From the NCBI GenBank assembly GCA_964187785.1, contig OZ076420.1, forward strand, positions 27,342,001 to 27,406,000: a stretch of DNA of 64,000 nt, read 5' to 3'. The notes beneath the pieces were generated by a model. It ran no database searches. It worked only from the letters and a program-made list of their open reading frames with translations, and was not told the origin of the DNA. Positions within the stretch are counted from its first letter, which is position 1, and each line of letters opens with the position of its first letter. Shown piece by piece: positions 1 through 64,000 of this stretch. Origin of the DNA: Amphiscolops sp. MND2022. Its lineage: Eukaryota. Position numbers and translations under genes: made by a program.

Positions 1-2290
1 TAGAGGGTGAAGTTAAGGCATTGAAACAGGACCGATTTAATGACAAACCTCGTGAAAAAACTTTCTCCGAAGCAGTAAACTCGAATGATCCAGGGCCAAA
101 CACTGGTAGTGCTCATGTTTTTCAAACCTAATGATTAGACGCTTTTTAATGACAACTCATTGGTCTGTAGATCGAAGCCAGTTCGCAAGAAACGTGAAGT
201 AAAAATGGGGACAGGTGAAACTGAAACCTTCAAAGGTGTTGAAAAGCCACCTCCTGGAAAATATATCTACAATGGGCGAGTATCTATGCAATTTGATATC
301 GAAACAGTTCGTAACTACTGCAACGAAAAACAGATGGGTTTGCTCCATATGAGAAAAATCTCGAGTGACATTTGGTTTTTCACTGTGGGTTTGAAATAAA
401 GGATATAGACTTTGAATATCCATCATTGTGACCCAAAAATGTTCTTATTGGAAGGTATCGCCGGAATGATTCATCCCGCAAGAGGTTGAAAACTTTTCCA
501 AAAAATTGACAATCAAAAGTAAAGCCAGAGGTTTTGAAATGCTCGGTGTATAAAGCCAGATCAGTGAGAAACAAGACGATGGAATTTAACTCCGCCTTTC
601 TGTCCTCTCAGTCATAACTGATTACTATTACTGAAAGTTTGATCCAAACAAATGAAAACGATGATTTTCTCATGAAAGAATGCTTGCCTGAAAGTTACAT
701 TCCATTGTCTTTTCCCCAGGGAGTTTTCAACTGGTGGTGGTATTCTTCTCATACATAGAAAAGATATTTCTATTTCTGATATTCAAAATCTATGCGACCA
801 AGACTTCGAAATTGTTACTTGTCGAGTACTTTCCTTGATTTATCCCATAATTTTTATCTGCTGCTGTCGTCCACCCTCTGGAAACTTGCAACTCTTTCTA
901 GGAGAGTTTCATGACTTACTTGTGAAATTTTTGTCTGAATACACCTTGTGTTGTGGTGATTTCAATATTCACGTCAATCGAATATGTCCAGCTTCGAATG
1001 AATTTAAAGATATTATCGATGAGTTTGGACTTGTACAGTCAGTTGAACTACCAAATCATAAAAGTAGTAACACATTTGATCTTGTCATTGGACCACAAAA
1101 GTTTGAAATATGTCTTGTTAGTGTCTCCACATCGGATCACAAGTAGCTAAATTTTGATTGCTTGAAACTTCTTCCGGAAAAACGTGAAAAAATTGTTGTC
1201 AAATTCAGAACTTGCAATAATATTAACCTTGTAGATTTCAATGAAGAATCTTTTATCACCTGTGGTCTGTCCTAGGGTCTCCTCTGATTGACAGTTTCTG
1301 GGAAACCCTTCAAGCAATAAGTGACCAATATGTTCGAGAAATGGAAAGAGTTTTCTCGAAACACGATTGCCTTTTTTACGATAATGAACTGAGAGCATGT
1401 AAGAGGGAACGGCTCAATTGAGTAGATTATTCAGAAACACGCGGTCCATCATCCTATGCGAGTTGCGACAAAAAACTACCTCAAGCTATTTCATGAAAAA
1501 CGTTCCAGGTTTTTGGAGGAGAAACGTAATGAAGTTGATACGTCGAAGCTGGAAGTCGCGGCCATTGAAACCCTCCTTGGATCTAAAAAGAAAGCGACTC
1601 TGCTTTCTGTTTTTCCTCGTGTGAAATTAGCAAACAAATATAATAATTTTTCATATCCAAATTTCAGAATATTCTCAAGAGCATTTCGCCAGTATGATTG
1701 GACTTAAAAATCCTGGCCTCTGGAGACTTTTTGGAAAACTTTGAAAACGTTGATGACTAATATGTAGTGCTTGTTAGTAGTCAAGTGACGTCGAAATCTC
1801 GAACCAGTCAAAATGTACCTTCCAGAAGTTGTCATTTTTCTATAACCAGATGTCTGAGATTATCAATGAGTCTTTCCTTCAATGCCGCCTTCCCCACTGC
1901 TTTTAAACATGGGATAGCTATTCTTATTTTTAAACGTGGTGACAACGAAGATATATAAAGCTACAGACCAATCACGAAGTTGAATTTCGCTGCAAAAGGT
2001 ATTGAAAAGGTCATTTCTTTGCAACTCAAACGCTTTTTGGATAAACATGCAGTATTTGACGAGCATCAATCTGCGTATAGAAAATATCATTCAACAGAGA
2101 CAGCGTTATTAGACCTAATATCAAATCTCGTATGGGACCTGAAAGACAAGAGTACAATTCTGGTGATGTCCTTGGGTCTATAAGCAGCGTTCGACACCGT
2201 GGATCATGAAACACTTCTGTCGATGTTATTCCAAATTTTTATTGGTCAGGCGCATTCCTTTATAAAATCCTACCTGAATGGTCGAACATA
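1..2290 (+). mobile_element. Degenerate L2-clade LINE, 5' part: end of ORF1, APE endonuclease and N-half of RT, with many stops and frameshifts
   Basis: Manual translation gives APE motifs ITESLIQ..CLPESY..TGGGILLIH (~620-760), CGDFNIH (~950) and PNHKSSNTFDLVI (~1050-1090). RT motifs follow: FPTAFKHGIAILIFKRGD..YRPIT, EHQSAYRKYHSTETALLDL, L*AAFDTVDHETLL and SYLNGR (1860-2290). QSAYR..HSTETAL is typical of L2. Confidence 0.85.
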
Positions 2291-2299
2291 AATCCCTAC

Positions 2300-5200
2300 C
2301 TGAATGTGATAAACTTAATAAATAGTGTGTTTTCATTTGCGATATGATGACGACCGATGTGCCGGGGATCAACATGGCCAACACCGAGGGAATTCCGGAG
2401 ACGAAACGTGATCAATGTTCAGTTTGTAAAACGAAAATCAATGGTGAACTATTCAGCTGTGTGATGTGCCGGAAGACACTACACATGTCTGCTGACTGCA
2501 CAGGATTCTCAAAGGACGAAGTCTCGACGATCATCAGGCTAAGTAGAAATTTGTTACACGTTTGCAATGATTGTTCCAACGAACGTAAGGATGAGTTTTA
2601 TTCTTTCACCTGAACAACAGAAACAGAAAACTGATCTAAACTCCCTCGACGAAAAGCTCACGCAATATAACGAAAATGTTATTCAATCTCTTCATGTAGT
2701 TAAGGAAGTCCAGAAAAAATTGATTCTCTACAACGATATCAACCAAAAAGTTACACGGAAGCACTGCGCTCAGTCAAACCTGGAAAAACTATTACCGTAC
2801 CAATTCAAGAAAAACGAAATGTTCTTTTGGGGATTCGAATCAGGGGCATACCCGAAGCCATAGAAAGAACATCGAATGAAAGATTGAAGACGGACATTAA
2901 CTCTATAAAGTCTGTTCTTCAATTCTTGGAAAACAATGGCAAGATAACAAAGGTCAAACGTATTGGTCCTTACGATGATAGGAAACAGTTGAATGGGAAA
3001 CCCCGTCCGTGATCAATATTGTTCTCTCTGGAGGATGCAGCGAATAAAGACATTCTTTCAAAATCAGCACGCAAACTCAAGGATTTTTCTGCATTTGAAA
3101 ATGTTATCTACCTAAGTCCAGAAATAACTGTTGAGGACGCATCAAATGAAAGAGAATGTCTCAAGCTTCGTAGAAAGTTGATATTGGACGGTATCCCAGC
3201 TAAGGATATTCGTATCCGCAACCTTGAACTCCAACAATTCAAAGGAAATGAATTGTGCACCGTGTCCGGCCAAGCTGCCGACTCAGCCTCCAAATGCGAG
3301 TGACTAAGCAACAGAAAGTGAACCATGCACGGTATTACATACAATGTTCGTAGCATTCTTGAACTGTTTTGGCCAATGCATTTGCATTACAGGAAATTGA
3401 TATAGTGTGTCTATCTGAAACCTGGTTGACCGACTCTATCCCTTCAACTGCTCTATCTTTACCTGATTTCAATATTTACCGTGGAAACAGACCAGCTAAA
3501 TCAACCAACCAATCTATTAAATCAAAAGATTGCACAAGTCATGGTGGAGTCCTTATTGGGGTTAGGAAAGGCATTGCATCAAGACAAATTATATTATCTG
3601 ACAATCACAAATCTGACTGCCTGTGCACAAGGGTCGATGTCAACTCAAAATCATTCTTGATCGTTTGTATTTACTGTCCTCTAAAAAATAGCCCATATAG
3701 GTGGACAATAGACTGATTTCTGTCTCTGAAGGACAAATTAATAAAACGCTCTATCCTCTATGATACGACATTAATCACAGGGGACATAAACTTTGTCCTA
3801 ACAAACTGGGACACCTTAACCTCAACAAATACGTTTGAATCCCACGTTATAGACGTTCTTATTGAAGATGGTTTTCAACAAACTTTAAAAGATAGTATCA
3901 GCGGTCGCTCTTTTCAAGTTATACTTACTAACAACACCTCTAGTATTGTTAAATGGGTCCCCAGTATTACGGCGCATAAAGCGTATAGTGATAACGGTAA
4001 GCAGCTCAGTAATCATTATCCCTACTCAGTGGTATTAGAGGCAAGTTATTCTCATGCGGTCAAAACAGCCACGCGATATTCATACTCAACTACGGATTGG
4101 AATGTAGCAATAGAATACATACGATTAAACTCACTCAGGCCATATTGTTTTAACAATGTTGATGTCCTTCTGGCTTCATGATATAATTGGATCGATGAAA
4201 TTCACACCATTTCAATTGAAAGAAAAACTGAGCATCCGACAAATATTCCCCCATGGATTACATCTAGAATCTCTAGAATACTACGGATTGTAAAATCATT
4301 AGAGAGGAAACAATTAATGCGATTTGATGCAAAGAGATTCTCAAAAAATCTCAATTAACTGCCGCAGCACTTGATCTATCAAAAGAAGATATTAGTCTGT
4401 TCGAAAGTTCGGTGTTTTCTAGTGGGGTGTTTGACAAAATCTACAAGTACTTCAAAGTGATTAAGTGCCCTCATATTCTTCCTTCAACTATGAACTACCG
4501 AAGCATTACTGCAGAGACAGATTTTGACAAAGCAAGAATGTTCAACAATTTCTTTCCTAATGTTTACAATGCTAAAGAAGAGTTTTTTCTCCCGCAAGTG
4601 CCTCTCACCGAAAATATCTCAACCAGAATCAACTTCACACTGGACGATGTTAAATCAATTCTTGGGAGCTTGAATATGCAAAAAGCATGTGGCGAAGATG
4701 GGGTGCCAAATATTCTCCTGAATAAACTGGGTGAACAGCTTGCTCCATCTATTTTCTTGCTTTTGAAGACGTTCACCTGTAAGAAGATTTTCCCTGCAAA
4801 ATGGAAAAGAGCATTGATATTGCCTATATTCAAAGACGGTAACAAGTCAGATGTTGAAATGTATTGACCAGTTGCTCTATTTGCTTGTGTTTCAAACGTG
4901 TACGAAAAAAAATTACAAGGACTNNNNNNNNNNNNNNNNNNNNNNNNNNNNNNNNNNNNNNNNNNNNNNNNNNNNNNNNNNNNNNNNNNNNNNNNNNNNN
5001 NNNNNNNNNNNNNNNNNNNNNNNNNNNNNNNNNNNNNNNNNNNNNNNNNNNNNNNNNNNNNNNNNNNNNNNNNNNNNNNNNNNNNNNNNNNNNNNNNNNN
5101 NNNNNNNNNNNNNNNNNNNNNNNGTCCCGCAGGGATCAATATTAGGCCTCTATTCGTTATACATGTCAACGACTTTCCTGAATTGTTCATCAGTCAGCGT

Positions 5201-5953
5201 AGATAAGCCCAAGAGGACCTAGGGGTAATGGTCAGCGCAAATCTGCACTGGACCGAGCATTGGAAAAGGAGATGTATTAAAGCTTACGCAGCGTTTTTCA
5301 TGATCAAACGAAACGTCTCAAGTGTGACTACTCTATTAACAAAGCTTAACCTGTTCAAAAGTCATTTAGTACCAATTTTAACGTACGGAATGCAGGTATG
5401 TTACGCAAATTCAACTTCTCTGGCAAACTTGGAAATATTCCAAAAACGAGCTACAAAGTGGATCTGCTCTCATGGGCTAAATGGTTATAAAAGTCGACTG
5501 GTGAAACTTGGGTTGCTACCTATCTCCTTGTATATTGAGCTCCATGACCTTTTACTATTTGGGAAAATAATTAGAGGAGAATATCAAATTGATTGGCAAG
5601 ACCATGTTGCTACAATTCAAGGGAAAAGACCAACAAGATCTACAGATCACGAAAATCTTCAAGATATTTTTTACAACCCGGTGACTAATTTATCCGTATG
5701 CGAAGAAAACTTTTGGTACCGTGTCGTACAACTACCTTCGATCATTGGCAAGAAAGTCAGCATTTATTCGACCAATTTAAAAGCAGAACTAACTGTGTAT
5801 TATCAGGAGTCTTTTGCAATTCATTACGACTGTGACGACAAGAAGACTTGGAGAGTTTTGAATACGCAATGAAAAAGGCAAAAAGATTAGCGAACTTGAG
5901 GGCTTAACACCCTTTCCTCTATGGATGAAACATTTAATTTTATTATTATTATA
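2300..5953 (+). mobile_element. Near full-length but disrupted CR1-clade LINE (ORF1 with PHD finger and RRM-like region; ORF2 APE-RT), nested in the L2 element
   Basis: ORF1 has CSVC..CVMC..HMSADC..CNDC (PHD, 2344-2580) and GIRIRGIPE..VKRIG..PRP..YLSPEIT. ORF2 has YNVRSI, IVCLSETWL, HGGVLIG, GDINF, KACGEDGVP, FPAKWKRALILPIFKDG, VPQGSILG and LEIFQKRATKWI..RLVKLGLLP. It ends in a (TTA/TAT)n tail at ~5935-5953. The catalytic YADD segment is deleted at ~5190, where NDFPELF runs into QEDLGVMVS. Confidence 0.9.
4924..5123. other. Assembly gap (200 N)
   Basis: Fixed-length N run inside the CR1 RT region. Confidence 1.
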
Positions 5954-5954
5954 A

Positions 5955-6487
5955 TATGGTGCTCCAGATCCGTGATCAAAGAATTTAAAAAAGAGTTCAG
6001 AATAGAGCCGCATGCCTCCTCTTTCATCAAGTGCCGTATGCCTACTTATTCTAATGTAAAATTACTCTTGAATGAACTTCATTGGCTTCCAGTTGAGAAA
6101 AGAAATAGGTATAAAATCTGATGCTTTAAACACCGTCTTTATAATGACTTGCCTGTGCTTATTTACTTTTCAAGTACTCGGTACTCGGTTCTCAATACTT
6201 TTCACTCGGTACCGCTTTTCAAGAGACAGCAACTTGATCAGTACGATCTGAGAAATTCCGGAGAACGACAATTGACTGTCAGAATTACCAACAATACCTA
6301 TGGAAAACGATGCTTCTGGGTATCAGGTACTGAGTTATGGAATTCACTACCATGTGATCATATTTTGAGCCCATCATATGACACTTTCCAAGCAAAGACA
6401 TACCTATTCTGAACGCTTTGAGTGTTTAAAAAAGCGTCATTTACAACTTCAACTTCAATTTTAACTTCAAATCCAACTCCAACTTCG
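5955..6487 (+). mobile_element. 3' end of the L2-clade LINE, resuming after the CR1 insertion
   Basis: RVQNRAACLL..LLLNELHWLPVEKRNRYKI..YGKRCFWVSGTELWNSLP matches the L2 ORF2 C-terminal consensus (LHWLPV, WNSLP). An (AACTTC)n-like tail follows at ~6443-6487. Confidence 0.8.
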
Positions 6488-6597
6488 ACCATCCAAATAC
6501 AGGGGCATCAGCAAAAGGTCATATCTGTCAGACGCTCGCAATTCATTTTGTTTTTAATTTCTAAGATTAACTTCTTCGTCTCATTTTCACCAATAGG

Positions 6598-7531
6598 AAA
6601 GGCTGACCAAATATAATTGCCAATTTCAATTCTTTGAATTATTGATTACCATTTTCAATTATAATTTCGATTCGAATTATCCGATAACTTTTTCTGAAGT
6701 GTCAAATAATTGGAATAATTGGAAATTTTTGATCGCAGTTTTCGGCATGCACGATAGAGTGCAAGGAAGTTTTCAGTGGATAATATAACGAAAAATGCTA
6801 TTTTCAGGACTGCAATGATGAATGATTTGAATCAGAAAACCGGCCTCACGGAAAATGGTCTGCAACTGTTCACACAGTCCGGCGATAATAGCAACATCTG
6901 GAAGTGTAAGAACAATGGCGCCGAATGTAAAAAAGAAAAGGGCACAGGAAAAAATAGGATCTTGGAAGTATCAGGGCACTGTTCGACGAGCTTCTAAAGC
7001 AGATTCCCGAGCTTGACGAGTATCACAATCACCTTCATAGCTCTTCCTCGGTAGTAAAATGTGCTGATTTTGAGAGTGCAATTGTCAAAATTAAGATTCA
7101 AATGCAGACAAATAGACTGATTCAGCACAAACAAACTGCACAGGACCTCGAACTAGCAACAGTTGAAGTCAGCAACAAAAACGTGGTTCCAGATGATTTT
7201 GCATTCCCGATAATGAAGAAACGTGCCAAAATGGACTGCAAAAGAAAGTAGGTAAACACAAAATTTTTGCTCAGGACGTCAAATTTCGTTGAACGATTCT
7301 TCACCACAGTTGGTTTGAGCTACACTGATTATCGGCAATCACTTACACCTGCTCAACTCGAGGTCCAACATTTTTGAAGCTTAATCATTATTTTTGGAAC
7401 CACTAAAATGTACATAAAGTGATGACTAATTGATGAATTGACGTTGCCCAGTTATTGATTTTCCCCCAATTACAATTAGTTCTTAGATTTTGAAAACAAA
7501 CTTAACTGTAATTGATTTTTGGTCAACCCTG
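6598..7531 (+). mobile_element. Internally deleted hAT DNA transposon (934 bp) with degenerate TIRs and 8-bp TSD
   Basis: TIRs are aaaggctgaccaaatataattgc (6598) and the reverse complement of gtaattgatttttggtcaaccctg (ends 7531). Flanking 8-mers are ccaatagg (6590-6597) and ccaatagc (7532-7539). The interior has a BED-finger-like remnant WKCKNNGAECKKEKGTG and a hAT C-terminal dimerisation motif LLRTSNFVERFFTTVGLSYTDYRQSLTPAQLE..(fs)LKLNHYFW at 7261-7400. Confidence 0.8.
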
Positions 7532-8479
7532 CCAATAGCTTCATAATTGCGAGGGTACCTCTTCGTTTTTAGATGATTTCAGAGTTTCGCGATATTTAAA
7601 AGGTGGTCGATTGACTTCTGTTCGTAATCCAGGTACTTGAAACATATTGGAACAAACCTTCCGAGAAAAACCGGATGGACGTTTACAGTAATTGAAAAAA
7701 CGAAACACTAATTTTTTTCTGAACATGAAATATTTCATTCATTATACTTTTCCTCCTGCACGCATATATCAAGAGTCCGGATTTGATGAAAGGTTTCATG
7801 TAGGTGTTGTAATATCTTATCATTACAGCATTGCAGTTGAAATGCCTCAGGCGGTTAATAACAGATTTATGTTCGGGTAAGTTACTCAGGGTGATAGGAA
7901 TCAGATCGAACGCATCTAGTCGAACATGGTCTGTTACTTATGTAGAAATAACCCGGTCGAAATAACTTGAAATTATAATCTGGCCGACAGGAGGAATTAT
8001 TGGAATGAAATCGACACACGAATAACTGATTTTTAGTCGAAACTGACACACATCTCTCAAACAATCTCGTTGTGAGGTTAAACGGGGTAGAATTGGTGAA
8101 CAGGTGTGCTTTGAATTCTGGTCGAAATTCAAAATTGGAATTGATTCAGAGTATAAAATTTGCCTCCGACCTGTCCCCACTTCCTCCAGTACCCCAGGCC
8201 CCATTGGGCCATTTATGATCCCATCTTACTAAGTGAGATCGAACAGGGGCAAAGACATCGCAGGAATGAAGATCATAAAACGATCGTGTTTGCGACCGTA
8301 ATGGCGAGCGTGCATACACCGTTATTGACACCACATTATTTTCGATCATATCCACAAATTGATACATATTCTACCTAATTATGTCGACAAAAAAACTACC
8401 TCCTTCAATTTCGAACTAATTGTTTGTCGACCGAATTCGACCAAAAGTTTTTTGACCAGAATATTTCGACCAGAATATT

Positions 8480-11400
8480 TCGACCTGGTTATATGTTGCC
8501 ATTTACTCAATACTTGTTGGACGAGGAACACGTAAGTTAGTTTTTATCAAGTACAATTCCCAGATGTTTGACGTATTCGGTACAAGTTATTTCAGTCTTT
8601 TTTTGTACTAAGTTGTCATCTTTCTAGTTTAGCAAATGAACCAGTTCAGTTTTAGGAATGATTTGACTGAGTTTATTCACAGCCATCCATTCAGGATAAT
8701 GTTCAACTTCATCTTCCGATGCAGGTGTTTCATTTTTGTTTCTCAACCTAAAGACAGTTAGCGTCATTAGCGAAGAAAAACAGAACAATGTTTTTACATG
8801 AGTTCGTGGAATCCTTGACATAAATTTAAAAAAAAGCACGCGACAGTCACTAAGTAATGGCTTTCAGACTTATTCCAAACAGACCCCTCTGACCCCATGA
8901 GCTTCAAATTTGTACAGAAGATACACGTGGTTTATTGTATCAAAGGTTTTTTGTAAAAATACAAGAATTATTAATTATTAAATACAAGAATTACAGTAAA
9001 TTTGTAACTAAGTGTTTCCGTAATATCCGAGAGCGTGAACGGAGCTGAGTTTTGAACTGAATCCAAAGTGTCATGAGTAGAATAGTTTCTTTTTATTCAA
9101 GAAAGTATACAATCGCTCATATATAACACATTCCAAAACTTGCCTAATACTACACAAAACAGATATGGGTCTGTAAATTTCAGGTATAGTTTTCCTGGCA
9201 GAGTTGTAAATTGGTACCACTATCGCAGCTTATAAAGCCCGAGGGAATGTTCCACTTTTTAGCGACTCATTAACAAGTTAAATTAGATTTCAACTACGGT
9301 ATTAGGACTCACTTCTAGTATTCCTGCAGTCAACTCATCTTCCTGCAGTCAACTCATCGATCAAGTGAATTATGGTTCTTCACATGTTTATATTCCTCGA
9401 AAATTCTCTGCAATCAACTGGGTAGAAAAATATTGTTTTTTCCTTAACTTCAAAACCGTTATTTGCGAATGGGTCATTTTCAATTGACGCTGTTAAGACC
9501 TTACTGATGAAAACAAACTTTTCATTGAACGGCCACATCAATGTCATCCGTAATCAATTCATTTTTATCGTTCGTGTTGATGCAATTGGAATTACTTTCA
9601 ACGATTGGTTTTGATCGGTTCTTCGTTTTTTCTTAGGTTCTATTGATAGGTTCTGTTAGGTTCTTATTGATAAGTCTACCCAAACGTGAAACACAGTATT
9701 CGCGTTTGCCTTTTCTAAGCTGTTGGTGCAAAGTATTGCTGGCTCTTGTATAGCGTAGTTTGTTCTTATGGGTTTTACAGCACTTATACTTCTGCAATGT
9801 TTAACTCTTGCGAATTGAGGCTCTTTAAAATCACTTTGTGAACCAAGGTCTCACAGCATCTAGGGGTTTCGATAGTTTTTCTACAGTGAAAGCAATTTCT
9901 GCTTCCGATATTGCACTGGCAAAAGTTTCAGTAGACATGTTAATGTTCTGACCAAAGTCTGGAAGAGTTTGCAATGGTTCAAGGATATTAGATAGAGATT
10001 ACTGGCATTACTGTCTCGGAGAAACAGGCTATCCTTAACAAAATGTTGAGAACGAATGGATTGTAAATTTTTTATATTCAATTCAACGTAAGTTGCAAAA
10101 TGGCCTGTAATATACGTCTTGATAACTCCAACTTCCAGAGGTCTTTGGTGGACATTGTGGATTATATGATCGATTGGGAATTCTGAGTCCTGCGTCACAC
10201 GTGTTGGTTCTGCGATTCCGTGACTGCAACTATGATTTTCTAACAAGTTGAGATACATGTTTGCTACAGCACTGCAATGCAAGAGGACAATATTAAGATC
10301 GCTGATAAATGGTAGTTCTTAATTTTACTAAAAGATTCAAGAAGTTACTCGAACTGGTCCAAAAAGATCCTGTTTATATGCGGAAGTTGAGATGTATAAA
10401 CACTTGCCGGTGTACTTTTCGTTGTCCGTTGTGGTTCAGTTTACTCCAGTGAGATCAATTTGGGAATAGAATATATTTGTATGCGATGCTCCAACAGATC
10501 AGAGTTCAGCGATTCATGAACATACATTGTGACAGTTCTAGTTGGACCAGGTTTGAATTCCAAAAGCGCATAGGATTCTAATTAGTCCGCACTCTTGGTC
10601 GAGGATTCAGTGTTCCATGTTTAGGAACCGCAAAGACTAGACGCTTTATTTTCACAAAAGGTATCTATTAGCATATCTAGTTCCTCAAAAAGTTAGTCGA
10701 TAGACCTTACGTTCAAACAAAAACTAAATTCGGTCCTAACCTTTTTTACTTTTAGGTTCTTCGATTTTTAGCTTTCAGGGTGTAAACTAGATAGTCCCTA
10801 TCTAAAATGCAAACTGCTTTTGCAAACCGAGTAAACAAAATCTGGATCTCATTCACACAACTTAGAGAGGTTATCAAATACAATTTTGTTTTTGCTTGAT
10901 AGAACACAATTGTTTCATTGATCTTATTGACAAAAGTTACACCTTAACGTTGTCGCCAAGTATTAGCAATCCTGGCTCTCGAAAAAATTAGGTCGTCATT
11001 AGCGTAGGTTCGATTTTCACATTTTTTGAGTTTTGACTTGTTAGGCATCAGCACAAATTTTGTTTGCCTCCGTACAAACATTGCAACGATTGGACGCCCT
11101 TGACTAGGTTTCACACTACTGCTGGGCACTCTGTGACAGATCTTGATGTCCGCTCTTGATACTCTACTCCATGCTTTTTTGCCACATTGAACACCGTTTG
11201 ATAGACATCCTCATTGTCTTCGTCCTGTACCCCAAATATTCGTACATTGTCCCGTTTTCCTTACTGTTGGTTTGAGTCTGCATTAAATAAACTCGACTAT
11301 TCTCCACTGAACTCAGGCTGTTCAACACTTTTTGAATGTTTTGATTGCTACTTGGCCACCTCAACTGCTGCACATAAGTCACACGAAAAAGAGCACGTAA

Positions 11401-11850
11401 TAAAACTCTTCGGAATCTTTTAGCGAAGCCAGGTAGGAACCCGTGAGATGCATCCATCGCCAGTTTGCCCTTTTCCCGTACACTCAATCAAATTGGTGGT
11501 GGAACCAGTTTTCTTCATCAGGTTGAACCAGTTCAGGTATTAGGCATTGCTTCTAAACTATTTCATGAGTGTATCAAAGCAATTAGGCTAATGAAGTAGA
11601 AATGATTTGTTGATTTCAATCGTGTACTTTCCTCGAAAAACATTGTCGTCGTAGAAGCTCTAGATTCATATGAACGAGATTTTTCAATGTCGATCTGAAG
11701 ATGGGTTTCTTGCTTGAGCCCAGCTCTCCGTTTTTTCCTTTTCCGCAGCAGAACGTCTTATAACTGAAACAACAAGGTGACACGCATTAACTTGCATTTT
11801 AGGAGCCGAGTTTGGTAATTTGACTCGGGTTATGATCATTTGGTTTTTGT
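8480..11850 (-). mobile_element. Degenerate CR1/L2-like LINE: ORF1 (RRM type), APE and RT, apparently 3' truncated
   Basis: Minus-strand ORF1 has RDNVRIFGVQDEDNEDVY and ICHRVPS..RPIVAMFVRRQTK..YANDDL. APE has ISDLNI and PTRVTQDSEFPIDHII..TYITGHF. RT has AIVVPIY..YRPISVLCSIRQVLECVIYERLY and VKHLGIVLDKN (~8520-8580). Boundaries are approximate. Confidence 0.8.
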
Positions 11851-11949
11851 GGATTGAAAGTTTTTGAATTTTTCAAAATCTTGGTTGTTCGGAGAGAATG
11901 TAGCAGTACCAAAAGTCACCGTTCCTTCTCCGTCACTGTATTTGCATAC

Positions 11950-14900
11950 TAGAGGGCATTGTTAGAATTACCTATCGGTCGAATACTGGATAGACACTTT
12001 CGTCTCTTTTGTTGGGTTTTTATCTCTCTCGGAAGATTTTGTCCGATAGGAATAAATCTTTTGAAATTCTTATAGCTTCTATTAGCACTATGAATTGTCC
12101 ATGTGAGGTTATGACAAAACCATATATCCCGATTAGTCACAGGTTGAAAAGTCAAGGATATGTCATTGCCACCAAAAACTAAAATTGGCTGTTCTTCAAA
12201 ATTATTTTCCGGGTAACCCAAATGAGAAACATATTATCCACGTTGAAGTCCATTTTGTTACTTTCGGCCCAAAAAGACAATTAGGAGTGGTCCCACAGTG
12301 GAAGGTTTCCTTCTAAAACCTAGTTTTGGTTGACACAGCTGGGGTTCAGTGATTTTGTACAGTCTGGTATAGAGGAGTGGTTCAGAGAGAATGCAAAGTT
12401 TACTAAGATTTGCAAATCAGTCGGTAGTTTTCGATAATGAGTTTGCTCTTTCTTCATGCATGGGCTTCTACAAATTGTTTGAATTCGCAGAGGGAAATGC
12501 ATGAGATAACAGTTAGTAGCTTCCTCGAGCTACGTTTCTCGCTTTTACTATAAGAGCTGAGGAATTGCATGAAGATAGAAAAAAGTTAAAGTCGCCTATT
12601 AAAAGTTCCCAATCCTCTAACCAACAACGTTTGGTTTTGTTTCCGTCTATAAAATTCATCAGTATTTCAAGTTGTATTCTGTATTTACTGTCCGACGGTT
12701 GATTGTAAATAACTATAAGCAGAACATCATTGATGATAACTCAGCAGCCAAAATTGTATTCTTTTGAGGCAGATGTTTCAATTCTGTTCCAGCATTTAGT
12801 CCAAACATAGCAGTTGCTCCATGTATATCAGTGTTTCTATCGCTGTGACAAATTTGCTGAAAGATATTTTAGAGATAATCAAAATAAATTTCAATGTGCG
12901 CAACATGCTTCCGAATTATGACTTCTTAAGCACAGAAAAGAATACCTGCGCAGTTCTGTCTACCCATACATAACAAAAGCACTGAAACTTATATATTGCA
13001 ATAAAATCTGAAGCCGACGGTCTTCTGCCGTCATTTGTTTCGAAACACACAAGCCAGTTGTGTGTTTCCGGGTATTTGCCTATTAGCCCCAAGATCAACA
13101 ATTCTTTCAAGTAAGGAAGTGACGATGTTGTTCTTCATCCGATAGCTTCTTTGCAAGTGCCGAGGTCCGTATAGGCCAGAACTTTTCTTGAACGCACTTC
13201 AATTGTCAGCCGATCTGCTCTACATTTGATGTTCAATCTTTTAAAGTACATTCAATTTTACAGTGTCAAACACAATTAGGTTTAATATAGAAAAAGCAAA
13301 GGATTAAAGTTTAGCTGTCGCGCGTTTTTGTTCGTTTTTAGTTTAAGGGAATAGTCTCCGCGATTGTTGTCTAATAATTGCTCAATTTGGAGCTTGAACT
13401 GTCATCACAGGCGGCATCCTGTACAGCAACATCGTTGGTTTCAAAATTTGAACTGTATCTTGGAGAAACCGACATAGCTACAAGACTTAAAATTGCCCCA
13501 ATAGGATGAATGAACTTTGAAACTTCCTGACAAAATTCAATTGCAATGGGAAAATTAATTCGGATGGAAGTGTGCGTAAGAGATTTGAAAGACATTATAA
13601 AAGTTTCTGGCAATTTTCAAGTGCGTGCAATAAGCCCAGGCAATTCCTACAAAGTAAATTTTTTGACAGAGATGTTGATGAAAATTAAAAAGACCACCAA
13701 CGGTGAGCTCAAATGGGTTTTAGAGTTTTTGAATTTTAAAGTAGATTTTAGTGCCTAAATTGCCAGCATCAGTTTCTAATCAATCCGAATTTGATCGTTT
13801 CCGAGATTTTGGAGACTTGGTTCTATTACATTTTGCAGTTTCATGTTTTCAAGCCAAACAGGACTCGCTCGAAACATTTTTCACAAACAGGAGTCCGGAG
13901 CATACATCCCACTACTGAACAACTCTAACACTGTTATCGTCAATTTTTATGAGTCTGGTTTTGGCTTCAGAACAATTTAATGAAATACAAAAAACAGTAA
14001 TTTGGAAACCAAAAACAAAAGCTATGGAAAAAGTGCAAAAGGTTCCGTTCCCTTCAAATCATTGTTTTCGAACGCCTGAAAAAGACACAAAAACAGTGGT
14101 AACCAATTTTAAATCATTCGAAGACAAGCTTGCTTATTCAAAGGGTTGATTGCTCTTTTTGTGATAGTTAGAATAAACATTACCCTGTCAAAAGTTTTAG
14201 GGAAGTGAAAGCAAAAAGTGACAATTTTCTCTCCAATGTCGAGTGCTTCAAAAACGCTACTTAGATGAAAAAGGAGTTGTATTACAGTGGAATGTTTCCT
14301 TCGAAAAGCATGTTGTGTTCATTTCAGCAGTGGTTCAATGAATTTGTACAGTTTGGAATAAAGGAGATGTTCAGAGCAAAGACAAAGTTTACTAAGATTT
14401 GCAACTCGGCCTGTAGTTTTCGATCATAATTTTGCTCTTTCTTTATGTAATGGCTTTTATCAATTTATTCATATTCGCAAAGGATACTACATGAGATGAT
14501 AGTTTTCTGAAAAGATTCAATAGTGAATTGATAGTGAGTTTGCAGTGGATTTGTTATTAGAGCCTTGAATGTTATCGGGACCAGAGACAGAGCTACAATT
14601 TGACTGTACATGTCAGACATCCTCCACTGTGAAGTCCAGCTAATTACAGACTGCCTTTGAGAAATCTAGAACCTTGGAATCATTTTAATGACTAACGAAC
14701 TGAGAAAAAAATCGACGGAAATCAGCTTTTTGACTATCACCAGTATCAGGATGATCATTGAACTTCATCGTAGAGGTATCTCTCTAAAGACTCTTGAGGG
14801 TTGCAATGAATTTGAAGTGAATTGTGTTTTCGTTATAGGAGCGAATTGAATCGTTTCAAGGTAGATGAAAAGATTTGAATAAATCGTTCAAAGAGATCTT

Positions 14901-17900
14901 AAAAGAGAAAGAAACTCCTCGATACAATTAAATTGCCATAAGGAATTTATTTTGGATGGAAGTGAGAGTAAGAGTTTGGAAAAACTTTATAAAAGTTTCT
15001 GGCAAATTTTAAGTGCATGCAATATGACCAGGCCTTTTCAACAAGGGTAAATATTGGACTGAAATGTTGATGGAAAGTAAATAGACTATCACCAGTGTGC
15101 TCTAACTTGTTTGAGATTTTCTAGTGGGTAACCAGGATAATGAAATGTAATTTTTGAAGTAAGTTTCAGTACTAAATTGCCAGCATCAGTTTTCATAAAA
15201 TCAATATGTGATTTTTTTGGGGTTTTTGAAACTTGGTTAAATCACTACTTGCAGTTTTTTGTTTTCGAGCCAAAGATCACTCGTTTATATCATCTTTCAC
15301 ATACAGGAGTCCGGAGCGCACATTCAATCACTTTACAACTCTAACACTGTTATATTCAATTATTAAACGTATGGCTTCCGTTTCAAAATAATTTAAGGAA
15401 ACGAAACAATTGTACTTCGAAAGCAATACCAAAAGCTATAGAAAAAGTGCAAAATTAACCGCTCCCTCAAATCGTTGTTTTTGAACGGCTGAAAAAGGCA
15501 CAATAAAAGTGGTAACCAATTTTAAATTATTCAGAGACAAGCCTGCTCAGTTAAAGGATTTATTGCTCACTTTGTAAGAAGTAGAATAAAATTCACTCCG
15601 TCAAAGATTTTAGAAAAGTGAAAGAATAAAGTGACAATTTACTCTCCAATGTCGAGTGCTTCAAAAACGCTTAGATGAAGAAGGAGTTGTGTTACAGTGG
15701 AATGTTTCCTTCGAAAACCATGTTTTGTGCAACTCAGCAGTGGTTCAATGAATTTGTACAGTTTGGAATAAAGGAGATGTTCAGAGCGAAGACAAAGTTT
15801 ACTAAGATTTGCAACTCGGCCTGTAGTTTTCGATCATAATTTTGCTCTTTCTTTATGTAATGGCTTTTATTTATTTATTCAAATTCGCAAAGGATACTAC
15901 ATGAGATAATAGTTTTCAGAAAAGATTCAATAGTGAATTGATAGTGAGTTTGCAGTGGATTTGTTATTAGAGCCTCGAATGTTATCAGGACCAGAGACAG
16001 AGCTACAATTCGGCTGTACATGTCAGACTTCCTCCACTGTAAAGTCCAGCTAATTACAGACTGCCTTTGAGAAATCTAGAACCTTTGAATCATTTTATTG
16101 ACTAACGAACTGAGAAAAAAATCGACGGAAATCAGCTTTTTGACTATCACCAGTATCAGGATGATCATTGAACTTCATCGTAGAAGTATCTCTCTGAAGA
16201 CTATTGGGGGTTGCAACGAATTTGAAGTGAATTGTGTTTTCGTTATATGAGCGATTTGAATCGTTTCTAGGTAGATGAAAAGATTTGAATCAATCGTTTA
16301 AAGAGATATCAAAAGAGACAGAAACTCCTCGATACAATTAAATTGCAATAAGGAATTTATTTTGGATGGAAGTGAGAGTAAGAGTTTGGAAAATTTTCAT
16401 AAAAGTTTCTGGCAAATTTTAAGTGCATGCAATATGACCAGGCCTTTTCAACAAGGGTAAATATTGGACTGAAATGTTGATGGAAACTAAATAGACTATC
16501 ACCAGTGTGCTCTAACTTGTTTGGGATTTTCTAGTGGGTAACCAGAATAATGAAATAAAAATTTTGAAGTAGATTTCAGTACTAAAACTGCCAGCATCAG
16601 TTTTCATTAAGTCAATATATGATTTGTTTCAGGTTTTTGAAACTTGGTTAAATCACTACTTGCAGTTTTTTGCTTTCGAGCCAAATATCATTCGTTTAAA
16701 TCATCTTTCACATACAGGAGTCCGGAGCGTACATTCCATTACTTTACAACTCTAACACTGTTATATTCCATTATTAAAAGTATGACTTCCGTTTCAAAAT
16801 AAGTTAAGGAACCGAAACAATTGTACTTCGAAAAGCAATACCAAAAGCTATAGAAAAAGTGCAAAATTAACCGCTCCCTCAAATCGTTGTTTTTGAACGG
16901 CTGAAAAAGGCACAATAAAAGTGGTAACCAATTTTAAATTATTCAGAGACAAGCCTGCTCAGTTAAAGGATTTATTGCTCACTTTGTAAGAAGTAGAATA
17001 AAATTCACTCCGTCAAAGATTTTAGAGAAGTGAAAGAATAATGTGACAATTTTTTCTCCAATGTCGAGTGCTTCAAAAACGCTTAGATGAAGAAGGAGTT
17101 GTGTTACAGTGGAATGTTTCCTTCGAAAACCATGTTTTGTGCAACTCAGCAGTGGTTCAATGAATTTGTACAGTTTGGAATAAAGGAGATGTTCAGAGCG
17201 AAGACAAAGTTTACTAAGATTTGCAACTCGGCCTGTAGTTTTCGATCATAATTTTGCTCTTTCTTTATGTAATGGCTTTTATCAATTTATTCATATCGCA
17301 AAGGAAACTACATGAGATAATAGTTTTCTGAAAAGATTCAATAGTGAATTGATATTGAGTTTGCAGTGAATTTGTTATTAGAGCCTTGAATGTTATCAGG
17401 ACCAGAGACAGAGCTACAATTTGACTGTACATGTCAGACATCCTCCAGTGTGAAGTCCAGCTAATTACAGACTGTCTTTGAGAAATCTAGAACCTTGGAA
17501 TCCTTTTAATGACTAACGAACTGAGAAAAAAAATCGACGGAAGTCTGCTTTTTGACTATCACCAGCATCAGGATGATCATTGAACTTCATCGTAGAGGTA
17601 TCTCTCTGAAGACTCTTGAGGGTTGCAATGACTTTGAAGTGAATGTTGTTTTCGTTATATGAGCGAATTGAATCGTTTCTAGGTAGATGAAAAGATTTGA
17701 ATCAATCGTTTAAAGAGATCTTAAGAGAGAAAGAAACTCCTCCATACAATTATATTGCAATAAGGAATTCATTTTGGATGGAAGTGAGAGTAAGAGTTTG
17801 GAAAATCTTTATAAAAGTTTTGGCAAATTTCAAGTGCATGCAATAAGACCAGGCCTTTTCAACAAGGGTAATCATTGGACTGAAATGTTGATGGAAAGTA

Positions 17901-20900
17901 AATAGACTATCACCAGTGTGCTCTAACTTGTTTGAGATTTTTTAGTGGGTAACCAGAATAATGAAAAGTAAATTTTGAAGTAGTTTCCAGTACTAAAATT
18001 GACAGCATCAGTTTTCAATAAATCAATATGTGATTTTTTTGAGGTTTTTGAGTTTTGGTTAAATCACTACTCGCAGTTTTTTGCTTTCGAGCCAAATATC
18101 ATTCGTTTAAATCATCTTTCACATACAGGAGTCCGGAGCGTACATTCCATTACTTTACAACTCTAACACTGTTATATTCCATTATTAAAAGTATGACTTC
18201 CGTTTCAAAATAAGTTAAGGAAACGAAACAATTGTACTTCGAAAAGCAATACCAAAAGCTATAGAAAAAGTGCAAAATGTACCGCTCCCTTCAAATCATT
18301 GTTTTTGAACGCCTGAAAAAGACACAATAAAAGTGGTAACCAATTTTAAATTATTCAGAGACAAGCCTGCTCAGTTAAAGGATTTATTGCTCACTTTGTA
18401 ATAAATAGAATAAAATTCACTCTGTCAAAGTTTTTAGAGAAGTGAAAGAATAAAGTGACAATTTACTCTCCAATGTCGAGTGCTTCAAAAACGCTTAGAT
18501 GAAGAAGGAGTTGTGTTACAGTGGAATGTTAACTTCGAAAACATGTCAGACATCCTCCACGGTGAAGTCCAGCTAATTACAGACTGCATTTGAGATATCT
18601 ATAAACCTCATAAACCATGTTTTGTGCAACTCAGCAGTGGTTCAATGAACTTGTACAATTTGGAATAAAGGAGATGTTCAGAGCAAAGACAAAGTTTACT
18701 AAGATTTGCAACTCGGCCTGTAGTTTTCGATCAAAATTTTGCTCTTTCTTTATGTAATGGCTTTTATCAATTTATTCATATTCGCAAAGGAAACTACATG
18801 AGATAATAGTTTTCTGAAAAGATTCAATAGTGAATTGATATTGAGTTTGCAGTGGATTTGTTATTAGAGCCTTGAATGTTATCAGGACCAGAGACAGAGC
18901 TACAATTTGACTGTACATGTCAGACATCCTCCACTGTGAAGTCCAGCTAATTACAGACTGCATTTGAGAAATCTAGAATCTTGGAATCATTTTAATGGCT
19001 AACGAACTGAGAAAAAAATCGACGGAAATCTGCTTTTTGACTATCACCAGTATCAAGATGATCATTGAACTTCATCGTAGAGGTATCTCTCTGAAGACTC
19101 TTGAGGGTTGCAATGAATTTGAAGTGAATGTTGTTTTCGTTATATGAGCGAATTGAATCGTTTCTAGGTAGATGAAAAGATTTGAATCAATCGTTTAAAG
19201 AGATATCAAAAGAGACAGAAACTCCTCGATACAATTAAATTGCAATAAGGAATTTATTTTGGATGGAAGTGAGAGTAAGAGTTTGGAAAATCTTCATAAA
19301 AGTTTCTGGCAAAATTCAAGTGCATGCAATATGACCAGGCCTTTTCAACAAGGGGAAACAAGGGACTGAGATGTTGATGGAAAGTAAATAGACTATCACC
19401 AGTGTGCACTAACTTGTTTGAGATTTTTTAGTGGGTAACCAGAACAATGAAATGTAAATTTTGAAGTAGGTTTCAGTACTAAAAGTGCCAGCATCAGTTT
19501 TCATTAAATCAAAATGTGATTTTTCTGAGGTTTTTGAAACTTGGTTATATCACTACTTGCAGTTTTTTGTTTTCGAGCCAAATATCACTCGTTTAAATCA
19601 TCTTTCACATACAGGAGTCCGGAGCGTACATTCCATTACTTTACAACTCTAACACTGTTATAATCCATTATTAAAAGTATTGCTTCCGTTTCAAAATAAT
19701 TTAAGGAAACGAAACAATTGTACTTCGAAAAGCAATACCAAAAGCTATAGAAAAAGTGCAAAATGTACCGCTCCCTTCAAATCGTTGGTTTTGAACGCCT
19801 GAAAAAGACACAATAAAAGCGGTAACCAATTTTAAATTATTCAGAGACAAGCCTGCTCAGTTAAAGGATTTATTGCTCACTTTGTAAGAAGTAGAATAAA
19901 ATTCACTCTGTCAAAGATTTTAGAGAAGTGAAAGAATCGAGTGACAATTTACTCTCCAATGTCGAGTGCTTCAAAAACGCTTAGATGAAGAAGGAGTTGT
20001 GTTACAGTGGAATGTTTCCTTCGAAAACCATGTTTTGTGCAACTCAGCAGTGGTTCAATGAATTTGTACAGTTTGGAATGAAGGAAATGTTCAGAGCAAA
20101 GACAAAGTTTACTAAGATTTGCAACTCGGCCTGTAGTTTTTGATCATAATTTTGCTCTTTCTTTATATAATGGCTTTTATCAATTTATTCATATTCGCAA
20201 AGGAAACTACATGAGATAATAGTTTTCTGAAAAGATTCAATAGTGAAATGATATTTTGAGTTTGGAGTGGATTTGTTATTAGAGCCTTGAATATTATCAG
20301 GACCAGAGACAGATCTACAATTTGACTGTACATGTCAGACATACTGTGATGTCCAGCTAATTACAGACTGCATTTGAGAAATCTAGAACCTTGGAATCTT
20401 TTTAATGACTAATGAACTGAGAAAAAAATCGACGGAAATCTGCTTTTTGACTATCACCACTATCAGGATTATCATTGAACTTCATCGTAGAAGTATCTCT
20501 CTGAAGACTATTGGGGGTTGCAACGAATTTGAAGTGAATTGTGTTTTCGTTATATGAGCGAATTGAATCGTTTCTAGGTAGATGAAAAGATTTGAATCAA
20601 TCGTTTAAAGAGATATCAAAAGAGACAGAAACTCCTCGATACAATTAAATTGCAATAAGGAATTTATTTTGGATGGAAGTGAGAGTAAGAGTTTGGAAAA
20701 TCTTCATAAAAGTTTCTGGCAAATTTCAAGTGCATGCAATATGACCAGGCCTTTTCAACAAGGGGGAACAATGGACTGAGATGTTGATGGAAAGTAAATA
20801 GACTGTCACCAGTGTGCTCTAACTTGTTTGAGATTTTTTAGTGGGTAACCTGAACAATGAAATGTAAATTTTGAAGTAGATTTCAGTACTAAAATTGACC

Positions 20901-23900
20901 GCATCAGTTTTCATTAAATCAAAATGTGCTTTTTTGAGCTTTTTGAAACTTGGTTAAATCACTACTTGCAGTTTTTTGTTTTCGAGCCAAATATCACTCG
21001 TTTAAATCATCTTTCACATACAGGAGTCCGGAGCGTACATTCCATTACTTTACAACTCTAACACTGTTATAATCCATTATTAAAAGTATTGCTTCCGTTT
21101 CAAAATAATTTAAGGAAACGAAACAATTGTACTTCGAAAAGCAATACCAAAAGCTATAGAAAAAGTGCAAAATGTACCGCTCCCTTCAAATCGTTGGTTT
21201 TGAACGCCTGAAAAAGACACAATAAAAGCGGTAACCAATTTTAAATTATTCAGAGACAAGCCTGCTCAGTTAAAGGATTTATTGCTCACTTTGTAAGAAG
21301 TAGAATAAAATTCACTCTGTCAAAGATTTTAGAGAAGTGAAAGAATCGAGTGACAATTTACTCTCCAATGTCGAGTGCTTCAAAAACGCTTAGATGAAGA
21401 AGGAGTTGTGTTACAGTGGAATGTTTCCTTCGAAAACCATGTTTTGTGCAACTCAGCAGTGGTTCAATGAATTTGTACAGTTTGGAATGAAGGAAATGTT
21501 CAGAGCAAAGACAAAGTTTACTAAGATTTGCAACTCGGCCTGTAGTTTTTGATCATAATTTTGCTCTTTCTTTATGTAATGGCTTTTATCAATTTATTCA
21601 TATTCGCAAAGGAAACTACATGAGATAATAGTTTTCTGAAAAGATTCAATAGTGAAATGATATTTTGAGTTTGGAGTGGATTTGTTATTAGAGCCTTGAA
21701 TATTATCAGGACCAGAGACAGAACTACAATTTGACTGTACATGTCAGACATACTGTGATGTCCAGCTAATTACAGACTGCATTTGAGAAATCTAGAACCT
21801 TGGAATCTTTTTAATGACTAATGAACTGAGAAAAAAATCGACGGAAATCTGCTTTTTGACTATCACCACTATCAGGATTATCATTGAACTTCATCGTAGA
21901 AGTATCTCTCTGAAGACTATTGGGGGTTGCAACGAATTTGAAGTGAATTGTGTTTTCGTTATATGAGCGATTTGAATCGTTTCTAGGTAGATGAAAAGAT
22001 TTGAATCAATCGTTTAAAGAGATATCAAAAGAGACAGAAACTCCTCGATACAATTAAATTGCAATAAGGAATTTATTTTGGATGGAAGTGAGAGTAAGAG
22101 TTTGGAAAATCTTCATAAAAGTTTCTGGCAAATTTCAAGTGCATGCAATATGACCAGGCCTTTTCAACAAGGGGGAACAATGGACTGAGATGTTGATGGA
22201 AAGTAAATAGACTGTCACCAGTGTGCTCTAACTTGTTTGAGATTTTTTAGTGGGTAACCTGAACAATGAAATGTAAATTTTGAAGTAGATTTCAGTACTA
22301 AAATTGACCGCATCAGTTTTCATTAAATCAAAATGTGCTTTTTTGAGCTTTTTGAAACTTGGTTAAATCACTACTTGCAGTTTTTTGTTTTCGAGCCAAA
22401 TATCACTCGTTTAAATCATCTTTCACATACAGGAGTCCGGAGCGTACATTCCATTATTTTACAACTCTAACACTGTTATAATCCATTATTAAAAGTATGG
22501 CTTCCGTTTCAAAATAATTTAAGGAAACGAAACAATTGTACTTCAAAAAGCAAAACCAAAAGCTATAGAAAAAGTGCAAAATGTACCGCTCCCTTCAAAT
22601 CGTTGTTTTTGAACGCCTGAAAAAGACACAATAAAAGTGGTAACGAATTTTAAATTATTCAGAGACAAGCCTGCTCAGTTAAAGGATTTATTGCTCACTT
22701 TGTAATAAGTAGAAAAAAATTCACTCTGTCAAAGATTTTAGAGAAGTCTAAGTGTAAAAATAAAATTTTCTCTCCAATGTTGAGTGCTTCAAAAACGCTT
22801 AGAAGGAGTTGTCTCACAGTGGAAAATTTCCTTCGAAAACCATGTTCTGTTTAAGTCTGCTGTGGTTCAATGATTTTGTAAAGTTTGGAATAGAGGAGAT
22901 GTTCCAAGGCAAAGTTTACTAAAATTTGCAAATCGGTCCGTACTTTTCGATAATGAGTTTGGTCTTTCTTTGGGAAACGCCTTTTTTAAATTTATTTCCG
23001 TTCGCAGGGTAAATTGCATGAGATAACCGTTTGTCTGACAAAATTCAAAAAGTGAGTTGATAAAGAGTTTGCAGTGCACTCGATATTCGAGCTTGGAATG
23101 CTATCAGGACCATAGCCAGGGCTACGTTTCGGCATTACATGTGAGACATCGTCCACTCTGAAATCCAGGTAATTATAGACTGCATTTGAATAATTTAATC
23201 TCTAAGAATCATTTTAATGACTTACAAACTGAGACAAAAAAATTCGACGAAAGGCTTCTGCTATCTGACTATCACCAAAATCAGGATGATCATTGAATTT
23301 AATCGTAGAGGGAAATTTCTGATGACTGTAGAGGGATGCAAAGAATTTTAAGTGATTAGGTTTTCCGTTATACGAGAGAACTGAATCGTATCTAGGTAAA
23401 TGAAAAGATCTAAATCAATAGTTTGAATGCGATTTTTTCTCAATCTTAAATAACGGAAACTGACTGTGTCGATTTTGTTGTTGACTGTTTCAAAACAGTT
23501 GAGTAGTTGAACTGCATGTGACGAATATTATTTTGGTAGAAGTTTTCTCGAGCTACGATTCTAGTTTTTACTATAAAAACTGAAGAATTCCATGAAGATA
23601 AAAAACAAGTTAAAGTCGCCTATTAGATAATTCTCAATCCTCTAACAACAATGTTTGGTTTTGTTTTCGTCTATAAATTTGATCAGTGTTTCATGTTTTA
23701 TTCTGGATTTACTGCCCGACGGTTGATTGTAAATAACTTTAAGCTGCATATCATTGATGATAACCCAGCAGCCAAAGTTGTATTTTTTGAGGAGAATGTT
23801 TCAATTCCGTTCCAGCATTTAGTCCAAACATAGCAGTTGCTCTATGTAAACCGGTGTTTCGAGCTATGTAAACCAGTGTTTCGGGATAATCAAAATAAAT

Positions 23901-26900
23901 TTCAATGTGCGCAACATGCTTCCGAATTATGACATTTTAAGCACAGAAAAGAATACCTATCTTGTTGTCTACCCATACCTTACAAAAGCACTGAAACGTA
24001 CGTATTGCACAAAATGTAAAGCCGTACTCGTGTTTCTGCCATCATTTGTTTTGAAACACACAAGGCAGCTGTGTGTTACCGGGTATTTGTTTATTGGCTC
24101 AAGATCAAAAAAACTTTCCAATAGTTAGGTGGCGATGTTTTTCTTCATCCGATAGGTTCTTTGCAAGTGCTGAGGTCCGTATAATGCAGAAAAATACTTG
24201 AACGCGATTCAGTTGTCAACCAATCCGCTCTACATTTGATTTCCAATGTTCCAAAGTACATTCAATTCTCAGTGTCAAATACAAATAGGTTTAAAATGAA
24301 AAAAGCAAAAGTTTTATATTGTAGCCGTCGCTCATTTGTATTCATTCTTTAGGTTAAAGAAATAGTCTTCGTGATCGATGTCTGATAATTGTACATTTCG
24401 GATCTTAAATTGACATCACAGACGGCATCCTGGCAGCAATTTAGTTGGTTTCAAAATTAGAACTGTATATTGAAGAAACCGACATAGCTACAAGACTTAA
24501 AATTGCCCCAATAGGTTGAATAAACTTTAAAATTTCCTGACAAAAATCAATTGCAACTGGAAAGTTAGTTCGGATGGAAGTGTGCGTAAGAGATTGGAAA
24601 GACATTATAAAAGTTTCTGACAATTTTCAAGTGCCTGCAAACAACCCAGGCATTTTCAACAAGGTAAATATTTTGACAGAGATGTTGATGAAAATTGAAT
24701 AGACTACCACCAGTGAGCTCAAACTGGTTTGAGATTTTTTAGTTGGTGATTAGAATAATGAAATGTAAAGTTTGAAGTAGATTTCAGTGCTAAAATTGCA
24801 GCATCAGTTTAATATCAATCCATATGTGATATTTCTTCGAGATTTTGGAAAGTTGGTCAAATCACATTTTGCAGTTTCTTATTTTCGAGCCAAATGGGAC
24901 TCGTTCAGATCGTTTTTCACACACAGGAGTCCAGAGCCGATATTCCCTTACTTAACAACTCTAACACTGTTATCGTCAGTTTTTAATTGTCTGGCCTCAG
25001 TTTCAAAACGATTTAATGAATTGCGAAAAACAGTAATTCGGAACCAATACCAAGAACTATCGAAAATGTGCAAATTGTACCGTTCCCTTCAAATCGTTGT
25101 TTTTGAACGCCTGAAAAAGACACAATGAAAGTGGTTACGAATTTTATATTATTCAGACACAAGCCTGCTCAGTTAAAGGATTTTTTGCTCACTTTGTAAG
25201 AAGTAGAATGAAATTCACTCTGTTAAAGGTTTTAGAGAAGTGAAAGAATAAAGTGACAATTTACTCTCCAATGTCGAGTGCTTCAAAAACGCTTAGATGA
25301 AGAAGGAGTTGTGTTACAGTGGAATGTTTCCTTCGAAAACCATTTTTTGTGCAACTCAGCAGTGGTTCAATGAATTTGTACAATTTGGAATAAAGGAGAT
25401 AATCAGAGCAAAGACAAAGTTTACTAAGATTTGCAACTCGGCCTGTAGTTTTAGATCATGATTTTGCTGTTTCTTTATGTAATAGCTTTTATCAGTTTAT
25501 TTATATTCGCAAAGGAAACTAAGTGAGATAATAGTTTTTTTGAAAAGATTCAAAAGTGAATTGATAATGAGTTTGCAGCGGATTTGTTATTAGAGCCTTG
25601 AATGTTCTCAGGACCAGAGCCAGAGTTTCAATTTGACTGTACATGTCAGACATCCTCCACTGTGAAATCCAGGTGATTACCGACTGCATTTGAGAAATCT
25701 AAACACCTTGGAACCATTTTTATGACTAACGAACTGAGAAGAGAAAAATTGACGGAGTTCTTCTGCTTTTTGACTATCACCAGTATCAGGATGATCATTG
25801 AACTTCATCGTAGAGGGATATTTCTGATGACTGGAAGGATGCAAAGAATTTGAAGTTATTAGGGTTTGTGTTGTACGAGAGAATTGAAGCGTATCTGGTA
25901 GGTAGATGAGAAGATCTAAGGCAATCGTTTAAAAGAGATCTTTTCTCTACCTTAAAAACCGGAAACTGACTGTGTTGATGTTGTTGTTGACTGTTTCAAA
26001 GCGGTTGAGTAGTTGAACAGCATGTGACGAACATTAATTTGGTAGTAGCTTTCTTCTCGCTTTTGCTATTAGAGCTGAGGAATTCCATGAAGATAGAAAA
26101 CTAGTTGAAGTCGCCTATTAGAATTTTCTCAATCCTCTAACCAAGAATGTTTGTTTTAGTTATCGTATATAAAGTTCATCAGTATTTCATGTTTTATTCT
26201 GGGTTTACTGCCCGACGGTTGATTGTAAATAACTATAAGCTGGATATCATTGATGATGATAACCCAGCAGCCAAAATTGTAATCTTTTGAGGCAGATGTT
26301 CCAATTCTAGCATTTAGTCCAAACATAGCAGTTGCGCAATGTATGCCATCGTGTTTCGATCGCTGTGACAAATTTGCTGAAGGATATTTTTGGGATAATC
26401 TAAATAAATTTCAAAGTGCGCAAGATGCTTCCGGTTTATAACATTTCGAACACAGAAAAAATATCCATCCAGTTGTCTGCCCATACATAACAAAAGCACT
26501 GAAACGTATGTATTGCACAAAATATAAAGCCTACTCGGCCTTTTGCCATCCTTTTTTTGGAACACACAAGCCAGTTGTGTGTTCCCGGGTATTTGTTCAT
26601 TAGCCCAAGATCAATAAATCTTTCAAACAAAGAAGTGACGATTTTGATCTTCATCCGATAGCTTCTTTGCAAGTGCCGAGGTCCGTATAAGGCAGAAAAA
26701 TACTTGAACGCAATTCAGTTGTCAACAAGTCCGCTCTACATTTGATTTCCAATGTTCCAAAGTACATTCAATTCTCAGTGTCAAATACAAATAGGTTTAA
26801 AATAAAATAAGCAAAAGTTTTTTATTTTAGCCGTCGCTGATTTGTATTCATTCTTTAGGTTAAAGGTATAGTCTTCGTGATTGATGTCTGATAATTGCAC

Positions 26901-27640
26901 AATTTGGACCTTAAATTCACATCACAGACGGCGTCCTAGACAGCAACTTAGTTGGTTTCAAAATTTGAACTGTATCTTGAAGAACCCAACATAGCTACAA
27001 GACTTAAAATTGCCCCAATAGGATGAATGAACTTTGAAACTTCCTCACAAAAATCAATTGCAACTGGAAAATTAATTCGGATGGAAGTGTGCGTAGACGT
27101 TGGCGAGACATTAAAAAAGTTTCTAGCAATTTTCAAGTGCGTGCAAAAACCCCAGGCATTTTCAACAAGGTAAATATTTCGACTGAGATGTTGGTGATAA
27201 GTAAATAGACTACATCCAGTGGGCTCAATTTTATTTTTTTGAGAGTTAGTTTTTGGTGGGTGATTTGAATATTGAAATGTTAATTTTAAAGCATTCATCC
27301 CATGCTATTCTCGCCAGCATCATATTCTTGTCAATCTAAATTGGATTGTGTGCGAGATTTTGGAAATTTCGTTTGATCACATTTTGCAGTTTGTTGTTTT
27401 TAAGTCCAATAGGACTCGTTCGAAACATTTTTCACAGACAGGAGTCGGGAACATATACCCCGCCACTACTGTACCACTATAACAAAGTTACATTTCATTT
27501 AGTCTGCCTGACATTTCAGAAGTATCTAGTGAAACGAAAAAAATAGTTCGAAAATCAAAACCAAAAGCTTTGCAAAAAGAAAAAAAGGTACGGTTTCCTT
27601 CAGATCATTGTTTTTCAACGCTTAGAAAAGACACTATTAA
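11950..27640 (-). repeat. LINE-derived macrosatellite: six ~1.41-kb units flanked by ~2.5-kb units, composed of APE/RT fragments of two CR1-like LINEs
   Basis: The anchor ctccaatgt(c/t)gag occurs at 14231, 15644, 17056, 18468, 19954, 21363, 22772 and 25266 (periods 1413, 1412, 1412, 1486, 1409, 1409, 2494). Minus-strand translations: LIVIYNQPS..LLIGDFNF (APE, ~12580-12730 and homologues at ~23.7 and ~26.2 kb); KRSPGYGPDSIP; KHGFRRKHSTVTQLL..EALDIGE*IVTLFFHFSKIFD; and a second RT with FINISV..LFAGT*KL, a frameshifted LFADDLK. Confidence 0.9.
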
Positions 27641-28439
27641 ACATGTCACAGCCCAACAGCTGTGTGGGAACCGGTGAGCAGCCTTGAAAAGTAAACGGAA
27701 ATTGAAGATAATTCATAATTTGAAACTATATTTGTGACAGTTTTTTTTGTTCTCATTCTTTTTGCTTATGTCACGTAAATATATTGTTTGTGATGATATT
27801 GTCAATTGTGATGTAATTTCTCTCATAAATGGTTTAATAAGACCTAGATTTCATCAGAATTTCGACTTTTGTACTCTTTAATCAACTTAATGAATAATGT
27901 TGTCTAGATATGATGACTTATTATGCTATTTTGCGATTGATTGTGCTGACAATTGTACGGCAACATACATTCAATGAAATTGTGACTATACGTCAACATG
28001 CGTTTCTAGTTAATATGTATAATCGGGATTATGCAGTTTTCCGCATAAGTGCTTGTATACGGTAACCTACGTTTAGCTACATAACGAATTAACGTCGTTG
28101 TACATTTTTAGATTGGTTCGATTTGAATTAATAACAAAGTATACTGAAAGATGACGTCAGCGACATCGCTCTTACATTGATGTATACATTTTTCCATGGC
28201 TTTACAAGCTCTAGTGTCATGTTTTGATTGTAATTTCTTAGGAATTCTGAAATATAAACAGGCTAACGCAATGATGCCGTGATTTTATTTACATCTTTTT
28301 GAATGATGACACTCTTAAAAAAGATGATCATGTTTTCATTGCCAAAAGCCAGTTTAGTCTGTACCCCTTTTTTATAATTCAAACCAAACTTCAAACAATT
28401 CAGTCGTTTTGAAAGATACTTTTTCAATTGCTTTGTGAA

Positions 28440-29089
28440 TCTTTTAATTTTTTTTCTCTGAATAAACTTTGTTTTCATCAATCAATTGTGGAGAATTCAA
28501 CTTTTTCCCCTCCACAAACCTCATTTTCACTTGCGCAATGTTGGGAAATAAGAGAAATAGACGGTCTAGAAGACTATCTCCAGAGAGGGAGATGAACAAT
28601 ACTCAGATCGAAGTACCTAATGCAGGTAATGAGACTTTAACTAATTCTAATGTTAATGTTCAAGTAAGTTTAGGTTTAGCTCAGGAAATCAACTAACTGA
28701 ACCAATCTGAACAGTTATGAAATACAAGTTTGGACCCAAATGTTTGAACAAAAAAGTAACGACATATTACGAAAATGAGAAAAATGGATAACCAATTGGA
28801 TACTATTCTAAAGGAAATTAGACCCAAACAAAGCGCATCACCAGTCACAAACCCTAGGTTCGAAACACTAGAATCCCGAAACAATAAAATTCGCGATCCA
28901 AGGTGTATAAGTCTCTAGGAGTTCACTCATCAATTACTGAAAATTAGGACTCAGAAGACGAGGATTATCCTCTCAGACCCTCTGGCATTAGAGATTTGAG
29001 ACATCCTGCTATTCCTTTGTATAGAAATTGGTTAGATTTAGACGCAACAGTAGTTTCAAATGAGGACTCAGCGAAGGAGGATTATCACA
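28440..29089 (+). mobile_element. LTR-like repeat copy 1 (probable solo LTR, 5' end uncertain, possibly ~28215), with a disrupted MGNKR.RRSRRL ORF
   Basis: Homologous to 30590-31214 over ~600 bp, and both copies stop at the identical boundary gaggattatcaca. No matching TSD was found for this copy. Confidence 0.5.
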
Positions 29090-29101
29090 AAGTGGCAACC
29101 A

Positions 29102-29691
29102 TTTTTAGTCGGCCCTTAATGAAATGAAACGCGACTATTATAGTGACTCCTTTGTTCAACCCATACGAACTTACCAAAAAAGTTCTACAAAATCTCTACA
29201 AAATTTTATGGTCCCAAATTGAATCTATTCGCCCAGCAAACTGAATCAAAGAAGTTTCTCCTCTTTTTCCGCGTAGCATACCGTACCGGGAGAGACTGAA
29301 GAGTCCCCCCTTTTCGGCATTGTGAGACTTTTGTATCGAAAAACAATTTTGTTCCCAAAGGGTCCCTCCTTCAATTTTTTGATGTTTTGCTACTAAATGG
29401 ATGTTGAAAAATCCCAAAGGGCCCCCTTTAAATTTTTTTCGGCATTGTGAGATTTTTTTCGGATTTTTTTTCACCAAATTTTTTTCTCCCTTCAATTTTT
29501 TGATGTTTTGTAACAATGGATGTTAAAAAATGCGAATGGGTCCTTCTTTTAGCACGTGCTAGCGGACACCTGGCGTGCCAGTTCCGTCGTTTGGGCTTTT
29601 CGTGAGTTTGATACTTTGAGTTTTTTGACACTTTCATGTCCTTTTGCTATTTTTGAGCCTTAGATATGGCGCTGACTTATGCCATACCCGG
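29102..29691 (+). mobile_element. HINE/DINE-1-like non-autonomous repeat (family A, copy 1)
   Basis: The 5' end has a tagtcgg..aaacgcgacta hairpin, the interior has repeated ttcaattttttgatgttttg..gggtcc modules, and the 3' end reads gagccttagatatggcgc. Near-identical organisation occurs at 60321-60802, with partial copies at 43779-44560 (-) and 44908-45356 (+). Confidence 0.5.
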
Positions 29692-30246
29692 TGTCGCATC
29701 CATCAAGATGCGATGGTTCCGTGGTGCAACTTTGAAGAGGAACGAACGATAGACTCATTTCAACAAACTCTCTAAAACTCTGATGAACCCGTTTTATATG
29801 ATGTCTTAAAACTCAAAGTTGTTTAGTTTCGAAAGTCATGTAAATATGATATTTGTAATATGGTTGTTGTGAATGGACCTTCATCATAGTGCTAACATAC
29901 CTTCATTGCTTCATTGGGAACCCTTGTTTTAATCATACAACGAGTTATCTCATTGTCTAATCATATATTCTAAAGGTCCTAATGCGTCTAAATTCGTCAT
30001 CAGATAGTAATTTACTTCTTAGCATAGTACAATTATGCGGAACTATGCGGATCGAAGTGTGACGTATACTCGTCATTATGCGTTTTTACTAGTATCATTA
30101 TGCGGCATTATACGTTTCAAGGTGTTACGAGTATGCGGCATTATACGTTTTCCATAAAAACATTATACGGCATCCTGCGGGACTAGTAGTGACGCATACT
30201 CGTCATTATGCGTTTCTCGCAGGACTTGTTAAATAACCCCAGCACG

Positions 30247-31214
30247 TGTCATAATGTTATCTAAAAGCCAATTCAACTACAATTGAAGGCCATTTTAAGA
30301 GATTCCCAGGGTTCATTAGTTTCTTTTCCCAATCATACTTTTATGATGTCATGTAAATGTGCTATTTTACAATATAACGTCATTGGACGTAATTCTATTT
30401 TTGTCTTGATTTCATACAATGACTCCCGTAAAAAGGAGTGTCATGTTTTTTGGATATTTTGTTCTGAGTTTTCAATCAGGGGGATTCATTAAGAATCCAA
30501 TCCTCATCAAGTGCAGTTACTTTCTCAAATAACTGTAAAACTTCGATTTCGCCTCTGTAAAAATTCAGCTTTGCTTCTCTTTTGGGATACAAGACTAATT
30601 CAAATTCTTCCCCAAAAGCCAGAAAACATTTTCACTTGAGAGTAACATGGGAAATAAAAGAAGCCGAAGGTCTAGAAGACTTGAGACACCGTCCCCAGAC
30701 AGAGAAGTGGAGGTAACACAGATAGAAACCCCTAAAACAGGTAATGAAGCTTTAATTGATCTTAGTAATGTTGCCCAAGGAAATTTAGGTGAAAATAGCT
30801 CTGAAAACCAGTTAACCGAACCTAGTCAAATGAGCAATGAGATGCAAGTTTGGACCCAAATCATGGAACAAAAGAACAACGATAGGATTGAAAAGATGGG
30901 AGAAGAAATGGAAAACAAACTTGAAGCGATTCTAAAGGAAATAAAGTCAAATAAGAGTGCATCCACAGTAACTAATCCTAGGTCGGATATAAACGAAATG
31001 CGAGAAAGTCAACCTTCGGGATCCAAACTGAGTAAATCTATAGGAGTTCCTGCATCTAATAACGAAAACTCTGATTCCGAGAACGACGACTATCCTCTTA
31101 GAGCATCTAAAATGAAGGACTTGAAACATCCTGCTAAACCCTTCTTTGAAACTGAAACAGACTTAGACCAAATAGAGCTTTCAAATGAAGAGTCTGAACA
31201 AGAGGATTATCACA
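30247..31214 (+). mobile_element. LTR-like repeat copy 2 (probable solo LTR, 968 bp) containing 189 codons of an open ORF (30647 onward)
   Basis: Termini tgtcataat...attatcaca form a TG..CA pair with an 8/9-nt inverted repeat. Flanks are cacg and cccg (3/4 match, possible 4-bp TSD). It shares its exact 3' boundary with copy 1. Confidence 0.6.
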
Positions 31215-31230
31215 CCCGGGTTGTTAACTC

Positions 31231-31480
31231 ATTCATAGGCAAGCCTGCTCAGTTAAAGGATTGATCGCTCACAGAAAAGTCATCAATCAAAATGGTGAGT
31301 TATCAACTGTACAAAGCATATTACTTCTCAACAACGTGTTGCGTGTGTTTTTTATAGGAGAAAAGGGTCATCGTGTTCGTTTTCGGCACTATAGACTCCA
31401 CATTTTTCTGGTCAACAAAGACCTGAATTTTGAAAAAAATTCATTGATTCGCGAAACGATAAACAAGTGGGAGTCGTTTG
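31231..31480 (-). mobile_element. Probable 3'-terminal fragment of a LINE including the 3' UTR motif gtgagcgatcaaatcctttaactgagcaggcttgcctatgaat
   Basis: Minus-strand remnant VPKTNTMTLFSYKKHTQHVVEK*YAL weakly resembles the CR1 C-terminus. The ~40-bp motif is shared with every unit of the 12-27 kb array. Confidence 0.35.
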
Positions 31481-33970
31481 CCAGTGCAGAATCATAAAGG
31501 CATAAGTTTTGCACAGGATTAGTTCTGCGCTGCTTCGAATTGTGTTACATTCCACATAGAAGCCTCAAAATTCTGCATATACAACCGTAAACTTCGAGCG
31601 ACAATATGACTGTTCTTTTTGAAATTAGATGGGCTATGCATTATATAAAAATCCGGGTCACAATTATACTGATCCGATTAAACTAGGTTATACTGGCTCA
31701 ACCCGGATGTACATAGTTTAGCTATTTCATATAAACCATTTCGACTGCTCGAAGGGTTAAGTTCTTCTACTTTCTACGTTTTATATCAGATCTTATAACC
31801 TCATGAAAACACGTACTTATAAGAGTATTTATAAATGAATCTTTATTGGTTCACTTGGCTCAAAAACAATCAATGGGGTAAATGTTTTTTCCTCACGAAT
31901 GTTTGTACACTTTGACAAAACAAATCTCTCAATGATGCGCTGAGTTTTTGAAATACAGTTTCATGCTAAAAACGATTCGAGTATCAAATTTCAAAATTAA
32001 GGGCTTGACTGGAAAGAATGTTGATATGGAATTCAATTGTTTTGGAGTTGAATTCTGCGTAGGAGTCTACAGGAATTCAGTCCGGTCCGTTACCGTGCGT
32101 TTCTCAAAAAACTGTCCCGTTATACATCCGGCCGAACGAATATCGTACGAGGACGGTATCAAATCTTTCGTAACGGTATCCCATTGTCACAGCATCGCAG
32201 CCCGGATCATTTCAAAGTGTTACACATTGCCAAGTGAAAATTTCGTTCAAGCCGGATTTGCCTTACCTCTGAGGATGCCATCCACGTCCCTATCGAAGCA
32301 GAAATGAATTGAAAAAGCCGCCGTGAACAAGAACTGAGAAAAAGAAAGAATGAGTCAGAACCACGATAGTGCGTGAGCTCATTCATTGACAATTATCGAG
32401 AACAAAATATGCTCTACAAAACCCTCAGTGGACCCTGGGTGGATTATTACCAATTTCTCTGATATATTGTTGGAACCGTGTTGTTGTCATTTGTCTTTTA
32501 GATTTGGTATGTACGCTCTCGAGGACTGCTTTTGGAAAACTTCGACTACCGTTATGTTCCTTGAATTTACTGCTCAGTAATTCTGCACCCAGTTTTTGGA
32601 GGCGTTTCGAGTGGTGGTCCCGAGACCTAGCGAAGCAGTAAAAGACCAAAGTAAGGCTAGAGAGCCTCTCGTTGAGTCGAGACGCTGTCCACGGGACAGA
32701 CAACCAACGGAGTAAAATGGCTGCTATGTCAAGCCTGTAAGTCCCGGATACTAAGTCTTGGTATCAGTCCCTCCCCTTTATCAGCGAACCAAGCGTCTGA
32801 CGCTTGTCGTTACATTCCGTGGATTTTATTTTGAAATCGCTTACCGTTAAATACATGGCTAGGAGTCATTACATTTCCGATAAGCGAGTGTTATATGTGA
32901 AGAGCCTTAAAATTTACCCACTGAGCACCAGGGGTGATTCGTTTGTGGGTTTATAAATGATGCAGGAATGATAGTTCTTCATCTTTGCGAAGCAAAAATC
33001 GACTTCGCTTTTTGTTATGCACATCGAACAATCCTCAAAAACATTCCATCATATTAAGTTCAGAAGTATTTTTTCCGGTTGGTATCTACTGTCTCAAATC
33101 AGTCATTTCCGGTTGTCAAGTCGGGCAAGAAATTTACAGCCCGGTGCGCTATGATTCCTCAATTAAGTCTTCAGTTTTCTGTACGTGGCAGTCTGATGAA
33201 TTTTTCCGTTGACTTTCCTTGTGTTGAATTTTTTGTGTTGTATTTTTCTGTGATGAGTTTTTCGTCTGAAACATTTACTAGGAAAAAGAATTTTAACAAA
33301 TCAACATTAATTATGATTGGATTGAAATTAAATTTATTTTGAATTAATTTTCGGAAAGATAAATAACCCAAAAATGACCCAATAAAGTTTTACTTCTAAG
33401 GTCAACTTTCCGCTGTATGGTCCAATCAAAAACGAACTACGCTTTTGGGCTGCCTGTTTGAACAAAGCACATTCATTGTATATCCAAGAAATCAGATCAG
33501 GGATTCAGGGATTCTTCAAAAAAACCGCGTTGAAATTCCTCTCAAAATACTTCATCATACTGTTACGTTCAAGCTTTGTCATGTTTTCTATTCAATCATT
33601 TGAAGTTTGAAACACTGTATCAATCGAAGTTTTTTGAGACAAAAATGAAACAAGGCGCCCGCTAAGTACATGCGTTATCTATAAAATAAAGTCAAGGAAT
33701 CATTCAAAACTTGTACAAAAAGTTCAAAGATTGAAACAATTTTTGACATTTTGCATTTTTAGGAATTTCTTCTTAAGAAAGTTTAGATGCTTCTTTTTTT
33801 GGTCCTTGATTTTTGTGAAAATTTGTTTGAAAACTCGCCTGACAGACTAATGTTCTGTCAACTATAAATGAGATATGGGTGAAAAATAATGAATATTTTC
33901 TGCGGGAATATAAGTGTATTTATTTTGAAGTACCCCTGTGAAAAGTTTGCTCATATCAATCACATTTCAA

Positions 33971-35565
33971 TCACACTCGGGAGGTTTGTCTGGAGGTTTT
34001 GTTGAGCGGAAGGGGAGCTGTTATTTTCTTGCGGAAACAGAAAACTGAGGTGTTGTTTTCTTCGTGACATTTCAGCATTTGACGGAAGGTGTCTTTAAAT
34101 GCAACATTGGCACACGTATAAACAATCGGGTTAATAAGACTTGTAATGTAACATAGATAGTACCCAATATCTACTATTTTCATATCCAATAAATTCTCAT
34201 CTATGCTGTAGATTGTAGAGATTATACTATTCGGACTCCAGAACAGAACGAATGACGTCATAATTGCAGTGAGAATGCGCATCGAAGTTTTTTGCTCTGT
34301 CAAGTTCTCCACCAGTTGCATCGGGAACCGCAAGAGGGCTTCGCTGATTCGTTTGATCTTCATTCGGGTCTCTTGAAACGAAGGGCTTCTCGGTGACGTA
34401 ATAACCACAGTCGGCACCTCGCCTGCACACGCCGAGGAATGTCTTCGGAACGTCTTGGAATCGCTTCGTGGAACTCCGAGACATATGGAACCAGTTTTTC
34501 CCTTTGTCAAAAATTTGTTGAGTCTTTTTTCTTCCAACTTTGTGTTGCTCCTGTTGTTGCTGTTTCTACGTTTTTGGCACGGGGCTGTTGGGTTGTTGCT
34601 TCCAGATCCGTAAAGAGCGCTTGTGGAGGCAGTTTGCTGGTTACTGCCGTTATTGCCAGCGTCACTGTATTTGCGGGAAACCGAAAAATGCGGGAAATCC
34701 AAATTATCACATGGCCGACTCTCACAACTCAACAAATTGTTACTGGTTTGCTCGGTTACATTAAAAGACCCGACTTCAAGTTTTTTACTGTTTCGTCTAC
34801 TGCAACCTTTTCCATTGGCTATAATGTTCAAGCTCGCGTCGCTATCTTTCAATGCGTTATTTAGTCGTGAGTTTTCAAGAGCGGCTCTTATTTTGGCGCT
34901 CTCGTTAGAAATTCGTTTGGCGAATCGGCTTCGTGATAAAACTTCCTCTGATTGGCTGACACGTTTAAACTTCGGGTACTTTTGACCTTCAACTTCAATG
35001 TTTAACCCATTGTTTGAACTCATGGGGTTCTTTAGTCCAGCCAGCTCTAGCTGGCTGCTTGATTCTCCTTGTTTGGACCCTCTATGTGATCCAGATTGTT
35101 CAGCCAGTCTCCGGGATGGTGACGCCGGGATGCTTCTGGCACTTCTTCGATTCCAGAAAAATTTGGTAACTTTGTAAATTTTCACGTACAAAACAGTCAA
35201 TGTGATGAGAACGAACCAAAAATTAAAACATGTAACTGCTAGAGTCCAGAAAAAATTCGTTCGGAAATGGGCATGACAAAGTCGAGTTTTTCCGCTAGGT
35301 GGCGACGACCATTCGTCGTCGTCATCGAAAAATTGCTGTTTTATAAAAATAGAGGGAATATAAAGGAGGCTGGGGAGAATCCAGATGGTGCAAATGAACA
35401 GAGTCACCCAACGCACATTCATATTGGTGCGGTAATGAAAAGGGTGGGCAACTGACCAATATCGGTCGATACCGATCGATAAGATGCTGAGACAGTTGGC
35501 GTTGCAGTTGATGTAATCGATAGTCAGCCACATATTGCACAACACTTCGCCTGCTTTCCACTCAC
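33971..35565 (-). CDS. Terminal exon (TM3-TM7 and C-tail) of a class A aminergic GPCR, muscarinic acetylcholine/histamine receptor-like
   Basis: Long open frame. A splice acceptor (taatttcag) at 35566-35574 precedes (G)EWKAGEVLCNMWLTIDY. Motifs: TM3 D3.32-Y3.33 and DRY, ECL2 CHAHF, a ~290-aa ICL3, TM6 FVLFWSP, TM7 IGYYLCYITSLINPIVY and helix 8 NVAFKDTFRQML (compare muscarinic GYWLCYINSTINP..NATFKKTF). TM1-2 must lie in upstream exons that I did not identify. Confidence 0.92.
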
Positions 35566-37190
35566 CTGAAATTATTGCGTAATCTTTTAACGAAATCTTG
35601 AACTCGGTAGCCGTTAGTTAGTCGAACATGTTAGCCGAACATGACTATAGCAACTTAAGGTTATAACCGAAACTGCATGCATTAACGTTCATTTCTACTG
35701 ACTCATTTAATTGTTATATAAGAGTTACGGAAATGAAGTTTCGCTCTCATGGCGACGGTGCAATTAGCCCAACCGCTCAACTTGCCGACTGTGCAGTTAG
35801 AAGACCCGATCGAATATGATCAACAATTTTCATCACGTTTACTATTTCTCATTTCGAAGGCTACAAAAAATGAAACTATTCTGAATCAAGATAAGCTTCA
35901 ATCACTGATCTTTATGAAAACATAATTTCAGTCTTTGCAAATTATAAACTGCATTTTAAGGCTAATTCCGCTGTTCTGGAAATGATTAGTCGGCCAATTG
36001 CACAGTCGGTCATTATCGCAGTCGGTCAACTGACCTAGCACCCTCTATCATGTGGTTTGTCCGATTTCAATAGGGAATTCAATCTTATCTGCTCTAAAAC
36101 TATTCGTCTTTAATCCCGTTCGGCTATGATCCATACCACGTGAATTGACTCTCATTACATAATACTGAAAAAGTGTTATCTCAAATGATGATTCATCCAG
36201 TTACCAGAAGGAAAAAGGTTGGAGTTGAAGAAGTCAATTTGAAAACTTCCTAAGAAGATGGTGGTTTTTTATGGTGGAAAATTTATTTTCGTTAGGGACA
36301 GAAATTGGAAATCGGAGTAGATTGATTCATACAATGAATGAATTTAATTAATTTTTTGAATTTGCCTTCGTTCTCAAAAATCCAGCAACTTCTTTCGACC
36401 ACAAAGAATGACTACAAGAAACTGAAAGAAATGAGCATGTTAAAAAACATTTTAAAATTTTTATATAAATCAATCAAACTTTCTAAAAATGCATTATCCT
36501 ATAAGATCGAAATTTTCGGGTCGACTTCACTATATTTTGCTAAAAGCTCACTAGATAATAAAAATACTTTACATAATGAAAGATTAATACCAATAATAAT
36601 TTAAATAATGCTTCACCAATTGTAGATTGGAATAATGTTGAAACAACTTTGACATTTAAAAAATTGTTAAAGTGAAATTGAGAGATAACATGTAAATTCA
36701 GTAAAGAGAATCATCGAAATCTCTAGAGGTAATCTGAAGAGCTTACTTGAGATTTATTTAAAAGATGGTTCTTTGAAAGACGCTCCGATTCCATTTAAAA
36801 ATATGGAAATAGAAAGAAGCTATCTTATCGTTTTTTCTCTAAGTCATATTCGTAAGGAGATATTTCCAGTAAAATCTCTATTGTAATGTCGAACGTCAAT
36901 ATCTATTAACTTATTGAGTCACATAAATTACTGAATTTTATGGAAAAATCAGATTATTTTATGCTTCTCAGGAGGATTTAGTAAGATGGCAGATATTATA
37001 TTCGATGGTAAAATGGTAAAAATGACAAGCAACATTGGAATGAAGTGCAAAAAAATTGAGAGTTTCGAAGATGATAGTAAGAGTTTTTTAAACGGTCAAA
37101 AGGTTCATTTCAGTAAATTTCCCATCCCAATTAGGAAACAAAGTTGAAACCAAGAAGTCGGTGTCGACTTCTAAATAATTTTTTTAAAAG

Positions 37191-37390
37191 NNNNNNNNNN
37201 NNNNNNNNNNNNNNNNNNNNNNNNNNNNNNNNNNNNNNNNNNNNNNNNNNNNNNNNNNNNNNNNNNNNNNNNNNNNNNNNNNNNNNNNNNNNNNNNNNNN
37301 NNNNNNNNNNNNNNNNNNNNNNNNNNNNNNNNNNNNNNNNNNNNNNNNNNNNNNNNNNNNNNNNNNNNNNNNNNNNNNNNNNNNNNNNNN
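37191..37390. other. Assembly gap (200 N)
   Basis: Fixed-length N run next to the MITE. Confidence 1.
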
Positions 37391-37393
37391 GCT

Positions 37394-37800
37394 TAGAGGT
37401 GTACCGGACAACAAGTCCGGTCCGGTATCCGGCCGGATTTCAGGAAAATGTCCTGTCCGGTATCCAGCCGGACTTTTTACAATGTCCGGCTGGATATTTT
37501 CTTGAAATAATAATCCTACATAATCCGAATATCTGACTTAGAAAAAGTGTATGTGCTTCAAAAAATTGAATTTGTGACTCTGAGTCAAAATTCACTAAAT
37601 TATGGTGGAGAGAAAATCGATTTTCACCGCTCTGTGGTAAAAGCCTGCTCCGTTTTTCGTAATCCTCATTACCCCATTCTGAAAACAGCCCTTTATCGCT
37701 TACAATTGAAGATAATGTCCGGTCCGGCCGGTATCCGGCTTCAATCAGTCTTGTCCGGTTGTCCGGCGGGACCGAAATTTTTCTGTCCGGTGCACCTCTA
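37394..37800. mobile_element. MITE (407 bp) with 17-bp hAT-like TIRs and ccgg-rich subterminal repeats
   Basis: Left TIR tagaggtgtaccggaca and right TIR tgtccggtgcacctcta match at 16/17. The left flank abuts an N gap, so the TSD cannot be tested. Confidence 0.75.
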
Positions 37801-37809
37801 AATATGTGA

Positions 37810-38200
37810 TGTGGCACTTTATCAAACATGGGTCGCATTTTTCTACGGTAACAGTGAGTTTACTACATTGGAACCAACCAGTCATATTTTGCAAATCTTT
37901 TTGATGCATGCGAGTATCCGAAGATTTGCCCGCGTTTCTTATAGTAGTATCATCTGCAAACAGGACAATTTTACCATTTTCCATGACCATGCTCAGATCT
38001 TCTACATAACGCGCGAAAGAAGCTGGAAAAAAACACTTCACCACTTTGTGTTCTCGTTTGGTTTCGCTGAAGCGAAATCAACGGCACAAACAAAAATCAT
38101 TCACTGGTCCCGTATGCCATGCCTTTCCCGTGTGCTAAGTTCTACAAAAGAATATTGTGATCAAGAGTGTCAAACGTTTTTGACTTTTTAGTTCTACTTC
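37810..38200 (-). mobile_element. LINE RT fragment (domains 3-6)
   Basis: KTFDTLDHNILL and IVLFADDTTI..DLQNMTGWFQCSKLTVTVEKC. Confidence 0.8.
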
Positions 38201-39279
38201 ACTTAGCATGTATCCTGCTTTTGTATTGTTTGCATGTATAAATGACATCCCAGATCTAAATTCGTACTGAGTAGACGTCGAAATATTAAACTCCCAGCAA
38301 AATTTAATGAAGGGGGAGTAAAATTTAAGGATATTGGGGGAGTAATTGATCCATAATTTTCAAATTTTGATCTGTCTTTTTGTACGAAGAAACAACTTCT
38401 ACTGTTTCGAAGCCATTAGTATACTTTTTAGTAGGCGCTTTTCTTCAGAAAAGAGTCGACAATAGTCATGGCTTTTCGTCAGTGTTTTTCGATACACCTG
38501 AAGTGACCAAAATAGTTCTACCCAAAGTTCTTCAAAATTATTCCATCTACGGATTTGTTGGTCGCGGTTGTACAATGTAGTCAACGGATCATTAATTGGG
38601 GAGGAATTCTCGTGGATTTCAAGGTTTTTATCTTTTGATGATTTTGGGTTTTATGATTCTATTTCACCTTTTTCGGAGTGCTTTTCTTGCGGTTCTTTTA
38701 ACAGATTCAGAAACACATTCAGTGTTGATTTCATGTTTGATCTTTTTGCTTTCAAACGTTTTTCCGTCTCGATTAGTGTTTGGGACCTTCCGGAGGCCAC
38801 GTTCTCGTCGTGGGTCCTGTCACGTGTGGTACATGATACCACACTAACAGAGAGCCTCCTGTAACCATCCCATTATAAGAACATAGTTCCGAATGTGCAA
38901 GCTTTGCTTTCATAGGAATCCTATGTTCGACATCTCATTGCTTGTTTTGGATTCGGTGTATAAGATCCCGGTAACTTCCAGGACGGTTTTCGGTGCCCCC
39001 GCCTTGACGCCCTTCGTTAGGTACGTTTTACATGGGTTTTTGTGTATTTTTTTGGAAAAACGAACAGTTTTGAACTGTGCTCAACGTCTATTTTAGCGTC
39101 TACTTTAAAAGTTTCATCAATAATCGAGATCCTTATAAGTCGTAGTCTGCGAATTTGTTTAAGATTCGGTATATAGTCTATTTGCGGTATATGTAGATAC
39201 CCTTATGGCCTATTACGGACATTTTTATCTAGAATGCACACTGAAGCCACTCGAAAGCACCTAAAACGAAGCCTTTTCA

Positions 39280-39432
39280 TGGTTTATCATCCATTAACTC
39301 CTGCCTCGATCATGGATTTCCATCCATGATTTCATGGATGACCATGGTGATTCTTGGCATGATTCTCGGCATGGTGGGTCCATGAATCATGGATGAATCA
39401 TGGATGGAAAACCATGAATGGTCAACCTGGGA
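39280..39432. repeat. CATG-rich dispersed repeat/MITE fragment; related tracts at ~42700-42835, 61090-61205, 62830-62920 and 63280-63450
   Basis: Dense atcatgg/ccatga/ccaagat motifs. The terminal motif gtcaacctggg is shared by the tracts ending at ~39430 and ~42833. Confidence 0.45.
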
Positions 39433-40623
39433 ACACTTAATGAATTCTCAATCACTAAACAGTCTTCAGCAGCATATTTCCGATTTGTTTATTTTCGTAG
39501 GTTTGAACAGCGACGTCCGTAGGATAAACAAGACGCCCGCTATGCACCGAGATATTTTCCGCCTTAAATTGGCTAACAATAGACACTTAATCGAAGCTTT
39601 ACCTCCTCCTTGATAAAACGCAAATCACTTGGAAAATAACGTCAAAAATCGGATATTGCGCAATTGCTTCAAACCTATGCCTCCTCTTTAGAAAAGCACA
39701 ATATTAAAAATGAAAAGGAGTAAAAGTGGAGATTTGGCAGAATTTGAAAAAAAAAACAGATTATAATTTTCTTCCCCTACACAATGAATTGTGGGGGCGG
39801 AAAATAATAACCATTGCATTTGCCATGCTATATATCTGCCAGTTTGCATAACATCAGAATCTGTAGTGGACAGATATGTTCCAATTCGTATGAACAAAAA
39901 CCCTGTCAGCGGTTTCCAAGTGTTATGTCAATCTTGTTGTTTTTTGATTACAGAACCTCAAATTGTCTGTGTCGGAGGGTTTTCTACTACTTTATTGTAA
40001 TTGCCACTTTCGTGTCTCACCATTTTAGTAACCTTATTATTGAACTTCTTGTATGTATCTCCGTTCATAGAACATGGAGTCATTTTCAGTCAAAAGTTTG
40101 GTTAGTGGAAACTTCAGTCGTCAACTTGTCAAGGCAACCTTTCAGGTTTTGAGTTATTTCCAAAGCATGTTTGTTCACATTCGAATCACGTGGTATTGCT
40201 TTCTGTTGTTAGCCAAGAAGAACCAGAATATCCAATTTTATGGCATTCAACTTCCCTACAAATACAGATTAGCTGGTTTCCGCATTTGTCTCGGGAAATC
40301 TGGCGTTTCCAAAAACAATCCTTTCTTGCTGAACCTCTAAAAATGGATCTTTTTCATCAGAGTGTGTTCTTTTTCAGCCGTAGGCATTGCCTCTGCTTTG
40401 ATTTCATTTCGTGATTTCATAATTTCAAATGGTCATTGCAAGCTTTCGATTTTGACGTTACGCGGGTTGTTTCGAAATTACGAACATCAAATGCATACGG
40501 AGCTAAAGGGGCTTCATACTTGCTTCCTACAGAGTTAACCTTCAATCTATAAATGTTAGTTTTTGATGTAATTTAAATTTTTAAAAAAGTATTCAAAAAA
40601 GTATATATATAAAAAAATTTTTT

Positions 40624-40781
40624 AAAAGTATACAATTTGAAGTTTCCGGTGCTCATTGGAAATTACATCGAAAACTAACATTCTATAATTTCATTTTGGA
40701 AATTTCCAAAATGAAATTATAGAATGTTAGTTTTTGATGTAATTTCCAACGAGCACCGGAAACTTCAAATTGTATACTTTT
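40624..40781. repeat. Spacerless 158-bp palindrome (79-bp arms, 2 mismatches)
   Basis: aaaagtatacaatttgaagtttccggtgctc...tggaaa|tttcca...gagcaccggaaacttcaaattgtatactttt, centred between 40702 and 40703. Confidence 0.95.
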
Positions 40782-41159
40782 TTTACTTTTTTACTGTAAA
40801 TGATGTGAATTAGAAATCCTTGTAAGGATCTTCGACCGAATCTTTGTTATTCGGAGCTCTCACAAGAAGCCTGCTTGCTGCACGTTGAAAGGATTGCAAT
40901 AACTAACTGAAATCATGTAATCAAGTCCTTAAATGCGTGCATCCTTGAAGTTTCCGGATGAAACAATCCTCAATGGAACAACGCAAGCAAAAAAAGCTTC
41001 AGAAATTGAAAAGTGTTTGACATTTGCCAAAATGTGAGCGTATGAAAATCTAATGTTCCTTCTGAATTAGCGAAACACTGTTAGACGTTATTTCTTAAAC
41101 GTTACTCGCGCCTCTAAAATATAGTTTTGCTTGATCAAAATCCAATATGCTCGCGATAC

Positions 41160-42677
41160 TGTGGAATGTAATCTCGGAAGAGATTAAAAGCTTTTGCAAA
41201 AAAAATAATATAATCTGCAAATACGGGATGCCAAATCTGCACACTGGCACGGGATTGGTTGAAAGAACCATCCAATCATTGAAGAATCTAACAAAAACAA
41301 ATTTAGAAGAGACGCAAAACTTACGCGAGAGCTTAAATAAAGCCCTATATGTCCTCCGTTTCACCACACATTCTGAAATAAAGAAAACCCCGTTCGAACT
41401 ACACTTCGGGCGAGAACCCGGAACAAAATTATCTAACCTGAAAAATGCTATTTCAGTCAATTCCAAGGACCTATCAGTCTACATCACCCGCAACTAGGCC
41501 GGCGAGATTACCGACCACCTGGTGATGTCAAAGAAGAAGACAAACAACCCGAAATACCGGAGGGGGATGACCTTTACCCAAAAACAAAAACCGTCAAATA
41601 CGGTAAGTGAAGGGAAAAATACGAATTACCCGTTCACTTTTTTTCGAAAAAACACATACAAAATGCTCACTTGGAAGCAAATTCAAAAAGAAACCATTAA
41701 TTGCAGTCTCGGAGACCAAACATACGGTAACCACGGACAAGAACAAAATCCTACATAGGAAGCTAATATCCAACCCGATACCCTTTCAGGCCACAACAAT
41801 CCCGACAAAAAGAATCAACACCAGACTGACAGCAACGGCCGAAAAACCAACATGCTCAAAGACGATGGAAAATACCTGCCTATACCGTAGAAAAAAAACA
41901 CCGAAACCGGAGAATACAGAGAGCAGTGCAGACTGGCTGAAGAGGAAAGAACAACCACGCAACGAAAGCGACCAGTTCACAAGTCCCGACAAGTCGGTGG
42001 GAAAACCGATGGATCTGGATTTGAGCATGGTTTCCGACGACGAATTCCAATGGTCCAATACCAGCGAAGGAAAACACGTCCACGCCAACATAGACGACGA
42101 ACTACAACTACTACCCAAAGAAACTAACTTAACCCCAGAAACAGGTATAAAAACGAATCCATTAATAAATGAACCACAACAAACGGTGAGAAAGTCGAAA
42201 AGAATACCCAACGCAAGACAAACCGAAAAATTAGGCGGTATCCCATATTCCACGAATAACAATACAAGAAAAATAAATAATAATAATATGTTACAGGAAA
42301 ACCAAACCAGCCAACCGAGTCAACAGCAAACTGAAGAATGAAGCAACCGTGAAGTACGGACGATCAACCGTGAAATACGGAAAACAGCAGAGCACAAAAA
42401 CTTCAACCGATTAATTCGGAACCATCATCAGTTACTACCGCTCGAAACCGAATCCACCTGGAGGAGGGGGAATGTGGAATGTAGAGGTCACAGACTGAAC
42501 TGCTTTAGACAGAGAGTTGTTTAAACATATTTGATAACAAACTCTAATTTCTGTCATATTTATGTTATTGAATTACATTACATAGATCTCATTACATTTG
42601 ATACTTTGATACGAGATAGTGGAAAGAAAGCTCTTTGTCGCCAACGTTGTTTTATAGTAAACCAAGAGATCTTAACA
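41160..42677 (+). mobile_element. Internally deleted Gypsy/Ty3-like LTR retrotransposon: 11-bp stub of the 5' LTR, integrase C-half, PPT, complete 205-bp 3' LTR, 5-bp TSD GATAC
   Basis: tgtggaatgta occurs at 41160 and 42473. Integrase motifs are SFCKKNNI..HTGTGLVERTIQSLK..TPFELHFGREP. The PPT ggaggagggggaa is at 42460-42472, and the LTR ends ...cttaaca at 42677. gatac flanks the element at 41155-41159 and 42678-42682. Confidence 0.88.
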
Positions 42678-43778
42678 GATACCAATTTCACATTTTGCAC
42701 TTTCTCAATCGATCTTGGAATAATGATACTTTTTAGTAAGATGTTAATAAAAATCTTGTCATGAGTTTCATGTAAGAATTTTCAAGATCTTACCATGACA
42801 GTCAAGATGCTAGTGAGAGCGTCAACCTGGGTAAATAATTCTTCTGCTCTTGGTTTTTTAGAGCGAACTTAGCTTCAGTTATTCAGTATTTTCATCATTC
42901 TTGAATTATAGCATATATCTAATTTTTCCGTTTGAACCATTCCGCTACACAAAAAATGAGCGTTTGCAAACAGATTCAGCTGCTAGTTTTTCAGCACACT
43001 CTGATGAAAAAGATCCATTTTTCAGTGGTTAAGCAAGAAAGGATTGTTTTTGGAAACATTGCAGCAACCGATGAATTCAGCAAATCGCATGATGACACAA
43101 TATAATCATCGCAATGTTTCAGCACTTTCGTAATTACATTTCGTTTGAGTGACATTTGACTGACAATATTTGTTACAAAATCTTACGTTTGGATATTGTA
43201 AAGGACTTTTGAAGAAGACTGGTATAAAAAGCACTTTGTTTATTCGTCTCTCGCTGAATAATTTTCGAAATTCATCAAAAGAGGAAAATCTTATAATGGC
43301 CGCATCAGAAAATCACGAAGCGATGAAAAAAGAACAGCTTCAGTGAATAAATTTCGTTAAATTGTTGACGGAAATTTCCCCTTTTTTGTTCACACCGAAT
43401 GCTGTTTGTCTTCATTTGTTCACGCATTTACCTGGTCTTCCGCTCATAACTGTTAGTGTGTAATGCCGACTCATCAAAAGTGACTACTTTGATGTGCAAA
43501 ATGAGTTTGAATTTTTTCCTTAGAGATAATCTTTATTTTTAAATCTCAAATATTCCAAGGAAAAAATTCAAGTAACAATCAAAAGATGAAGGGTTTCTCG
43601 AGACGTGAACAAAATTGCTATCAAAACCAGCTATCAGAATGCAACATTTTCACGAAAAAAAAATGTGTTTAGTTGTTCAGAATCTGCTACTGTTGTTGCA
43701 TGCCGGAAAAAGGACCTTCTATTCCCAATTTGGAATGAAGCATGAATTTTCATTTAAAAATGGAAGTGTAGCCAAATT

Positions 43779-44560
43779 AACAAGCCGGGAATAGCCAAAC
43801 TAGGCGCTATACCTAAGGCTCAAAAAGCGTCATTTTTGAAAAATATGTTCAGGACGTTTTTGAAAAAAACCCAGTTTTTGAAAAAAAAGAAAACGAAATT
43901 TTTTGGCAAAACCCAAAGGGTGACTTTAGTGCTCGGACAACGCTTCAGAAGTTCGGAAATAGCGTACTGAGACAAATACGAGCGCTTTTTTGATCCTACG
44001 GCTCCTCCTCAGTAAAACGCAAATTACTTCGGATATAACGTCAAAAGATCGGATATAGCGTGCTGCGTGACAAATGGGAGCGTTTGTCTCCGAACCTCCG
44101 ACTCATGCTTAGTAAAACGCAATATAGTTCGGATACAGCATCAAAAATTCGGATATAGCGCAATATTTTCAAACCTCAACCTCCAAAATTATCGGAGATA
44201 ATTATTTTAAAAAACCTAATATCAGACAAAAAATGAGAGTTTTGAGCAGTTTCATAGTACCGAAAAATGTAAATAAGGAGGACCATTTGGGATTTTTAAC
44301 ATCCATCCTGTTGCAAAATATCAAAAAAATGAAGGAGGACCATCTGGAGACATTTGAAAATATCCGAAAAAAATGAATAATGAGAATTTTGAAATGTCAA
44401 AGTGCCGAAAAAAGTAAAAGGAGGACCTTTTGAGATTTTTTACTCCCCATTCCTGTTACAAAATATCAAACAAAATTGAAAGGGGACACTTTGGTGCAAT
44501 CAAAAAACTTTCGAAAGAAAGTCTCACTGCCGAAAAATCGAAGTTAGAACCACCAACATA
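43779..44560 (-). mobile_element. Family A HINE-like repeat, minus strand, interrupted by a small repeat (~43985-44180, also seen at ~39615-39680)
   Basis: Reverse complement of the family 3' end (aacaagccgggaa..ggcgctatacctaaggctcaaaa) and of internal modules. The insert aaaacgcaaattacttcggatataacgtcaaaagatcggatatagcg matches aaaacgcaaatcacttggaaaataacgtcaaaaatcggatattgcg. Confidence 0.5.
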
Positions 44561-44907
44561 GCCAGAGTGTTTAGCATGTTCGAACACATGTTCAACAGTT
44601 TTTTCTCATTTCTTTCTTTTGCAGTAGCTAAAATGATCGATCCGTAGATCCGTAGACCGTAGAAAATAGAAGAAATTAAACTGAACCATAGTGTTTCTTT
44701 TAAAAAAACGGCAGTGAGACAAATGACTTAATCGACGGATAAAACGCAAACAAACACAGCAAAAGCAAAAAGACATGCACTTGTATTATTTCAACTAAAA
44801 CGCTAATCTGTCCAACATTTCATACAATGTTCAGGGTGTTCTACTTCTTTTTCATTTGTTGAACTGAAAAAAATAATGATTTGTTGTGACAATTTATCAT
44901 GAGTCTC

Positions 44908-45356
44908 TTTTTCAATCGGCGCGTTTTCGTTTCAAGGAAAAATGCCCGACTATAACAGTGACCTTTTTTTTCTTCAGACTCACACTGATCGATCCACTTT
45001 TTAGAGAATCTCCTGAAACCACTAAGGCCAAGTGCCAAGTCTGGCCAATAAAAAATTAGTGCAAAGGGTCCCTCCCCCTTTCATTTTTTACTTTTTTAAG
45101 GTAACACAAAACCGGGCGAGACTAAAAGGTCCCCACTTTTCGATTTTTTTCCAGCACTGTGCGACTTTTTAATGAAATTTTTAAATTTTAATAACTCAAA
45201 AGGGTCCTCCCTTCGATTTTTTGATATTTTGCAACTGAATGTATGTTAATAAATCCCAAAGGGTCCCTTTTACATTTTTTGGCACTATGCGACATTTCAA
45301 GTTTGCGTTTTTTGAGCCTTAGATATAGCGCCGACTTTGGACGTTCTCGTCTGGTT
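44908..45356 (+). mobile_element. Family A HINE-like repeat
   Basis: 5' atcggcgcg..cccgactataacagtgac and 3' gagccttagatatagcgccgactttggacgttctcgtctggtt. The subterminal inverted repeat is agtcggcgc/gcgccgact. Confidence 0.5.
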
Positions 45357-45777
45357 AAACTTTAGTGGCTGGAATGATCGATCCGTGGAAAAAGTAAGAT
45401 AATAGGTAATCATCCAGAAACAGAATATGGCTCTATAATCTAAAAGCTATCTTATAGGAAGGATTATGTTTCTGACAAATAGAAGTCGCGAAGAATCATC
45501 GTTGTGTTTGTTTTACACGTCGCAACCTGAAAGGATTTCCAGAGAAGGTTTTGAATTTTGAGAGAATACGTTAATAAGAAAGCTCGGTAGTTGAAAAAAG
45601 ATCTAGACATTAGGCATCAGAAGTAATAAGTTTTTATTCCAGACGCCATTTTCGTTTATTTGTTCACCTTTTTCATCACAGATGAAGTTTTCATCAAGAT
45701 CATCTCCACGTCATTTATCATTTGTACTGTGGTCTATCAAATAAATGTTAACTTTCCTTTTGAGGTTTGTGGTAGAA

Positions 45778-45781
<4 letters not shown>

Positions 45782-45854
<73 letters not shown>
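45782..45854. repeat. (CT)n microsatellite
   Basis: About 36 CT units with two TT interruptions. Confidence 0.98.
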
Positions 45855-45858
<4 letters not shown>

Positions 45859-45871
45859 TAAAAAAGATAAA

Positions 45872-48800
45872 TTCATGTGAAATCGAATCAAAAGCATTTG
45901 TGAGGTCAAGTGGAGTTGCAACGACAATAATGGCTTCATCACATCAACTTCCGAGCGATTTTTTCCGGAAGCATAGAGAAGAACATCAGCAAATTACAAT
46001 TTCGTTATAAAACCAAACTGAAATGGGCTCAAGAGTTTTGAGTTCTCTAGAAATTCAAGCAGCTGGAGATGTAAAATTCTTTCGACACGTTTAGATGGAG
46101 CAAACTATTTCGAATGTGATCGGTAATGTTATTTATGTCGATGTTATTTAATGCCGATGTTATTTGACATTTTGCATAGTCCGTTTTGTAGCTTTTCCAT
46201 TGATTGGGGAATTTACCTTCGTTCCAGAGGAGCGTTGATCAAAAAAGCCTTTCCCCGATAATGTTTACATTATCTTTCATGGCCCAAGCAGGTTTAATAC
46301 ATGGTCCCAGAGCTTATCATAGTTCAAGTTTTTAATCAGATGTCAAAATCGTTCTGATTGGCTAAAATCGGAAGATAAAAACATTGGTAACAGTATCTTG
46401 AATATAAACTTCGTTTATCAAACAAAACGACAAAAAGTTCAAATATCGATCGAAATCATAGGAACAATTCTGTTCAAATCATCGAGGAATGTTATATGTC
46501 GGTGCTCCGCTCAAGGCTGAAAAAGTGCAACGTGATTCAAATCGTGGGAAACAGTTTTTGAAAGAAAATTAAAATTTCCGAAAAACACGAAAACACCCAT
46601 TGGAAGGGTAAGGACTTTTCCGTTTGTGAAAGGTAATAAATAACAAATGTGAAGTCTTTGTTCATATGAAGAAATTTCAAAAGTTGCATAGTATCAACAA
46701 ACCCCACCTATAGCTTTGTATTCCGATTAAAAATGTCTTGAGCGTTGTAGAACTTTGCAACTTTTAGTTGTATCTTCGATCTGTTTGAAAAAACGACGAA
46801 AAATAGTCGCGTTCCATATCATAGAAAGTCGACTTATTAAAAAGGCATCCAGAGCAAGTGGTAGTTTTTATTCGATTTATGACTTCCATATTCACTTTCT
46901 GCGCGGAACTTTCATGTACAAGACCAAGCGAAAAGGTCCTGAATTTGTGCCTGTGGACCATTTTAATATAACTCGCTCCTATACGACGAAGTTGTTTGAA
47001 GAATGTTTTTCTGTATTCGTTCTTCCTATCATTGTTACAGCTTTGTTACCAAAATCCGAATGATTAATAGTCTCCAATAGGATTTCATTTCATGTGAAAT
47101 CGAATCAAAAGCATTTGTGAGGTCAAGTAGAGCTGCAACGACAAAAATGGCTTCATCACATCAACTTCCAAGCGACTTTTTTTCGGAATCATAAAGAAGA
47201 ACATCAGCAAACTACAATTTCGTTATAAAACCAAACTGAATTGGGCTCAAGAGTTTTGAGTTCACTAGAAATTCAAGCGGCTGGAGATGTAAAACTCTTT
47301 CGACACGTTTAGATGGAGCAAATTTTTTCGAATGTGGTCGGTAATATGTTATAGGACATTTAGCATCGTCCGTTTTGTAGCATTTCCATTGATTGGGGAA
47401 TTTACCTTCGTTTCAGAGGAGCGTTGATCAAAAAAAGCCTTTCCCCGATAATGTTTACATTATCTTTCATGGCCCAAGCAGGTTTAATACGTGGTCCCAG
47501 AGCTTATCATAGTTCAAGTTTTTAATCAGATGTCAAAATCGTTCTGATTGGCTAAAATCGGAAGATAAAAACATTGGTAACAGTATCTTGAATATAAACT
47601 TCGTTTATCAAACAAAACGACAAAAAGTTCAAATATCGATCGAAATCATAGGAACAATTCTGTTCAAATAATCGAGGAATGTTATATGTCGGTGCTCCGC
47701 TCAAGGCTCAAAAAGTGCAACGTGATTCAAATCGTGGGAAACAGTTTTTGAAAGAAAATCAAAATTTCCGAAAAACACGAAAACACCCATTGGAAGGGTA
47801 AGGACTTTTCTGTTTGTGAAAGGTAATAAATTACAAATGGGAAGTCTTTGTTCATATGAAGAAATTTCAAAAGTTGCATAGTATCAACAAACCCCACCTA
47901 TAGCTTTGTATTCCGATTAAAAATGTCTTGAGCGTTGTAGAACTTTGCAACTTTTAGTTGTATCTTCGATCTGTTTGAAAAAACGACGAAAAATAGTCGC
48001 GTTCCATATCATAGAAAGTCGACTTATTAAAAAGGCATCCAGAGCAAGTGTGTAGTTTTTATTCGATTTATGACTTCCATATTCACTTTCTGCGCGGAAC
48101 TTTCATGTACAAGACCAAGCGAAAAGGTCCTGAATTTGTGCCTGTGGACCATTTTAATATTACTCGCTCCTATACGACGAAGTTGTTTGAAGAATGTTTT
48201 TCTGTATTCGTTCTTCCTATCATTGTTACAGCTTTGTTACCAAAATCCGAATGATTAATAGTCTCCAATAGGATTTCATTTCATGTGAAATCGAATCAAA
48301 AGCATTTGTGAGGTCAAGTAGAGCTGCAACGACAATAATGGCTTCATCACATCAACTTCCAAGCGACTTTTTTTCGGAATCATAAAGAAGAACATCAGCA
48401 AACTACAATTTCGTTATAAAACCAAACTGAAATGGGCTCAAGAGTTTTGAGTTCACTAGAAATTCAAGCGGCTGGAGATGTAAAACTCTTTCGACACGTT
48501 TAGATGGAGCAAATTTTTTCGAATGTGGTCGGTAATATGTTATAGGACATTTAGCATCGTCCGTTTTGTAGCATTTTCATTGATTGGGGAATTTACCTTC
48601 GTTCCAGAGGAGCGTTGATCAAAAAAAGCCTTTTCCCGATAATGTTTACATTATCTTTCATGGCCCAAGCAGGTTTAATACGTGGTCCCAGAGCTTATCA
48701 TAGTTCAAGTTTTTAATCAGATGTCAAAATCGTTCTGATTGGCTAAAATCGGAAGATAAAAACTTTGGTAACAGTATCTTGAATATAAACTTCGTTTATC

Positions 48801-49293
48801 AAACAAAACGACAAAAAGTTCAAATATCGATCGAAATCATAGGAACAATTCTGTTCAAATCATCGAGGAATGTTATATGTCGGTGCTCCGCTCAAGGCTC
48901 AAAAAGTGCAACGTGATTCAAATCGTGGGAAACAGTTTTTGAAAGAAAATCAAAATTTCCGAAAAACACGAAAACACCCATTGGAAGGGTAAGGACTTTT
49001 CTGTTTGTGAAAGGTAATAAATAACAAATGGGAAGTCTTTGTTCATATGAAGAAATTTCAAAAGTTGCATAGTATCAACAAACCCCACCTATAGCTTTGT
49101 ATTCCGATTAAAAATGTCTTGAGCGTTGTAGAACTTTGCAACTTTTAGTTGTATCTTCGATCTGTTTGAAAAAACGACGAAAAATAGTCGCGTTCCATAT
49201 CATAGAAAGTCGACTTATTAAAAAGGCATCCAGAGCAAGTGTGTAGTTTTTATTCGAATTATGACTTCCATATTCACTTTCTGCGCGGAACTT
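45872..49293 (-). repeat. Second tandem array: ~2.85 copies of a ~1.2-kb unit containing a LINE RT fragment
   Basis: The anchor ttcatgtgaaatcgaatcaaaagc occurs at 45872, 47089 and 48280 (periods 1217 and 1191). The minus strand reads SKRVERVLHLQPLEFLVNSKLLSPIQFGF..AALLDLTNAFDSISHE..STGTNSGPFRLVLYM (RT domains 2-4). Confidence 0.9.
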
Positions 49294-51149
49294 TTCATTA
49301 GAAAAGAGCGACTATAGTCAAGGCTTTTCGTTAGTTTTTTCCATACACCTGCACTGTCCAAAATAGTTCCAACAAAAAGTCTTCAATTTTGCAAAGTAAG
49401 TCAGTCATTTGGCCTAGTTATTAATGTTGATTTTTTGCGGTCTAAGAAACAGGAGGAAACATGGTTTCGAGTCTCGCACTGAGCCAAAATGTTTTTATGT
49501 TTGCAAAAGTAGGGGAAACCAAAAAGTCCACGTTCAAAATTTTTCCGGAACTATACGACTTTTTTTTCATTTTTTTTCAAATTTAATTTCCCTCCCTCGA
49601 TTTTCAGCAGAAACAACAGCGTTTCAAGAGTATTGATGGCCACTTTTAGTTGTTTCGGCATTAAGCAACCAAAGTAAAAAAATCGAAAAAATGTTCGAAC
49701 GAAAATTTTTGTATGTATTTATTTACATAACTTTTGGTTTTTTGATGTTTTCTGTTAAGGAAACAAGTTTCGAGAGACTTGAGAGTGACCTCTTTGTTAC
49801 TTTAATCCTGTGTAACTGGTGAGTTTTCCTGATGATGGTAAAAAATACCGTTTTCAGCTTTTTTCGGCTTTGTGTATCCGGAACTTTCACGATACTTTCA
49901 GCACGTTTGCGAGTGAAAAAGCCGCTATCACATTTTTGCAATGATGAATGGAAATCATCTCTCCGGTAGGTTTTTTATCGTATATATTTTTTGGAAGTCT
50001 TTTCAGGGTGCTTTTTTTTCGATAAATTTCATGAAAAATTCAGATGCTGTGATTTTGTGCAGTTTATTTTCACACAGAAGGTGATTGTTTGAATCCAATC
50101 AATTCGAATTTTCTTGAATTTATCGTTTTCAATTTAGGAGCGTTCGAAGACACTAAAGTTACTAAGTTCCTGTGAGATTGAAATTAAATACTTTTTTAAA
50201 CATTCATTTGCAGACGAATTGCAATTTCTTTTGCATCCAAAGGCCGTTCTGTGCTATATCGAACAGGAAGTCTCCTTCGTGATTTTTTACCACTTCATTT
50301 TTCAAGACCTTCTCCGCTGCAAACTTTTTATGTCACATGTTTCAATTGTTTTCATGCATCTTTTAGTTGAATAATTTCGTCATCTTTCTCTTAAATTATT
50401 CTGGAAGGAATATTTTTGACTCTTTTATAAGGACGTTTTGTAAGGGTTGACAAAAAACACTAAAATTATCCGCCACTAAAATTATTTCGAATTCCGTCAA
50501 AGCCTATTGCCCAAATATCATTTTAAGAGCTAGGCAGTCTTCAATTTACCCGAATGTTTTGTTAAACTTTACTGGTCTTCCGTCAACCCATTGATTGATG
50601 AAGAAAAAATCAGCAATTTCATTACTTCAGAGCTTATCAAAGTTTCATTCATGCTAAAAATGAAAGCAATTATGCCAATTTATATTTTTGCAAAATAATT
50701 CGCCGCGTGACTCAAACTTCCTTTGGCTTTCGAATTTGTGCCTACATCAATTTTAGACCTTTTGAAGTTCTGGAAGGATTTGATGTTTCAATAGTTAATT
50801 TCAAAAGTAGTCAATCGTTTGATGTAGCCCTGATATTTCCCGGTGAATTAAACTATAATTTATTTAATTGGGATTTTTATTAGCTATTCTAACTTCAAAG
50901 GAATGACTTCAATGCATACATAGATCACAATGAAAAAAAAAATGAAAATCGTCACCGGAGTTCAAAGAATTCAAGTCGGATTCGCTGATTTATGAAGCTG
51001 AATTTTTGCTCCCTTTTTTCAATGCAACATTGCTGGTTAGTTAAAATATTTTAATAGGCTAAGGTTAATTGAATTTCTTTTCAGGTCTTGCGAAAGTCTA
51101 GATTCGATACCAAAGTTTGTAAATTTTATTACTTTAAATTGTTTTGACG

Positions 51150-51800
51150 ATAACCTTGAGACGAACTGTAGAATTGAGAAGAATTGTGAATCACGATGAA
51201 TTGAATTTGTAACAGTACAAGAAAGAACCCTTCAGATAGTTTCCCAGTTTTTACCAGGTGTTTGAAATTCTGTTCTGAACATTTTGAATTCATTGGATTC
51301 TGCAGATTGTTTAGAATACGGTGTTTCAAAAACATTCTAAATGAAACAACAACTGCTGTTTTTTACTCCAAAACTTCATGTTGTTATTTACACTTCCATA
51401 AATCTCTCACAATGGGGAAGGAAAACTAATCTCAGCATATCTTTTTTTTTTCAAAAGCTTTGCCATGTTCCAATTTTGTGCCTGAAGATCACTAAACTGC
51501 AGTTCTTGCACATAATTCAACGACGAAAAAATCGTTTTGTGGGATGGATGCATATTTTTACTTCTTTGGGAAAAGTGCCTAAAATCAGGGGAAATAGTGT
51601 CCCGGCTAGTGACAACAGGTGGAGGCAATTTTTGGGATTTTGAATCTCAATTCTACTACCTGCGATCACAATTGTGTCAGCTGTTGTTAGATTTTTTTGC
51701 CCCTTAATTCAGTTTTTTCTGCAATTTTAAACTGGGTGTATAGTTGACTAAGAGCTTCAAAATATCTTCAGTTTTCCAGACCGATCAATGAGAGGTTTCT
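51150..51800 (-). mobile_element. Possible highly degraded LINE RT fragment
   Basis: DFRHFSQRSKNMHPSHK..SSLNY..KLLKKKRYAEI loosely fits RT domains 1-2; motif conservation is weak. Confidence 0.3.
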
Positions 51801-54274
51801 AAATATGAAGTAGTTGTTGTCTACAAAACTTACCGTTGCAAACCATCGACGGCCGCTTGTGAAATTCTGGATATCAACAGGTGAAACTATCTGTAGGGCA
51901 ACCACGTTCCACTCTTTATTTCATCTATTTTTGCTCTTTATTTGTCGTTAATAAAGTAACGAAACAGCCTTTTGTTTTACCCTAAAAGAGCTAAAAAGGT
52001 CCCTGGTAGCCCTAACTATCTGTGACCGCCGGTGGTCGAGCGAGTTTTACTTGTGAAACCCGAGGTTTTTTTAGAAAGTTGCAAAATGAGAGGGAAATGG
52101 TCAGAATTTTCATGTTTTTTTGCAAGTTTCGAGCGTTTTCTTTGACTCAAGTATTGACTATGTTCCAGCCCTTAGAGATATGTCGTTGCTGAATTAAATT
52201 ATGACGGAAAGTGCTAAAATCCTCTATGTCCAATGGGTTCCGTCTTTTTTATTTTACACATGAACAAAAAGAAAGCTTTGGTGAAATGAAATTGCTTATT
52301 CCAATAAATTTTGATTTCATCTCAAGCTAGATCGGCAAATAAAAGAAAACCTTTTTTTCAATAATTTACGAGTCGCTTTTAAACTCGCAGAGTCCATAAT
52401 GATGAATCGTTTCGGAAAAACGCGCATTAAAAATTTGTAGGCTGGATTAATTATCTAAGAAACAGCTGAGCAATTACTGCGCAAAAAGAGGTGATACTTT
52501 TATTAACATTAAATGAGATTTTATTTCTCTTTTCAATTTTTTCCACGTTTTCTTGAGATCATTGAAAATTGAATGAACAATCCTCAGACTTAAAGACTAA
52601 ATTGCTTCCAATCATCGATGTTCAAAGCAACTGTTCTTGCTTGATACAAAACGACGGCATGAATAGTAGCTACACCGCGAAGTTTAAGATGTTTCAAGGC
52701 TGAAAGCTCTTTCAAAACACGTTTGATGGAAGTGTGACGAATATAACCTTCCGAATCCGATTGATCAAAAATACCAAAGAGTCGGTGCCGCAAGACCGAA
52801 ACAGCATTCGTTTGGAATTCGGAAACGGTTAACACACCACAGAGAAATGTTTGTTCACACTATTTGAAAATTTTGATGACAGTAGCCTGATTTACTGACC
52901 TCAAATTTTCGTAAATGGTAGCTCCACAAAAATCAATTATTTTTTCCGGAAAGACACGTAAAAATTTATGACCTAAATTAATGAAATTATTCAGTACATC
53001 ATCGTTCACTATATTTTGACGTCACCTAAATTTACACATTCAGCTACTAAATATTATGATTTTTCCTTATTTCCAGATCTTGAAAAGTTTGGTTGGATAG
53101 GAAAATTTTTTAAGTTTTTGCATTTAAATTCAGTTGCTCGTAGGTCAGAATTGAATTTTGAAACAAGAACAAAAGAAAAAGCAACATATTGATTTCTTCT
53201 CTGATGATTCCCAAATTATAAGTCCCAAATTATATACTATTATGAAAGAAATGTTACTTTCTTTGAAAAACAAGAAATAGCTCGGATCAACCAGCATTAA
53301 AAGCGATGTTTCACTTTGTCGTAAAAATAGCAACAATGCTAAAAAATGCTGTAGCTGAACTCGTTCGAACGTCAAGTCAGAAACTTATATTACCACCGTG
53401 AACAGTTTTTTTCAGAGAAACCATTCATTAAAATGTTCATTCAAAATAGTCTTAGCTCGAAATTCAATTCTGCTGATTCTAATAGGCTAATTTATTTGGT
53501 TCCAAAGTGTAGTTCACCTGTTGTTCTCAGGAAAAAAAGGAAGTAAAACGCTTTGATTGAATGGAAATCCGTGAAAAAAATCGATTGATCGATTTCTACA
53601 GTCTCAGTGAAATTGATGTCAAATGCATTCACGCTATCTTTGAATTGATTTGAAAACTGTCTGCACTCAGAATTTGGACTGCGGGCGGAATCCGAAAAAG
53701 TTGAGAGAAATTGCGAAAAGTTCCTAATACGGAAAGAAGTTGTTACTTTCTTATCCGATTCATTTGCTTCATACTATATGTATCAACGGAAAAAGTCTTT
53801 TCAATCTCGTCATACTCTATGATACCAAAAAGTTAAAATTAGCTAATACCACAAGCGAAAACCAAAAACGGATGGTAGCAAGATGCGTGAAATGGTAACA
53901 AAACGTATATTTTCAACATTTATTCGTCTTATGTAAAAATACGGATTATGATTTGACGGAATTTCAACTGTTTTTGACTGCTCAAAAAAATTTCAGTAAA
54001 AGGTTAAAGGTGAAAGGTAAAGAACGGTGTCCAGGCTACAAAAATAAAAGATGGGGGATTTATTTTTGACCAACAGTTTTCAGGATATTGTGTAATATTC
54101 GAAATCACTCAAAAAAACCATATGGCATATCTTTTCAAATTTTTAGTTTTCGAATTATTTTGTAAAAAAGGTAAGAGATGTAAATCTGATCAAAATGTGA
54201 GAACGTTTGCTCCTCAGACTTGCAACTAAATGTTTAAAAAAATATTGTGATTGAATTTTATACCGAATTCCCTA

Positions 54275-55126
54275 CCCTAGTTGAAAAAAAAACACAAATC
54301 TTGCAAGAATCTTGCAAGATGTCTTGCAAGATCTTGCAAGACAATGCATTTTTCTGGCAGGTTTCTTGCAAGATTCTTGCAAGATATACCTCATCTTTCA
54401 AGATTCTTGCAAGATGAAATTTTAGCTTGCAAGGTTCTTGCAAGTCAACCATTTCTCTTGCAAGCATCTTGCAAGATATGCCATTTCTAAATTGTGTTCA
54501 GCATGTTCCAAAAAGTCCTCGTAGCCTGCTTCAGCCTCGTACAAACGAGCAGGTGCACAAAAAAGCCTCATTCACAATAATAGATCAAATGAATGAGCAC
54601 AAAAACCATGATGGATGTCTCTCGAAGTCCGTCAAAAATCAGATCAGGACATCGAAAATATCCGTCGTTTTTATAGTCCTAACTGGCTAACTGAGAAACA
54701 GTCGACACTGGCAGGGCTACAAACAAAAAAGGACCTCGAAAAAAACATTTGATCGGTTTAGATCTTATTCCATTAAATCTTATTCCCCCTTTCCGGGAAA
54801 AGCCCTTTTTCTATCACTATACCCGGTCATATTGAGTCCAGATATAGTCTCGACTATGGGAATAGTACCGATACGATTATTCTGACCATAAACTAATGCT
54901 CATGGGGTATATATGATACAAAATACACTTAAATGTGATAGGAAATACAAGCAACTAGTTTTCCCTACTCAAATTCAAAATGGCCGCGCCCTATTAACAA
55001 CATCGAATTTTTCATCGAAATTTTGGCTCGATATATTTCTTGCAAGAATCTTTTTCTGTCAGGTTTTTGCAAAAAAATGTTATTTCTGACAGAATCTTGC
55101 AAGATTTGTATTTGTTTCAACTAGGG
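54275..55126. mobile_element. MITE with TIR ccctagttgaaa and TA flanks, with tcttgcaaga subterminal repeats
   Basis: ta|ccctagttgaaaaaaaaacacaaatcttgcaagaatc ... gaatcttgcaagatttgtatttgtttcaactaggg|ta, with more than 10 cttgcaag motifs near the left end. Confidence 0.75.
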
Positions 55127-56149
55127 TAGTCACGACTGCTGAAATTCAGTGAGATTCCAGCGGTAAATTTTGAAGAATTACACTGCGTTTTCCACCTCCG
55201 TAATTAAATTCGAAAATATTTTCAACTTCATCACCTGCACGATAATTTTGTTTTCTAAATGCATCTAATGGAATCGCCGCTTCTCAAAAGCACACCCAAG
55301 ATGACCCTAAATTGTAGCTTATAACGTCACTGAAGTTACTTTGCATCAAAATGGCGGCACATTCGTTAAGGTATCAGCTGCATTATAAAATATAACTGAT
55401 GCATCAAAGAACGTGCAAAGCTTCACAGGTTGAAATTGCCTTCAAAACTTTGATGCATCTTTCAAACAGCTTTATAAACGTCGAATACAACAGCAAAATA
55501 ATTTCACATGAAAGTTTTCGTGATAGGTTTAGAAAATCATTATAAAAGTTGCTGGCAACTTCCAAGAACATGAAAAACGTTCAAGCAAGGTCAACAAGTG
55601 TCTCTTTAGCTTTTTGGTAATCTAGAGTGGTTCAGAGAAGTAGCATTTTTTTCTGCGCTGTTCACGTGTTCGTGTTAGATCTTGGAGCGTTCTCAGAATA
55701 TGACGTCATGAAATTGCCAACTCTGTTGTTATTTTTTTATTTTCCGACCCTCATTTTCAATGGGGGAGGAAAATCATAATCTGTGTTGTTTTTGTTCCAA
55801 GTTTTGCCAAAACTCCACTTGCCTCCATCCACTTGCACTATTTGAAGTCTGATGAACAAGTCTGATGAACAACATTTCAAGCCTGATGACCAATTCAAGT
55901 CCATATCCTTTCACTTGCCTGACTATCAAGTAACTAAAATAGCTAGCCTAGAGTGGGAATATTATCTAAAGGCAAAAACGGGAATAAGATCTAAAGGGAA
56001 TAAGATCTAAAATTTCAGCAGGGGAATAAGTTCAAAGGGGAATAAAATGCGAAAACACTAAATTTTAGATCTTATTCTTTAGATCCTGTTCCCCTTACCA
56101 AAATAGCTCCGTTGGTGAAGGCGAAAAGGGCGGAAATTATCTCCCGGTG

Positions 56150-58300
56150 CTTAGCGGGCGTCTTGTTACCAATTTCAAGCGTTGTCAAGAAAATCTGCTG
56201 GATGTTTTTGGGAAACAGTTTTCACCAATTACAACTCTACGCAAGGGCACGATAAAATGGCAAGTTGCCTGGAGGTCCATGCGTGGAAATTACATGTACG
56301 GTTGGGTACTTTTGTTCGTAATATAAGACGATTTCCACAAGAATTGTTGCTTTTGTGAAAGCATTACTTTCCTTTAGGCCTTCCTTTATTCCTACATTTC
56401 AATGGAACTTGAAGGCAACAGCATTTGAATTTCTGATCCGTCCGTCTGTACCATACTTGATGTTTATAGCTCCAAAGTGTTCGTGTCTATTATTCAAATT
56501 AGATTGGAGATTAATAAAGTGAAGAAGGTTATTGGGTTTCTGGGCGGTTGTTGGTTGAAAGGGTTGTAAAAGTTGAGCTAGTAATTGATTATAAAACTAC
56601 TCGTGTTCAAGTAATTGTCACAAATGTCAAAATAACGTCGATATGTTGACAATCCAAAATAATTGCTTCACAACTCCGCAGAATCTCGATAACGTTTTCC
56701 ATTTGGGGGTAGGACTTTGGAAAGATAAACAGTGAAAGTTCAACTTCTAATTGGAACCACCCAAAAACTGTCAAAATGTTTCTAAATTGGGACAACCAAT
56801 CAAAATTGGCCATTTATGCCATGTCTTCGTTATGTAGCCTAAGAAAGTTTACGTAATTGGAGACAGGGGAATGGAATGCAGTAATTAGGTTACCACTGCC
56901 ATTAATACTGCTCGTACCAATTTTTTCAGAATCTTTGCAATATTGCATTTGGTCGACGGAGGCCATTTTGTGAACTGGTTTATATTGCGATAAATTTTTT
57001 TTTCGAATAATCGTTAATGGCATCATTTCTTCTCGAAATTTCTTTAAAAATCTGAAAAAAAAACATATCTGAAAGTCTTCAAATAACTGGTTTGAGCATT
57101 TGAGCTTCGAAGCTCGAAAATTTTCAACATTACCTTTTATTATTATAATAAAAAAAGTATTGTAATTTTGCTATTTTGTCACATATTCACATGACTGAAA
57201 ACTAAAGATTTTACAAATAAGTTTTAAATTACAAATGGATTACACTTTTACTTTCGACATATCGTTTTTATATAAACAAGTAACGATGTAAAATTAGGAT
57301 ATATATTGCATAAGGGCTTTATATAAAGGCTTGAAAAAAGTTACCGGTTTTTGCACGGCTTTTGTATGATAAATTCAACCAGTCTTTGTAGGGAGCAAGA
57401 CAACCTCTGAAAAATGTCATGACTTTTTGATCAAAGACACGCTGCCGCGGTATGACCTCGATTTGCACAAAAATGAAAGATTGGAAATGCATTAACTTCG
57501 CTCTAAATTTCACGTACTGCAGGTACTGATTACCATTTTAGTCAGTCTACATTTGTTCGTTCAGCTCCAATTTGTGGAGGAAATGGGAACTCTTTTCATC
57601 TAGACTAACGGAAATCATACTGGATAACACTATGTTACATCTTATGTGCCATGTTTGTAGTACAGAAATTAACGACGTATACAATTTCTCAAACTTTTCG
57701 CGTTCGAACTTTTAACAACCTGGTCAACTGTTTGCTCTCCGAATAATTCGTTTGTACAGTTTATATACCGCAAAGTTGTTAAATGCACCTTCCGAAATAA
57801 CTCTACGTTGAACGATTCTTTATTTCATAGGTTAATAACTTTATATATCGTTCTGGTAATAACATCTACCAGAGCAGGTCATATATTACCAAGGCGAAAA
57901 AAAAGAGGCAACTTCCTTCGTTGTCTTCATTGGATTGTGAAAAATTCCAATTACTAAAATTGAAGTTTCCAACTTCAGCCAGCCTGATATTACATGATTT
58001 TGATTCCCTCAGGGGAATATATGATTGAATAAATTCCCCATCCTCGATTTACGGCGTTTCTGATTTGAATATGTTTCATAGACTTTCAACACCATTAATT
58101 GCGCGTGATACAATTTAAATGGTTCGGCATCCACTCAGAGAAAAATTTTCCATCCAAAATTATTCCCAATATGAGGAAGGCAGGGAACTGTTTGACCAAA
58201 GTAAAACAATCAAAAAGATTCAAATGTTGACAGGAAAAGGGATGTGGATTCTCAACAAAAAGCTTGTCAATTGGTGAAATGGATGGGGAAAAGAGAATGA
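56150..58300 (-). mobile_element. Old degenerate CR1-like LINE ORF2 (APE through RT domain 5)
   Basis: Minus strand reads AEVGNFNFSNWN (GDFN-like), WKTL..NISTLF*HL*QLLEHE*FYNQL, PNNLLHFINLQSNLNN and HVISTHGPPGNLP (GVPQG-like), plus attttcttgacaacgcttgaaatt resembling IFADDLKI. Confidence 0.5.
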
Positions 58301-60320
58301 GTTTTAAGAAACATTCATTATAGGAATGAAATTGAGTTAATATAGTGATAGATAGTATGCCTCGATATTAAAACGACTGTAACGACAAGCAAGGATAGCT
58401 CAGCAGCTACACGAGGTGGTGGAACTAGTACGAAACCGTATTGTCCGGGACTGACCGTTTCGACATACCAGTCCATTTCACATCCGTAGGATGCCTGTTC
58501 CGAGGAGCGGGCACCGTCTTATCGACGCTCTCTGTCCTGAGTCCAGTCTTTTACTGCTATAAAGTACGGGCGTCTTGCTTTTCTCTCAAGACCACCGCAT
58601 AAAGAGCCTTTAAAAACGTTCCGAGAATAAACAGCATCAATTTCCATTTCCAGGGTGATATCGGAATAACGTCTAAAATCGCAAACACTCTCGGGCAGGT
58701 AAATAAAGCTAATAACAAAGAAACTACATCAAAGCACACATAGACATGGCAGACCACATTACTCACTACTTAGGGTAGCATAATGCTGAAAATCGAAAAA
58801 ACGGGTATTAGCACCAAAGAGTCTTTCGCGAGGTTTTCACAGTCTCTCTAAGCTCTCAGACTGTTTCGTTCTCGGTGTTCCCGCTCGGTGTGCTCTCGTC
58901 CTCGTTTTTCATTGAAAATGGCGGAAACAACGAAAAGAGCAATCACATGTCTAGTGCCACGTCACACATCGAATTAGAATTTTTCACCAAATTTCTTGAA
59001 TATGTCCAAATTTCAAAACTCACTGATTTTGGTGTACCAGAGGGTGCCGTTGCACTGCACGGTCTGGCAGACCGTGTTTCGTGCATTTTTTGTGTTTTTC
59101 ATATAGGTGTTTTTCCTCGGATGTTTGGTATTTTTTGATACTTTCGGAGGTTGGCTTTTTTAAATTTTTTTTTCGTTTTCTCTCTGATTTTTCTCAGTTT
59201 TTTCTCAATTTAAATACCAGACTAAACCACGAGAGTAATTTTTTCTGAGGTTGAAAATAATTCAAAAAACCACAACGAAAATAATATATAAAACAGAAAA
59301 AATTACGGAAAAGGGCTGCGTGAAGGAGACTCAACATTATCACAAAAGTTTCAAATATTTTTATAGCGCATTGAATGTGTCAAAGTTGCTGCAACTGTCT
59401 TCAGTTTAAAAACATCAAGCTAAACAAAATTAGCAAAGTTTTTCCATTTGCATTTTCTTTGAGAAAAGCAAGTAGCAAAGGTTGCAGCGCAACTTAAAAA
59501 TTGCCAGATGCTCTGCGTTAGACTCTTGCACGAATGAAATCAATTCAAACTTTTCTGTTTTGAAATCCAAGATAAAAGTTTCTGATCGATTTTATCAACT
59601 CGTTTCGTCAAAAAAGCATGGAGTCGAAGCTTTTTTGAAACAATTGTGCAAGGCAGCTTACGGCATATTGAATACGTGTTCAAGTTGCTGCATCTGTTTT
59701 TAGTTCACAGATAATAAGTTGAGCAACGTTGAAACAGATAAAAAGACTTTTTGCATTTGCTTTTCAAAAGGATTGCACAAGGTGCTTAAAAGATTGCGTT
59801 CTGTATAGTTACACTCAAAAAGACACCGTTTTTGATGTATCTACCTCACTGCAGAAATAAAGGACTTCAAAGATAACAATTTTTCGTACGTTTACAAGCT
59901 GTTTCGTCAAAAGCTCCAAATGTTATATTTTTCCTAGTATTTTATGACCAAAGCAACAGAGATTTTGGTCGAGTTTTGTTTGACAAAAGCAGGCGCGTAT
60001 CATAGGGTATGTTTAAAAAGATTCAAAGCTTAAATTAACGAAAAGGTCACGAAACCACCGATGACAGTTTGCCTGCCCGTAGATTAGGCTCGCTCAAGTA
60101 GGGATCATGTCAAATCCTTACAAACAAAACTAGCTGAAAAAATTGATAATAATGAACTATTTCGCTCACAGCATTTGACAATTGATGTAAATCCTCTATG
60201 ACAATGTGGTTTTGGGTCCCTAGGTTTCCTTATCTCTGAGTTTTCGGGTCTAAGGAACATCTTTAAACTCTTCATTGGATAACCGAGCCGGAAAAACCTC
60301 CACATTGTGCTCTAATTCCT

Positions 60321-60802
60321 TTTTAGTCGGCGCTTCATGAAGTGAAACGCGACTATTATAGTGATTCTTTTTTTTCAATCAACACGAACTGACCAAATGA
60401 GTTCTTGAAAGTTATACGAAATTTTATGGTGCCAAATTGAAAAATTTGGCTAAGCGAATTGAACCAAAAAGTTTTTTAAATGTTTTTCCGCGTAACATAC
60501 AATACCAGGAGAGACTAAAGGGTCCCCCCTTTCGGATTTGTTCGGCATTGTGAGACTTTTTTTCGAAAACAGAATTTCAAATTCCAAAGGGCCCCCTTCA
60601 ATTTTTTTGATGTTTTGCAACAATGGATGTTAAAAAATGCGAAAGGGTCCTTCTTTAGCGCGTGCTAGCGGGCACCTGGCGTGCTAGTTCCGTCGTTTGG
60701 GTTTTTCGTGAGTTTGATACTTTGAGTTTTTTGACACTTTCATGTCCTTTTGCTATTTTGAACCTTAGATATGGCGCCAACTTATGCTGTTCCCGGCTTG
60801 TT
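60321..60802 (+). mobile_element. Family A HINE/DINE-1-like repeat, best-preserved copy
   Basis: 5' ttttagtcggcgcttcatgaagtgaaacgcgacta and 3' ccttagatatggcgccaacttatgctgttcccggcttgtt; collinear with 29102-29691. Confidence 0.55.
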
Positions 60803-63800
60803 CTTTCATTATCTTGGTATTTGCTGTTCATGGAAATCTCGTTCGGTCTTGGTTGCCTTCAGTGATTTCGAAGTCTTTGTTAAGTTCAATGTCACTATGC
60901 ATTTTGATTGAGAAGTGTGTAGCCATTTATTTACATTTTCACGTTAGACTCATTCAATAATATTTGTTGTTTCGTTTTGAAGTTTCAGTCCTTCAAGTAC
61001 TAACGTTAATGTTTTAACAGGTTGTTGTTCCGCTTCGTTCTACTGTTTCGATTGATGTTTTTTTTAAAATTCATCAGTTCATTCATCTGTTCACGTCATG
61101 GCTTTACATCCGTGATTCATTCATGATTCCTGGATACGCCATGCCGACAGTCATTCCAAAATCATGGAAAGATATACATGATTCATTCATGAAAAGCCAT
61201 GACTGTTTCAACAACCAATCAGATTCAAGATTGTATTCAGGAATTGTCAAAGAAAACTCTGAAATAAACCAATTCTAGTTTTACAAATCTGCATCAGTGA
61301 GCTATTTGAGGACGAAATGAAACGAATTGTTGTACATTTGTATACATTTTTCAGCATTTATAGTTTTTAAAGCTTTCTCCTTGTAACGGCTGCTTGATTC
61401 TGAAACTTGACCAATTTTATACCGCCCTGACATTAGTGATCGGTATTGCGAATTGTCACCGTACAATGCTTAGGTCCTAAATTAGAAGAATGTACCTTGA
61501 CTGAACCGGGTTCCAATAATCCCAATTTGCACTTCTTCTTTATCTCTTAACACGTCCAATTCTCCACAAATTGAGAGTACTAATTTAGTCTCCCTCAGTC
61601 TGACGAAAGTTTGAGAATTGAAGTGATCCTCAGACCCAATATGAATAGAGCTTTTCACTCAATTTGTGTCTAACTAGGTACGGTATACATCTCGCTTACA
61701 ACTATTGGATAAATTTACTTCAAAATAAATGATATTTAGATGAAATATGAAAGTTCATTTCTATATGAATAAAGCATTACGTGGGTTCTTAATGTTGGTT
61801 AGGTGGTATCAAGTGGTATGTTTACACAACGTAAATATCACCGATTCGAGGGTCGGTCTGGCATTTGCAGTTGCGTCATTGGGCGTAATCACATTATATG
61901 CATTTTCAGTGAATGACCTTGGAAGGTGAACTTGTGAGGAGTAAATGGGGTTATAATGGAAGAAGGTTATAATGGACCTTGAAACTTGGACGCGGTGTTT
62001 GTATTGAGTACCTGCATACGTGTGCCAAATTTCATGGCTCTATGACTACAATCTTCGAGAAAACCCATTTGAAAGGGGGTTTCGCAGATTTTATGATGAT
62101 TTGATTGCTTCAAGCATTTATAATAGTTTCTAAGAGGTTTGAGTTCTTTATTTTAACCATTATGTTCGAACTCGACTTTTTTCATGCAGTGGACTGGCGC
62201 CAACTCTCCCCTTCTCTTATCAGAATAGTTTTACGCCTTTCAACCAGACTTAATCGTTTTTCTTGATCGAAATCCAATAACTCTTCCCGAACATCGTGGT
62301 CCGCAAAGCGCTTTTTGCTATCGCATTTTCCTAAGTGAAAAAACTTCTGCAAATGCCTTCAACATTGGTGACACTTTTAAAACGTGAACAGCTGCATTTG
62401 TGCGACAACAGTTGTGACATTGGGCATTATCGTTAATGAATCAAACACCCTTTCCATTAATTTGTCATTAAAAGCTACAAGAGAAAACTTCAGCATTGAG
62501 ACCACTGTCATGAAATTTATAACAGAAAAATCGTAACTGTGGCAACCATGTTGTAGCGTCCTTATCCCTAATTGATGGCCCAAAAGATTTGCATCTTTGT
62601 CCTTCTGCGAAGATTCGATTATCTTCCAGGGAGGTCTGTTTGTGAGGCATTTTAAAATTAGAAGTGGCTTTGTCGAAAGTCGTTTTGACAAATAGTTCAA
62701 TGATAATGAACAGCCAATCAGATACGCTCGCTCAACAAAATAAGCGGCTTTGTTAAATATTGAACTCCTATCGAACGCCTCTAATTGGTTTTTGCTGAAA
62801 TGCATAAATTATCAGACTTGCTAAAAGCTTCCATGGTTAACTAGCTTTCTCTCATGGATCGTCATGGATGAATCGTGGGCTCTCATCATAGCAATGATCA
62901 TGGATGATTAGCCATGTTTCGAATGTAATGAAAATCACCAAGGATTACTATAGTGATGCGTTACAAGTTTTCAAAAGCCCTTGAAATGCGTTTTCATTTG
63001 CTTACATTCGCATTTCCCAGTCTTAAACAGGTGAGGAGTTATTAGGATTCTAAGTCAGAATTGCGGAAGCCAGAATACGTTATCGTAATTTTTTGCACAT
63101 TTTTGCATGCAAATTTGTTTCAGCAGGTTGAATCATTTTGATTAGTCGCTTTTGGGTGAAATGAGGCTTTATATTGTGTCTCGGCTGCTCGTACCGACCG
63201 AAGTTATAGTATTTTTTATAATCTTAGAATTTTGTCCATCGTGATAAAATACGATCTTGGAATAATGTATATCATAGTAAGATCTTAATAAGAATCTTGC
63301 CATGCGATCCATGGTTGCCAAGATGTAATATGAATTTGGCAAGATTTTGCCAAGACAGCCAAGATGCTAGTAAGAGGGTAGCCATGATCCGAATGATCCC
63401 ATGAAAAAGCCAATGGCATGATCATGTATGAAAAGCCGAAAATGAGTCATGATGGTGAACACAGTAAAGTATGCACAGCTGGGATCACAGTTAAGCATAC
63501 CCTACTGTCATATACAATTACATGCGGAATATTTAAAAAATTATACAGACTAAATAGACCTAAACTTTGTATATATACTAAAGTTCATTCAGATTTGATG
63601 TCATGTCAATTAATGACGAAGTATTGAAAAATATTCGAAAAGGTTGCTCGAAGATCGGATACGTTCGTTGATGATATACGCCAACCGTCAATGCCAGCTC
63701 CAAATAAATAACCTCTAGACAAACCGAGGATTGATTCGCATTGTATGGACTTACAAAACGAGAGCGTTACTTGGAATATGGATGTAGTTAATGTCTATTT

Positions 63801-64000
63801 GATCTTGAGCAACCATGAATTTTTGGAGTTTCCGCTTTCTGTTATTCAACTTACATGTATACTGTTGAACATTACTGTTGACTTTTCAGCTACTTAGAAT
63901 GACCATCAACCAACTACATCAAGTCTTACGTTTTGTCTGACAGTAATTTAAAATTAGGTTCAAAACACGAGTTTAATGCAAAAGTTGGTTGACAATGCGA

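What the first reader, a model, noticed from the sequence alone, without database searches (positions are those of the whole stretch)
11950..27640. A ~15.7-kb macrosatellite built from a chimera of two fossil LINE reverse-transcriptase genes
Seen: what looks like anonymous satellite DNA translates on the minus strand into CR1-type ORF2. Each unit holds LINE-a pieces (APE in the long units: LIVIYNQP..LIGDFNF; pre-RT FPSTIKFND..AEAF; PGYGPDSIP; HGFRRKHSTVTQLL; FSKIFD.V..LLLTK). These are abruptly joined to a second, more diverged LINE-b RT that restarts at domain 1 and runs past a frameshifted LFADDLK, so RT domains 1-3 occur twice per unit. At the left edge (11950-12330) LINE-a continues into its own 3' RT region, marking a likely founding locus. 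Established: TE-derived satellites exist, but they usually come from LTRs, MITEs or Helitrons. Inference: a dead LINE/LINE junction became an amplifying kilobase-scale satellite, and it could serve as heterochromatin or as an antisense small-RNA source against CR1 elements.
Basis: partly seen in the sequence, partly recalled or inferred. Interest (0 to 1): 0.75.

Follow-up and report, generated by a model that had tools for sequence, protein, structure and literature searches.

The report
Local tandem array with one LINE fragment
This is a single-locus tandem array of about nine and a half kilobase-sized units, made by repeatedly duplicating one dead LINE retrotransposon fragment together with its neighbouring DNA; it is not a fusion of two reverse-transcriptase genes, and it looks like ordinary neutral duplication.

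Summary
The array is real. Window 12270-27641 holds three 2.5-kb units (one partial) flanking six 1.41-kb units, plus a 0.3-kb end piece. It occurs only here in the 1.07-Gb genome.

Each unit carries one minus-strand ORF2 fragment of a dead, dispersed LINE family ("LINE-a"). It runs from the endonuclease to reverse-transcriptase (RT) domain 3.

The claimed second RT ("LINE-b", "LFADDLK") is not there:
- tBLASTn with five intact ORF2s from this genome finds no second RT.
- Two ORF2 profile HMMs run unfiltered over six frames find none.
- Motif searches and Pfam scans of the open pieces find none.

The "b" half is unique DNA plus the right half of a 550-bp MITE.

The abrupt join after RT domain 3 is the tandem-duplication junction. 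The unique segment X1 continues at 31224-31272, beyond later transposon insertions. It stops matching the units exactly where they switch to LINE-a, at a shared TGATCGC microhomology.

A single 1.1-kb deletion made the short unit, which then amplified; the newest pair is 99.6% identical. No function is shown. LINE ORF2-derived satellites are already described.

The parts
11588..12270 (-). LINE-a 3' RT and C-terminal ORF2 region lying outside the array. It is the continuation of the ancestral LINE-a copy. Homology to all dispersed copies stops at about 11588.
   Evidence: HMM positions 683-901; blastn to L003-L008, L011 and L045 at 69-83%.
12270..13797 (.). Unit L1p, the leftmost long unit, with internal deletions. 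Relative to dispersed copy L045 it lacks 4417-4864 and 5103-5496. It also lacks segment X1. It is 83-84% identical to L2 and L3.
13798..22338 (.). Six short units, S1-S6, of about 1410 bp, starting at 13798, 15213, 16631, 18035, 19521 and 20930. S4 has a 75-bp insertion. All six share the same 1.1-kb deletion. S1 is 89-90% identical to the other short units, S2-S6 are 95-96% alike, and S5/S6 are 99.6% alike.
   Evidence: In the tree the short units form one clade (support 100/99).
22339..24831 (.). Long unit L2 (2493 bp).
22339..22697 (.). Segment X1 within L2: about 360 bp of unique, locus-specific DNA. No RT signal.
22698..23862 (-). LINE-a ORF2 fragment within L2. It runs from the N-terminal endonuclease part (about aa 45-152) to RT domain 3 (about aa 583 of an intact 939-aa ORF2), with a deletion of about 360 bp inside the endonuclease. 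A weak protein-level trace may extend about 100 bp further 5'.
   Evidence: blastn to eight dispersed copies at 69-80%; all alignments end at 22698.. Pfam RVT_1 at 1.6e-22 and Exo_endo_phos_2 at 1.5e-5 on the dispersed relative L002.
23863..24434 (.). Segment X3: unique DNA present only in the three long units.
   Evidence: only three copies in the genome, all in this array.
24435..24664 (.). Right-hand half of an old copy of a ~550-bp MITE-like element with 32-nt terminal inverted repeats. It ends at the element's terminal ...TTTCAACAAGG.
   Evidence: many dispersed hits. (69-79% identity, mostly 69-72%, to L046-L055). (inverted repeats). (alignment A1).
24665..24831 (.). Segment X2: unique DNA, contiguous with X1 of the next unit.
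24832..27336 (.). Long unit L3 (2505 bp), 84% identical to L2.
27337..27641 (.). Terminal partial unit R: X1 up to about unit position 300, then cut off by inserted repeats.
27642..31223 (.). Later insertion of dispersed repeats that splits the last X1. An older family starts at 27644 (66-85% identical to 40 or more copies). A young family ends at 31214 (94-96% identical, with over 2000 first-look candidates).
31224..31272 (.). The remainder of X1, which is the ancestral right flank. It is 88% identical to unit positions 312-360. It stops matching the units exactly where they switch to LINE-a. It contains TGATCGC at 31262-31268, which is shared with the LINE-a breakpoint.
   Evidence: E 1.3e-11; alignment; junction sequences.

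Best explanation
This is a single-locus tandem segmental amplification, and it is most likely neutral. The proposed history follows.

1. A 5'-truncated copy of an old endonuclease-plus-RT LINE family (LINE-a) sat on the minus strand. Next to it lay unique DNA holding half of a MITE.
2. A 2.5-kb segment was duplicated in tandem. It ran from inside the LINE's RT (just after domain 3) to a point about 1.33 kb into the flank. The duplication probably used a 7-bp microhomology (TGATCGC).
3. That event created the 'abrupt join' seen in every unit. Unequal exchange or replication slippage then raised the number of long units.
4. One unit lost 1.1 kb: the endonuclease part, X3 and part of the MITE.
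5. This 1.41-kb short form amplified to six copies in the middle of the array. The latest duplication is 99.6% identical.
6. Later, transposons inserted into the rightmost unit.

Shown: the anatomy, the single locus, one LINE per unit, a single origin of all units and of the short form, and the continuation of the flank. Inferred: the duplication mechanism and the lack of function.
For: Anatomy and identity gradient. Long units are 83-84% alike, S1 is about 90% like the other short units, S2-S6 are 95-96% alike, and S5/S6 are 99.6% alike.

Single locus. X1, X2 and X3 match only C12:27.354-27.370 Mb.

LINE-a identity. Dispersed copies are 69-80% identical. They carry RVT_1 (1.6e-22) and Exo_endo_phos_2 (1.5e-5).

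Single origin. All units form one clade against the dispersed copies (support 100/99), and the short units form one nested clade.

One RT trace per unit. It always ends at the same ORF2 position, and nothing is found in X1-X3. The MITE half is shown.

Flank continuation. The match at 31224-31272 ends exactly at the LINE-a junction. It sits directly after a repeat that ends at 31214, while the array breaks off at 27641, directly before a repeat that starts at 27644.

Microhomology. TGATCGC is present both in the flank and in four dispersed LINE-a copies at the breakpoint.

The left edge keeps the LINE-a 3' RT.

Read support. Short-read contigs from two samples of one study span the S4/S5, S5/S6 and S6/L2 junctions. 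Their depths are about 1x on the L2-specific kilobase and about 2-7x on short-unit sequence.
Against: - The leftmost unit does not show an uninterrupted LINE-a across the breakpoint. A 394-bp deletion removes that position, so the ancestral state there is inferred from dispersed copies.
- The flank continuation is only 49 bp. About 15-20 bp between 27641 and 31224 are unaccounted for.
- A profile search cannot exclude an RT remnant that is degraded beyond recognition in X1-X3.
- No expression, small-RNA or chromatin data could be examined, so neutrality is an inference.
- The read runs may come from the same individual as the assembly.
Confidence: 0.8

Rival explanations
1. Each unit is a chimera of two different fossil LINE RT genes: LINE-a up to domain 3, joined to a more diverged LINE-b that restarts at domain 1 and runs past the FADD box.
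For: The join after FSKIFD..LLLTK really is abrupt, and all homology to dispersed LINE-a ends at one base. The genome is saturated with LINEs, with over 35,000 RT candidates, so LINE-into-LINE junctions are common.
Against: - No second RT hit in any unit with five intact ORF2 queries at E<0.1.
- None with a 5-sequence ORF2 HMM or a 95-sequence ORF2 HMM, both run with --max at E<=10 over six frames.
- No FADD-like or LFAD motif in any frame.
- No Pfam hit on the open pieces.
- 230 bp of the 'b' half is a MITE terminus.
- X1 continues into non-LINE flank at 31224-31272.
Confidence: 0.04
2. The array is functional. It could be a small-RNA (piRNA-like) source antisense to LINE-a, a heterochromatin nucleator, or a regulatory macrosatellite kept by selection.
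For: All LINE-a fragments share one orientation. The recent amplification (99.6% pair) shows the array is still dynamic. A second, unrelated LINE-RT-containing tandem array lies 18 kb away.
Against: - The LINE-a family is old and dead; its copies are 69-80% identical and full of stops, so there is little left to silence.
- There are only about 9.5 units at one locus.
- Units decay at the edges as neutral DNA does.
- No Rfam family or tRNA is present.
- No RNA run holds the stretch, though that does not show silence.
Confidence: 0.08
3. An assembly artefact: a falsely expanded or collapsed repeat.
For: S5 and S6 are 99.6% identical, which is the kind of pair an assembler can mis-count.
Against: Contigs from four short-read runs (two samples) cross three unit junctions without mismatch. 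Summed k-mer depth in short-unit bins is about 2-7 times that of the L2-specific kilobase, in line with the assembled copy number. Graded divergence among the units is not what an artefact produces.
Confidence: 0.04

Closest known systems
Chicken HinfI (SCR1) satellite derived from CR1, listed in the review PMC9659126
   Same: Tandem repeats whose monomer contains a partial ORF2 of a CR1-type LINE.
   Different: That is a genuine multi-copy satellite. Here there is one locus with about 9.5 units, and more than half of the long unit is non-LINE flank.
L1 ORF2-derived satellites: PROsat of Phodopus roborovskii and Pvc 20 of harbour seal (PMC9659126)
   Same: A LINE ORF2 fragment embedded in tandemly repeated monomers.
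   Different: A different LINE clade and host, and abundant arrays. The present array is a local segmental amplification.
Single-locus macrosatellites such as human D4Z4 (from my own knowledge; not tested here)
   Same: Kilobase-sized units in a head-to-tail array at a defined locus, with a retro-derived sequence inside the unit.
   Different: D4Z4 units keep an open reading frame (DUX4) and a known chromatin role. Here every reading frame is broken and no role is shown.
TE-seeded tandem arrays by double insertion or unequal exchange (McGurk & Barbash 2018, PMC5932611; seen only in the listing, not read)
   Same: Transposon sequence acts as the substrate of a young tandem array that can grow by unequal exchange.
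   Different: Here the unit junction joins the flank to the inside of a single LINE copy, with microhomology. It does not join two insertions of the same element.

Membership tests
Endonuclease-type non-LTR retrotransposon (LINE) ORF2 fragment | Reverse-transcriptase domain (Pfam RVT_1) | tested here: met
   The dispersed relative L002 scores RVT_1 at 1.6e-22, 80.7 bits, over the cut-off. The array units align to ORF2 HMM positions 368-598 with domain E down to 1.8e-35. The stop-free pieces of the units themselves gave no Pfam hit because they are too short.
Endonuclease-type non-LTR retrotransposon (LINE) ORF2 fragment | N-terminal apurinic-type endonuclease domain | tested here: met
   Exo_endo_phos_2 at 1.5e-5 on L002, which is 25.2 bits and just under the 27.4-bit cut-off. 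Long units align to ORF2 aa 64-152 of intact elements. LIGDFN and IYNQP are present.
Endonuclease-type non-LTR retrotransposon (LINE) ORF2 fragment | Dispersed family of copies elsewhere in the genome | tested here: met
   Eight or more dispersed copies at 69-80% identity on six other chromosome-scale contigs.
CR1 clade specifically | RT groups with reference CR1 elements in a phylogeny; 3' end is a short microsatellite rather than poly(A) | tested here: inconclusive
   No labelled reference RTs were available. The protein search returned almost no names. A young family of this genome, 50% identical to LINE-a in the RT, ends in a variable TAC-repeat tail without poly(A). That fits CR1- or L2-like elements but is not decisive. 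LINE-a's own 3' end is truncated at 11588.
   no hit and no motif.
Satellite DNA or macrosatellite | Head-to-tail tandem units of 1 kb or more | tested here: met
   Units of 1.41 and 2.5 kb, about 9.5 copies.
Satellite DNA or macrosatellite | High copy number, or several arrays in the genome (classical satellite) | tested here: not met
   Unit-specific segments are found only at this locus. Read depth is 2-7x single copy.
MITE (the 550-bp family that contributes 24435-24664) | Short non-coding element with terminal inverted repeats and many dispersed copies | tested here: met
   32-nt terminal inverted repeats, 78-84% complementary. Ten copies share sharp ends. Target-site duplications were not examined.

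The most novel reading that the evidence does not exclude
LINE RT fragments in this LINE-saturated genome may seed kb-scale tandem arrays more often than chance would give. Two unrelated arrays in one 64-kb window both contain RT domains 1-3 on the minus strand. Such arrays might act as antisense small-RNA sources or heterochromatin seeds.
Probability: 0.06. Interest if true: 0.5.

Novelty: new member of a known kind. Interest (0 to 1): 0.15.

Why it matters
It matters little beyond annotation. The locus is a clean, datable example of how a tandem array is born. The founding junction with its microhomology is still readable. So are both ancestral edges, a single deletion derivative and stepwise amplification. 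It also corrects a tempting but false reading: no second reverse transcriptase is present. Repeat annotators should mask it as LINE fragment plus MITE plus a local duplication, not as a new satellite family.

Tried and rejected
- TRF found nothing because its period limit is 500.
- Pfam on stop-free pieces of the units gave no RT or endonuclease hits, even for true LINE-a pieces. That test alone is too weak, so I relied on read-through HMMs with X at the stops.
- ORF1 proteins of intact LINEs do not match X1-X3, so X3 is not LINE-a upstream sequence.
- tBLASTx of the non-LINE part against the dispersed loci found nothing.
- I first suspected that the 31224-31272 match was merely a shared transposon, because a 205-aa ORF (30647-31264) runs into it. 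I rejected this: the young repeat family ends at 31214.
- The Atlas search was busy.
- The protein word search gave almost no names, so it did not help with the clade or the organism.
- The first large MAFFT run timed out and was redone with a fast mode.
- Only runs of unknown kind that look like DNA were available, so expression could not be tested.
Full report
THE ARRAY IS REAL

Direct-repeat search and self-BLAST show a kilobase-unit tandem array. TRF missed it only because its longest period is 500. A multiple alignment of the units gives this map:
- a deleted long unit, L1p, at 12270-13797;
- six short units of about 1410 bp, S1-S6, starting at 13798, 15213, 16631, 18035, 19521 and 20930;
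- two full long units, L2 at 22339-24831 and L3 at 24832-27336;
- a 305-bp end piece, R, at 27337-27641.

A short unit is a long unit minus one 1.1-kb block, which corresponds to 23428-24534 of L2.

Identities are graded:
- L1p, L2 and L3 are 83-84% alike.
- S1 is 89-90% like the other short units.
- S2-S6 are 95-96% alike.
- S5 and S6 are 99.6% alike.

THE ARRAY IS AT ONE LOCUS

The window is C12:27,342,001-27,406,000 of a 1.07-Gb assembly. Whole-genome DNA searches were run with a short unit, with the X2/X1 region and with X3. They return full-unit matches only at this locus. Elsewhere only two sub-segments recur:
- unit positions 360-1100, which have 9 copies at 71-74%;
- unit positions about 1115-1250, which have many short copies.

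So this is a local array, not a genome-wide satellite.

LINE-A IS CONFIRMED

The dispersed relatives of positions 360-1100 are broken LINE copies. Their longer open pieces score Pfam RVT_1 at 1.6e-22 and Exo_endo_phos_2 at 1.5e-5.

The genome also holds dozens of intact 939-, 942-, 943- and 957-aa ORF2s. tBLASTn with five of them hits every unit once, on the minus strand. The hits cover ORF2 aa about 384-585 in short units. In long units they also cover aa about 64-152 and about 270-360.

At DNA level, LINE-a homology in L2 runs from 23862 down to 22698, with an internal deletion of about 360 bp. It ends at the same base against all eight dispersed copies, although those copies continue.

A maximum-likelihood tree of the LINE-a segment puts all units in one clade against the dispersed copies (support 100/99). 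The short units form one nested clade, and S5 groups with S6. This indicates one insertion, one deletion event and stepwise amplification.

LINE-B IS NOT THERE

The rest of the long unit is about 1.33 kb. It comprises X1 (360 bp), X3 (about 570 bp), a 230-bp block, and X2 (170 bp). It was tested in several ways:
- tBLASTn with five intact ORF2s at E<0.1 gave nothing.
- ORF1 proteins and tBLASTx against LINE loci gave nothing.
- An ORF2 HMM built from five local elements, and a second built from 95 diverse ORF2s, were each run with --max and E<=10 over all six frames with stops as X. Each gave one LINE trace per unit, always ending at RT domain 3. Only noise (E about 6, wrong strand) appeared elsewhere.
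- Regular expressions for LFAD, FADD, ADDLK, DDLK and [FYL][AS]DD gave no match in any frame of 11500-28000.
- Pfam on the open pieces gave nothing.

The 230-bp block (24435-24664) is the right-hand half of an old copy of a 550-bp MITE-like family. That family has 32-nt terminal inverted repeats, and the block ends at the element's terminus. X1, X2 and X3 have no other copies in the genome.

WHAT THE ABRUPT JOIN IS

The array breaks off at 27641, at unit position about 300 of X1. A dispersed repeat starts at 27644, and a young repeat family ends at 31214. Directly after that, 31224-31272 matches unit positions 312-360 at 88% (E 1.3e-11).

That match ends exactly where the units switch to LINE-a. 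Beyond it, the sequence at 31273 onward is unrelated. X1 is therefore the ancestral right flank, split by later insertions.

The X1|LINE-a join present in every unit is the tandem-duplication junction. Both parents carry TGATCGC at the breakpoint: the flank at 31262-31268, and four dispersed LINE-a copies. This suggests a microhomology-mediated first duplication, which is an inference.

On the other side, LINE-a runs on from 12270 to 11588 into its own 3' RT and C-terminal region. One caveat applies. L1p has lost 394 bp that include the breakpoint position, so continuity there is inferred from the dispersed copies.

READ SUPPORT

Four runs from one study (two samples) hold about 70% of the sampled words. 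Their kind is unrecorded, but their depth pattern looks like DNA.

Their contigs cross the S4/S5, S5/S6 and S6/L2 junctions without mismatch. Depth on the L2-specific kilobase is 17-47. Short-unit bins reach about 2-7 times that. This is consistent with the assembled copy number and not with a large collapse. The sample may be the assembly's own. No RNA run was available, so expression is untested.

NO RNA GENES

No Rfam family and no tRNA lies in 10000-32500.

COMPARISON WITH WHAT IS KNOWN

Satellites containing LINE ORF2 fragments are already documented, according to the review PMC9659126. Examples are chicken HinfI/SCR1 from CR1, Phodopus PROsat from L1 ORF2 and seal Pvc 20 from L1 ORF2.

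The present case is a smaller thing: a locus-specific segmental array in which a LINE fragment is a passenger alongside unique flank and a MITE half.

The clade label "CR1" could not be tested, because no labelled references were available and the protein search gave almost no names. A related young family in this genome ends in a variable TAC-repeat tail without poly(A). That is compatible with CR1- or L2-like elements.

VERDICT

The array and LINE-a are real; the second RT and a genome-wide satellite are not. The most likely explanation is neutral tandem amplification of one dead LINE fragment plus its flank (confidence 0.8). Interest is low.

Noticed in passing
window 45872-49293: A second, independent tandem array: units of about 1190 bp, about 2.9 copies, 89-99% alike. 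Each full unit holds an RT domain 1-3 fragment on the minus strand (broad ORF2 HMM positions 534-644, E 8e-11 and 1e-9). It has no DNA or translated similarity to the first array.
   Followed up: partly
L046:811-1358, L049:890-1427 and eight more loci (L047-L055): A ~550-bp MITE-like family with 32-nt terminal inverted repeats (CCCTAGTTGAAG...). It has many dispersed copies, 82-100% alike among those fetched.
   Followed up: partly
L038:1297-4938 (G000:C2:43.93 Mb) and more than 50 other places: A very young LINE family. ORF1 (274 aa) is followed by an intact 939-aa ORF2. The copies compared are 99.6-99.8% identical. The 3' UTR is about 90 bp and ends in a variable TAC-repeat tail with no poly(A). 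Several further families with intact 942-1084-aa ORF2s exist. The genome has over 35,000 first-look RT candidates.
   Followed up: partly
window 30400-31214; genomic copies: A young repeat, 94-96% identical, with over 2000 first-look candidates. Its genomic copies often come in same-strand pairs about 14.5 kb apart, as the terminal repeats of a large LTR-type element would. Here it carries a 205-aa ORF (30647-31264) with no Pfam match. An older paralogous piece lies at 28540-29090.
   Followed up: no
window 718-5851 (+), 8870-9295 (-), 37817-38017 (-): Further LINE remnants. A nearly full-length ORF2 lies on the + strand, with ORF1 at 2416-3252, interrupted by the N run at 4924-5123. An RT fragment at 9295-8870 and a small RT piece at about 37.9 kb lie on the minus strand.
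   Followed up: no
window 11555-11590: LINE-a's 3' truncation point abuts 36 bp that resemble (86-89%) the region around the ORF1 start of three young LINE families. This may be the 5' end of another LINE fragment.
   Followed up: no
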